Assembly: GCA_965612865.1 (NCBI GenBank)
Contig: CBFDTJ010000001.1
Coordinates: forward strand, 1-44,506
Source: an uncultured bacterium
GTDB lineage: Bacteria; Caldisericota; Caldisericia; B22-G15
Direction: 5' to 3'
DNA length: 44,506 bases
Position numbers and translations under genes: made by a program. Below, piece after piece: positions 1 to 44,506 of the stretch. Position 1 is the stretch's first letter; each line of letters starts with the position of its first letter. The notes under the pieces were generated by a model. It did no database searches, was not told the origin of the DNA, and saw nothing but the letters and a program-made list of their open reading frames with translations.

Positions 1-67
1 TCAAGCAGAAGACGGCATACGAGATCATGCCTAGTCTCGTGGGCTCGGAGATGTGTATAAGAGACAG
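1..67. other. Illumina Nextera P7/i7 adapter (synthetic, not genomic)
   Basis: Bases 2-25 are CAAGCAGAAGACGGCATACGAGAT. Bases 26-33 are the 8-nt index CATGCCTA. Bases 34-67 are GTCTCGTGGGCTCGGAGATGTGTATAAGAGACAG, which includes the Tn5 mosaic end. This is the exact structure of the Nextera index-1 primer. Confidence 0.97.
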
Positions 68-504
68 AATAAGAGTAGGGGAAGATATAAAAGAAGGAGT
101 TTGTTCAGAGTTACAATATATATCACCATAAATTGTGCTAAATTGTGAGTAATTCCGCCAATAATACTTACCCCTTTTATTGAGATTTTCTTACCCCCTG
201 CTTTCTTAAAAACAAGCATGAGAATTGATGCAGAGATGGAACCCGAAAAGCTCAATATAAATTCCAGAGTAAAAATGTTTCCTTTTATAAGGGAAACTAT
301 AATAGGCCTTAAAGCTCCTATCAAAACTGCTTCAATTCCTCCAAAGTAGTAGAGGGCGAAGAGTGTCGCAATATTTGAGAAACCGATTTTTATTCCCGGG
401 GCAAGGAAGAAAAGAAAAGGAGGCTCAACAAGGTTTAAAGCGATCCCTGAGGCAAGTATTAAAGAGAGTATTGTAAGTTTTTTTATCTTATTCTGAGACG
501 GCAT
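68..504 (-). CDS. Gx transporter family membrane protein (heptaprenyl diphosphate synthase component I-like), 3'-partial
   Basis: Polytopic hydrophobic protein with G-rich motifs (GIKIGFSNI, GGITHNLAQ). It is the last gene of the conserved ApbE / NusG_II / Gx trio. The final residues of the supplied ORF (..CLLYTSPSPRD) are translated adapter, so the real gene runs off the contig. Confidence 0.6.
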
Positions 505-835
505 CTAAATCATCTCCTCCAATCCATATAAAAACCCCATTGGGGATACATATTGCATACTCTCCCTCCTTTGAGATCCATCCTCTCTTTTCACAAATCT
601 TTTTCTTACATGGTGAATGAAGAAATCTTGCTTTCCCATCTTTAATTTCTATTTCAGCATTTCCTATTCTCCCCTTTACAGTTATCACAGTTTCTTGATT
701 TAAGGGGTATTTTTTAACACCCGAGTCTGTTTTTATAAAGAGGAAATCTCCTTCCTTTTTATTTAAGAATAAAACAACAGATATTAAAAGTAAAATGATA
801 ATTACGATTAGTAAAATCTTGTCATATAGCTTCAC
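488..835 (-). CDS. NusG domain II-containing protein (DUF1312 family)
   Basis: N-terminal TM helix followed by a small beta-rich domain with ..GKARFLHSPCKKKICEKRGWIS..GEYAICIPNGV.., as I recall for this family. It overlaps both neighbours (ApbE by 4 nt, Gx by 17 nt). Confidence 0.6.
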   Translation of the reverse strand: MKLYDKILLIVIIILLLISVVLFLNKKEGDFLFIKTDSGVKKYPLNQETVITVKGRIGNAEIEIKDGKARFLHSPCKKKICEKRGWISKEGEYAICIPNGVFIWIGGDDLDAVSE

Positions 836-1778
836 GGCACAGTAAGATCCATTGCTCCATTAATAAAATGTTTGTTTAGGTTTTTATCAACAATAATTGC
901 TTTAACCTGCGGATAGTTTCTTATAAGAAATTTCTCTCCCTTTTCTATACCTAACACGTATAGAGTTGTTGACAGAGCATCTCCTAGCATCCCGTCTTCA
1001 CTTATCACAGTCACCTCAATAACCCCACTCCTTGCTGGCTTCAATGTGGTAGGATCTATTATGTGATGATATCTTACTCCATCCTTCACAAAGTAGTTTT
1101 CATAATCTCCCGAAGTAGAAACAGTGCCACTAAAGATTTTTATCTTTGCAATAAGTCCGGCTTCCCTTGGATGCCTTATTCCAATTTTAAATTCCTCTTT
1201 TTCATCTCCAAAAACGAGTATGTTTCCACCAAGATTTACCACGCACCTTTTAACTTCTTCTTTCTCAAGTAAATTTTTAATTAAATCTAGGGCATACCCT
1301 TTAACAAGCCCTCCAAAATCAAGTTCTCCAGCTATTACCTTTACTCTTTTTTCTTCTTCATCTATCAGGATATTTGTTATATCAGCCCCTTTCCTCAATT
1401 CTTTCAATTCTTCCTCAGAGGGAATTTTGTAGTTTCCATCATAAAATCCCCATTTCCTTTCCACCTCACCAAGAATTGGATTGAAAGCTCCATCAGAAAT
1501 TTCATTCATATGGATTGAGAATTTAAGAACATCTATAAATTCCTTATCAACTTTAACCCATTCCCCCTTTTTATTGTTTATTTTGTAAACGAAAGAGTCT
1601 TTGTTAAATCTACTAAACTTCCCGTCTATGCTATTAAGAATTTCAGAAACTTCATTGTATACATGGGAATGTGATGAATCAACAGTGAATGTAAGAAATG
1701 TGCCAAGATACAACCCCTTCTTTGTAACCATCTTCGGTGAACAGGAGAAAAAAAAGAGTATTATAATAATGAAAAGAC

Positions 1779-5026
<3,248 letters not shown>

Positions 5027-5059
5027 ATACCGTCCTCCTTTTAACAAAAATCATTAAAA

Positions 5060-6181
5060 TTATATCATATGCTCCCTCTCTATCTCTTTAATTATTTCTA
5101 TAAGACCTGCTTTTATGTCAACAGGAAGATGTTTGACGGATATTATGTCTATCGCCTCCTTAAAGGAAAGTCCCCTTATTTTCTCCTCAATAGAAGTTAT
5201 AATGTTTCTGTCCTCGAGGAGAAAATCGCCATATATCTTTATCTCTTCGATTCTTTTCTTAAACTTACCTCTTAAAATTATTAGCCCGCTTCTAACCTTT
5301 TTTGTATATATTTCTTCATAATCTTTATCACTCCCAAAGGTCCATTCATGCCTTATATATTTTTCCTCTGCGAGTTTTTCCATAAGTTCGATTTCTCTAT
5401 CTGAGAGATTTCCTTCTACTAAACCTACATTAAAATAATCCTTAAATGTATTAAGAAATATACGGTATGCTTTCTCAACCGGAACATCTTTTTTTGTCTC
5501 AATTGCTACTGTTGTTAAAGCATCTTTAAGGGAATTAAATTTCTTATCGGAAAATTTTGGTTTCACAAATTTTAGGACTTTTGAGAGAAAATCGAGATCC
5601 ATATTTAATAGAATTGTTCCTGTATGAGAGATGGCATTCCCGAGTTTTGTATGCGCTGAGCCAAAAATTTTTCTTTCTCCCACAACAATATCGTTTATTC
5701 CCCTTATATTAGCTCTTATTCCAAACTTTTTTAGAAACTCTATGACAAAGTTCGAAAATTCCATATACATTTCTCTTTCGGAGAGGTGAGAGATGAAAGT
5801 ATTGTCTCTAAATAGAACCGTAAACATGAAACTTCCAAGATCCTGATAGACAGTTCCTCCAAGATTGTGTCTCCGGACAATCTTTACCCTCATTTTCCTT
5901 GCAAACTCTATATTTACAGTAACTTTAGGATCTTCTAAAAATCCAATAAGGACACTCCTTTCAACTCTCCTCAATCTAATTGTGTTTGGAAAAGATGCAT
6001 CCTCATCCATAATTCGCATCATTGCCTCTTCCAGGGCATAATGTTTTACTGGATCAGTAATGTTATCTTTTATTACTCTAAATCTCTCCACGATAAAATT
6101 CACACCTCTCTTTCTTACATTCTGGATTTCTATTACTGAATGCACATATAATTTTCTCTTTAATAGATAAATCAAGGTCAA
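5060..6181 (-). CDS. lplA: Lipoate-protein ligase A family protein (N- and C-terminal LplA domains)
   Basis: Aligns by eye with E. coli LplA: RRHNLGGTVYQDLG vs RRSSGGGAVFHDLG, and NDIVVGERKIFGSAH vs NDLVV..RKVSGSAY (catalytic Lys). The start is uncertain. GTG at 6091 or 6103 is more likely than ATG at 6181, which would overlap the upstream gene by 104 nt. GTG 6091 lines up with Met1 of E. coli LplA. Confidence 0.75.
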   Translation of the reverse strand: MTLIYLLKRKLYVHSVIEIQNVRKRGVNFIVERFRVIKDNITDPVKHYALEEAMMRIMDEDASFPNTIRLRRVERSVLIGFLEDPKVTVNIEFARKMRVKIVRRHNLGGTVYQDLGSFMFTVLFRDNTFISHLSEREMYMEFSNFVIEFLKKFGIRANIRGINDIVVGERKIFGSAHTKLGNAISHTGTILLNMDLDFLSKVLKFVKPKFSDKKFNSLKDALTTVAIETKKDVPVEKAYRIFLNTFKDYFNVGLVEGNLSDREIELMEKLAEEKYIRHEWTFGSDKDYEEIYTKKVRSGLIILRGKFKKRIEEIKIYGDFLLEDRNIITSIEEKIRGLSFKEAIDIISVKHLPVDIKAGLIEIIKEIEREHMI

Positions 6182-6791
6182 GATACCTCTTTAAATACCT
6201 ATCAAGAACTTTGAGACCCACATAAATACTTTCCTTACAGCATCTCGGTCCTCCCTGATTTGCCAGTTCCTTAAGACATTCTGATACACTAGAAAGGGAA
6301 ATACTTCTCTCCCTATCACTCATATATGTTGCTTTAAGAAGAGTTGATAGAGTTGCTCCAACACTACTGCATACGCCGCATGTTCCAATGGTTCCACACA
6401 CACCATATGGAATAAACTCAGTTCTATGGATTAGAGCAGCATTTCTCCTTGGATCCCAATTTAACTTTCCCTGATTTTTTAAGGATGTAAGAACTACTGG
6501 CCCAAGGACAAAGTGATACTCCTTTCCAAAGAAGTTAAAGGATGGATGTTTGATTAAAGTGTGAAGAATCTTTAATACATCCTTCTCTTTTGTGTAAGAG
6601 AGATATTTTATTGTAATCTCTTTCTGGTTTAAGAGCCTACATTCCTCACATATGTAATGCCCATTAGGGCAGATCCAATGGGCTTCCTCTTCTTTTCCGC
6701 AGTATATGCATCTTCCAACTGTCTTTTTCTCAACAAGTTCCTCTCCACATATGGGACATAGGAATTTGGCACTACTCAAACTTTTCTCCAT
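6078..6791 (-). CDS. Cys-rich zinc-ribbon protein of unknown function (possibly DUF5714-like)
   Basis: N-terminus has CPIC..CIYC..CPNGHYICEEC (two zinc-ribbon-like knuckle pairs). C-terminal part has GVCGTIGTCGVCSSVG and GGPRCC. The family assignment is from memory only. Confidence 0.5.
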   Translation of the reverse strand: MEKSLSSAKFLCPICGEELVEKKTVGRCIYCGKEEEAHWICPNGHYICEECRLLNQKEITIKYLSYTKEKDVLKILHTLIKHPSFNFFGKEYHFVLGPVVLTSLKNQGKLNWDPRRNAALIHRTEFIPYGVCGTIGTCGVCSSVGATLSTLLKATYMSDRERSISLSSVSECLKELANQGGPRCCKESIYVGLKVLDRYLKRYLDLDLSIKEKIICAFSNRNPECKKERCEFYRGEI

Positions 6792-7104
6792 GCTTTTTTA
6801 CATATTCCTCAATTGCTTTCAAATCCTCCTCTATATACTTTCTTACCCTATCAACAGGAGGTGGATTGGTAGAGGCAACCCACCTTCCGTCAATAAATAT
6901 TGATGGAACACCAATAGATTTTAAACTCGCTCTGAAGCCTGTTGTTGCTTCATCTGGTATTGGTTGACCCCTGTAATATATATTTATTTTTATTTTTTCT
7001 GGATATTCCTTTGCCATTTGTTCTGCAAGTTCAATCATTCTCTTACATTTAAAGGTTGGAGGTGATGCCACATAAAGTTCAATTAAAACCTTTGGTTTTT
7101 CCAT
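6772..7104 (-). CDS. Thioredoxin-fold protein lacking a CxxC (single Cys in TFKC)
   Basis: About 110 aa with a beta-alpha-beta pattern and ..GVPSIFIDG.. (cis-Pro loop region), typical of small thioredoxin/glutaredoxin-like proteins. GGAGG SD upstream of the ATG at 7104. Confidence 0.55.
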   Translation of the reverse strand: MEKPKVLIELYVASPPTFKCKRMIELAEQMAKEYPEKIKINIYYRGQPIPDEATTGFRASLKSIGVPSIFIDGRWVASTNPPPVDRVRKYIEEDLKAIEEYVKKHGEKFE

Positions 7105-7174
7105 ATCGCCTCCTTACAATTAAAATTATACACCCATTGGGATTAATGAAGGTTTTGTCATAATAAAAGAGATG

Positions 7175-7220
7175 AATATTATATAAACAGGTAGTGGGGC
7201 ATTTGCTACCCCACTACCTG
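7175..7220 (-). terminator. Rho-independent terminator after dsrH
   Basis: 12-bp perfect stem CAGGTAGTGGGG/CCCCACTACCTG (7188-7199 and 7209-7220) with the dsrH stop codon in the loop. It is followed on the minus strand by the T-rich run TTTATATAATATT. Confidence 0.6.
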
Positions 7221-7484
7221 TTGATCCTTCTCCAGTATAGTTACAAGTTCCTCGTAAGAGATAAGAGGAATTGTGGTATCTGATTCTTTGTATCCTCTGG
7301 ATAAGAAATCATCCTTTAATGCAACAACATTAACTTTTTTCTCTTTTAAAGCCTCCATTTTCTCCTTATTTAATAACCAGAAAACACCATTCTGAATTAA
7401 CACAACTGTGTCTCCTTCGTTGGATAGATCCATTTTTCTTTCAGCAACTAAATGTCCTAATCCATATTTAACAAAGATAACCAT
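7206..7484 (-). CDS. dsrH: DsrH/TusB-family sulfur relay protein (no Cys)
   Basis: 92 aa. VVLIQNGVF and VVALKDDFLSRG match the DsrH/TusB pattern. It is third in the canonical E-F-H order. Confidence 0.7.
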   Translation of the reverse strand: MVIFVKYGLGHLVAERKMDLSNEGDTVVLIQNGVFWLLNKEKMEALKEKKVNVVALKDDFLSRGYKESDTTIPLISYEELVTILEKDQQVVG

Positions 7485-7492
7485 CTCTCACC

Positions 7493-7846
7493 TCACATAA
7501 ATATTACAAAATCATTGGAGTGAATAATCTCTTTTGTCTTTTCAAGGGATATAATCTCAGGATTGTATCCTTCATCAACTTCTTTAACTTTGTATTTCTT
7601 GAGATCCTCATCAACTACATATATTTTTGTTCCATACTTCTTAAGATACTTCTGGACCATTTTGAGAGAGAGGAGACCGAGCTTTTTAGGCTCAGTCTCT
7701 TTTGCTACCGAAACTATTGCTTCATCCATGAGAAGGATAGATGGTTCAAGATCCTCTCCATACATCCCAAAAGCTGTTCTAAATCCTTCATTCACCCAGA
7801 TAGAACCACATGGAGATTGATATATTACAAATAATATTCTTTTCAT
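7493..7846 (-). CDS. dsrF: DsrF/TusC-family sulfur relay protein
   Basis: 117 aa. MKRILFVIYQSPCGS..EGFRTAF.. is typical of DsrF/TusC. Confidence 0.7.
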   Translation of the reverse strand: MKRILFVIYQSPCGSIWVNEGFRTAFGMYGEDLEPSILLMDEAIVSVAKETEPKKLGLLSLKMVQKYLKKYGTKIYVVDEDLKKYKVKEVDEGYNPEIISLEKTKEIIHSNDFVIFM

Positions 7847-7855
7847 TTCTCCACC

Positions 7856-8209
7856 TCAAGCCATTAAATTTATAAAAACATCAGTGGTTGCAATTAATTC
7901 CGCAAGTTCTGGGAGACCACTCGGATTGGCTCCCTCAATTAGCATATCCTGAGTAACTCCTCTATAATCCATACATATTCCACAGATATCAACTCTTAAC
8001 CCTTTTTTAATAAGTTCTTTTAGCTTCTCGGGTATATTTCTATCAATTCTTAATGGCTTAACTTTGGAATTTGCAGCAAGAACTGAGTCTGAGAACAAAA
8101 ATAGTCTTACTTCATGCCCCTTATTTAATGCCGCTTCTATTATTTTTATTGCAGTATCAACATCTTCATAAGTGTACGGTGGAACCATAGCTTCAATTGT
8201 GATCTTCAT
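7856..8209 (-). CDS. dsrE: DsrE/TusD-family sulfurtransferase
   Basis: 117 aa. ..ALNKGHEV.. and DICGICMDYRGV align with the A. vinosum DsrE active-site Cys region. The C-terminal PSGLPELAELI..F matches ISGLGQLVEA. Confidence 0.75.
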   Translation of the reverse strand: MKITIEAMVPPYTYEDVDTAIKIIEAALNKGHEVRLFLFSDSVLAANSKVKPLRIDRNIPEKLKELIKKGLRVDICGICMDYRGVTQDMLIEGANPSGLPELAELIATTDVFINLMA

Positions 8210-9219
8210 TTGCTACCTCCATACAATATTGATGACATAAACCAATTACCTAGGATAAAGAATATACCAGCAACAATAGAACTCAAAGCAAGTTGCGGAA
8301 TTCCAGAAAAGAAATGTCCTATGTTACACCCACCGCCAAGAACTGCACCAAATCCCATGCATATTCCACCTATAGTTACCTGTAAGTAAGTTACTCCTCT
8401 CCTGGGTACTCTAAATTTAAATTCTTTATAGATAAGAGCAGTTATAAATGCTCCTATTACGATACCCAAAACTTCTGCACCTTCCCAATTCAACTTAACC
8501 TTAGTTGCATATCCCATAAATACATTAATCCATCCGCCAGTAATACCCAGTGGATAAGGTCTTCCAGATAAAGTGCTCGTCCAGAAACCAAACATTGCTA
8601 CAGGTATAAGGAGAATTCCTATCATTTGCCAGCTCAATTTACTATCCGGTCTCTTTGTTGTTTTTGTCAAAAATAGATATGCAACTATTATTGCAAAAAC
8701 AATAATGCCTATAATCCAAGGATTTATGTGAAGAAGTGTTGCAAGAGTTGGACCAATTTTTCCTTTATCATCAGCAAGATATAGAGAGCTTATAGAAGAA
8801 ACTTTTGTGGTATATTTTGAAACCGCCTTTAAAATAGGACTGAACATACCCTTTTTCGTTGCCCACGCTGTAAGCCCATAAAACAAAAGTGCAAGCCATG
8901 ATGTAGTATTTCCTTCTCCTACCCTATAGGTTGTTCCACTGGCACACCCACCTGCAAGGACCATACCTATTCCAAATATGAATGGACCTACAATATTTCC
9001 TATTATGTTGAATGGTTTTGGATTTAAATGAACCCATCCCATCTGTGCCATAAATAGAAAAGCAACTATCTCAAGAGCAATAGCGAACATTATGGCTTTG
9101 AACAGGAAATTATCTTTAAGAAGTTTTAGATCCCTGAAAGCGGAGTTAAAACAAACTCTCCCCCTCTGTAAAATTACTCCAAATGCTACTCCTGTAATAA
9201 TTCCTAAAATTATCTCCAT
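8206..9219 (-). CDS. yeeE: YeeE/YedE-family thiosulfate/sulfur-compound transporter
   Basis: Polytopic protein with the two hallmark Cys loops AGGCASGT and GGGCNIGH. It is paired with a TusA-like gene directly upstream. Confidence 0.85.
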   Translation of the reverse strand: MEIILGIITGVAFGVILQRGRVCFNSAFRDLKLLKDNFLFKAIMFAIALEIVAFLFMAQMGWVHLNPKPFNIIGNIVGPFIFGIGMVLAGGCASGTTYRVGEGNTTSWLALLFYGLTAWATKKGMFSPILKAVSKYTTKVSSISSLYLADDKGKIGPTLATLLHINPWIIGIIVFAIIVAYLFLTKTTKRPDSKLSWQMIGILLIPVAMFGFWTSTLSGRPYPLGITGGWINVFMGYATKVKLNWEGAEVLGIVIGAFITALIYKEFKFRVPRRGVTYLQVTIGGICMGFGAVLGGGCNIGHFFSGIPQLALSSIVAGIFFILGNWFMSSILYGGSK

Positions 9220-9232
9220 TTAGCACCTCCCT

Positions 9233-9484
9233 TTACTCTTTTTTACCGCCTACTTTAATTAAAATTCTCCATTCACTGGGCCCTATCTCTTCAATCTTTA
9301 AAACCTCATGCCCTTCTCTCTCTGCAGTTGCTGGTATTCTTTCCTTTGAGAGAGGATAATCAATTAAAACTTCAAGAATCTCTCCTGGTTTCATGCTTTT
9401 TAAAGCTCTTTTAGTATCCACATCCGGAACAGGGCAAACTTCTCCTCTTTCATCGATTGTTTTCGTTGCTTTTAATTCCTCCAT
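9233..9484 (-). CDS. tusA: TusA/SirA/YeeD-family sulfur carrier
   Basis: 83 aa with the CPxP motif (GEVCPVPDV). GGAGG SD 6 nt upstream. Its 5' end overlaps the arsR 3' end by 35 nt. Confidence 0.85.
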   Translation of the reverse strand: MEELKATKTIDERGEVCPVPDVDTKRALKSMKPGEILEVLIDYPLSKERIPATAEREGHEVLKIEEIGPSEWRILIKVGGKKE

Positions 9485-9827
9485 CCTTTACCTCCTTTCT
9501 TATGAATTCTTTAAAGCTTATAATTAGTTTTCTAATATTTTTATTTTTTATAGAATAGTAAACAAATTTCCCGTCTTTTCTTACGGAGAGAAGCGATACC
9601 TTCTTTAGAGTTGAAAGATGCTGGGAAACAGCAGATCTCGTGATTCCTAAGAGTGGTGATATCTCACATATACACATTTCTCCATTTTCCATTAGAAGAA
9701 ATAAAATTTTCATTCTTGTCTTATCTGTCATAACAGATAAGACATTCAATACTTTATCAAGCTCCGATTCCTCAATTTCTATTAAATAATTTCTTTTTAT
9801 CCCTTTTGTTAAACAATAGTTTTTCAT
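9450..9827 (-). CDS. ArsR/SmtB-family transcriptional regulator (CxC alpha3 motif EMCICEI)
   Basis: Winged HTH: ..DKTRMKILFLL..GEMCICEISPLLGITRSAVSQHLSTLK.. First gene of the sulfur cluster. Confidence 0.85.
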   Translation of the reverse strand: MKNYCLTKGIKRNYLIEIEESELDKVLNVLSVMTDKTRMKILFLLMENGEMCICEISPLLGITRSAVSQHLSTLKKVSLLSVRKDGKFVYYSIKNKNIRKLIISFKEFIRKEVKDGGIKSNENNR

Positions 9828-9837
9828 TTCACAATTA

Positions 9838-9865
9838 AGTATACACTAAATTGTTTTCTTGTCAA
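9838..9865 (-). promoter_or_regulatory. Sigma70-type promoter of the arsR-tusA-yeeE-dsrEFH cluster
   Basis: On the minus strand: TTGACA (9865-9860), 16 nt spacer, TATACT (9843-9838). The ATG lies only 10 nt after the -10. The inverted repeat ATTGTT-N8-AACAAT (9850-9869) overlaps the -35. Confidence 0.55.
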
Positions 9866-9902
9866 CAATATTGAAATTATTAAGAAAACAGCCTAACAAA
9901 TT

Positions 9903-9927
9903 AAAAAAGGGAGGCAGTTTGCCTCCC
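9903..9927 (-). terminator. Rho-independent terminator of the Mo-hydroxylase operon
   Basis: GGGAGGC-N5-GCCTCCC hairpin (9909-9927) followed on the minus strand by TTTTTT. It lies 29 nt after the stop of the Mo subunit gene. Confidence 0.75.
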
Positions 9928-9955
9928 TTTTGATTTGATATTATAAACTATCTCT

Positions 9956-12343
9956 TCAAACCTCTTTTTTCTTTACCGGGACCATAAAGAAGTCGTCCAC
10001 CTCTTTCTTACCGTGTAGAAGAGCAAGAGCAATCTTTTCTGCAGTGATTGGCATTGCTTTTACCCTTACTCCAACGGCATCTTCAACTGCATTGGCTATT
10101 GCTGGAGCAATTGGTATCATAACATGCTCTGCCATACCTCTTGCACCAAATGGTCCATCGTGCTGAGGAACCTCTACAAATATTGGTATAAATTCATCTG
10201 GTATGTCAAGAGCTGTTGGTATCTTGTAATCTGTGAAGTTTGGATTGAGAAGTTTCCCATTCTCATCAAATCTCATATCTTCATAGAGAGCTGTTGCAAT
10301 ACCCTGAACAGCACCACCTATAAGTTGCTGTTTTAAAATTTCAGGATTAAGAGCCTTTCCAACATCTATCGCCTCTGCAAGTTTAAGAATATGAACTCTT
10401 CCAGTCTCTTTATCAACTTCAAGGACAACTCCGCCTGCTCCTACTGTGTAATGAACATTTGGATGTCCACCCTGACTTGTCTCTGGATCCTGAAGTGCTG
10501 ATGCAAATTCAACCATGATTGATCCACTTGCAACAATTGCTTCACCTCTGTATGTTCCATCTTCCATCATAATTCCATTAATCACAAAATCTTTAAGCGG
10601 AAGTTCAAAGTCTGGGTCTGTTGTGCATTTAACTTTCTCATCCTCAAGATAAAGGTGATCCTTTTCGTAGTAGAAGGCTCTATGAACAACATCAAATATC
10701 TTTTCTCTTGCCTCAAGAGCAGCTCTCTTTACGGCATTTCCAAGGAGCCATGTAGAGTGAGAGGCAACAGTCTGCCAGTGGTATGGGTTTCTATCTGTAT
10801 CCGGAAGCTCCACTCTAATCTTTTCTGGTGGTATAGATAGAATTTCAGCTGCAATCTGGGCCATAACTGTGTACATTCCCTGTCCTATTTCCATTCCAGA
10901 AAGAAGTATATTGACACTCCCGTCTTCACTGAATTTCAAGAATGCACTGGTGGTCACATTTGGAGGCATTGCAGGTGCCTTCCATATAGCTGCTATTCCT
11001 TTTCCTATAGCTTTCTTCGGATCTTTACTTTCTTCCTTCTCTTCAAGTTTTATTGCATCTGCAACTTTATCTATACACTCAATAAGACCATTTTCATTCA
11101 TTGGAGCGCCATAGGCAAGCGGATCTCCTTTCTTTATTCCGTTTATTTTTCTAAATTCTCTTGGGCTCATTCCAAGGGCTTTTGCAATCCTTGTCATGTG
11201 GGATTCAACTGAGAACATCATTTCTGAGTATCCAAAACCTCTGTACGGACCTGCTGCTGGAAGATTTGTGTAAACACAAAGAGCATCTATCTTTACATTA
11301 GGAATATTGTATGGTCCTGTTGCAGATAAGGCAGATGCGTTAACAACATTTGCACCATACTCTACATATGGACCAGCATCCCAATAATTGGTAAGTTCAA
11401 AAGCTGTTATTCTTCCGTCCTTCTTTACACCAACCTTAAGTTTTGAGACAACCTGCTGCCTCATATAGGTGTTGTAGAATTCCTGATCTCTCCTCCACCT
11501 TACCTTCACAGGGTGTCCCTTTACAGCTGTTGCTAAAGCTGCAGCAATTATCTCCATGGTTACTCCAGCTTTTCCTCCAAATCCTCCACCAACATATGGA
11601 ACAATTTCTCTTATATTCTGTTCTGTAAAACCAAGTGGTCTGAGTGCTTCAGCAATTAGGTGTCTCTGTGTATGAGGAGACTGAGAGGAAGCCCAGATGG
11701 TAAGTCTTCCATTGTAGTCAACAAAACCTACTGCAATATGTGTTTCCATACAGCAGTGTGCATATCTTGGAACTCTGTATGTATCTTCAAGTATAAAATC
11801 TGCTTCAGCAAAACCTTTCTCAACATCACCTTTTCTTACCTTTCTCCAGTGTGCAATATTCGTCCCACCATGGGGGTAATACCACGGAACATGGGGATAG
11901 GAACCTAATTCCGGATGTAATATTGGTGCACCTTCTTTTACTGCTTCAAATGGATCAAAAACTGCTGGGAGAGGTTCGTACTCAACTTTTACAAGTTTTG
12001 CAGCCTTTTTTGCAGCTTTTGGATTTCTTGCAATCACTGCTGCAACCTGTTCTCCTACAAATCTTACCCTATCTTGAGCAAAGATGTATCTATCTTTCAT
12101 ATAAAGACCAAACTTGTAGGGGAAATCCTTTCCAGTCACTACCTTTACGACTCCCGGAACTTTTTCTGCCTCAGATGTATCAATAGAGACAATTTTTGCA
12201 TGGGCATATGGACTTTCAACTATCTCTGCATAGAGAAGGTTTGGACCAAAGTTTATATCATCAACATACTTTGCTGCTCCAGTTACCTTATCTTTTTCAT
12301 CTATTCTATTAATTGGTTTCCCAATGAATTTGTATTCACTCAT
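9956..12343 (-). CDS. Xanthine dehydrogenase-family molybdopterin-binding large subunit
   Basis: 795 aa. N-terminal FIGKPINRIDEKDKVTGAAKYVDDI, the VGGGFGGK motif and the typical aldehyde oxidase/XDH a/b hammerhead and Mo-binding layout. Confidence 0.9.
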   Translation of the reverse strand: MSEYKFIGKPINRIDEKDKVTGAAKYVDDINFGPNLLYAEIVESPYAHAKIVSIDTSEAEKVPGVVKVVTGKDFPYKFGLYMKDRYIFAQDRVRFVGEQVAAVIARNPKAAKKAAKLVKVEYEPLPAVFDPFEAVKEGAPILHPELGSYPHVPWYYPHGGTNIAHWRKVRKGDVEKGFAEADFILEDTYRVPRYAHCCMETHIAVGFVDYNGRLTIWASSQSPHTQRHLIAEALRPLGFTEQNIREIVPYVGGGFGGKAGVTMEIIAAALATAVKGHPVKVRWRRDQEFYNTYMRQQVVSKLKVGVKKDGRITAFELTNYWDAGPYVEYGANVVNASALSATGPYNIPNVKIDALCVYTNLPAAGPYRGFGYSEMMFSVESHMTRIAKALGMSPREFRKINGIKKGDPLAYGAPMNENGLIECIDKVADAIKLEEKEESKDPKKAIGKGIAAIWKAPAMPPNVTTSAFLKFSEDGSVNILLSGMEIGQGMYTVMAQIAAEILSIPPEKIRVELPDTDRNPYHWQTVASHSTWLLGNAVKRAALEAREKIFDVVHRAFYYEKDHLYLEDEKVKCTTDPDFELPLKDFVINGIMMEDGTYRGEAIVASGSIMVEFASALQDPETSQGGHPNVHYTVGAGGVVLEVDKETGRVHILKLAEAIDVGKALNPEILKQQLIGGAVQGIATALYEDMRFDENGKLLNPNFTDYKIPTALDIPDEFIPIFVEVPQHDGPFGARGMAEHVMIPIAPAIANAVEDAVGVRVKAMPITAEKIALALLHGKKEVDDFFMVPVKKKEV

Positions 12344-12354
12344 CTTGCTCCTCC

Positions 12355-12819
12355 TTAATATTTCTTTGAGGCATCAAGTATTGCCTCAATTATAGAAACA
12401 TACCCGGTGCAACGGCAAAGGTTTCCACTTATAGCTTCTTTTACCTCTTCTTCTGTTGGGTGAGGATTTTTCTGGAGTAGCTCTGTAGCACTCATTATCA
12501 TTCCAGGGGCACAGAATCCACACTGGAACGAACTATGCTCAATAAAGGATTCCTGAAGAGGAGTAAGTTTATCCTTTGAAAGACCTTCAAGGGTAGTTAT
12601 TTCATGACCATCCACCTCTATAGCAAGGATAAGACAGCTTCTAACGCTCTTTCCGTCAAGAAGAACTGTACATGTTCCACAGTCTCCTCTTCCGCAGCCA
12701 TACTTTGGAGCAGTAATTCCAAGTTTTGTTCTTAAAACTTCAAGAAGGATATCGTTAGGTTCAACCTCAATGGTTCTCTTTTCTCCATTTAAGGTGAAAG
12801 TTATGGTTTTCTTTTCCAT
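12355..12819 (-). CDS. (2Fe-2S)-binding small subunit of the Mo hydroxylase (CoxS-like)
   Basis: CGRGDCGTCTV and CGFCAPG..CRCTGY cluster motifs. I chose the ATG at 12819 (MEKKTITF..), which is preceded by GGAGGA. The supplied longer ORF overlaps the FAD subunit gene. Confidence 0.9.
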   Translation of the reverse strand: MEKKTITFTLNGEKRTIEVEPNDILLEVLRTKLGITAPKYGCGRGDCGTCTVLLDGKSVRSCLILAIEVDGHEITTLEGLSKDKLTPLQESFIEHSSFQCGFCAPGMIMSATELLQKNPHPTEEEVKEAISGNLCRCTGYVSIIEAILDASKKY

Positions 12820-12829
12820 TTTTATCCTC

Positions 12830-13720
12830 CTATATGAGCCTTGTCCCGTAATCGGGACCCTTTCCATTCAGTCTTCCAACTGCTGCTTTAAGTGCTCTAT
12901 CAAGCATTACCTTTGCCATGTGCATTCTATATTCTTTTGTTGCTCTTATATCTGTAATAGGTGAGATCTCCTCTTCTACAAGTTTTTTAGCCTCTTCAAT
13001 TAAGGAATCGGAAAGTTCTTTGCCATTGAGAAGAGATTCAATTTTCTTTGCTCTTGTTGGTTTTGGTCCCACAGCACAGAAGGCAACTCTGTACTCATTT
13101 CCAGATAACGCAAGAACACCTACTCCAACTTGTGCAAGATCTTCTCCATTGTATCTTCCAAGTTTCACATAGCATCCTGCATGCTTTTTCTGTGGAAGAG
13201 GTATCTCAATGTATTCTACAAGTTCTCCCTCTTTAAGTGCTGTCTTTCTCGGTCCAAGGAACCACTCTTCAATTGGAATTCTTCTTTCTCCATCCTTACC
13301 CTTTACCACAACAGTTGCTTCATACAGAAGAAGTGCAGGTCCAGAATCAAGGGATGGAACTGCTGAACATATGTTTCCAGCCATTGTTGCTCTGTTTCTT
13401 ATACCCATAGATGCAACTGTTTTTGCACTTTCCCATAGAAGAGGAAATTTCTCTTTTACAGTTTCATTATCAATAAGCTCGTTAAAGGTGACAAGGGAAC
13501 CAACTATCAACTTGTTATCTTTGAACTCCAGTGTTTTTAGCTCTTCAAGACCTTTAATATCAATTACTGCGTCCGGGGTTTCAAATCCATCCTTGATTCT
13601 TACAACAAGATCAGTTCCACCAGAAAGAACTCTCGCTTTAGCTCCATACTCGTTTAAAAGCTCAATGGCTTCATCAATTGATGAAGGTTTAAAATAGTTA
13701 AATTCATGAACTATAGCCAT
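12830..13720 (-). CDS. FAD-binding medium subunit of the Mo hydroxylase (CoxM-like)
   Basis: 296 aa. ..VLSGGTDLVVRIK.. FAD-binding PCMH-type pattern. GGAGG SD upstream. Confidence 0.88.
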   Translation of the reverse strand: MAIVHEFNYFKPSSIDEAIELLNEYGAKARVLSGGTDLVVRIKDGFETPDAVIDIKGLEELKTLEFKDNKLIVGSLVTFNELIDNETVKEKFPLLWESAKTVASMGIRNRATMAGNICSAVPSLDSGPALLLYEATVVVKGKDGERRIPIEEWFLGPRKTALKEGELVEYIEIPLPQKKHAGCYVKLGRYNGEDLAQVGVGVLALSGNEYRVAFCAVGPKPTRAKKIESLLNGKELSDSLIEEAKKLVEEEISPITDIRATKEYRMHMAKVMLDRALKAAVGRLNGKGPDYGTRLI

Positions 13721-13734
13721 ATCATACCTCCAGA

Positions 13735-14553
13735 TTATTCAGGTGGTTCAAGGGCAACAACCCTCATCATAGAGGATTCAAATTCTATTGCCCTCAATGG
13801 AAAAGCACCAATCCACACTCTTTTGTTTTTAACCTTATCAATATCTCCACCAAGATTTTCAGCATGAACGAGACCTTTAGGGAATAATTTAAGGTGCATC
13901 ACCTGATAATATTCCTCAGGAGGGAACATTTCATCCCAGCTCTTTCCATATTTTTCCTTAAGCTTCTTTTCTGCCTCCTGAAATGCCTTTGGATGCCATT
14001 GTCTGATTATTGTATTCATTGGATGGTCAGCGCTTCCGCAATCTACGCCAATCCACTTAAACTTCATTTCCAGTGCCCATTTGTGAAATTCAGGATCAGG
14101 TCCTGGGTGCTTTACAAAGTATCTCACTTCATCAGATTCTGGCTGGTCCCATGCATACCTGTGATAGCCTGTGTTGATAATCAGAATATCACCCTTTCTA
14201 ATATCTGCCTTTTTCATGAGCATTTCTGGGGAATAGAGATCGTAATCGCCAACTTCATCGGAGATATCTACAACAACACCAGGTCCGATCCATTCTTCTA
14301 TTGGAACTTCACCTATGGATCTCCCGCTTGCATGAAAATGAATTTCTCCATCCATATGGGTTCCCACATGATGACTTGTTGTTATTACCTGACCGTTAGC
14401 TCCCTGCCCCATGTGTGCTCCAGCAATCCTCTTAAAATACTGAACACTTAAGGGAATATAACTTGGCCATGGAGGAGTGTGTACACTCAAAGGCTGTGTC
14501 AGGTCGTAGACCTTAACTTTACCCATAAACTCTAAAAATTCATCGATGTTCAT
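13735..14553 (-). CDS. Cyclase-family metal hydrolase (kynurenine formamidase / isatin hydrolase superfamily)
   Basis: HHVGTHMDGEIH matches the HxGTHxDxPxH family signature. AAGGAGG SD upstream. Confidence 0.75.
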   Translation of the reverse strand: MNIDEFLEFMGKVKVYDLTQPLSVHTPPWPSYIPLSVQYFKRIAGAHMGQGANGQVITTSHHVGTHMDGEIHFHASGRSIGEVPIEEWIGPGVVVDISDEVGDYDLYSPEMLMKKADIRKGDILIINTGYHRYAWDQPESDEVRYFVKHPGPDPEFHKWALEMKFKWIGVDCGSADHPMNTIIRQWHPKAFQEAEKKLKEKYGKSWDEMFPPEEYYQVMHLKLFPKGLVHAENLGGDIDKVKNKRVWIGAFPLRAIEFESSMMRVVALEPPE

Positions 14554-14564
14554 CTTAACCTCCT

Positions 14565-14738
14565 TTACTTACCCAATAGTTTCTTTAGAGCTTCCATTAC
14601 TTCTTCATCTCCACCTGCAGGTGGTCTCCAATCCACCTGAATAACCTTAACTCCTGCGTCTTCAAGGCTTTCCTTGAAAGAGAGAAGGCCAATATTTATA
14701 ACTTTAAGTTCTTTACCAAAGAGATCTTTTATAGCCAT
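14565..14738 (-). CDS. Unannotated 57-aa ORF translationally coupled to fdrA
   Basis: My own translation: MAIKDLFGKELKVINIGLLSFKESLEDAGVKVIQVDWRPPAGGDEEVMEALKKLLGK. Its ATG overlaps the fdrA stop (TAATG). Its stop is followed by AAGGAGG and the ATG of the cyclase gene. It fills an otherwise unexplained 184-nt gap and falls below the 60-aa cutoff of the supplied track. Confidence 0.65.
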   Translation of the reverse strand: MAIKDLFGKELKVINIGLLSFKESLEDAGVKVIQVDWRPPAGGDEEVMEALKKLLGK

Positions 14739-16315
14739 TACTTGTCACCTCCCAGCTTCTTTACAATATATGCAGATAGTTTACTTGCTGCAGCATTTGA
14801 TGGCATAACTATTGCTCCAGCTTCTTTAAGTTCCTTTTCCACTTTCTCTTTGTTCTGTGGGTCTTTCTTTGTTCCTGTTATGGAGCATATAATAGATAGA
14901 TCTCTCCCTTCTTTCTTTGCTATCTCCTTTGCTTCCTTTATCACCGGTGCAAGTTCCTCTCCTGGTTTCATGTTTGATCCATACCCAAGTACTACATCAA
15001 GTAGAATTATGGCTACTTCTGGATCCTTTGCTTCTTCAAGGATCTTTTTGTTTCTTAAGGTATAGTCAATCATTGGATGTGGTCTTCCAACTGTAAATTC
15101 ATCCTCTCCTAAATCAATAACAGTATTCTTGTAACTCTTCCATGAGTCTTTAAGCTTGAATTCATCCTTTAAAGGAGCATTACCATAGACATAACCAATC
15201 ATATCCTTGAATAGAAGCTGAGCCTCATCACAAAGGGTTCCTCCTGTGTACAAACCTCTGACATACTTCTGGCCGTCCTTCTTCTTTGAAGCTTCCTCAT
15301 CAGCAAGTTTCTTAATTTCCTCTTCTCTTTCTTCAAGAAGCTTCTTAAATTCATCCATGCTTTTCCCTTTAGAGAGAGAAGCTGCGATGAGTCCTGCCTC
15401 CTCAAGGGTGCTGGCCGGGATAGCTCCAGCATTTTTGACCACTTCTGGATCTCCACCAATAAATATTCCAACAACAGGTTTTTTAATCTCGTCTTTTATA
15501 AGCTCTGCAATTTTCTTCAGCACATCTTCGTGTGGGGGTTTTGAAACAAGAGCAATGATTTTTGTGTTTTCGTCTTCGTTGAGAGCTTTCATTCCCTCAA
15601 GAAACATTATCCCACCAACATCCTTTTTGACATCTCTTCCACCTGTACCTATAGCCTGAGATATTCCTGCTCCCTCATTTGTAATTACACAACTTACCTC
15701 CTGAAGTCCTGTTCCCGATGCTGCTACAATTCCTATATCTCCACGATTTACAACATTTGAAAAGGCAAGTGGGGCTCCATTTATTATTGCAGTACCACAG
15801 TCTGGTCCCATTACAAGAAGGCCTTTATCCCTTGCGTACTTTTTGAGCTCAATTTCTTTTTCAAGGGGAACATTATCCGAGAAGAGCATAACATGAAGAC
15901 CTTTTTCAAGTGCTTTCATTGCCTCATCACCAGCATATTTTCCTGCCACGGAGATAAGCACAAGATTCGCATCTGGCATGATTTCGATAGCACCTTCAAG
16001 GCTTTTAGGAAGGTAGTCTCCCGCCTCTTCAAATTTTGTTCTGCTTTCCTGAAGGTCTTTTTCTGCCTTTTCAAGAGCTTCCTCTGCGAGTTTATCATCC
16101 TTTGCCTTTACTGCAATAATGAGATCGGAATCCTTTGCCTCCTTAAATTCATCAAGAAGCATTCCCGAAGCTTCAAGAATTGATTTATTCTCCTCTGTAC
16201 CCATTACAATAGCAGCATCATCAATTCCATCAATTTCAGTTAAAGCTTTGGCGACAAGCATCAGAGTTACAGAATCAAAGTACTGACCTTTTTTAATAAC
16301 ACCTTTTACAACCAT
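14738..16315 (-). CDS. fdrA: FdrA/AllF-family protein (succinyl-CoA synthetase alpha-like, CoA-ligase fold)
   Basis: N-terminus MVVKGVIKKGQYFDSVTLMLVAKAL matches E. coli FdrA MIHAFIKKGCFQDSVSLM... 525 aa. CoA-binding and ligase-CoA domains are present. Confidence 0.85.
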   Translation of the reverse strand: MVVKGVIKKGQYFDSVTLMLVAKALTEIDGIDDAAIVMGTEENKSILEASGMLLDEFKEAKDSDLIIAVKAKDDKLAEEALEKAEKDLQESRTKFEEAGDYLPKSLEGAIEIMPDANLVLISVAGKYAGDEAMKALEKGLHVMLFSDNVPLEKEIELKKYARDKGLLVMGPDCGTAIINGAPLAFSNVVNRGDIGIVAASGTGLQEVSCVITNEGAGISQAIGTGGRDVKKDVGGIMFLEGMKALNEDENTKIIALVSKPPHEDVLKKIAELIKDEIKKPVVGIFIGGDPEVVKNAGAIPASTLEEAGLIAASLSKGKSMDEFKKLLEEREEEIKKLADEEASKKKDGQKYVRGLYTGGTLCDEAQLLFKDMIGYVYGNAPLKDEFKLKDSWKSYKNTVIDLGEDEFTVGRPHPMIDYTLRNKKILEEAKDPEVAIILLDVVLGYGSNMKPGEELAPVIKEAKEIAKKEGRDLSIICSITGTKKDPQNKEKVEKELKEAGAIVMPSNAAASKLSAYIVKKLGGDK

Positions 16316-17190
16316 ACTTCTCCTCCTTTCTTCAAAGTCATAAATAGTCCTGTCCCAATGTCACTCCCCGAAGTATCTCCTACCCCCATTAGCTTAAAGA
16401 AGTGTTTTTCCACATCTCTCTTTCCCTTATAGATAATGGAGGTGATCAGGTTTTTCACTCTCTCAAAAAACTCTCCTCTGCTTGAAAAGTATAAAAATGA
16501 TGATGAGATTAGATTGTGAGTTTTAGATAATTTATATATTTTATCCCTAATGGTGGTTAGATTATAATTAAACAAATTTTCAAGGATATAGAGTCCTGAA
16601 AGAACTCCAGATATAAAGTCATCTCCACTGGGTGTGAGACCGTAACCAACTCCCTTTAACAAACTAATCCCGGTTTCTATGTTTCCACTTAACAACTTTC
16701 CTGCACCTGCCTTTATTCTATTTACAAAAGCCCTTTCAAATTCAGTCTCAAAATATTCTTCCCTTCTTTCATCCAGAAGGAAAGATAAACTCCGTTCTGG
16801 TGAATGAAAGATGAGTAGATCCCTTAGAGTGTGAAGATTATTTATGTATCTATTTCTGGAGAACTCTAAAGAAAAATCAATTTTCGATGTATAGATTAGA
16901 TTTTTGTTTATTTTAAAACGATTTTTGTTCACTGCTATAAACCCATCTCCAATGTATAGAGCCTTTACATAATCTATCGGGAAACCTTTTATAACTATGT
17001 TTATAGGTCCTCTTCCTACTTCCTCTGTAACTATTGATGTGAGATAACTATCTTTTACAAAATTTACCACTCTTCTAAATCTTGAGTGGAGCTTATAGTT
17101 TCCTATACGGAGTCTATCTCCTGTACTCAATAACTCTAATTCATAGATATTAGTTTCTAAATTCTCTTTTAATACAGTTTTTCCTTTCAC
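16306..17190 (-). CDS. DUF2877 (YlbF/AllH-like) protein
   Basis: GVGYGLTPSGDDFISGVLSGL and a C-terminal GVGDTSGSDIGTGL are the hallmark motifs as I recall them. GTG start. It overlaps the fdrA start by 10 nt. Confidence 0.75.
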   Translation of the reverse strand: MKGKTVLKENLETNIYELELLSTGDRLRIGNYKLHSRFRRVVNFVKDSYLTSIVTEEVGRGPINIVIKGFPIDYVKALYIGDGFIAVNKNRFKINKNLIYTSKIDFSLEFSRNRYINNLHTLRDLLIFHSPERSLSFLLDERREEYFETEFERAFVNRIKAGAGKLLSGNIETGISLLKGVGYGLTPSGDDFISGVLSGLYILENLFNYNLTTIRDKIYKLSKTHNLISSSFLYFSSRGEFFERVKNLITSIIYKGKRDVEKHFFKLMGVGDTSGSDIGTGLFMTLKKGGEVWL

Positions 17191-17195
17191 TTAGA

Positions 17196-17645
17196 TTACC
17201 TTAAGTGCATAATTCCAAGTGCAGCCTTTTCATGGTTTGTGATTGGATAAAAGGCTGAATCTCCAAATATTCCAACACAAAGCCACTTTCCATCAGAGAC
17301 TATTCCCACTTTAAGGGAAAGGGAGGAATCTAAAGACTCATTTAATATAAGGGAATTCAATGCTTCAAGGGAGGCATGAACAAGGGCATGGACTTCTGCA
17401 GTTGTTTTGTTAATAACGTTACAATTTAAGGCAGCACCAAGAACCGCCGGAATTAGTTTTTTTCTGATATCGGAGGCAAATCCTGCCACTCGTGTAACGC
17501 CTATTTTGTACTTTTTGAGTTCGGATAGTTTCTTTTTTAACTCTATCTCCTCATCATCAGAGGACATTGCAAGTAGAAGTGCTGCTTTACCCACCCTATC
17601 CACATCCATTCTAAATTCTGTTGCAACAACACCTTTTTTTTCCAT
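17196..17645 (-). CDS. hutP: HutP-family RNA-binding regulatory protein
   Basis: 149 aa. It aligns by eye with B. subtilis HutP: AEVHALVHASLEAL vs ESHALYHATMEAL (HxxxH metal ligands), GKWLCVGIFGDS vs GDWIAVSLYGT, and C-terminal ALGIMHL vs FGVGINHI (third His). SD GGAGAGG upstream. Confidence 0.8.
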   Translation of the reverse strand: MEKKGVVATEFRMDVDRVGKAALLLAMSSDDEEIELKKKLSELKKYKIGVTRVAGFASDIRKKLIPAVLGAALNCNVINKTTAEVHALVHASLEALNSLILNESLDSSLSLKVGIVSDGKWLCVGIFGDSAFYPITNHEKAALGIMHLR

Positions 17646-17677
17646 ATCCTCTCCTGTTCTCTAAAATCTACATTTAA

Positions 17678-17706
17678 ATTATTAACTATCTACTTAAAGT
17701 TGTCAA
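17678..17706 (-). promoter_or_regulatory. Sigma70-type promoter of the hutP-led operon
   Basis: On the minus strand: TTGACA (17706-17701), 17 nt spacer, AATAAT (or TAATAA with a 16-nt spacer) at about 17678-17684. Confidence 0.5.
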
Positions 17707-17762
17707 GTAAAATTGACGCCCGATCACTTTATATAAAAGAGATTTTTTGGTATATTTTTAAT

Positions 17763-18293
17763 ATGAAATTAAAGGGTGAATTAGGGATAATAGAAGTATC
17801 CTCATTAATACAGACTATAAATCAATTGAGGAAGACTGGAAAACTTGAGATTCTTCTTCCAGATGGAGATAAGGGGGAGATTTTTTTTGATAACGGGGAG
17901 ATAATACACGCACATTCACCTGATAATTTCGGGCTTGAAGCCCTTGCAGAAATCTTATTATTTAAAGAGGGAGAATTTAATTTTAAAGAAAATATAATTC
18001 TTCCAGCACCTTCCATTAAAATGGGAACAGAAAGAGCAATAATAGAAGCCATAAGTATGGTAGATGAGGTTCAGGGTGGAGATGATATTTTTTCAAAGGT
18101 GCCGGAAGTGACTTTTGGCAGTGATGATTCTAAGATATCTCTTGATGCTGATGAGTTAGCTATATTAATGAAAAGTAACGGTAAAAGGACTTTATCTGAA
18201 GTATTATCTGAGATTGGAATGGATAGAGTTAAATTTTTAAAGATAATTGACCAACTATTAAAAAAGGGTATAATAACCTTAAGAAAGGAGTAA
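17763..18293 (+). CDS. DUF4388 (PATAN-like) domain protein
   Basis: GELGIIEVSSLIQTINQLRKTGKLEI..IFFDNGEIIHA..GLEALAEILLFKEGEFNF is the classic DUF4388 pattern. I use the ATG at 17763. The supplied TTG at 17700 lies inside the divergent promoter. Confidence 0.75.
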   Translation: MKLKGELGIIEVSSLIQTINQLRKTGKLEILLPDGDKGEIFFDNGEIIHAHSPDNFGLEALAEILLFKEGEFNFKENIILPAPSIKMGTERAIIEAISMVDEVQGGDDIFSKVPEVTFGSDDSKISLDADELAILMKSNGKRTLSEVLSEIGMDRVKFLKIIDQLLKKGIITLRKE

Positions 18294-18296
18294 GAA

Positions 18297-18782
18297 ATGG
18301 CTGAAGGAATGTCCTCTATTGTTATATCTGATGAGGATTTAAAAAGAATTGATGATTACCTATCTCAAACTCTTGCGGATTCCCAGGCAAAAAACATTCT
18401 TCTTTCTGATAGATCAGGCCAACTCATAACAAAACATGGGGGTGTGTCAAAGGGAGATGCTTTAAATATTGCTGCTCTTGCAGCAGGCCTCTTCTCTGCA
18501 ACCAACGAGCTTGCAAAACTTCTTGGAGAGAAGGAATTTACTGTCACATTCCATCAAGGTGAAGAGACCAATATTCACATTTCCCTGCTTGTACCCCAGG
18601 TTCTTCTTGTAATTGTGTTTGATAATAGAGCACCAGTGGGAGCAATAAGATTCTGGGCAAAGAAGATAGGAGCCGAAATTGTTCCTTATCTTAAAAATAT
18701 TACTGAAAAACCACCTGAATCTACTATCCAGAAAGAGGAGATGGAATCAGAAGTAGAAAAGAAATTGGATTCCCTCTTCTAA
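18297..18782 (+). CDS. mglB: Roadblock/LC7 domain protein (MglB-like GAP)
   Basis: ..ILLSDRSGQLI..AALAAGLFSATNELAKLLG.. Roadblock fold pattern. It sits immediately upstream of the MglA-like GTPase gene. Confidence 0.75.
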   Translation: MAEGMSSIVISDEDLKRIDDYLSQTLADSQAKNILLSDRSGQLITKHGGVSKGDALNIAALAAGLFSATNELAKLLGEKEFTVTFHQGEETNIHISLLVPQVLLVIVFDNRAPVGAIRFWAKKIGAEIVPYLKNITEKPPESTIQKEEMESEVEKKLDSLF

Positions 18783-18789
18783 TAGAATA

Positions 18790-19374
18790 ATGGCTCTTAT
18801 AAATTATTTTTTAAAAGAAATTACGTTTAAGATAGTCTATTACGGTCCCGCCATGAGCGGGAAAACTACTAATTTGAGGTATATATATAACCATCTTCCT
18901 GAAAAACTTAAAGGAAAGTTTACTTCCATTGCCACAAAGGATGAAAGAACGCTTTTCTTTGACTTTCTTCCCCTTGACCTTGGAAGAATAAAAGGTTTCA
19001 CTGTAAAACTTTCTTTATATACCGTTCCAGGACAGGCAATATATAGCCTTACGAGAAAAACAATTCTTAAAGCAACTGATGGAATAATATTTGTAGCTGA
19101 TTCTCAGAGATATGTAAGAGAAAAGAATATAGAAAGTTTTAGAGATATGGCAGAGAATCTGAAGGAATTTGGTCTTTCCATTGAAAAAATTCCTATAGTT
19201 CTTCAGTACAACAAGAGGGATTTGAGGGATATTTTAAGTGTGGAAGAGTTAAATAATGATTTAAATGAAGGAGGAACGCTCTATCCATACTTTGAGTCTA
19301 TAGCCATTGAGGGGAAGGGTGTGATGGAGTGTCTGAAGGCTATCTCAAAACTGGTGATAAGGAAAGTCTCCTGA
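18790..19374 (+). CDS. mglA: MglA-family Ras-like small GTPase
   Basis: KIVYYGPAMSGKTTNL (P-loop), TVPGQ (G3) and QYNKRD (G4) are MglA signatures. Confidence 0.85.
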   Translation: MALINYFLKEITFKIVYYGPAMSGKTTNLRYIYNHLPEKLKGKFTSIATKDERTLFFDFLPLDLGRIKGFTVKLSLYTVPGQAIYSLTRKTILKATDGIIFVADSQRYVREKNIESFRDMAENLKEFGLSIEKIPIVLQYNKRDLRDILSVEELNNDLNEGGTLYPYFESIAIEGKGVMECLKAISKLVIRKVS

Positions 19375-20661
19375 GGAGGTAAATTCTTTTAATTTCTTAA
19401 TTCCTCTTTCAAACATTCTCTTTCTTCTTTCCTTTTTTGGAAGTTTTTCTTCAATGGGGGGCAAGAGACCAAAATGAGCATTTGTTGGCTGGAAGTCACC
19501 CTCTTTGGATGTTATGTATTTTATTAGAGCTCCTATCATTGTCTCTTCGGGAAAAGTAATGCTTTCCTTACCCTGAAATTTATTGAAGATATTTAATGAC
19601 GCCACAAGGCCTGTGGCTATGTTTTCTGTGTATCCCTCCGAGCCTATAATTTGTCCTGCAAAGAAGACATTCTCTTTTTCTTTTAACTCAAGGTTGATCT
19701 TTAATAGCCTGGGAGAGTTTATAAAGGTATTTCTGTGCATAGAACCGTAAGAGAGAAACTCTGCATTCTTTAAAGCAGGAATCAATCTGAATGCTCTTTT
19801 TTGTTCACCGTATTTAAGTGATGTTTGAAATCCAACAAGGCTAAAGAATGTTTTTTCTTTATTTTCAGGCCTTAGCTGCACAACTGCAAAGGGTCTTTTT
19901 CCCGTTTTTGGGTCTATTAAACCAGTGGGTCTTAAAGGACCAAATCTAAGAGTATCCTTGCCTCTTCTGGCTATTTCTTCAATTGGAAGGCAGGCTTCGA
20001 AAAACTTTCCTTTCTCAAAATCTCTTACCTCAGTTTGCTCTGCATTTATCAGCTCTCTCCAGAAGATTTCATACTCATTTTCATTTAAGGGACAGTTCAG
20101 GTAATCTTTCTCATCTGAGTATCTTCCTCCCCAGAATGCCTTTGAATAGTCTATGGTGGATCCATCCACTATGGGGGCGATAGCGTCATAAAAGTATAAA
20201 AAATCCTCTCCCAAAAATTTTTTTAGATAGAGAGAAAAACTATCTGATGTTAATGGTCCGGTAGCAACAAGAACCGGTCTTTCGTTTGGTAACTCTTTTA
20301 TCTCCTCTCTAACAATCTCAATGTTCTCCATAGATGAAAGTATGGAGGTTATACGCTCAGAAAATTTCTCCCTATCAATTATGAGAGATTTTTTAGATGG
20401 TATGCTCACCTCATAGGCAGTTTTTATAAGGAGTGAGTTTAATAGCTTCAGTTCCTCTTTTATCATTCCCCTACCCCTTGTTACGTCTGTTGAACCAAAT
20501 GAATTTGAGCAAACTATCTCAGAAAGATAACCTGTTTTGTGGGCAGGTGTGAATTTCTTTGGTCTCATCTCAAACAGGGTTACCTTGATTCCTCTTATTG
20601 CAAGTTGAAAAGCAGCTTCACTTCCTGCAAGTCCCCCACCTATTATAATAACTTTCTTCAT
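19345..20661 (-). CDS. trmFO: Methylenetetrahydrofolate-tRNA-(uracil54-C5)-methyltransferase TrmFO
   Basis: MKKVIIIGGGLAGSEAAFQLA.., 438 aa, with the GidA-like fold pattern throughout. Its 3' end overlaps the mglA 3' end by 30 nt (convergent). Confidence 0.88.
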   Translation of the reverse strand: MKKVIIIGGGLAGSEAAFQLAIRGIKVTLFEMRPKKFTPAHKTGYLSEIVCSNSFGSTDVTRGRGMIKEELKLLNSLLIKTAYEVSIPSKKSLIIDREKFSERITSILSSMENIEIVREEIKELPNERPVLVATGPLTSDSFSLYLKKFLGEDFLYFYDAIAPIVDGSTIDYSKAFWGGRYSDEKDYLNCPLNENEYEIFWRELINAEQTEVRDFEKGKFFEACLPIEEIARRGKDTLRFGPLRPTGLIDPKTGKRPFAVVQLRPENKEKTFFSLVGFQTSLKYGEQKRAFRLIPALKNAEFLSYGSMHRNTFINSPRLLKINLELKEKENVFFAGQIIGSEGYTENIATGLVASLNIFNKFQGKESITFPEETMIGALIKYITSKEGDFQPTNAHFGLLPPIEEKLPKKERRKRMFERGIKKLKEFTSSGDFPYHQF

Positions 20662-21503
20662 TTCTTGTGTTCTGTAACTCTACCAAGGAGAATATCAAGA
20701 GCGTGAGATAGAACAGGAACAATAACATCCATACATTCTTTTACTGCTTTCTCAGAGCCGGGAAGATTAATTATAATCATGTCTCCTCTTATCCCAGAAA
20801 TTCCACGAGATAGATACGCCATCTTTGTTATTTTTCCTGTTTCAAATCTTATTAATTCTGGAATACCAGGTATCTCTTTTTCTACTATCTCTTTTGTTGC
20901 TTCAGGGGTTACATCCCTTCTGGAAAAGCCTGTTCCTCCTGTGGTTATAAGGAGGTTTATACCGCTTTTCTCTGCTTCTATCAAGCTTTCTTTTATACTT
21001 TCTTTTTCGTCAGGTACAATCCTGTAGAAAACTACATTAAAACCATTCTCTGTTAAAATTTTTTCTATTGCTTTTCCTGATCTGTCTTCTCTTTCGCCCT
21101 TTGAACCTTTATCACTTACAGTGAGTACGCCTGACCATATATCATCAGCATCAATTTCCACAGTGACCCTGTCACCGTCTCTGAGATTTAGTTTCTCTCG
21201 TAAGGGAACATCTGATACTATCTCCAGTACATCTTCATGTTTTGTTTTCTCAGGAAGAACTATATGACAATCCATGTTGTTCAACTTACATGGTGACAGG
21301 AATATACTGCCAAAGCCAGAAAATCCTTTAATGATTTTTCTCTCTTTAAATTTTATATTTTTAACCTTTAAAGGTGTCCTAATATTTAGAGTTCCATTAA
21401 ATACATCTATTCCTAAAACATCCTTTATTCTTTCTTTGTATATTTTAATGTACTTTTCTCCCTCTTTTATTCCGCTGGTTACTTTTCCAGTTATTCTCTT
21501 CAT
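20658..21503 (-). CDS. Fusion protein: archaeal-type CTP-dependent riboflavin kinase (RibK/DUF120) N-domain + MogA/MoaB molybdopterin adenylyltransferase-family C-domain
   Basis: Residues 1 to about 125 match M. jannaschii RibK by eye: GKVTSGIKEGEKY..FNGTLNI.. and HIVLPEKTKHEDVLEIVSDVPLREKLNLRDGDRVTVEI vs [39 protein letters not shown]. The C-half has LTVSDKGSKGEREDRSG..LLITTGGTGFSRRDVTPEAT.. Confidence 0.75.
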   Translation of the reverse strand: MKRITGKVTSGIKEGEKYIKIYKERIKDVLGIDVFNGTLNIRTPLKVKNIKFKERKIIKGFSGFGSIFLSPCKLNNMDCHIVLPEKTKHEDVLEIVSDVPLREKLNLRDGDRVTVEIDADDIWSGVLTVSDKGSKGEREDRSGKAIEKILTENGFNVVFYRIVPDEKESIKESLIEAEKSGINLLITTGGTGFSRRDVTPEATKEIVEKEIPGIPELIRFETGKITKMAYLSRGISGIRGDMIIINLPGSEKAVKECMDVIVPVLSHALDILLGRVTEHKK

Positions 21504-22873
21504 ACCTCGTCTCTCGAGATAGGATTTTCTATGCTTGTGCCGAAGGGAAGGCTTGGTTTTTTTCCATTTATGGAAATATCAAGTTTACCAATGTTTAATG
21601 CATCAGTAAAGGTGTAGACAAGCTCCTTTAAAAACAATCTTTCTTTTGTTTTAGAGTCAATGAAGGAAAGGTCTACTTTAACATCTATTTTAAGGGTTTC
21701 TCCTTCTAATGAATGGGATATGATTTTAGCAGATTTCGGTATAAATGTTTCAAGCCCAGCTGGTGGATTCTTTAATCCATTAAATATAGTATTAACGCCG
21801 TCTTCTTCTTCCTTTGTAAATTTTGTGGTAGGTGTTATGAAGTATTTATCCTTGATTTTATATATATAGTAGACAGGATATCCAATCATACCTTCAGGGG
21901 GCGGGTTTAGATCGAAATACCATCTTGTTAGAGGCTTACTCGTATCAAAATTACCTCCGATGGTATCCTGGACCTCTCCATCTACTAAAAATAGAACCCT
22001 ATTTATACCTGGAATTTCAGTCATGGATAAAATTATAGAGTACATAAAAGCATTTTCAGAGGCAGATCCAAATCCCGTGTAGGATAAAATATCAGAAGTA
22101 AAATCCAGTGTCAGCACATCTCCTTCGATTCTAATATCCTTTAAATTTGCAATCTTTGGGACTGTGGGGATGAGGTAATCTTTATATATTCCAGAAGGTC
22201 CGGATTTTAATTTATCAAAAACTATTCTTGCCCACCTGATTCTATCCTCAGGTTCTGGAATTTCACTCTCATAGAGTATCGGGAAGGTTGTATTTTTGTC
22301 AAAGAAATAAATAATTGCCTTTCTGCCTTGAGGAAGAGAAGAGGTAAGCATATTAAGAGGTTCTGATATAGACACAGAATCCCAATAGAAATTATCAGGT
22401 TTGTCATTTATTAGAATTTGAACCTTCCTTAATGGTGTATTAGCCACTATACTGTTTACAATGCAGTAGAGTGATGCTGCTTCACCTGATATTCCAGATA
22501 GTACTCTATTTTTAATCTCTTCAGAAAAGGAGACAATAGCTATATCTTCCTTGGTTTCAACACCCATGATCTTTGTATTGGGATCTACAACCCTTGAAAG
22601 ATTACTATTTCTGGGTCCCTTTACTATTTCAAGACATATCCTCTTTATTTTTTCCTCTATATGAGAAAATTTTGGGATTGTATGTCTTTCCCATACGAGT
22701 TCTTTAGAATCCTCCTCATAAAAGTATATTTTGACTGATTCATTACCTCTGGAGAAAAGGTTAATATTGAGAACCCTTAATGAGACAAGAACCACAATAA
22801 CAAATATGAGCAGGAACACAAAAGCTAAGCGTCTTGAACTATCTCTCTTTCTTTTTATATTTCTCTTTCTCAT
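21500..22873 (-). CDS. Membrane-anchored protein with two GerMN (germane) domains
   Basis: N-terminal TM helix, then two repeats of the pattern (V/I)YF(Y/F)..........(L/I)..(G/S)P. Confidence 0.6.
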   Translation of the reverse strand: MRKRNIKRKRDSSRRLAFVFLLIFVIVVLVSLRVLNINLFSRGNESVKIYFYEEDSKELVWERHTIPKFSHIEEKIKRICLEIVKGPRNSNLSRVVDPNTKIMGVETKEDIAIVSFSEEIKNRVLSGISGEAASLYCIVNSIVANTPLRKVQILINDKPDNFYWDSVSISEPLNMLTSSLPQGRKAIIYFFDKNTTFPILYESEIPEPEDRIRWARIVFDKLKSGPSGIYKDYLIPTVPKIANLKDIRIEGDVLTLDFTSDILSYTGFGSASENAFMYSIILSMTEIPGINRVLFLVDGEVQDTIGGNFDTSKPLTRWYFDLNPPPEGMIGYPVYYIYKIKDKYFITPTTKFTKEEEDGVNTIFNGLKNPPAGLETFIPKSAKIISHSLEGETLKIDVKVDLSFIDSKTKERLFLKELVYTFTDALNIGKLDISINGKKPSLPFGTSIENPISRDEV

Positions 22874-22876
22874 CCA

Positions 22877-24046
22877 TTAAATTATAACACCAAAGGATTT
22901 TAGAGATAGATAAATAAGAAATATACCAAGTATAAGAAAGAGGATTGAAGTTGCCAGTTTCACCTTCCCTACATTCTCTCTCATCAATCTTCCAAGATCT
23001 CTATTAGACATACCAAAGTAGACACCGGTAAAGATAAGTATTAAAGGTAGAACAAACATGAAATTGTAAAGCACAAACATTAATAGAGCTTTAACCCTGA
23101 GCTCCGGGATTCCAATTATATAGACTATGGTTGGTAGATAAGTTTGTCCTGTACATAAGAATTCTATTAGAGAAACCGGGAATGCCACAAGGAAGGCAGT
23201 AACTACGATTAAGGAGGATTTTGGTTGTTTCTTTATAATCTCCCTTGCCCCCTTTTTAAAAAATTTCGGTAATTGAAGAGAAATTTCTTCTCCTTTGCCT
23301 TTTTTAATCTTTATATAATCTACAAAAGAAAAAAGAGAGAGAGTTATCACAAGAATTGCAGAGATAAGATAAATAATTTTTGAGATTATTCCAATAAAGG
23401 AAATTTTGAGTATTACCCTGAATAGACCCAAGCCAGACAGAAGATAGGCAAGGAAGACACCCAGTGTAAAAGATATACCGGTTAATAGAATTTCTTTCCT
23501 ACCCCGTTTTTGAGTAAGTAGAAATGTTATAAAGAATATTAAAACTGCAAAGGCACACGGATTTATTCCATCAATTAACCCTGCCACCATAACCATAAAA
23601 GGACCAAATGTTTCAAAATATCTTCTGATTTTTTCTCTTCCGCTTATGCTTGATGAAGCTGCTTCAAGTAAGAACTGGGTATCCTCAGGTGAGTAGTCCC
23701 TGATTCTATTTAAGAGGTTCTCCTTTATCTTTTCTTCTCCTACAAGAGCAGTTTTTCCAATAAAAACTGCTGGAACAACCCCCCTCTCTTTTTTATCCAC
23801 TCTGTATATTTCGTCAAGTTTTGCTCTAAGCTCCTGATTTTTTTTCTCTGCTATATTAAACTTTGTGATCTTTATCCTCTTATCTGACAATGCAAGGTGT
23901 TCAAGATAGGGACCCACCCTTCCACATTCTGGACAGCCTTCTATGTAGAAGTAATAGACAAGTATATCAGAATTAAGTGAGAAAATTTTCACTTGAGGAA
24001 TTAAAAAAAATAAAAAGACAAAGGCTATTAGTATATATTTTTTCAT
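22877..24046 (-). CDS. Thioredoxin-like (CPEC) domain fused to a DsbD/CcdA-like transmembrane thiol-electron transporter
   Basis: Signal peptide, YFYIEGCPECGRV, then a polytopic domain with GINPCAF and EFLCTGQTYLP Cys-containing helices. Confidence 0.6.
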   Translation of the reverse strand: MKKYILIAFVFLFFLIPQVKIFSLNSDILVYYFYIEGCPECGRVGPYLEHLALSDKRIKITKFNIAEKKNQELRAKLDEIYRVDKKERGVVPAVFIGKTALVGEEKIKENLLNRIRDYSPEDTQFLLEAASSSISGREKIRRYFETFGPFMVMVAGLIDGINPCAFAVLIFFITFLLTQKRGRKEILLTGISFTLGVFLAYLLSGLGLFRVILKISFIGIISKIIYLISAILVITLSLFSFVDYIKIKKGKGEEISLQLPKFFKKGAREIIKKQPKSSLIVVTAFLVAFPVSLIEFLCTGQTYLPTIVYIIGIPELRVKALLMFVLYNFMFVLPLILIFTGVYFGMSNRDLGRLMRENVGKVKLATSILFLILGIFLIYLSLKSFGVII

Positions 24047-25059
24047 AATCCTAGGAATTCCTTGAGTTTCTCCTCTATGTTTTTAAATGTAGGACTTCCA
24101 TGGAACATAATTGTTCCATCTGGATCTACAAACATGACCCTTGGAGTGAACTCCATTGTAAGTTTTTTTACAAGTTCCCTCTTTGTATCAATTACTATTC
24201 TCATATAATCTATGTTTTTGGAATCTCCATACTCTTCAAGGGTTTTATCTTTGGATGTTACTGATATAAAAAGATAATTAACCTTTCCTTTCTTTATATA
24301 TCTGGAGAGTATATCATCGAATTCGTGTGTATGTCTTATACAGGAACCACATGTGGCGTTTGTTGATACTATTATGAGTTTCTTTCCTTTTAAATCCTTA
24401 CTCTTTATTTTATTTCCATCTATGTCTACTGTCTCAAATTCAGGTAATTTATCACCTGTTCTGAGGATTTTATGTTCTTCCTCTTCGTTTGACTTAAGAC
24501 TTTTGTATGCGGTAACTCCGTAATTATCTATATAAGAGAGAGCAGCCACCTCTTTTATTTTGTCCCGAATCAATACAGAAACCTCTCCTTCCTCTACTGG
24601 AAGAGGAACAGGCTTTGCAAGAAGATCTTTGTAGTCCTTTCCTTCAAAGTTTTTAAAGAATGAATCCCAATTCACATTACTCGATGTTAATATTTCATTC
24701 ATGGGTAGAATTTTTAATATTTTTCCGTTGGAGTCAAAGGCCACAAGGAGTTTAATTTCGTTGTTCTTGTTCTTCAAAGAAAGATGCTTTATTGTAATTA
24801 CTGTCGTTTTTCCAAGAAAGGTGTTGTTCTTATTTACTATGGTATCAAAACTTGCGCCAATATCTGGTTTCTCAGGAAGATTTACTGCTTTTGTTTTATA
24901 CACAGATACATCTTTTCCAAACACCAAGTTCAAAGCTTTCTCATAGGATAGATTTTTCTTAAAGATTAGTGGAATAGTTATAATTAAAAGAAAAGCTAAG
25001 ATGATAACCAAAGACACAATAAAATAGGTTTTTACAGGGTTTTTTGTTTTCTTCTTCAT
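24043..25059 (-). CDS. TlpA/ResA-like extracytoplasmic thiol:disulfide oxidoreductase with an extra N-terminal domain
   Basis: TM anchor and a C-terminal redoxin domain with LIIVSTNATCGSCIRH (CxxC). It overlaps the downstream DsbD-like gene by 4 nt. Confidence 0.6.
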   Translation of the reverse strand: MKKKTKNPVKTYFIVSLVIILAFLLIITIPLIFKKNLSYEKALNLVFGKDVSVYKTKAVNLPEKPDIGASFDTIVNKNNTFLGKTTVITIKHLSLKNKNNEIKLLVAFDSNGKILKILPMNEILTSSNVNWDSFFKNFEGKDYKDLLAKPVPLPVEEGEVSVLIRDKIKEVAALSYIDNYGVTAYKSLKSNEEEEHKILRTGDKLPEFETVDIDGNKIKSKDLKGKKLIIVSTNATCGSCIRHTHEFDDILSRYIKKGKVNYLFISVTSKDKTLEEYGDSKNIDYMRIVIDTKRELVKKLTMEFTPRVMFVDPDGTIMFHGSPTFKNIEEKLKEFLGL

Positions 25060-25072
25060 CTTTCACCTCCTG

Positions 25073-26236
25073 TTATCCATCAAGAAAAGAAACTATCTTT
25101 GTCGGCTTACCCTCCTTTATATACACTCTTGGCACAGATTTACTTATTCTGGACACTATCTCGTAGTTTATTGTATCAAGTTTTTCTGCTATCTCTGTAG
25201 CAGTAATTTCCTCCTCTCCATCTCTTCCAATGATTGTTACTTCATCTCCAACTCTTAAGTCTGGAATTTCAGTTACATCTATCATAAATTTCCCCATGCA
25301 GACTCTACCTGCAACTCTAACTCGTTTTCCCCTTACAATTACCTCTCCAATATTTGTTAACGCCCTGGGATAACCGTCAGAATATCCCATAGGGATAGTG
25401 GCTATAATACTCTCTCTCTGTGTATAGAATTTTCTTCCATAACTTATAGGTGTTCCCTTATCAACTCTCTTTAAGAAGACTATTTTTGCTCTAATACTCA
25501 TAACTGGATGCAGTTTTATCTCCCTAACAAACGACGAAGGTCTTAATCCATAAAGCATTATTCCAACTCTTACTCCATCAAGAGAAAACTTCGGAAGATC
25601 AATTACGGTGGCAGAATTTCCTATGTGTTTCAGTGGTATTTCAATTCCTTCTTTTTCAAGTTTATCTACAACATACATAAATCTTTTAAATTGCTCTTCT
25701 GTAAAGGACTTGTCCTCTTCATCAGCTGTGGAAAAATGGGAGTATAAACCTTCTATCTCAATATTTTTTAATTTTTTTATTTCTTTTATAAATTCAACGG
25801 AGTCTTTATAGGGAATTCCCAACCTTCCCATTCCTGTATCTATTTTTATGTGAACCTTAATTTTTTCCCCGTATGTTTCAAGGAATTTCTCCAGTTCCTC
25901 TGCAAAATCAAAGGAAAGAATTGTTGGTGTAAGGGAAAATTCAACTATGTAGTTTACCTGTTTTGGAAATACATATCCCATTATAAGTATTGGTTTCTCT
26001 ATGCCCTCACTTCTTAGCTCTACTCCCTCCTCAAGGTTCCTTACAGCAAGATAATCTGCTCCAAGATTCTCCAGTTCCTTTGCTATTTCTACAGAACCAT
26101 GTCCATAGGCATTACTTTTTACAACGGCTATAAGCTTTCTTTTTCCTATTATTTTTCTAACTGTTTTATAGTTCTTTTTAAGGTTATCAAGATTTATTTC
26201 AGCCCAGACAGGCCTTAAAAGAACTTCGTTTTTCAT
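25073..26236 (-). CDS. alr: Alanine racemase
   Basis: AVVKSNAYGHG (PLP Lys motif), 387 aa, and the C-terminal beta domain with the YGR.. pattern. Confidence 0.9.
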   Translation of the reverse strand: MKNEVLLRPVWAEINLDNLKKNYKTVRKIIGKRKLIAVVKSNAYGHGSVEIAKELENLGADYLAVRNLEEGVELRSEGIEKPILIMGYVFPKQVNYIVEFSLTPTILSFDFAEELEKFLETYGEKIKVHIKIDTGMGRLGIPYKDSVEFIKEIKKLKNIEIEGLYSHFSTADEEDKSFTEEQFKRFMYVVDKLEKEGIEIPLKHIGNSATVIDLPKFSLDGVRVGIMLYGLRPSSFVREIKLHPVMSIRAKIVFLKRVDKGTPISYGRKFYTQRESIIATIPMGYSDGYPRALTNIGEVIVRGKRVRVAGRVCMGKFMIDVTEIPDLRVGDEVTIIGRDGEEEITATEIAEKLDTINYEIVSRISKSVPRVYIKEGKPTKIVSFLDG

Positions 26237-27246
26237 GGGTTCACTACATATGTGTATTCATCAAAGTAGAGGTCTCTTTCCCAGTCCACCTCTCCTTTGA
26301 TTTTTATTACTTTTTCTCCAACAAGTTCTACCCTGAATAGGTGGGAATTGTACCACAAAGTTTTAGGGTTCCCTAATTTGAAAGGATTTTCCTTTATTAT
26401 AGGTAAGTCACTCTCCAGTATGTCACCCTCTCCAAGAATGTAGTAGGAGAATTTTCTTACAACATCTGTTATAACAAGGTTCATTTCAAGAAGAGACTTC
26501 TCAATTGCATGCCACTTTTTCATATCCGATTCTATGGTTGTTAGTCCAAAATAGCCAGAACTCCCTGTCCCTTTTACTCCTTCAAGAAGTCTCGAGATAA
26601 ACAGCTCTATTCCTTTTACCGTTTCAACAGGATCTGTGAAAAATACATCAAATTTTCCTTTTAATTCCTCTGGTATTTCCCACCTTGCATCGTATCTTAT
26701 AGCTTTAAGTTTGTTTAATTTCCTCTCTTTGGTAACTTTATTTATGAAATTTACAAGCCGTTCATCAACCTCAAGTACTACTATTTCTTCCGGGAGTTTT
26801 GATAATGCAAATAGAATCCCCATAAGATCATCATCACCAAGTATAAGTATCTTTTTCTTATATATATCTCCCCTCTCCAGCATATAAAGCATTCTTGCAA
26901 GGGCAGTGTCAGAATCGACAATGCCTTGATCGTATAAAGTTGTAGGTTTTGGTCTTTCCTTTGCAATGTTGTCATATTCCTTAATTAGATCTTTCCACTG
27001 GTTTTTTCTGTCAACCACCCCTCTTCCTTTGCATTCGCTGCATCTATAAGAAGCGAAGGCAATTTCTGGTATAGAATCCTTTACATAAAATTTCTCATTT
27101 CTCTCCTCTATTATTCCCTCTTTTGTTAATATTCCTATGGCTTCTATCACTTCTTTTGCAGAATAGTTTGAAAAGGATATGATGTTCCAGAAATCATTTC
27201 CTCCTCTTGAAAGGAATCTTATTATTTCTTCTTTTACTCTCTCCAT
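26233..27246 (-). CDS. bpsA: N4-bis(aminopropyl)spermidine synthase-like protein (BpsA / DUF43 family)
   Basis: N-terminal winged-helix-like region, CSECKGRG knuckle, ILILGDDDLMG and FFTDPVET (DPP-type aminopropyl/methyltransferase motif). Confidence 0.65.
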   Translation of the reverse strand: MERVKEEIIRFLSRGGNDFWNIISFSNYSAKEVIEAIGILTKEGIIEERNEKFYVKDSIPEIAFASYRCSECKGRGVVDRKNQWKDLIKEYDNIAKERPKPTTLYDQGIVDSDTALARMLYMLERGDIYKKKILILGDDDLMGILFALSKLPEEIVVLEVDERLVNFINKVTKERKLNKLKAIRYDARWEIPEELKGKFDVFFTDPVETVKGIELFISRLLEGVKGTGSSGYFGLTTIESDMKKWHAIEKSLLEMNLVITDVVRKFSYYILGEGDILESDLPIIKENPFKLGNPKTLWYNSHLFRVELVGEKVIKIKGEVDWERDLYFDEYTYVVNP

Positions 27247-27279
27247 TTATTCCTCCTTTTTTATATCCTTACAGGAAAA

Positions 27280-27288
27280 ATTATAACA
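27280..27288 (-). promoter_or_regulatory. Candidate extended -10 promoter element upstream of bpsA-alr
   Basis: The minus strand reads TGTTATAAT (TGnTATAAT) 33 nt upstream of the bpsA ATG, which has a GGAGGA SD. Confidence 0.35.
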
Positions 27289-27293
27289 TAAGG

Positions 27294-28181
27294 CTATAGA
27301 AGTATATTACTCAGCAATGTAAGAGTTAAAGGTGACAGTATTGTTGTAAAGGCGACCCCCTTGGTAAGTAACTTCTTATCGAGTCCCATTTCTACCCCGA
27401 AGATTGTTGATGCCATCATTGTTGGCATCATCCCCTGAAGCAGTGCAGGTTTAAGTATAAAGGATTCTAACTTCAAAAGGAGAGAAATTGAAAGTATAAT
27501 GAAGGGAAACACCAAAAGCTTAAAAACAGCTACGGGTAAAAGATATTTTAATTCCCTTGGTTTTATGTTGAGCTCAAGGTTTATACCAAGATAAAGCATA
27601 ACAAGGGGGCTTATAGTATGCTTTAATAATATCAGTGGTTCCATGATTAAAACAGGTATATTGAAGTTTCTCATGATTAAACCTGTTATGAATGCGAAGA
27701 ATGGCGGTGATATAAAGAATTTCTTAACTCCCCCTCTGTCTCCTCCTCCAATGTGGGCAATAATGGGAAAGAGAAATATTAAAAAGAAGTAGAAGTTTAT
27801 CTGATCAAAAAGTATACCATAAGGCAATGCAGTGTTTCCTAAAACATGTTCTATGAGAGGATAACCCAAAAAAGCAGTATTGCCCATAAGTCCTGAGAGT
27901 ATAATCGATGCTCTCAGTTTCTTATCCCCCTTTAATAGAAGTCCCGTAATAAATAGAAGAGACACCTGAATAATTATAGCCAGGGGAACCATAATAAACA
28001 GAAGGTAGAAATTCCCTTCAAATTTTGAAGAGGTTAGAGAGACAAATATAAGGGCTGGCAAAGATATGTTGAATATGATTTTTTTAAGAAGATCTCCATC
28101 CTTCTCATTAAAAAAACCAATCCTCTTTAATATAAAACCAATGAGTATTATTATTAAAAAAGAGATAACTTTAACTATCAT
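27294..28181 (-). CDS. AEC (auxin efflux carrier) family transporter
   Basis: 295 aa with about 8-10 TM helices in an AEC-like two-half arrangement. Family call made by eye. Confidence 0.6.
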   Translation of the reverse strand: MIVKVISFLIIILIGFILKRIGFFNEKDGDLLKKIIFNISLPALIFVSLTSSKFEGNFYLLFIMVPLAIIIQVSLLFITGLLLKGDKKLRASIILSGLMGNTAFLGYPLIEHVLGNTALPYGILFDQINFYFFLIFLFPIIAHIGGGDRGGVKKFFISPPFFAFITGLIMRNFNIPVLIMEPLILLKHTISPLVMLYLGINLELNIKPRELKYLLPVAVFKLLVFPFIILSISLLLKLESFILKPALLQGMMPTMMASTIFGVEMGLDKKLLTKGVAFTTILSPLTLTLLSNILL

Positions 28182-28687
28182 TTATCGAACCGCTCTATCT
28201 GTTTTATTATGAAGTTTGCCACCTCCTCTTCTGGATATGGCCATGCATATATAATTTCTGCTTCAGGATATAAAATCTTGGAAAATTCCACTCTCTCTTT
28301 TATTTCCAGTTCACATATTCTATCTCCTGGAATAAGCATGGCTGGAACAAGTATTATCTTTTTGCATCCATTCTTAACTGCCCTATCAATTGCTTCAGTT
28401 ATGGACGGAGAGCAATAATCATAAAAACCAAAATAGACTGATGTTCCTGCATTTCTCATAATATGGGAGATTACATCAAAAAATCCCTCCCAGTACTCAT
28501 CGTTTCTGTTATTTCTCTTCCACTTTCTCAATGATTCATTAAGTTCTTCAAATCTATCTGACTCCTCTTTAGATAGAATTTCACCACTTATAATTTTTGC
28601 TTTGAGAGTAAAATACTCTCCCAGCTCTTTTCTTGGGAAATCTGTGGGAATGTCCCCTCTTCCTATAATCACATAGCATTTTTTCAT
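28178..28687 (-). CDS. CbiX/SirB-like chelatase-fold protein (divergent)
   Basis: VIIGRGD.. at the N-terminus and ..CSPSITEAIDRAVKNGCKKIILVPAML resemble a small CbiX, but the usual GHGS His is replaced (GRGD). Confidence 0.4.
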   Translation of the reverse strand: MKKCYVIIGRGDIPTDFPRKELGEYFTLKAKIISGEILSKEESDRFEELNESLRKWKRNNRNDEYWEGFFDVISHIMRNAGTSVYFGFYDYCSPSITEAIDRAVKNGCKKIILVPAMLIPGDRICELEIKERVEFSKILYPEAEIIYAWPYPEEEVANFIIKQIERFDK

Positions 28688-29082
28688 CCCTTTATCACCT
28701 TTACAAAAACTTTCCTTGTCCTCGGCCCATCAAATTCAAGAAAGAATACACCCTGCCATGTTCCAAGAAGAAGTTTTCCGCTCTCTATAATTATTTCTCT
28801 GGATGAGCCTGTTATTGAAGATTTGATATGAGCATCAGCGTTTCCCTCAAGATGTGTATAAGTTTTATTATAGGGTATAAGTTCAGAGAGTGTACTCAGA
28901 ATATCTCTTATTACAGAGGGGTCAGCATTTTCATTTATGGTTATAGAGGCCGTAGTGTGTGGAACAAAAACAATACAAATCCCTCTTTCAACACCAGACT
29001 CTTTGACTAACTTTGATATTTCATCTGTGATGTCTATTGCCTCTACTCTTTTATGTGTTTTCAAAGAGATACTCTTTAACAT
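28684..29082 (-). CDS. yjbQ: YjbQ/UPF0047-family protein (secondary thiamine-phosphate synthase)
   Basis: ..CIVFVPHTTASITINENADPSV.. and ..EGNADAHIKSSITGSS.. are family hallmarks. Confidence 0.85.
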   Translation of the reverse strand: MLKSISLKTHKRVEAIDITDEISKLVKESGVERGICIVFVPHTTASITINENADPSVIRDILSTLSELIPYNKTYTHLEGNADAHIKSSITGSSREIIIESGKLLLGTWQGVFFLEFDGPRTRKVFVKVIKG

Positions 29083-30316
29083 TCTTCTCCTCCTCTTTAA
29101 GAATGCTAATGGCTATTATTGCAATATCCTCTCTCCAGTATTTTCCAGAAAACTTTTCAATCTCTTCTATTATTTCTTCTCTCTTTCTTCTCTCTGAATA
29201 GGGTCTCCCGGCTATCATAGACTCTATAGTATCAGAGATTGCAATTATTTGAGATTCAATTGGGATTTCATTCCCTTTTATTCCAAAGGGGTATCCAGAA
29301 CCATCTATTTTCTCGTGATGAAACCTTGTCCATTTAGCAATTTCTTCAAAAGATTCAACTTTTGACAGGATTCTATAACTCCATTCAGGATGTTTTTTAA
29401 TCTCTTCATAGTCTACTGGAGAAAGCTGGGAGGCTTTGTTAAGAATTCTGTCGCTTATGGCTATCTTTCCAATATCGTGAAACAAAGCGGCAATTCTTAT
29501 CTTTTCTATCTTGTCCTTACTAAACCCCATCCTTTCTGCTATTTTTGTTGCGTAAAAGGCAACTCCATTACTATGACCCTTTGTAAAGGGATCCTTTGCT
29601 TCAAGGGATTCTATGAGAATTTTTATTATGTCGTCACTCAGTCTTTTGAGTTTCTTTTCAGACAGAAATTCTTTTATATTCGAATGTATTACATGCGTTA
29701 GGAAACTTAGAGGGGATATAATACCTTCCCCTTCTTCGAGATTCTCATTTTTTTCAAAATATAGATTTATCTTCGTAAATCTCCCTGTTTCTTCTTCGAT
29801 ATGAGACAAGGATAAGATATTGTCACTTTCTGATGCGAAATCTTCGTCTCCAAAGGAACCTGTGAAATCATCTTCTCCAGATTTAAATTGTATTTTAACA
29901 AGCTTTATTCCATCTGTTATGTTTGAAAAATGTTTGGCTGTAACATTCAAAAGAGTCTCTATCCCAATGTCAAGAGAAAAAAGTTCCAATATTTTTTCTC
30001 CAGCATCTCTAATTCTTTCTATGGAATTCCAGACCTCCATTTCCTTTCCTGCCAAAATGAGATGTTTTATAAAGGAAATACAATTATTTATTGTTAATCT
30101 TTGGTTAGGCGTAATCTTGGTTTTTTTTGAAATCACAAGTTTTCCAATGGGTTTATTTTTATTTCTTATATGAAATTCCTCTAAGTCCAGCTCATCATTT
30201 TTTAAACCTATTTTATATATCTTACCCCGTATATCCAGAGAGATATAATCAAGTTTCAGGTTGTTCTTTAATACGTATAAAAGTCTATTTAAATAGAAAT
30301 CAAGTTCAGGATTCAT
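29051..30316 (-). CDS. HD-GYP domain c-di-GMP phosphodiesterase-type protein with an uncharacterised N-terminal sensor region
   Basis: HDIGKIAI.. and HHEKIDGSGYPFG motifs in the C-terminal half. Confidence 0.8.
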   Translation of the reverse strand: MNPELDFYLNRLLYVLKNNLKLDYISLDIRGKIYKIGLKNDELDLEEFHIRNKNKPIGKLVISKKTKITPNQRLTINNCISFIKHLILAGKEMEVWNSIERIRDAGEKILELFSLDIGIETLLNVTAKHFSNITDGIKLVKIQFKSGEDDFTGSFGDEDFASESDNILSLSHIEEETGRFTKINLYFEKNENLEEGEGIISPLSFLTHVIHSNIKEFLSEKKLKRLSDDIIKILIESLEAKDPFTKGHSNGVAFYATKIAERMGFSKDKIEKIRIAALFHDIGKIAISDRILNKASQLSPVDYEEIKKHPEWSYRILSKVESFEEIAKWTRFHHEKIDGSGYPFGIKGNEIPIESQIIAISDTIESMIAGRPYSERRKREEIIEEIEKFSGKYWREDIAIIAISILKEEEKNVKEYLFENT

Positions 30317-31331
30317 TTAGCACTTCCTCAAAGGGGGTAACCAGGATTTTTACCTGTTCCTTTTTGTTTGTCTCGAGTTCTACAAAGCCTTCTTCCTCAA
30401 TATCCTTAAGAAGTATCTTTTTGGTGATAAGGGGTTCAACCACTATCTTTTCCGATTCTATTAAATCTATCGCTCTTTCAAAATCGAGAGGAGTATATTC
30501 GTAGGATGTATCAATGTCAAGCTCTCTGGAGAGTATATCAAGAAAGTTAAGACTCACGGGGAGTGTGTGTATTCCAACCACTACCAGCTTTCCACCTCTA
30601 TCTACATGAGAGAGAGAAAAAGAGAGTGGATCTTTTCCCATGCCGATCTCTGGTCCAGAGTCTACCACATCAAACACTGTGTCAAATTTTTCGTCCTCAT
30701 TTTCCTCATCAAATAGTTTAAATCCAAACTTTTCTATGATGTCTCTGCCTCCTCTTTCAAGCATAGAAATGTGTACATCTCCCCCCATGTCTTTTAAGAT
30801 CTGGGAGAGAATCAAACTAGTGGAGTTGTTTCCCACTACTAGGAATTTTTCTCCAATGCCCTTTAGGGAGGCATGAACACTCACAGCAACCTCTTGAGCA
30901 AATGGCAGGATATGTGGTTTTATATCAGGGTCTGCACGGTATAGATTTCTTTCCTTCAGTATTATCTCTTCTCTGAATCCTCCATCTTCAGTAAATCCGA
31001 GATACCCACCGTTATAACAGATATTTTCTCTACCTCTATTGCAATTTTTGCACTCTCCACAATAAATTAGAGGGGACATATAAACTTTATCCCCCTCTTC
31101 CACTTTCTCTACTTTTTCTCCCTTCTCAATCACCACACCCCCACATTCATGTCCTGGTATGATAGGCTTATCCTTCTTATAAAGGGTTGGACCACTTATA
31201 AACTCTAAAACATCAGAATCACATATTCCGCACCAGAGAATTTTTACTCTTACCTCATCCTCCGTTAAGTCTCTCTTTTCTTCTTCCTCTATTCGTATGT
31301 CTCTGCTACCGTAGAATCTTACAACTTTCAT
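30306..31331 (-). CDS. Zinc-dependent medium-chain alcohol/polyol dehydrogenase
   Basis: CGICDSDV..GHECGGVV catalytic Zn motif and the structural Zn site CGECKNCNRG. I chose the ATG at 31331 (MKVVRFYG..), directly after the plsY stop, rather than 31352. Confidence 0.8.
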   Translation of the reverse strand: MKVVRFYGSRDIRIEEEEKRDLTEDEVRVKILWCGICDSDVLEFISGPTLYKKDKPIIPGHECGGVVIEKGEKVEKVEEGDKVYMSPLIYCGECKNCNRGRENICYNGGYLGFTEDGGFREEIILKERNLYRADPDIKPHILPFAQEVAVSVHASLKGIGEKFLVVGNNSTSLILSQILKDMGGDVHISMLERGGRDIIEKFGFKLFDEENEDEKFDTVFDVVDSGPEIGMGKDPLSFSLSHVDRGGKLVVVGIHTLPVSLNFLDILSRELDIDTSYEYTPLDFERAIDLIESEKIVVEPLITKKILLKDIEEEGFVELETNKKEQVKILVTPFEEVLNES

Positions 31332-31939
31332 ATCTTTCTCTCTCTTAACCATTTTACAATATTTTTGAAATGTCTAATGCCCTGAACCATGAGAAGAAAT
31401 ATTAAGAATAAATATGTATATAGGTTTTCTCTAAATATCATAAGCACAACAAATGCTAAAAAGTAAGAAACGACACCTGCTCCTACGAGAGGAGTGAGAC
31501 CTTTCAGTATCCCCCTTTTTCTTATTTTTCCAAAGAAAAATAGAGTGAGGAATATAACTGCAACAATTATACTCTGCAAAGGAAGAATAGCGAAAGCTGC
31601 TCCAAGGCTTGTGGACAGCCCACCTCCTCCTTTTAATCCAAGAAACATTGACCAGTTATGACCAGCTACTGAGAATATGCCGGAGAGTATTATTATAATA
31701 GGGAGAAAACCAAAAAAAGAAGCAAGAAAGGGAGGGAGAAAACCTTTTGAAAAATCCAGAATAAATGTTGTTATTCCCCAGAATGGTGAAACTTCACGAA
31801 ACACATTTGCTGCTCCTGGATTCATGCTCCCAACTTCCCTTATATCTATGCCTTTTACAAACCTTGCTATGATGTATGCAAAGGGGATAGAACCTAAAAT
31901 ATATGAAAAAATAATTAGAATAAAGTAGTTCATAAGCAT
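31328..31939 (-). CDS. plsY: Glycerol-3-phosphate acyltransferase PlsY
   Basis: ..SYILGSIPFAYIIAR..GSMNPGAANVFR.. are hallmark PlsY motifs. The start is ATG 31939 or ATG 31933. Confidence 0.9.
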   Translation of the reverse strand: MLMNYFILIIFSYILGSIPFAYIIARFVKGIDIREVGSMNPGAANVFREVSPFWGITTFILDFSKGFLPPFLASFFGFLPIIIILSGIFSVAGHNWSMFLGLKGGGGLSTSLGAAFAILPLQSIIVAVIFLTLFFFGKIRKRGILKGLTPLVGAGVVSYFLAFVVLMIFRENLYTYLFLIFLLMVQGIRHFKNIVKWLRERKI

Positions 31940-31958
31940 ATTATATTATATTATTCTC

Positions 31959-31986
31959 TTGACAAAAATACAATCGTTTGTATAAT
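31959..31986 (+). promoter_or_regulatory. Sigma70-type promoter of groES-groEL
   Basis: TTGACA (31959-31964), 16 nt spacer, TATAAT (31981-31986). Confidence 0.7.
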
Positions 31987-31997
31987 TTAATTTGAAA

Positions 31998-32024
31998 TTA
32001 GCACTCACAACCTTTAAGTGCTAA
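31998..32024 (+). promoter_or_regulatory. CIRCE operator (HrcA binding site)
   Basis: TTAGCACTC-N9-AAGTGCTAA vs the consensus TTAGCACTC-N9-GAGTGCTAA (1 mismatch). It lies between the -10 and the groES SD. Confidence 0.9.
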
Positions 32025-32040
32025 AAAAGGAGGTGAAAGT

Positions 32041-32328
32041 ATGAATCTCAAACCAATTGGTGACAAGATTGTTGTTGAGCCTGAGAAGGAAGAAGAAGTT
32101 ACAAAATCTGGCATTGTTTTGCCTGATACTGCCAAGGAAAAACCCCAAAAAGGAAAAGTTGTAGCAGTAGGACCAGGTAAGATTCTTGATAATGGTGAAA
32201 GAAGCCCCATGGAAGTTAAAGAGGGGGATACAGTTATCTATTCAAAATATGCTGGAACTGAGGTAAAGATTGATGATAAAGAGTATTTAATTCTCTCTCA
32301 GAGGGATATTTTAGCCATTCTGGAGTAA
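32041..32328 (+). CDS. groES: Co-chaperonin GroES
   Basis: [24 protein letters not shown]..; AGGAGG SD upstream. Confidence 0.97.
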
Positions 32329-32334
32329 TTTTAA

Positions 32335-33963
<1,629 letters not shown>

Positions 33964-33990
33964 TTTAAGCCTGATTTTAAGGACATTTAA

Positions 33991-34025
33991 AGCCCCTGAG
34001 AGATCAGGGGCTTTTTTATTTTTAT
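33991..34025 (+). terminator. Rho-independent terminator after groEL
   Basis: AGCCCCTGA-GAGA-TCAGGGGCT hairpin followed by TTTTTTATTTTT. Confidence 0.85.
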
Positions 34026-34045
34026 AAAAAGCATATAATAGTTAC

Positions 34046-35248
34046 ATGGAGAATATTTACCTTATCCTTGGTATTTTTATAATAGGGGGTTATTTTTCCG
34101 GAATTTTAGCTGAAAAATTAGGTCTCCCTAAAATAACAGGTTATATTCTGTTAGGTGTTCTCTTCAGTCCTTCACTTTTTGGTTTTACGCTTCCTGAAAG
34201 GATTAAAGGAATGGGAATAGTTACAGAAATAGCACTCTCTGTTATAGGTTTTATAGCAGGGGGAGATCTCCGCATAGAGACTGTAAAGAGATTAGGGAAA
34301 TCTGTTTTCTGGATAACCATAGCTCAAGCTCTTGGAGCATGGCTTCTCGTAGGTAGTCTTGTATATTTTTTATTTCCATTAATAGTCCCGGTAGGTAAAA
34401 AAGAATTATTTATAATGGCTCTCACTCTGGGTGCAGTGTCTCTTCCAACTGCACCTGCCGCAATAGTTGCAATAATCCATGAATTTAGAGCAAAAGGCCC
34501 CTTAACTTCTACTCTTCTCTCTGTGGTTATACTTGATGATGCTGTAGCCATCATAGCGACATCTATTTCTATCGCTATTGCGAAAAGCATGGTGAGCTCA
34601 GAAGCTGTATCTCTCTGGACTGAGGTGAGTGGAAGTCTTGTTGATATAGGAGCTGCCGTTTTAATAGGTGTTTTTGTTGGATTCTTAAGTGAGAAAATTA
34701 TTAAATACTTTAGAACAGATGCCACTCTTCTTCTTTTTGTTATTGGATCCATATTTTTCTGTACAGGTTTGTCCAATGTTCTTGGAACATCATATCTCCT
34801 TTCCAACATGATATTCGGTTTCTTTGTGGCAAACACATTTAAGCTCTCGGATAAATATTTTAAGACAATTGAGGAGATTGAAGAGTTATTATTTGTACTT
34901 TTCTTCACACTGGCAGGAGCACATTTCGAAGTGCAGACTCTGGAATCTGCAGGCATACTCTCATTAATAATAGTTGTTTCAAGGTTCTCTGGAAAATATA
35001 TAGGTTCTTATCTTGGAGCTTTATTTTCTGGTGCAAGTTCTACAATAAGAAGGTATATTGGACTTGGATTACTTCCAAAGGCAGGTGTAACCATTGGTTT
35101 AATACTTCTTGTCCTTGAGCTTCCAGAGATTAAAGATGTTGGAATAATAATGATAAATGGTGTTCTTGCTTCAGTTATAATAAATGAGTTAATCGCTCCT
35201 CCCCTTGTTAAAACCGCCTTAATAAGAGCAAAAGAGACCAACGTTTAA
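34046..35248 (+). CDS. Cation:proton antiporter (CPA2/Kef-type membrane domain, no RCK domain), paralogue 1
   Basis: GLPKITGYILLGVLFSP.., ..TAPAAIVAIIHEFRAKGPLTSTLLSVVILDDAVAI.., ..LLPKAGVTIGL.. No SD. TATAAT lies 6 nt upstream of the ATG. Confidence 0.8.
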   Translation: MENIYLILGIFIIGGYFSGILAEKLGLPKITGYILLGVLFSPSLFGFTLPERIKGMGIVTEIALSVIGFIAGGDLRIETVKRLGKSVFWITIAQALGAWLLVGSLVYFLFPLIVPVGKKELFIMALTLGAVSLPTAPAAIVAIIHEFRAKGPLTSTLLSVVILDDAVAIIATSISIAIAKSMVSSEAVSLWTEVSGSLVDIGAAVLIGVFVGFLSEKIIKYFRTDATLLLFVIGSIFFCTGLSNVLGTSYLLSNMIFGFFVANTFKLSDKYFKTIEEIEELLFVLFFTLAGAHFEVQTLESAGILSLIIVVSRFSGKYIGSYLGALFSGASSTIRRYIGLGLLPKAGVTIGLILLVLELPEIKDVGIIMINGVLASVIINELIAPPLVKTALIRAKETNV

Positions 35249-35282
35249 AATTTGTTATATAATTTCACTGAAAGGAGGTAAT

Positions 35283-35651
35283 ATGTATCTACTTGTTGTA
35301 GTTTTAAACCATGAAAGCCATGTTAAAGAGATTCTTGAAAGATTTATAGAGGTAGATGTGAGAGGCGCAACTGTAATTGAAACTCAGGGTATGGGTAGAC
35401 TCTTAAGTCAGGAGATTCCAATTTTCACAACTTTTAGAAAAGTCCTTTCAGGAGCTCAGCAAAGAGTAAATAACTTTACAATCTTTTCAGTTATAAGAAC
35501 AGAAAAAACCCTTAGAGACGCCATTGATGTAGTTTTTGATGTTGTCGGAGATATTGATAGACCTGGGACAGGTATAATGTTTGTCTTACCTGTACTTCAT
35601 ATGTATGGTCTCGCCAATCCCATAACCAAGAATCAGATGGGAGAAAAATAG
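35283..35651 (+). CDS. P-II-like (GlnB/DarA-fold) small signalling protein
   Basis: 122 aa with a beta-alpha-beta / loop / beta-alpha-beta pattern: MYLLVVVLNHE..ILERFIEVDVRGATVIETQGMGR..(loop)..FTIFSVI..AIDVVFDVV..GTGIMFVLPV. AGGAGG SD upstream. Confidence 0.5.
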   Translation: MYLLVVVLNHESHVKEILERFIEVDVRGATVIETQGMGRLLSQEIPIFTTFRKVLSGAQQRVNNFTIFSVIRTEKTLRDAIDVVFDVVGDIDRPGTGIMFVLPVLHMYGLANPITKNQMGEK

Positions 35652-35652
35652 T

Positions 35653-36867
35653 ATGGATGTAGTGCTTGACTCAGGTATCATAATTCTTGCAGGAGTTCTT
35701 GCTGCATGGCTTCTTGGTAAATTCAAACTTCCAAAGGTTTTAAGCTATATAGTTGTTGGTGCTTTTCTTGGTAGAAGTATGGCAAATATTGTTTCCCCTT
35801 CCATAGTGAGATGGGAGGAGATAATTAGTGTTGTTGCTTTGGGATTTATAGCTTTTCTGATTGGTGATACTTTCAGATGGAAGAACATAGTTGAAATAGG
35901 AAGCAAAGGAATACTTGTATCCCTTCTCGAATCAACATTGACGACGGTAATAGTTGGTGGAGGCTTCCTGATACTTACCACCACAGGGATCTTATATGTG
36001 AAACACCCGGTTCCAATTTCCCTTCTTCTTGGTGCATGTGCAGCAGCAACAGCACCTGCAGCTACATTTATGGTGGTAAGAGAGTACAGAGCAAGAGGAA
36101 CTTTAACAAACTATCTTCTCATGGCTGTTACCTTTGATGATGCTGTTGGAATTATTCTCTTTGATGTAGCGGTTGTTATCGTAAGGGTTCTTCTTAAGGG
36201 TGGAGGGTTAAGCATTGGGGAGGCTATCCTTGCTCCTGTTAAAGAGATTACTCTTTCCCTTGTAATAGGTGCAGTTATGGGATTTCTACTTACATATATA
36301 GAAAGATTTATGAGAACCAAAGAGAATTCTCTTATTCTTGCAATTTCCTTTATACTTATAACTGGTGGACTTTCAAGACAATTCCATTTCTCTCCCCTCC
36401 TATCAAACATGGCTCTCGGTGCTGTCTTTGCAAACTTTAGTATAAATGCAGGAAGGGTATTTAGTGGAGCAGAGGATTGGGTTTCTCCAATTCTCCTTTT
36501 CTTCTTTGTACTTTCTGGTTCAGATTTGGACGTGGCGCTGCTCCCGAAGTTGGGTCTCATGGGAATTGGTTATGTCGTTCTTAGAGGTCTTGGTAAAATA
36601 TTTGGCTCAAGAATAGGAGCATTTTTTGCAGGTGCACCAAAGAAGGTCCAGAAATATCTTGGTTTTGCAATGCTCCCTCAGGCAGGAGTTGCTATTGGTT
36701 TTGCTGTGTTTATAAAAAATCTCTTTCCAGAGCTTTCCTATATAACAACAATTGTACTTTCGACTGTAGTCTTGTTCGAAATAATTGGTCCTCTTGGTGC
36801 AAAGTATGCTATATTTGGTGCAGGAGAAGCTAAAAAACATCCACAACTTGCAAAGGAGCATCCATAA
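35653..36867 (+). CDS. Cation:proton antiporter (CPA2/Kef-type membrane domain, no RCK domain), paralogue 2
   Basis: Clear paralogue of 34046-35248: ..TAPAATFMVVREYRARGTLTNYLLMAVTFDDAVGI.., ..MLPQAGVAIGF.. Confidence 0.8.
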   Translation: MDVVLDSGIIILAGVLAAWLLGKFKLPKVLSYIVVGAFLGRSMANIVSPSIVRWEEIISVVALGFIAFLIGDTFRWKNIVEIGSKGILVSLLESTLTTVIVGGGFLILTTTGILYVKHPVPISLLLGACAAATAPAATFMVVREYRARGTLTNYLLMAVTFDDAVGIILFDVAVVIVRVLLKGGGLSIGEAILAPVKEITLSLVIGAVMGFLLTYIERFMRTKENSLILAISFILITGGLSRQFHFSPLLSNMALGAVFANFSINAGRVFSGAEDWVSPILLFFFVLSGSDLDVALLPKLGLMGIGYVVLRGLGKIFGSRIGAFFAGAPKKVQKYLGFAMLPQAGVAIGFAVFIKNLFPELSYITTIVLSTVVLFEIIGPLGAKYAIFGAGEAKKHPQLAKEHP

Positions 36868-37427
36868 TGGATATACTATTCCTCTTTATTAATCCGAAAA
36901 AATTCTTTGAGGAGAGAAAAGAAAAAAATTATCTTTGGTTTATAATTCCTATTTATGTTGTTCTTTTTATTTTACTCTATTTCTCTGGAAGAAATCTCTT
37001 TGGATCCTCTCGAGAGGTAAGCATTGGCATTGTCATACAGATACTATTTAATCTTGTATTTTTTGTGTTTCTTTCCCTTTTTATTAAGGTCTTTGCGAAA
37101 ATCTTTGGTGTTGAAAGGAAGTTGTTTGAATCCATAGAGGATGGATTATTAATCTCTCTTCCCTCATTTACTCTCTTTGTTATCCTGTTTTATTTTCTCC
37201 AGTATAAATTTCTCTCCCTCTCTTATCCTTTAATCTACTTCTTTACATTTCAAAAATATGCAACCACTCTATCAAGGGTACTTTTTTTCTTTTACTTTCC
37301 CCCAAGAGCTCTTCTTTTTATATATACGCTCATTGGAATTAAGTATATGTACAATCTAAACTGGAAGAAAACCCTCCTTTTCAGTGTCCTGATATATTTT
37401 ATATTCTTTTTAACCTATATTTTGTGA
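36867..37427 (+). CDS. Small polytopic membrane protein (Yip1-like?)
   Basis: 186 aa with about 5 hydrophobic helices. Its start overlaps the antiporter stop (ATAATG). The family guess is weak. Confidence 0.4.
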   Translation: MDILFLFINPKKFFEERKEKNYLWFIIPIYVVLFILLYFSGRNLFGSSREVSIGIVIQILFNLVFFVFLSLFIKVFAKIFGVERKLFESIEDGLLISLPSFTLFVILFYFLQYKFLSLSYPLIYFFTFQKYATTLSRVLFFFYFPPRALLFIYTLIGIKYMYNLNWKKTLLFSVLIYFIFFLTYIL

Positions 37428-37435
37428 GGTTGACG

Positions 37436-38080
37436 ATGGAGTATATAAAGGAAAGAGAAGAATTTATGAAAATTGTGGGTAAAATTTTAGAATACAAATT
37501 AACAGTTGGGACCTGGGGGAATTTGAGTATGAAAGTGGAGAATGATAAGTTTCTGATAACACCTTCTGCAATGGAGTATGAGGATATGAAAGGAGAAGAT
37601 CTTGTTGTTATGGATCTTAAGGGGAATATAATTTCTGGTAAAAAACCTTCCACTGAGAAGTTTTTACATATGGAGATATACAAGAGTAGGAAGGATGTAG
37701 GTGGTATTCTTCATATCCATGCTGTATATTCAGGTGTATTCTCTGTAGTGGGAATCCCAATTCCTCCTTTAACAGAGGACATGGCACAGGGAATAGGTGG
37801 CGATGTGGAAGTTACAGACTATGTCCCACCTGGAACTAAGGGGCTTGCTCTTGAGGTTGTAAGGCGTCTTAAAGACAAACAGGCTGCCATAATAAGAAAT
37901 CATGGACTTGTGACCGTTGGGGATACATTAAAAGAAGCTTTTAAAGTTGCAACACTTGTTGAGAGAGGAGCAGAAATTTTTATTCTCTCTCACTTAATTG
38001 GAGAACCAAAGATTTTATCCCATGAAGAGGTTAAAAAATTAAGAGAATTCTATAAGAATAGATATATTAAAAGAAGATGA
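37436..38080 (+). CDS. Class II aldolase/adducin-family protein (fuculose-1-P aldolase / MtnB-like)
   Basis: ..GTWGNLS.., ..PSTEKFLHMEIY.., HIHAVYS metal-binding His pattern. The ATG at 37436 has GAGG 6 nt upstream. Confidence 0.75.
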   Translation: MEYIKEREEFMKIVGKILEYKLTVGTWGNLSMKVENDKFLITPSAMEYEDMKGEDLVVMDLKGNIISGKKPSTEKFLHMEIYKSRKDVGGILHIHAVYSGVFSVVGIPIPPLTEDMAQGIGGDVEVTDYVPPGTKGLALEVVRRLKDKQAAIIRNHGLVTVGDTLKEAFKVATLVERGAEIFILSHLIGEPKILSHEEVKKLREFYKNRYIKRR

Positions 38081-39567
38081 GGATTCTTTTTAAGAATGGA
38101 AATATTTATGGAGAGGATTTCAAACTTTACAAATTCATGTCTGTAAAAGACGGAGTTTTTGAATATGTTGGTAACCATGAACCCATTGGAATTAATTTTA
38201 ATAAAGAAGTAGACCTTAAAGGAAATTTTGTTTTTCCCGGATTTTTTGATTCCCACATACACCTTCTCTCCTATTCAAAAACGCTTTTTGAACTAAATCT
38301 ATCAGGTATCCAGTCAATGGAAGAGGTTAAAAAGGTTTTAAAAAGCTTTAAGCCCAAGGGAGGGGTTGTCTATGGTTTTGGATGGGATGATGAGAAGTGG
38401 AAGGTAAAACCAGACAAAAGGATACTTGATGAGATTTTTCCTGATAGATTTGTAATTCTAAAGAGAAGGGATGGTCACTCTCTCTGGGTAAATTCCCTTG
38501 TTTTAAAGAAATTTAACATAGATAAAGATACTCCTGATCCTCAGGGTGGAAAGATAGAGAGAGATGAAGAAGGAAACCCTAATGGAGTTTTAAGAGATAG
38601 AGCAATGGAACTTGTGAAGTTACAGGATTCCTTGTATTCTGAAAAAGAGATTATAAACGAAGGTATAAAGAAACTCCACTCTCTTGGTATAACCTCTGTT
38701 TGTAATATGGATGGAGATATACTCCCTGTTCTTATTGAAGGTAAGTTTAAATTGAGGATTTTTTCTTCCATACCCCTTGAAAAACTTGATTCTTTAATTT
38801 CTCTTGGTTTAAGAAGTTTCTTTGGTGATGAGTTTTTAAAAATAGGTGGTGTTAAAGTCTTTCTTGATGGTTCTCTTGGCTCAAAAACCTGCTTTATGAA
38901 GGAAGGATTTGAAGATGAAAAAAAGAATAGAGGCCTTATCTATTTTGATGATGGTGAGCTTGAGGAGATATTTAAGAGGATAGAGGATAACAACCTTGTT
39001 CTGTGGATTCACTCTATAGGGGATATGGCAAACGAGATTATACTATCTGTCTTCGAGAAATTATGGAAGAAAAGAAATCTTCACCACAGAATTGAACATG
39101 CTCAGATCCTCTCAGAATCCCTTATAGAGAGGATAAGAAGCATAAAGCCATACCTTTCTATCCAGCCTTCTCACATCTATCTTGATGTGGAGAAGATTGA
39201 AAAGTATCTTGGTAAAAGAGGTAGATGGACGTACCCTATAAAAAGTTTAATGAATTCTGGCTCTGTTGTTTCCTTTGGTTCTGATGCCCCCATTGAAGAC
39301 CCTGAACCATTAAAAGGAATAAAGGTAAGTATTGAGAGAAAAGCAGGTGGAAAGTTCTTTTATCCCGAAGAGGCCATTACTGTGAAAGAGGCATTCAGGG
39401 CATACACAATTAATGGTGCAATAAGCGTAGGTGAAGAGACAAGGCTTGGAAGTATAAAGGAAGGAAAAGCAGCTGATTTTATCATCTTTGATGCTGATCC
39501 GCTTTCTCTCAATGCAAAAGTTATCGCTACTTACATAAATGGCATTAGTGTTTTTGAGATTCTATGA
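38077..39567 (+). CDS. Amidohydrolase-3 family metal-dependent hydrolase (YtcJ-like)
   Basis: FPGFFDSHIHLL (HxH), ..KVFLDGSLGS.., ..HSIGD.., ..FGSDAPIE.. Confidence 0.75.
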   Translation: MRILFKNGNIYGEDFKLYKFMSVKDGVFEYVGNHEPIGINFNKEVDLKGNFVFPGFFDSHIHLLSYSKTLFELNLSGIQSMEEVKKVLKSFKPKGGVVYGFGWDDEKWKVKPDKRILDEIFPDRFVILKRRDGHSLWVNSLVLKKFNIDKDTPDPQGGKIERDEEGNPNGVLRDRAMELVKLQDSLYSEKEIINEGIKKLHSLGITSVCNMDGDILPVLIEGKFKLRIFSSIPLEKLDSLISLGLRSFFGDEFLKIGGVKVFLDGSLGSKTCFMKEGFEDEKKNRGLIYFDDGELEEIFKRIEDNNLVLWIHSIGDMANEIILSVFEKLWKKRNLHHRIEHAQILSESLIERIRSIKPYLSIQPSHIYLDVEKIEKYLGKRGRWTYPIKSLMNSGSVVSFGSDAPIEDPEPLKGIKVSIERKAGGKFFYPEEAITVKEAFRAYTINGAISVGEETRLGSIKEGKAADFIIFDADPLSLNAKVIATYINGISVFEIL

Positions 39568-40246
39568 CTTTCCTTAAAACATCAGGAATATCTGTGAATA
39601 TACCATCCACTCCCATTTTTATAAACCTCTTCATAATGAAAGGATTGTTCACTGTGTATGGCTTTACAGTTAATTTCCTGGAGTGCATCCTGTCTACCAT
39701 TCTTTTATTGACGAATACAAAGTATGGGTTAACTCCTGATAGAAATGAAGGAAATGATTTACCATAAGGAGAAAAACACAGACCTTCAACTACCGCCCCT
39801 TCTCTCTTTTTCTTTAGCTCTCTCAGAATATTAAAATCAAAAGAGGAAAAAATGAATCTTTCTATTGGATACTTTTCTATAACTTTAAGCAGCTTATCCA
39901 CAATTCCTGGATATATTCTTTCATTTCCTTTTATCTCTATGTTTACCTTTAAGTTTGTTTCTTTTAGAACCTCTTTAAGGGTTGGTATATATGTGCTTTT
40001 GTGGTTAAAGGAAAGAAGGATTCCAACATCTATACTCTGAATTTCTTTAAGTGTTAGTTCCTTGATTTTCATATTTCTTATAAGGAAAGGATGAAGTACT
40101 ACAAGTTCTCCGTCTTTTGTCATATGGATATCAAGTTCTATAAAGTCGGCTTTCATTTCCTCTGCCAGCTTGAAGGCAGGTATTGTATTCTCCGGTGCGT
40201 ATCTTGATGCACCTCTATGGGCTATAATAAGAGGCTTTGAATTCAT
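39545..40246 (-). CDS. Glycerophosphodiester phosphodiesterase
   Basis: IIAHRGASRYAPENTIPAF..ELDIHMTKDG..; 233 aa. Confidence 0.85.
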   Translation of the reverse strand: MNSKPLIIAHRGASRYAPENTIPAFKLAEEMKADFIELDIHMTKDGELVVLHPFLIRNMKIKELTLKEIQSIDVGILLSFNHKSTYIPTLKEVLKETNLKVNIEIKGNERIYPGIVDKLLKVIEKYPIERFIFSSFDFNILRELKKKREGAVVEGLCFSPYGKSFPSFLSGVNPYFVFVNKRMVDRMHSRKLTVKPYTVNNPFIMKRFIKMGVDGIFTDIPDVLRKVIESQKH

Positions 40247-40252
40247 ATTATA

Positions 40253-41065
40253 TTAAATTTCTATCTCATCACAGGTTCTAAGCAATTTTACCTTATCCCC
40301 AAATTCGTAAAGAAGTCTGCATTTCCCATATGTTCCTGTACAGTGCAATGGGTATATTTTCTTTAAGTCAAATTTTTTAATCCCATCTATTGCATCTTTT
40401 ATTCTATCTTCAAAGTTTAACAGGTGAAGCCCGCCAAGTACCCCGATTATTGGTAAGTTCAGGTGGTTATAAAAATGGCTTAATGTGTTCAAAAGACCAG
40501 AATGATTACATCCAGTTACTATAAAAATTCCTGATTCTGTTTTAATTCCTATGCTTATATCGTCGTAGATAGGATCTACAATGAACGTATTTCCGTCTTT
40601 TATCATCAGTGTTTCGTCCATAAAGTTGTTTATTCTCTCAATCTGTCCAGAAAAGTAAAGGCCTTCTTCTATTTCAAAGAATTCTCTTTTCAGGTTAAAT
40701 CTTCCTCCGTGCTTTTCATAAGTTTCTCTTTTTTCAGGTATTCCAATGTAACCTTTTCTTTTGCCTCTGTCTTTATACTTCCCGATAAAAATGTCTGGAT
40801 GTGCATATACTTCTACTTCCTTAGTCCTATTTTTAAGAAAAGACAAAAGTCCCCCTGTATGATCATCGTGTCCATGAGACAAAATTACATAGGAGATTTC
40901 ATCCGGTTTAACATTTAACCTCTCAAGATTTTTTAATAAAGAAAAGCCAAAACCCGTGTCAAATAGAATTTTTTTATCACCTCTCTCTATAAGCAGAGAG
41001 AGTCCATGTTCAGACAAGCAACCTCTTTTTCCAGAAAGGTCATCTACAGCTATTCTTATCTTCAT
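40253..41065 (-). CDS. MBL-fold metallo-hydrolase (MJ0301-like subgroup)
   Basis: ..ILFDTGFG..ILSHGHDDHTGGL.. Its start overlaps the upstream stop (TAATG). Confidence 0.7.
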   Translation of the reverse strand: MKIRIAVDDLSGKRGCLSEHGLSLLIERGDKKILFDTGFGFSLLKNLERLNVKPDEISYVILSHGHDDHTGGLLSFLKNRTKEVEVYAHPDIFIGKYKDRGKRKGYIGIPEKRETYEKHGGRFNLKREFFEIEEGLYFSGQIERINNFMDETLMIKDGNTFIVDPIYDDISIGIKTESGIFIVTGCNHSGLLNTLSHFYNHLNLPIIGVLGGLHLLNFEDRIKDAIDGIKKFDLKKIYPLHCTGTYGKCRLLYEFGDKVKLLRTCDEIEI

Positions 41066-41595
41066 TATTCTCTAACCATTGTTGCTCCACATTTTGGACA
41101 TTTCATTGAGGTGCATGGAACACCGGGTTCGTGAGGTACCCTTGTGCCACAGCTTGGACAAACACAGTACCCTGAAGGTCCTCTTCCAAGACCTCCACCC
41201 TGACCTCTTCCTCTTCCCATGCCACCTTTTCCCATTCCTCTTCCACCCCCCATTCCTCTTCCTTGACCTCTCATTCCCATACCTATCCTCCTTCCCATTC
41301 CTCTTCCATAACCCATGCCTCTACCACCATTAAAACCATACATGGGTCTTGGTTGTATTTTATAGCTTTCTGGTCTTCCTTCCTGAATATTTTCAGGTAA
41401 GTTTTTCACCTTTTCAAGAGGCATGCCTGCAGTAATTGCATTAACAGGACACCTTTCTGCACAGATCCCACAATCAGTACATAACGAAGGATTTATTTCT
41501 GCCTTTTTTCCAGCCACCACTATGGCATTCACAGGACAAATCTTTTCGCAAATTCTGCATCCTATACATTTATCTTTAATTACAGTATATGCCAT
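41065..41595 (-). CDS. 2x[4Fe-4S] ferredoxin fused to a G/R/M-rich low-complexity segment and a C-terminal CxCPxCG..CPxCG zinc ribbon
   Basis: [12 protein letters not shown] and [12 protein letters not shown], then [50 protein letters not shown], then [31 protein letters not shown]. The ATG at 41595 has a GGAGGT SD. The supplied longer ORF is a 5' extension. Confidence 0.75.
41179..41331 (-). repeat. Coding low-complexity repeat (GRGMG-type units)
   Basis: About 50 codons made almost only of G, R and M, visible as reiterated cct-ctt-cc/cat-tcc units on the plus strand. Confidence 0.8.
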
Positions 41596-41770
41596 CTTAC
41601 CTCCTAATTGAAAAAAACTTTCACTTATAATCTTACCACTTTTTAGATACAAAGACAAATAAGCTGAGAATTCAGCTTAGAGATAAAAGAAGTCTTTAAA
41701 TTTGTTAGAGAACTAAAGTTACATTTTTAATTTTATTGAAATTTTTTAATTTAATGGTAATGTAATTTAC

Positions 41771-42100
41771 ATGAGGATGAAGGAAGTTAACACGGAGAAT
41801 TTTAATAAAGAAGTTCTTGAGGAGAAGGTTCCTGTAGTTGTGGATTTCTGGGCAGATTGGTGTCATCCCTGTGATGTGATAAAACCTCACCTTGAAAGGT
41901 TGGCAAAGGAGTATGATGGAAAAATAAAGTTTGTTGCCCTTGATGTTGAAAAGAATTCAGATATAGCCACAAAGTATGAAGTTATGAATCTTCCAACTCT
42001 CCTCATTTTTAAAGATGGGAGAGTTTATGGAGCATTGGTAGGGGCATATCCTTACTCCAAACTTAAAAAGGAAATTTTGAGCATTCTCGGTCTGCTATAA
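41771..42100 (+). CDS. trxA: Thioredoxin with atypical WCHPC active site
   Basis: ..VVVDFWADWCHPCDVIKPHLE..LDVEKN..ATKYEVMNLPTLLIFKDG.. is a classic Trx layout. Confidence 0.85.
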   Translation: MRMKEVNTENFNKEVLEEKVPVVVDFWADWCHPCDVIKPHLERLAKEYDGKIKFVALDVEKNSDIATKYEVMNLPTLLIFKDGRVYGALVGAYPYSKLKKEILSILGLL

Positions 42101-42108
42101 TACATTTA

Positions 42109-42666
42109 ATGGATAGAGATAAGGAAAAAATTCTTGTTGAGAGGGCTAAGTACGATAAAGAAGCCTTCGGCATTTTATTTAACGAATATTTCTCCCTCAT
42201 ACTAAATTATGTCTTTAGAAGAATAGGAGATAGAGGGGATGCAGAGGAGATAACACAGGAAGTTTTTTTAAAAGCCATCTCATCAATTTCAACCTATAAG
42301 GATAGAGGTATTCCATATTCATCATACCTTATGCGAATAGCAATAAATGAGGTTAATGATTATGTAAAGAAGAAAAGAAAGATTATTTTAATGGGAGATA
42401 TGAGAAATGTTTTTAAAGATTATTCGTCAGATGATAAAAAAAGAAAATTCTTAATAATTCAAAGGCTCCTCCTCAAGCTTCCCTTGAAATATCAAACAGT
42501 TATTTCTTTAAAATACTTTGAAAAGATGAAGATAAAGGAAATAGCAGAAGTTTTAAATAAAAATGAGAATACTGTAAAGACGCTTCTTAGAAGAGGTATA
42601 AAAAAATTGAAGGAGGAGATAGAAAAAGACGAAACTTTTTCAAAGGAGTTTGGTTTAAATGAGTGA
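42109..42666 (+). CDS. ECF-type RNA polymerase sigma factor
   Basis: Region 2 (..DAEEITQEVFLKA..) and region 4 HTH (..MKIKEIAEVLNKNENTVKTLLRRG..). Confidence 0.85.
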   Translation: MDRDKEKILVERAKYDKEAFGILFNEYFSLILNYVFRRIGDRGDAEEITQEVFLKAISSISTYKDRGIPYSSYLMRIAINEVNDYVKKKRKIILMGDMRNVFKDYSSDDKKRKFLIIQRLLLKLPLKYQTVISLKYFEKMKIKEIAEVLNKNENTVKTLLRRGIKKLKEEIEKDETFSKEFGLNE

Positions 42667-43318
42667 GATGGAAAAGTTTGAAAAGGAATTGAATGAACTT
42701 AAATTAGATACAATAGAGGACGAGGAGTTTAAAAGAAAGCTTTACCTTACACTTATGGAAAAATATAAAAGTAAGAAGAGATTTATTTTAACTCCTTTAT
42801 TCAAAATTTCCATTGTAGTTTCGCTGTTAATTCTTTTAGCTATTCCTCTTTATCTTACTTTCTACCCAAGATTAAACAAAGATATCACAAAAAGAGAGGA
42901 AGTTAATGTTACACAAAAGGTTAGTACCTCGCCACTATTGGATGACCTTACAAGAAATGACAGGCTTATCAATGTAAAAGAACAGGGTGGCAAAGAGATC
43001 CTTATTTACGAATCTGGTCTAAAAGTTGTTAAAGCTGATGAGAAGTTCATAAAAATTTCATATGGAGAGGAGGTTCCTATTCTGAGAGACGAGGAATATG
43101 GAGAAAGAATTGCCTCCTCTATGTTTGACAGAATAGAAGAGATTATAAAAAATGATTCAAAGGTTGGTTTCCTACTAGAGGAAGGGGAGATAATTGAAAG
43201 CGGCAAAATTGAGAATAGTTTGTTTTACATAATCCTTAAAAGTTCGGAGAGAGAATGGAAAATAATTGTAGATACAGAGAAGGAGAAGGTTGTTTCATTC
43301 TCTTCTCCGCCATATTGA
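42659..43318 (+). CDS. Putative single-pass anti-sigma factor
   Basis: It overlaps the sigma factor gene by 8 nt. It has a short cytoplasmic N-terminus, one TM helix (ISIVVSLLILLAIPLYL) and an extracytoplasmic domain. The call is by context only. Confidence 0.5.
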   Translation: MSEMEKFEKELNELKLDTIEDEEFKRKLYLTLMEKYKSKKRFILTPLFKISIVVSLLILLAIPLYLTFYPRLNKDITKREEVNVTQKVSTSPLLDDLTRNDRLINVKEQGGKEILIYESGLKVVKADEKFIKISYGEEVPILRDEEYGERIASSMFDRIEEIIKNDSKVGFLLEEGEIIESGKIENSLFYIILKSSEREWKIIVDTEKEKVVSFSSPPY

Positions 43319-43362
43319 AACTTTTTTAAAATTTGAGTGTTCAAATTGATAGGAGGTGAAAA

Positions 43363-44109
43363 ATGAATAAAAACTTAGCTCTATTTGTGATTAGTGTTTT
43401 AATACTATCAGTCGGGCTATTTGGAGTAAGTTTTGGAGGTAATGAGGCAATTCCTGGAGATAGAACAACTTCTGAAAATATAATATCAGTTACAGGTCAC
43501 GGTGTTATCAGTGTGAAGCCTGATGTCTGCTATGTAAGTCTTGGTGTTGAAATTCAGGGTAAAACAGCAAGGGAAGTTAGTGAACAGGGAGCAACGCTTA
43601 TGAATAATATTATTACTGCTATTAAAAACATTGAGTTTAGTGATGAAGATTTTGAAACAGTTGAGTATTCTTTGACACCTGTTTACACATACCCTCAAAA
43701 TGAACCACCGGTGCTTACAGGCTACAGGCTAAGGAATATTGTCAGGGTAAGAATTACTCAGAAAAATGAGCAGGGAGATCTTGATACTACTTTTATTGGC
43801 GAAGTTATTGATGCAGCTACAGAAAATGGTGCAAATGTGATATCTGGAATAACATTTGATGTATTGAACAAAAAAGATCTCAAACTTCAAGCAATCACCC
43901 TTGCCATGGAAGATGCGAAGGAGAAAGCAGAGACAGCCCTTGCTGCCGTAAACGAAACAATAAAAACTGTAATCGAGATAAGTGTGTCAGATGTATCCTT
44001 TCCTTCGTGGGCTGGAAAAGATATGAATTTAAGAGTTGAAACAACCCCGCCAATATTTACCGGAAGTCAAAACATTACCGTAACAGTGAATGTAAAATTT
44101 GGATTTTAA
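43363..44109 (+). CDS. SIMPL (DUF541 / BP26-like) domain secreted protein
   Basis: Signal peptide, then ISVTGHGVISVKPDV..LGVE..GKTA.. and ..GYRLRN.V.V.. typical of SIMPL. AGGAGG SD upstream. Confidence 0.8.
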   Translation: MNKNLALFVISVLILSVGLFGVSFGGNEAIPGDRTTSENIISVTGHGVISVKPDVCYVSLGVEIQGKTAREVSEQGATLMNNIITAIKNIEFSDEDFETVEYSLTPVYTYPQNEPPVLTGYRLRNIVRVRITQKNEQGDLDTTFIGEVIDAATENGANVISGITFDVLNKKDLKLQAITLAMEDAKEKAETALAAVNETIKTVIEISVSDVSFPSWAGKDMNLRVETTPPIFTGSQNITVTVNVKFGF

Positions 44110-44133
44110 TTAGAGGGGGACACCCCCCTCTAA
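44110..44133. terminator. Hairpin between convergent genes (possible bidirectional terminator)
   Basis: TTAGAGGGGG-ACAC-CCCCCTCTAA, a perfect 10-bp stem. There is no strong T-run on either side. Confidence 0.5.
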
Positions 44134-44147
44134 TTAATGATAAAAAC

Positions 44148-44440
44148 TCAGTCTTTTAATTTTAAGGAAAGGATAAAAGACAAAAGTATGGGTATTGATA
44201 CTAATGAAAAAATTATGTTTAAAGGAAAAGCTCTTGATAGACCTCCCCACATGAATCCTGATAGCCCCTCTCCTCCCCCCTCTATAAGAGAAAGAAAGGA
44301 TAAAATACTTGCTCTCTTTTCATCAGGTATGACCTCATTAAGTAGTTTCATTCTTATTGGATTTCCTATTCCAAGGCTGAAATGGTAGATAGAGAAGAAA
44401 ATTAAAGACAGAAGAGCAATCTTTGTGAAACCTGTAAGAA
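44148..44440 (-). CDS. C-terminal fragment of a transporter (MFS-like), 5'-truncated by the contig end
   Basis: My own translation shows the minus-strand frame is open from the adapter boundary: ..VLTGFTKIALLSLIFFSIYHFSLGIGNPIRMKLLNEVIPDEKRASILSFLSLIEGGGEGLSGFMWGGL..; hydrophobic helices. The supplied ORF (from an internal Met) under-calls it. Confidence 0.55.
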
Positions 44441-44506
44441 CTGTCTCTTATACACATCTGACGCTGCCGACGAAGGCTTAGGTGTAGATCTCGGTGGTCG
44501 CCGTAT
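44441..44506. other. Illumina Nextera P5/i5 adapter, reverse complement (synthetic, not genomic)
   Basis: CTGTCTCTTATACACATCT (mosaic end) + GACGCTGCCGACGA + index AGGCTTAG (reverse complement CTAAGCCT) + GTGTAGATCTCGGTGGTCGCCGTAT. Confidence 0.97.

Follow-up and report, generated by a model that had tools for sequence, protein, structure and literature searches.

Within the 44.5-kb stretch of DNA that was analyzed (here called the window), probably from a member of the Caldisericia, eight open reading frames (ORFs) lie on the minus strand. In order, these are hutP (17645-17196, encoding a HutP-family protein of 149 aa), an AllH-like (DUF2877) gene (17190-16306, 294 aa, GTG start), an AllF/FdrA-like gene (16315-14738, 525 aa, without the C-terminal tail module), a 57-aa ORF (14738-14565), a gene for a cyclase-family metal-dependent hydrolase (14553-13735, 272 aa), and genes for the FAD (13720-12830, 296 aa), 2x[2Fe-2S] (FeS; 12819-12355, 154 aa), and molybdopterin (Mo; 12343-9956, 795 aa) subunits of a Mo hydroxylase. 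The FeS subunit would be 170 aa long if translated from another ATG upstream, at 12867, but the start at 12819, preceded by the Shine-Dalgarno (SD) sequence AGGAGGA, is preferred. The preliminary description of an eight-gene operon running from promoter to terminator was upheld: all ORFs were found in place, all eight family assignments were significant in profile searches, and each junction is an overlap or a gap of at most 14 nt (5, -10, -1, 11, 14, 10, and 11 nt in operon order). GGAGG-type SDs, earlier ascribed to all internal genes, precede the AllF, 57-aa ORF, cyclase, FAD, FeS, and Mo genes, but only a weak AAGG precedes the GTG start of allH.

Upstream of hutP is a promoter-like site, TTGACA-N17-AATAAT (17706-17678, minus strand), with the joint best score in the region (11/12). 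As the frequency of such matches as a class does not exceed that in shuffled sequence, support for the site comes from its position and conservation; an identical site is present in the relative L001 (9476-9504), and hutP of L008 is preceded by TTGACA-17-TAAAAT. The operon ends at an intrinsic terminator-like hairpin and T-run (9931-9905, minus strand) with a 12-bp stem containing 6 GC pairs and the tail TTAATTTGTT. An equivalent hairpin also lies 3' of the Mo gene in L001 and L008, and the positions of both promoter-like site and terminator are kept in L001. Synteny with relatives is lost directly downstream of the Mo gene, and the terminator is followed by a unit headed by ArsR that has a promoter of its own. 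The identical eight-gene set is found in L001 and L002. All eight genes are under purifying selection and are functional rather than decaying, with dN/dS values of 0.008 to 0.155 relative to L001 (dS, 0.8 to 1.7). On the basis of the junctions, SDs, promoter, terminator, and conservation in L001 and L002, the eight-gene region is predicted to be one transcription unit.

The AllH-like protein matches PF11392 in a Pfam profile search (E 2.3e-21) and carries the invariant motif GxGLTPSGDD. It is the fastest-evolving subunit, with 69% identity to L001 and about 40% across phyla, yet it is constrained nonetheless (dN/dS of 0.155 against L001). A search of the PDB with its AF2 model (pLDDT 91.5) found no fold neighbor. 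The AllF/FdrA-like protein, in which profile searches identified CoA_binding and Ligase_CoA domains, scores 529.6 bits against NF004760 (FdrA; cut-off, 433 bits) over model positions 2-495 of 555 and matches PDB 3DMY (E 4.3e-89). Both proteins are homologous to subunits of Escherichia coli AllFGH, encoded in the allFGHK operon (PMC11326118), with AllF being 42% identical over E. coli AllF residues 1-496. Unlike the allFGHK operon, the window lacks the AllG body, carbamate kinase, and allantoin genes; here AllF and AllH are accompanied by a Mo hydroxylase and a cyclase-family hydrolase, and the tail of AllF is made on its own, from the 57-aa ORF.

The start of the 57-aa ORF overlaps the AllF stop (TAATG) and is preceded by the SD GGGAGGTG, so that the two genes are translationally coupled. 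Its product aligns to FdrA model positions 509-554, to 3DMY residues 430-475, and to E. coli AllF residues 509-554 (39% identity), and it also shares 56-67% identity with the N-terminal 45-52 residues of long AllG proteins. Identity to a free 59-aa ORF of L008 is 78%, dN/dS against L001 is 0.027, and the family comprises 767 representatives, many of 55-70 aa. Previously treated as a coupled mini-ORF for an unknown peptide, it is, as judged from these alignments, a portable AllF-tail/AllG-head module that is fused to the C terminus of FdrA in E. coli and to the N terminus of AllG in most bacteria and is often free-standing, as in the window.

Gene-neighborhood comparison placed the operon in a wider family. 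The 28 loci retrieved that combine AllH, AllF, AllG, cyclase, and XDH genes span about 12 phyla; the hosts include Verrucomicrobiota, Elusimicrobiota, Ignavibacteria, Cloacimonadota, Eisenbacteria, Fermentibacteria, Acidobacteria, Riflebacteria, Bacteroidales, Chlorobiota, Myxococcota, and Bacillota, among others. This arrangement, AllH-AllF-(mini)AllG with a cyclase-family hydrolase and a three-subunit Mo hydroxylase, is here named class B; in keeping with the earlier view that the cluster was undescribed, no publication describing it was found in the papers searched. Frequent companions are thiolase/DUF35 (situated upstream of allH, with translational coupling, in 9 of the 28 full clusters), an amidase or CN-hydrolase (with an amidase-signature enzyme in many clusters), CoA-transferase III (4 loci), and an NCS2 (Xan_ur) permease, linked to the cluster in L008/L090/L091, L093/L094, L050, and L055. 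No carbamate kinase was found adjoining class B clusters, whereas canonical AllFGH loci (class A) are linked to it.

The Caldisericia loci L008, L090, and L091, whose HutP proteins are 73-77% identical to that of the window, have the order permease...HutP-AllH-AllF-mini-cyclase-AllG-tandem cyclase-(hairpin and U-run)-FAD-FeS-Mo; in L093 and L094 the order is AllH-AllF-mini-AllG-cyclase-XDH-permease. The junction of the 57-aa ORF with the cyclase gene and the cyclase itself are collinear and orthologous with the first cyclase of L008. Rather than the stand-alone combination first proposed, the window operon is, on this comparison, a reduced, lineage-specific derivative of the widespread class B cluster. 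Loss of the DNA separating the cyclase gene from the FAD gene would have removed AllG, the tandem cyclase, and the internal terminator, leaving a single tightly coupled operon. Neither the window nor any Caldisericota version has thiolase, DUF35, or CoA-transferase, and the window itself also lacks the permease and amidase that, with the thiolase, are used below to infer the pathway.

The lack of both AllG (DUF1116) and carbamate kinase was confirmed in all six frames of the window, and AllG was not found within 10 kb on either side of L001 and L002. Since AllF, AllG, and AllH are all required for activity in E. coli (PMC11326118), an AllG-less enzyme would have no precedent. It is a serious possibility, if short of an even one, that a normal three-subunit AllFGH is formed with an AllG encoded elsewhere in the genome, e.g., in a second L008- or L093-type cluster, so that the missing AllG would be a local feature only. 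Several Caldisericota metagenome-assembled genomes (MAGs) encode a short (413-414 aa) stand-alone AllG, AllG of the L008 type is already split from AllF and the 57-aa module by a cyclase gene, and the strong purifying selection on AllF, the 57-aa module, and AllH is as expected for a complex that still forms. However, besides the negative searches of the window and the L001 and L002 surroundings, AllG adjoins AllF/AllH in every other complete locus examined, and, as a weaker point, among the matches listed no AllG accession lies near the window-type AllH MCD6168312.

The cyclase matches PF04199 in a Pfam profile search (E 2.6e-35), carries the metal motif HVGTHMDGEIH at residue 62, and is 73-82% identical across phyla. 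It shares its domain and the HxGTHxDxxxH motif with KynB and isatin hydrolase, but PDB relatives of this type are distant (E 4e-11, N-terminal half only), its arylformamidase equivalog score is 57.7 (cut-off, 223), and KynB is about 210 aa compared with 272 aa here. Unlike these enzymes, the window cyclase belongs to a separate orthologue group that is tightly conserved and in every case linked to AllHFG and XDH.

In the Mo hydroxylase, the FAD subunit contains FAD_binding_5 (E 3.4e-51) and CO_deh_flav_C domains, the FeS subunit contains Fer2 and Fer2_2 domains with 8 Cys, and the Mo subunit, which is 66-75% identical across phyla, contains Ald_Xan_dh_C, MoCoBD_1, and MoCoBD_2. The best PDB relative of the Mo subunit is the alpha subunit of 4-hydroxybenzoyl-CoA reductase (4-HBCR; 345.7 bits, compared with about 250 for xanthine oxidases), and the three-subunit Mo/FAD/2x[2Fe-2S] architecture is that of Thauera 4-HBCR (1RM6). 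As the FAD subunit has just 3 scattered Cys, the 4Fe-4S insert of the Thauera enzyme is evidently absent. Further family members with this architecture are bovine XDH and 6-hydroxypseudooxynicotine dehydrogenase. Equivalents of Q767, R912, F914, and E1261 are kept, but at the purine-orienting positions E802, R880, and T1010 are replaced by Ala and F1009 falls in a gap. The cyclase and the Mo enzyme are thus predicted to be active, based on the metal motif, catalytic Glu, Mo-site residues, and the 8 Cys of the FeS subunit. The earlier label "XDH-type" holds at the family level; with catalytic residues present and purine-orienting residues absent, the enzyme is predicted not to be a xanthine dehydrogenase.

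Canonical purine/allantoin catabolism, with a xanthine dehydrogenase and an AllF/AllH that cleaves oxalurate as oxamate carbamoyltransferase, is therefore largely refuted and seems very improbable. XdhA, XdhB, and XdhC are among the best NCBIfam models for the three subunits, and the AllF score exceeds the cut-off of the FdrA subfamily. Against this, the Xdh scores all fall below the equivalog cut-offs (540 versus 780, 221 versus 310, and 178 versus 217, respectively), as does the Mo enzyme for every NCBIfam equivalog; the purine-orienting residues are missing; AllG, carbamate kinase, and ureidoglycolate dehydrogenase are not present; AllH shares only 26% identity with its E. coli counterpart, over 103 residues; and class B forms a group apart from class A, which is linked to carbamate kinase.

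The best explanation, to which we give about even confidence, is that the locus is a one-unit, reduced class B operon for N-heterocycle catabolism with a HutP-family RNA regulator. Every chemical step is deduced from family membership and gene context, from which the class B cluster probably breaks down a nitrogen-containing ring compound. The Mo/FAD/2Fe-2S enzyme would hydroxylate a C-H beside the ring nitrogen of a common N-heterocycle, predicted not to be xanthine or hypoxanthine; as an NCS2 permease is linked in sister loci, a pyrimidine-like or other nucleobase-like substrate is favored. The metal-dependent cyclase-family hydrolase would then open the resulting cyclic amide, and the ring-opened product, an acyl-amide or ureide, would be handled by AllF, its detached 57-aa tail, and AllH through transfer of a carbamoyl or acyl group. 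As AllG has been lost in the window lineage, this last step would use an AllG encoded elsewhere or be simplified. The general logic of hydroxylation, amide hydrolysis, and an AllF/AllH step, as first outlined, remains reasonable, but carbamoyl transfer is less secure because class B is never linked to carbamate kinase. Together with the frequent thiolase/DUF35 or CoA-transferase genes of class B and a Mo subunit closest to a CoA-thioester enzyme, this favors acyl/CoA chemistry over carbamoyl transfer.

A full CoA-thioester route is nevertheless unlikely. In such a route, class B AllF/AllH(/AllG) would form acyl-CoA or transfer acyl groups instead of acting as a transcarbamoylase, the Mo enzyme would use a (hetero)aroyl-CoA, like furoyl-CoA dehydrogenase and 4-HBCR, the cyclase-family enzyme would hydrolyze the ring of the CoA ester, and the thiolase/DUF35 of other phyla would cleave the resulting beta-ketoacyl-CoA. 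The Mo-subunit ranking, the AllF domains, the thiolase/DUF35 and CoA-transferase III neighbors, and the missing carbamate kinase link fit this route, but the sole AllFGH with a defined biochemistry is a transcarbamoylase that works independently of CoA (PMC11326118). The FAD subunit also lacks the 4-HBCR insert, N-heterocycles and amides are indicated by the in-cluster NCS2 nucleobase permeases, amidases, and CN-hydrolases, and the thiolase, DUF35, and CoA-transferase are those missing from the window and the Caldisericota versions of the cluster. The proposed N-heterocycle pathway resembles, by analogy only, the oxidative pyrimidine pathway (uracil dehydrogenase, barbiturase, and ureidomalonase), in which Mo hydroxylation is followed by a ring-opening amidohydrolase and N-acylurea cleavage; that pathway is not known to include an AllFGH-type enzyme. 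Barbiturase has a cyanuric-acid-hydrolase fold, not a cyclase fold (PMC4051656).

As in Bacillus subtilis hutPHUIGM, a HutP-fold protein is encoded by the first gene of a catabolic operon; unlike in B. subtilis, no hut genes follow. The protein matches PF09021 over its full length (E 4.7e-32) but scores 41 bits against the NCBIfam HutP equivalog (cut-off, 155). Alignment to B. subtilis HutP structures bore out the reported conservation of the metal triad (H73/H77/H138) and showed that E81 is also kept, while R88 and R98 are replaced by Leu; the arginines for the histidine carboxylate have thus apparently been lost. Its dN/dS against L001 is 0.033. The protein probably acts as an RNA-binding regulator that depends on metal and on a ligand other than L-histidine.

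The control at the RNA level proposed in the preliminary description was not demonstrated. There is no terminator in the 5-nt gap between hutP and allH, nor after hutP in any lineage examined (14-nt or 5-nt gaps), which makes hut-type intercistronic action impossible here; the window and L001 have no conserved internal terminator, and an Rfam search found no element. In L008-type loci, a conserved hairpin and U-run with compensatory stem changes lies between the tandem cyclase and FAD genes, without an adjoining NAG-repeat site of HutP-type spacing. It is somewhat unlikely that HutP does not regulate this operon and serves another role, either by regulating a remote target, for instance a permease gene, or as an accessory protein that binds a ligand. 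Its head position would then be inherited from an ancestor in which the internal terminator preceding the XDH genes may have been under HutP control. The strong constraint on HutP despite loss of that hairpin in the window lineage and the missing terminator 3' of hutP would agree with this, but the L008-type terminator itself has no HutP-spaced repeats. NAG clusters with variable spacers are too common to be informative. A run of UAG-N4-UAG-N4-CAG, as a candidate HutP-type site with weak evidence, overlaps the hutP SD (17670-17654, minus strand); it shares its UAG-N4-UAG-N4-NAG form with the B. subtilis system but differs in being the only such NAG cluster and in lying over the SD; TAG-N4-TAG-N4-NAG has this single match on both strands of the window, where 1.71 are expected. 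The run is not found in the leaders of L008, L090, and L091, but L001 retains it, with a substitution in a spacer. The presence of this single run at the SD in both the window and L001 fits cis-autoregulation, in which the target of HutP would be the short leader overlapping its own ribosome-binding site.

The eight genes lie on the minus strand at 17645-9956, in the order and with the family assignments given in the preliminary description, and profile searches matched each product to its named family. From 5' to 3' they encode HutP (17645-17196; 149 aa; PF09021, E value of 4.7e-32), the DUF2877 protein AllH (17190-16306; 294 aa; PF11392, E value of 2.3e-21, 76.9 bits), the FdrA protein AllF (16315-14738; 525 aa; NF004760), a small mini-ORF product (14738-14565; 57 aa; no Pfam match), a cyclase-family hydrolase (14553-13735; 272 aa; PF04199, E value of 2.6e-35, 122 bits), and the FAD (13720-12830; 296 aa; FAD_binding_5 and CO_deh_flav_C), 2Fe-2S (12819-12355; 154 aa; Fer2 and Fer2_2, with 12819 as the best start), and Mo (12343-9956; 795 aa; Ald_Xan_dh_C, MoCoBD_1, and MoCoBD_2) subunits of a molybdenum hydroxylase. 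The junctions measure 5, -10, -1, 11, 14, 10, and 11 nt, in agreement with the earlier claim that each is an overlap or a gap of at most 14 nt. Strong GGAGG-type Shine-Dalgarno (SD) sequences precede all of the genes but allH, whose GTG start is preceded by a weak AAGG; their attribution to all internal genes therefore stands with this one exception. The promoter and hairpin terminator proposed previously were also found: a promoter-like TTGACA-N17-AATAAT site (minus strand, 17706-17678) is the joint best on the operon strand, and a 12-bp hairpin followed by a T-run (minus strand, 9931-9905) is the best terminator-like site on that strand. Both are retained in a relative (L001/L002; AllH 69% identical to that of the window), which carries the same eight genes and whose synteny with the window ends immediately 3' of the Mo gene. 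Relative to L001, at a dS of 0.8 to 1.7 for the eight genes, dN/dS was 0.033 for HutP, 0.155 for AllH, 0.027 for AllF, 0.027 for the mini-ORF, 0.008 for the cyclase, and 0.063, 0.014, and 0.026 for the FAD, FeS, and Mo subunits, respectively. A decaying operon is ruled out by these values of 0.008 to 0.155 across all eight genes.

Neighborhoods of DUF2877 homologs, 89 loci in all, were annotated with profiles. All components of an AllH-AllF-(mini)AllG-cyclase-FAD-FeS-Mo cluster, AllG being the DUF1116 protein, were present in 28 of the 89 loci, from about a dozen phyla. A carbamate kinase, searched for by tblastn with Escherichia coli AllK, was found beside none of these 28 clusters and beside 17 to 19 AllHFG loci without cyclase and xanthine dehydrogenase (XDH)-type genes (L052, L053, L056, L057, L063-L065, L067, L069, L071, L075, L076, and L081-L085), where the homologs share 35 to 41% identity with E. 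coli AllK. The hosts of these loci include Bacillus, Neobacillus, Sporosarcina, Tissierella, and Atlantibacter, among others, from Bacillota, Pseudomonadota, and other groups. AllHFG loci fall into two classes, class A with carbamate kinase and class B with the cyclase and Mo hydroxylase; AllFGH together with carbamate kinase is the characterized oxamate carbamoyltransferase (OXTCase) type (PMC11326118), whose reaction interconverts oxalurate plus Pi and carbamoyl phosphate plus oxamate. The function of AllFGH was assigned only in 2024, for oxalurate in E. coli alone, and class B constitutes a second, distinct genomic class in which AllHFG is locked to a highly conserved cyclase and a non-xanthine Mo hydroxylase across about a dozen phyla, most of them uncultured and anaerobic.

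Within this widespread class B, the window operon is best read as a reduced Caldisericia form associated with HutP; its host is assigned to the Caldisericia from named relatives. No published description of class B was found in the literature searched, nor had the cluster been assigned there to a characterized pathway. All of the parts belong to known families; what that literature does not describe is their conserved combination, the lack of AllG, and the association with HutP. The earlier view of an undescribed catabolic module holds to this extent, but the module does not stand alone, as its AllG-containing parent cluster occurs in 28 loci. The analysis is valuable chiefly for defining class B and a portable AllF/AllG module, less so for the reduced operon itself. 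A scan of a genome collection returned, among the matches listed, no representative of Caldisericota. Recurring accessories of class B include a coupled thiolase-DUF35 pair upstream of allH (9 of the 28 full clusters), amidase-signature enzymes (also 9 of 28), CN-hydrolase, CoA-transferase III, an NCS2 (Xan_ur) permease, and "c0." The last, a protein of 224 to 241 aa without a Pfam match and with 41 to 58% identity between phyla, adjoins class B clusters in several phyla (L009:7728-8390, L016:7728-8375, L093:6570-7295, and, on the minus strand, L008:20451-20861) and is absent from the window.

AllF scored 529.6 bits against NF004760 (cutoff, 433) and shares 42% identity with E. coli AllF. Six-frame searches of the window for AllG (DUF1116, PF06545) with tblastn and hmmsearch --max recovered only the 57-aa N-terminal module. 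A DUF1116 domain hidden in the cyclase or AllF, an alternative raised at the outset, is ruled out by this profile search, and neither protein (272 and 525 aa) differs in length from its counterparts in AllG-carrying loci. The reported lack of DUF1116 and carbamate kinase was thus confirmed within the window; tblastn with E. coli AllK and AllD gave no match, either in the window or among the class B loci. Compared with the E. coli OXTCase, the window shares AllF and AllH, whereas AllG, allK, and allD are not linked. Among complete loci, AllF and AllH without AllG were found only in the window, L001, and L002, and such a natural AllG-less operon offers a ready-made test of subunit essentiality. 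AllG may be supplied in trans, a possibility that we consider somewhat doubtful and that is compatible with the pathway reading favored below. Among the few NCBI accessions listed for AllG, none falls close to that of the window-type AllH (MCD6168312), which speaks weakly against it. AllH is the fast-evolving component in all class B clusters. Its AlphaFold model (pLDDT, 91.5) combines a beta domain at the N terminus with a helical one at the C terminus; despite this confident model, no neighbor was found in a fold search against the PDB, which leaves no mechanistic lead.

The 57-aa mini-ORF corresponds to the C-terminal end of FdrA, matching positions 509 to 554 of the 555 in the NCBIfam FdrA model, residues 509 to 554 of E. 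coli AllF (39% identity), and residues 430 to 475 of the crystallized FdrA chain 3DMY. It also resembles the first 45 to 52 residues of "long" AllG proteins from other phyla (56 to 67% identity) and a free-standing 59-aa ORF (78% identity) in L008, a fuller Caldisericia cluster. Across the fetched loci the module was fused to AllG 49 times and to AllF 3 times, with one case of fusion to both, and it was free-standing in 9 loci, plus L090, L091, L093, and L094. The double fusion (L076, Lachnospiraceae bacterium AM48-27BH) is a single 1,014-aa ORF comprising AllF, the mini module, and AllG, a "Rosetta stone" arrangement that supports physical association of the three. As a module of about 50 residues occurs free, AllF fused, and AllG fused, it is likely to be an interface or adaptor element between AllF and AllG, which is the simplest reading of its distribution. 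An exhaustive search retrieved 767 representative proteins, and 66 of the best 150 were no longer than 70 aa, with the signature VINIGL..F...VDWRPPAGGD; the mini-ORF thus belongs to a widespread family of small proteins that has no name, a portable element whose coding sequence lies between those of AllF and AllG. Its origin as a frameshift or pseudogene product is ruled out by its own SD sequence, TAATG coupling, dN/dS of 0.027, and many free homologs.

Comparison with fuller Caldisericota clusters suggests how the window form arose. In L008, L090, and L091 the order is a permease, two small ORFs, and then HutP-AllH-AllF-mini-cyclase-AllG (414 aa)-tandem cyclase (545 aa)-FAD-FeS-Mo, and in L093 and L094, which have no HutP, it is c0-AllH-AllF-mini-AllG-cyclase-FAD-FeS-Mo-permease. 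Collinearity between the window and the L008 type extends as far as the cyclase, which in the window is uniformly 76 to 89% identical to the first cyclase of L008 and about 54% identical to each half of the tandem cyclase. This uniformity rules out loss of AllG through recombination between cyclase and tandem cyclase and, together with the collinearity, points to the simple deletion of a segment lying between the cyclase gene and the FAD gene. The lack of AllG, correct as noted for the window, is therefore probably a derived state in which AllG and the tandem cyclase were removed together. The two-domain tandem cyclase (545 to 555 aa; L008:14704-16341, and also in L090, L091, L050, L055, and L059) accompanies AllG in some cluster versions, each domain being 51 to 56% identical to the single cyclase. 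A strong, conserved hairpin with a U-run lies between the tandem-cyclase and FAD genes (L008:16341-16405, L090:16797-16864, and L091:16669-16731); its stem sequences vary with complementarity kept by compensatory changes in the three loci, and the folded segments of about 120 nt have energies of -30 to -33 kcal/mol. It is a predicted internal terminator or attenuator splitting the ancestral cluster and, plausibly, an ancestral control point deleted in the window lineage. Similarity across window positions 9956-16315 is mosaic, as AllF (78%) and the mini-ORF (88%) are nearer to the L093 type and the FAD (70%) and Mo (75%) subunits are nearer to the L008 type, which suggests that the cluster versions have recombined or that evolutionary rates are uneven.

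The cyclase carries the metal motif HxGTHxDxxxH as HVGTHMDGEIH at residue 62. Kynurenine formamidase and isatin hydrolase are only distant relatives; the kynurenine formamidase equivalog TIGR03035 gave 57.7 bits (cutoff, 223) over the N-terminal half only. Across phyla, class B cyclases are 73 to 82% identical and Mo subunits 66 to 75% identical. The nearest solved relatives of the window Mo subunit are the alpha subunit of 4-hydroxybenzoyl-CoA reductase (4-HBCR; 345.7 bits) and 6-hydroxypseudooxynicotine dehydrogenase (279.9 bits); CoxL and xanthine oxidases follow at about 250 bits. Aligned to bovine xanthine oxidase (3SR6 chain C), it keeps residues equivalent to Q767, R912, and F914 and to the catalytic E1261, whereas the purine-orienting residues are lost (E802 and R880 to Ala, F1009 to a gap, and T1010 to Ala). 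All NCBIfam equivalog cutoffs were missed by the subunits of the Mo enzyme: scores for XdhA, XdhB, and XdhC were 540, 221, and 178 bits (cutoffs, 780, 310, and 217, respectively), and those for the 4-HBCR models were 506 for TIGR03194 (cutoff, 995) and 134 for TIGR03195 (cutoff, 405), the latter in two stretches. The FAD subunit, with three scattered Cys in its 296 aa, lacks a Cys cluster that could bind the 4Fe-4S center, which 4-HBCR carries in an insert of its FAD (beta) subunit. With catalytic residues kept and both the purine residues and the Cys cluster absent, the enzyme is predicted to be a competent hydroxylase that is neither a xanthine dehydrogenase nor a 4-HBCR-type reductase. The earlier label of an XDH-type Mo hydroxylase is apt as to family, Mo/FAD/2x[2Fe-2S] subunits, and catalytic Glu, all shared with XDH, but not as to xanthine specificity. 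A canonical xanthine/oxalurate pathway, for which the shared subunits and AllF might speak, is highly improbable given the missing purine-orienting residues, the XdhA/B/C scores, and the lack of allK and allD in the window.

The best-supported reading, to which we give about an even chance, is that the eight genes form one operon and specify a pathway whose substrate is a non-purine N-heterocycle; in it, the Mo hydroxylase would act first, the ring-amidohydrolase next, and AllF, the mini-ORF product, and AllH last. With carbamate kinase absent from class B, the "carbamoyl phosphate to ATP" role can less readily be transferred to it directly, and this absence, with the thiolase/DUF35 and CoA-transferase links, keeps CoA-dependent acyl transfer alive; a CoA-thioester route is nevertheless unlikely in our estimation. 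The N-heterocycle reading can be extended to three joint proposals: that class B is an undescribed pathway for a common N-heterocycle, widespread in anaerobes (a candidate being uracil or thymine degradation via a barbiturate-like intermediate, with the ring-opened N-acylurea cleaved by an AllFGH-type enzyme), that in Caldisericia it is controlled by a HutP-family RNA-binding sensor of a non-histidine heterocycle, and that in the window AllF, the 57-aa tail protein, and AllH work without AllG. We regard it as distinctly unlikely that all three hold together. Class B defines a concrete, testable pathway.

HutP of the B. subtilis type forms hexamers, and its binding of RNA depends on ligand and Mg. 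The window HutP covers positions 1 to 128 of the 128 in PF09021 and matches PDB HutP chains (E value of 3.6e-5), but it falls below the cutoff of the hut equivalog NF002838 (41 bits; cutoff, 155). Like B. subtilis HutP, it has the fold family and the metal-coordinating histidines: in an alignment to the B. subtilis structures, numbered by our own count along that sequence, H73/H77/H138 and E81 are kept (EVHALVHAS versus ESHALYHAT and TNHEK versus LEHET), bearing out the conserved metal triad noted earlier. Leu occupies the positions aligned to R88 and R98 of B. subtilis, the two arginines that hold the carboxylate of L-histidine. The simplest reading of the alignment is a metal-dependent site for a different ligand. 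Homologs identified by word sharing are nearly all from Caldisericia (72 to 96% identity), at the head of class B clusters. A HutP homolog outside any hut operon, with an altered ligand pocket, would extend this regulator family beyond Bacillus, the sole genus in which a review of HutP covers it. Another non-hut context is provided by a distant family member (180 aa; 39% identity) beside flgM/flgN/flgK on a metagenome contig (L092:7196-7738).

In the hut system, a terminator lies right after hutP and is accompanied by a pair of NAG clusters, each with three motifs at 2- to 4-nt spacing, separated by about 20 nt (PMC12591593, PMC2425495). The window operon lacks such a terminator. No intrinsic terminator directly follows hutP, the hutP-allH gap being 5 nt in the window and 14 nt in L001 and L008; no conserved terminator was found inside the operon in the window or L001, and an Rfam search gave only a subthreshold sRNA match, on the terminator. 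The short leader does contain a UAG-N4-UAG-N4-CAG run over the hutP SD sequence (minus strand, 17670-17654), a candidate HutP-type site that is the sole strict match in the window (1.71 expected in about 89 kb, both strands) and is kept in L001 but missing from L008-type leaders. No convincing second NAG cluster was found in the leader. Relaxed clusters, sought as three NAG motifs with 2- to 4-nt spacers, were uninformative at 3.5 to 6.7 per kb, and a hairpin within allH (16785-16757) was rejected as a HutP target since it is not conserved in L001. The preliminary description placed control at the RNA level, which the missing hut-type terminator does not bear out; given the leader run and the ancestral internal hairpin, such control by HutP is a reasonable hypothesis that goes beyond the sequence. 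That HutP acts elsewhere and not on this operon, as the missing terminator might suggest, seems rather unlikely.

Sets of genes flanking the operon are separate units. Adjoining its 3' side is a minus-strand unit (7493-9827) encoding an ArsR-family regulator, TusA, a YeeE/YedE-type sulfur transporter, and two DsrE/DsrF-like proteins, with its own promoter-like site (TTGACA-16-TATACT, 9865-9838). Divergently upstream on the plus strand (17700-19374) is an MglA/MglB-like module, a trio of DUF4388 (PatA_N), Roadblock/LC7, and small Ras/Arf-like GTPase genes that also adjoins the operon in L001 and L002. Approximately 3 kb from the Mo-enzyme operon, the minus strand at 20658-21503 encodes a 281-aa protein in which a CTP-dependent riboflavin kinase domain is joined to a MoCF_biosynth (molybdopterin-binding) domain.
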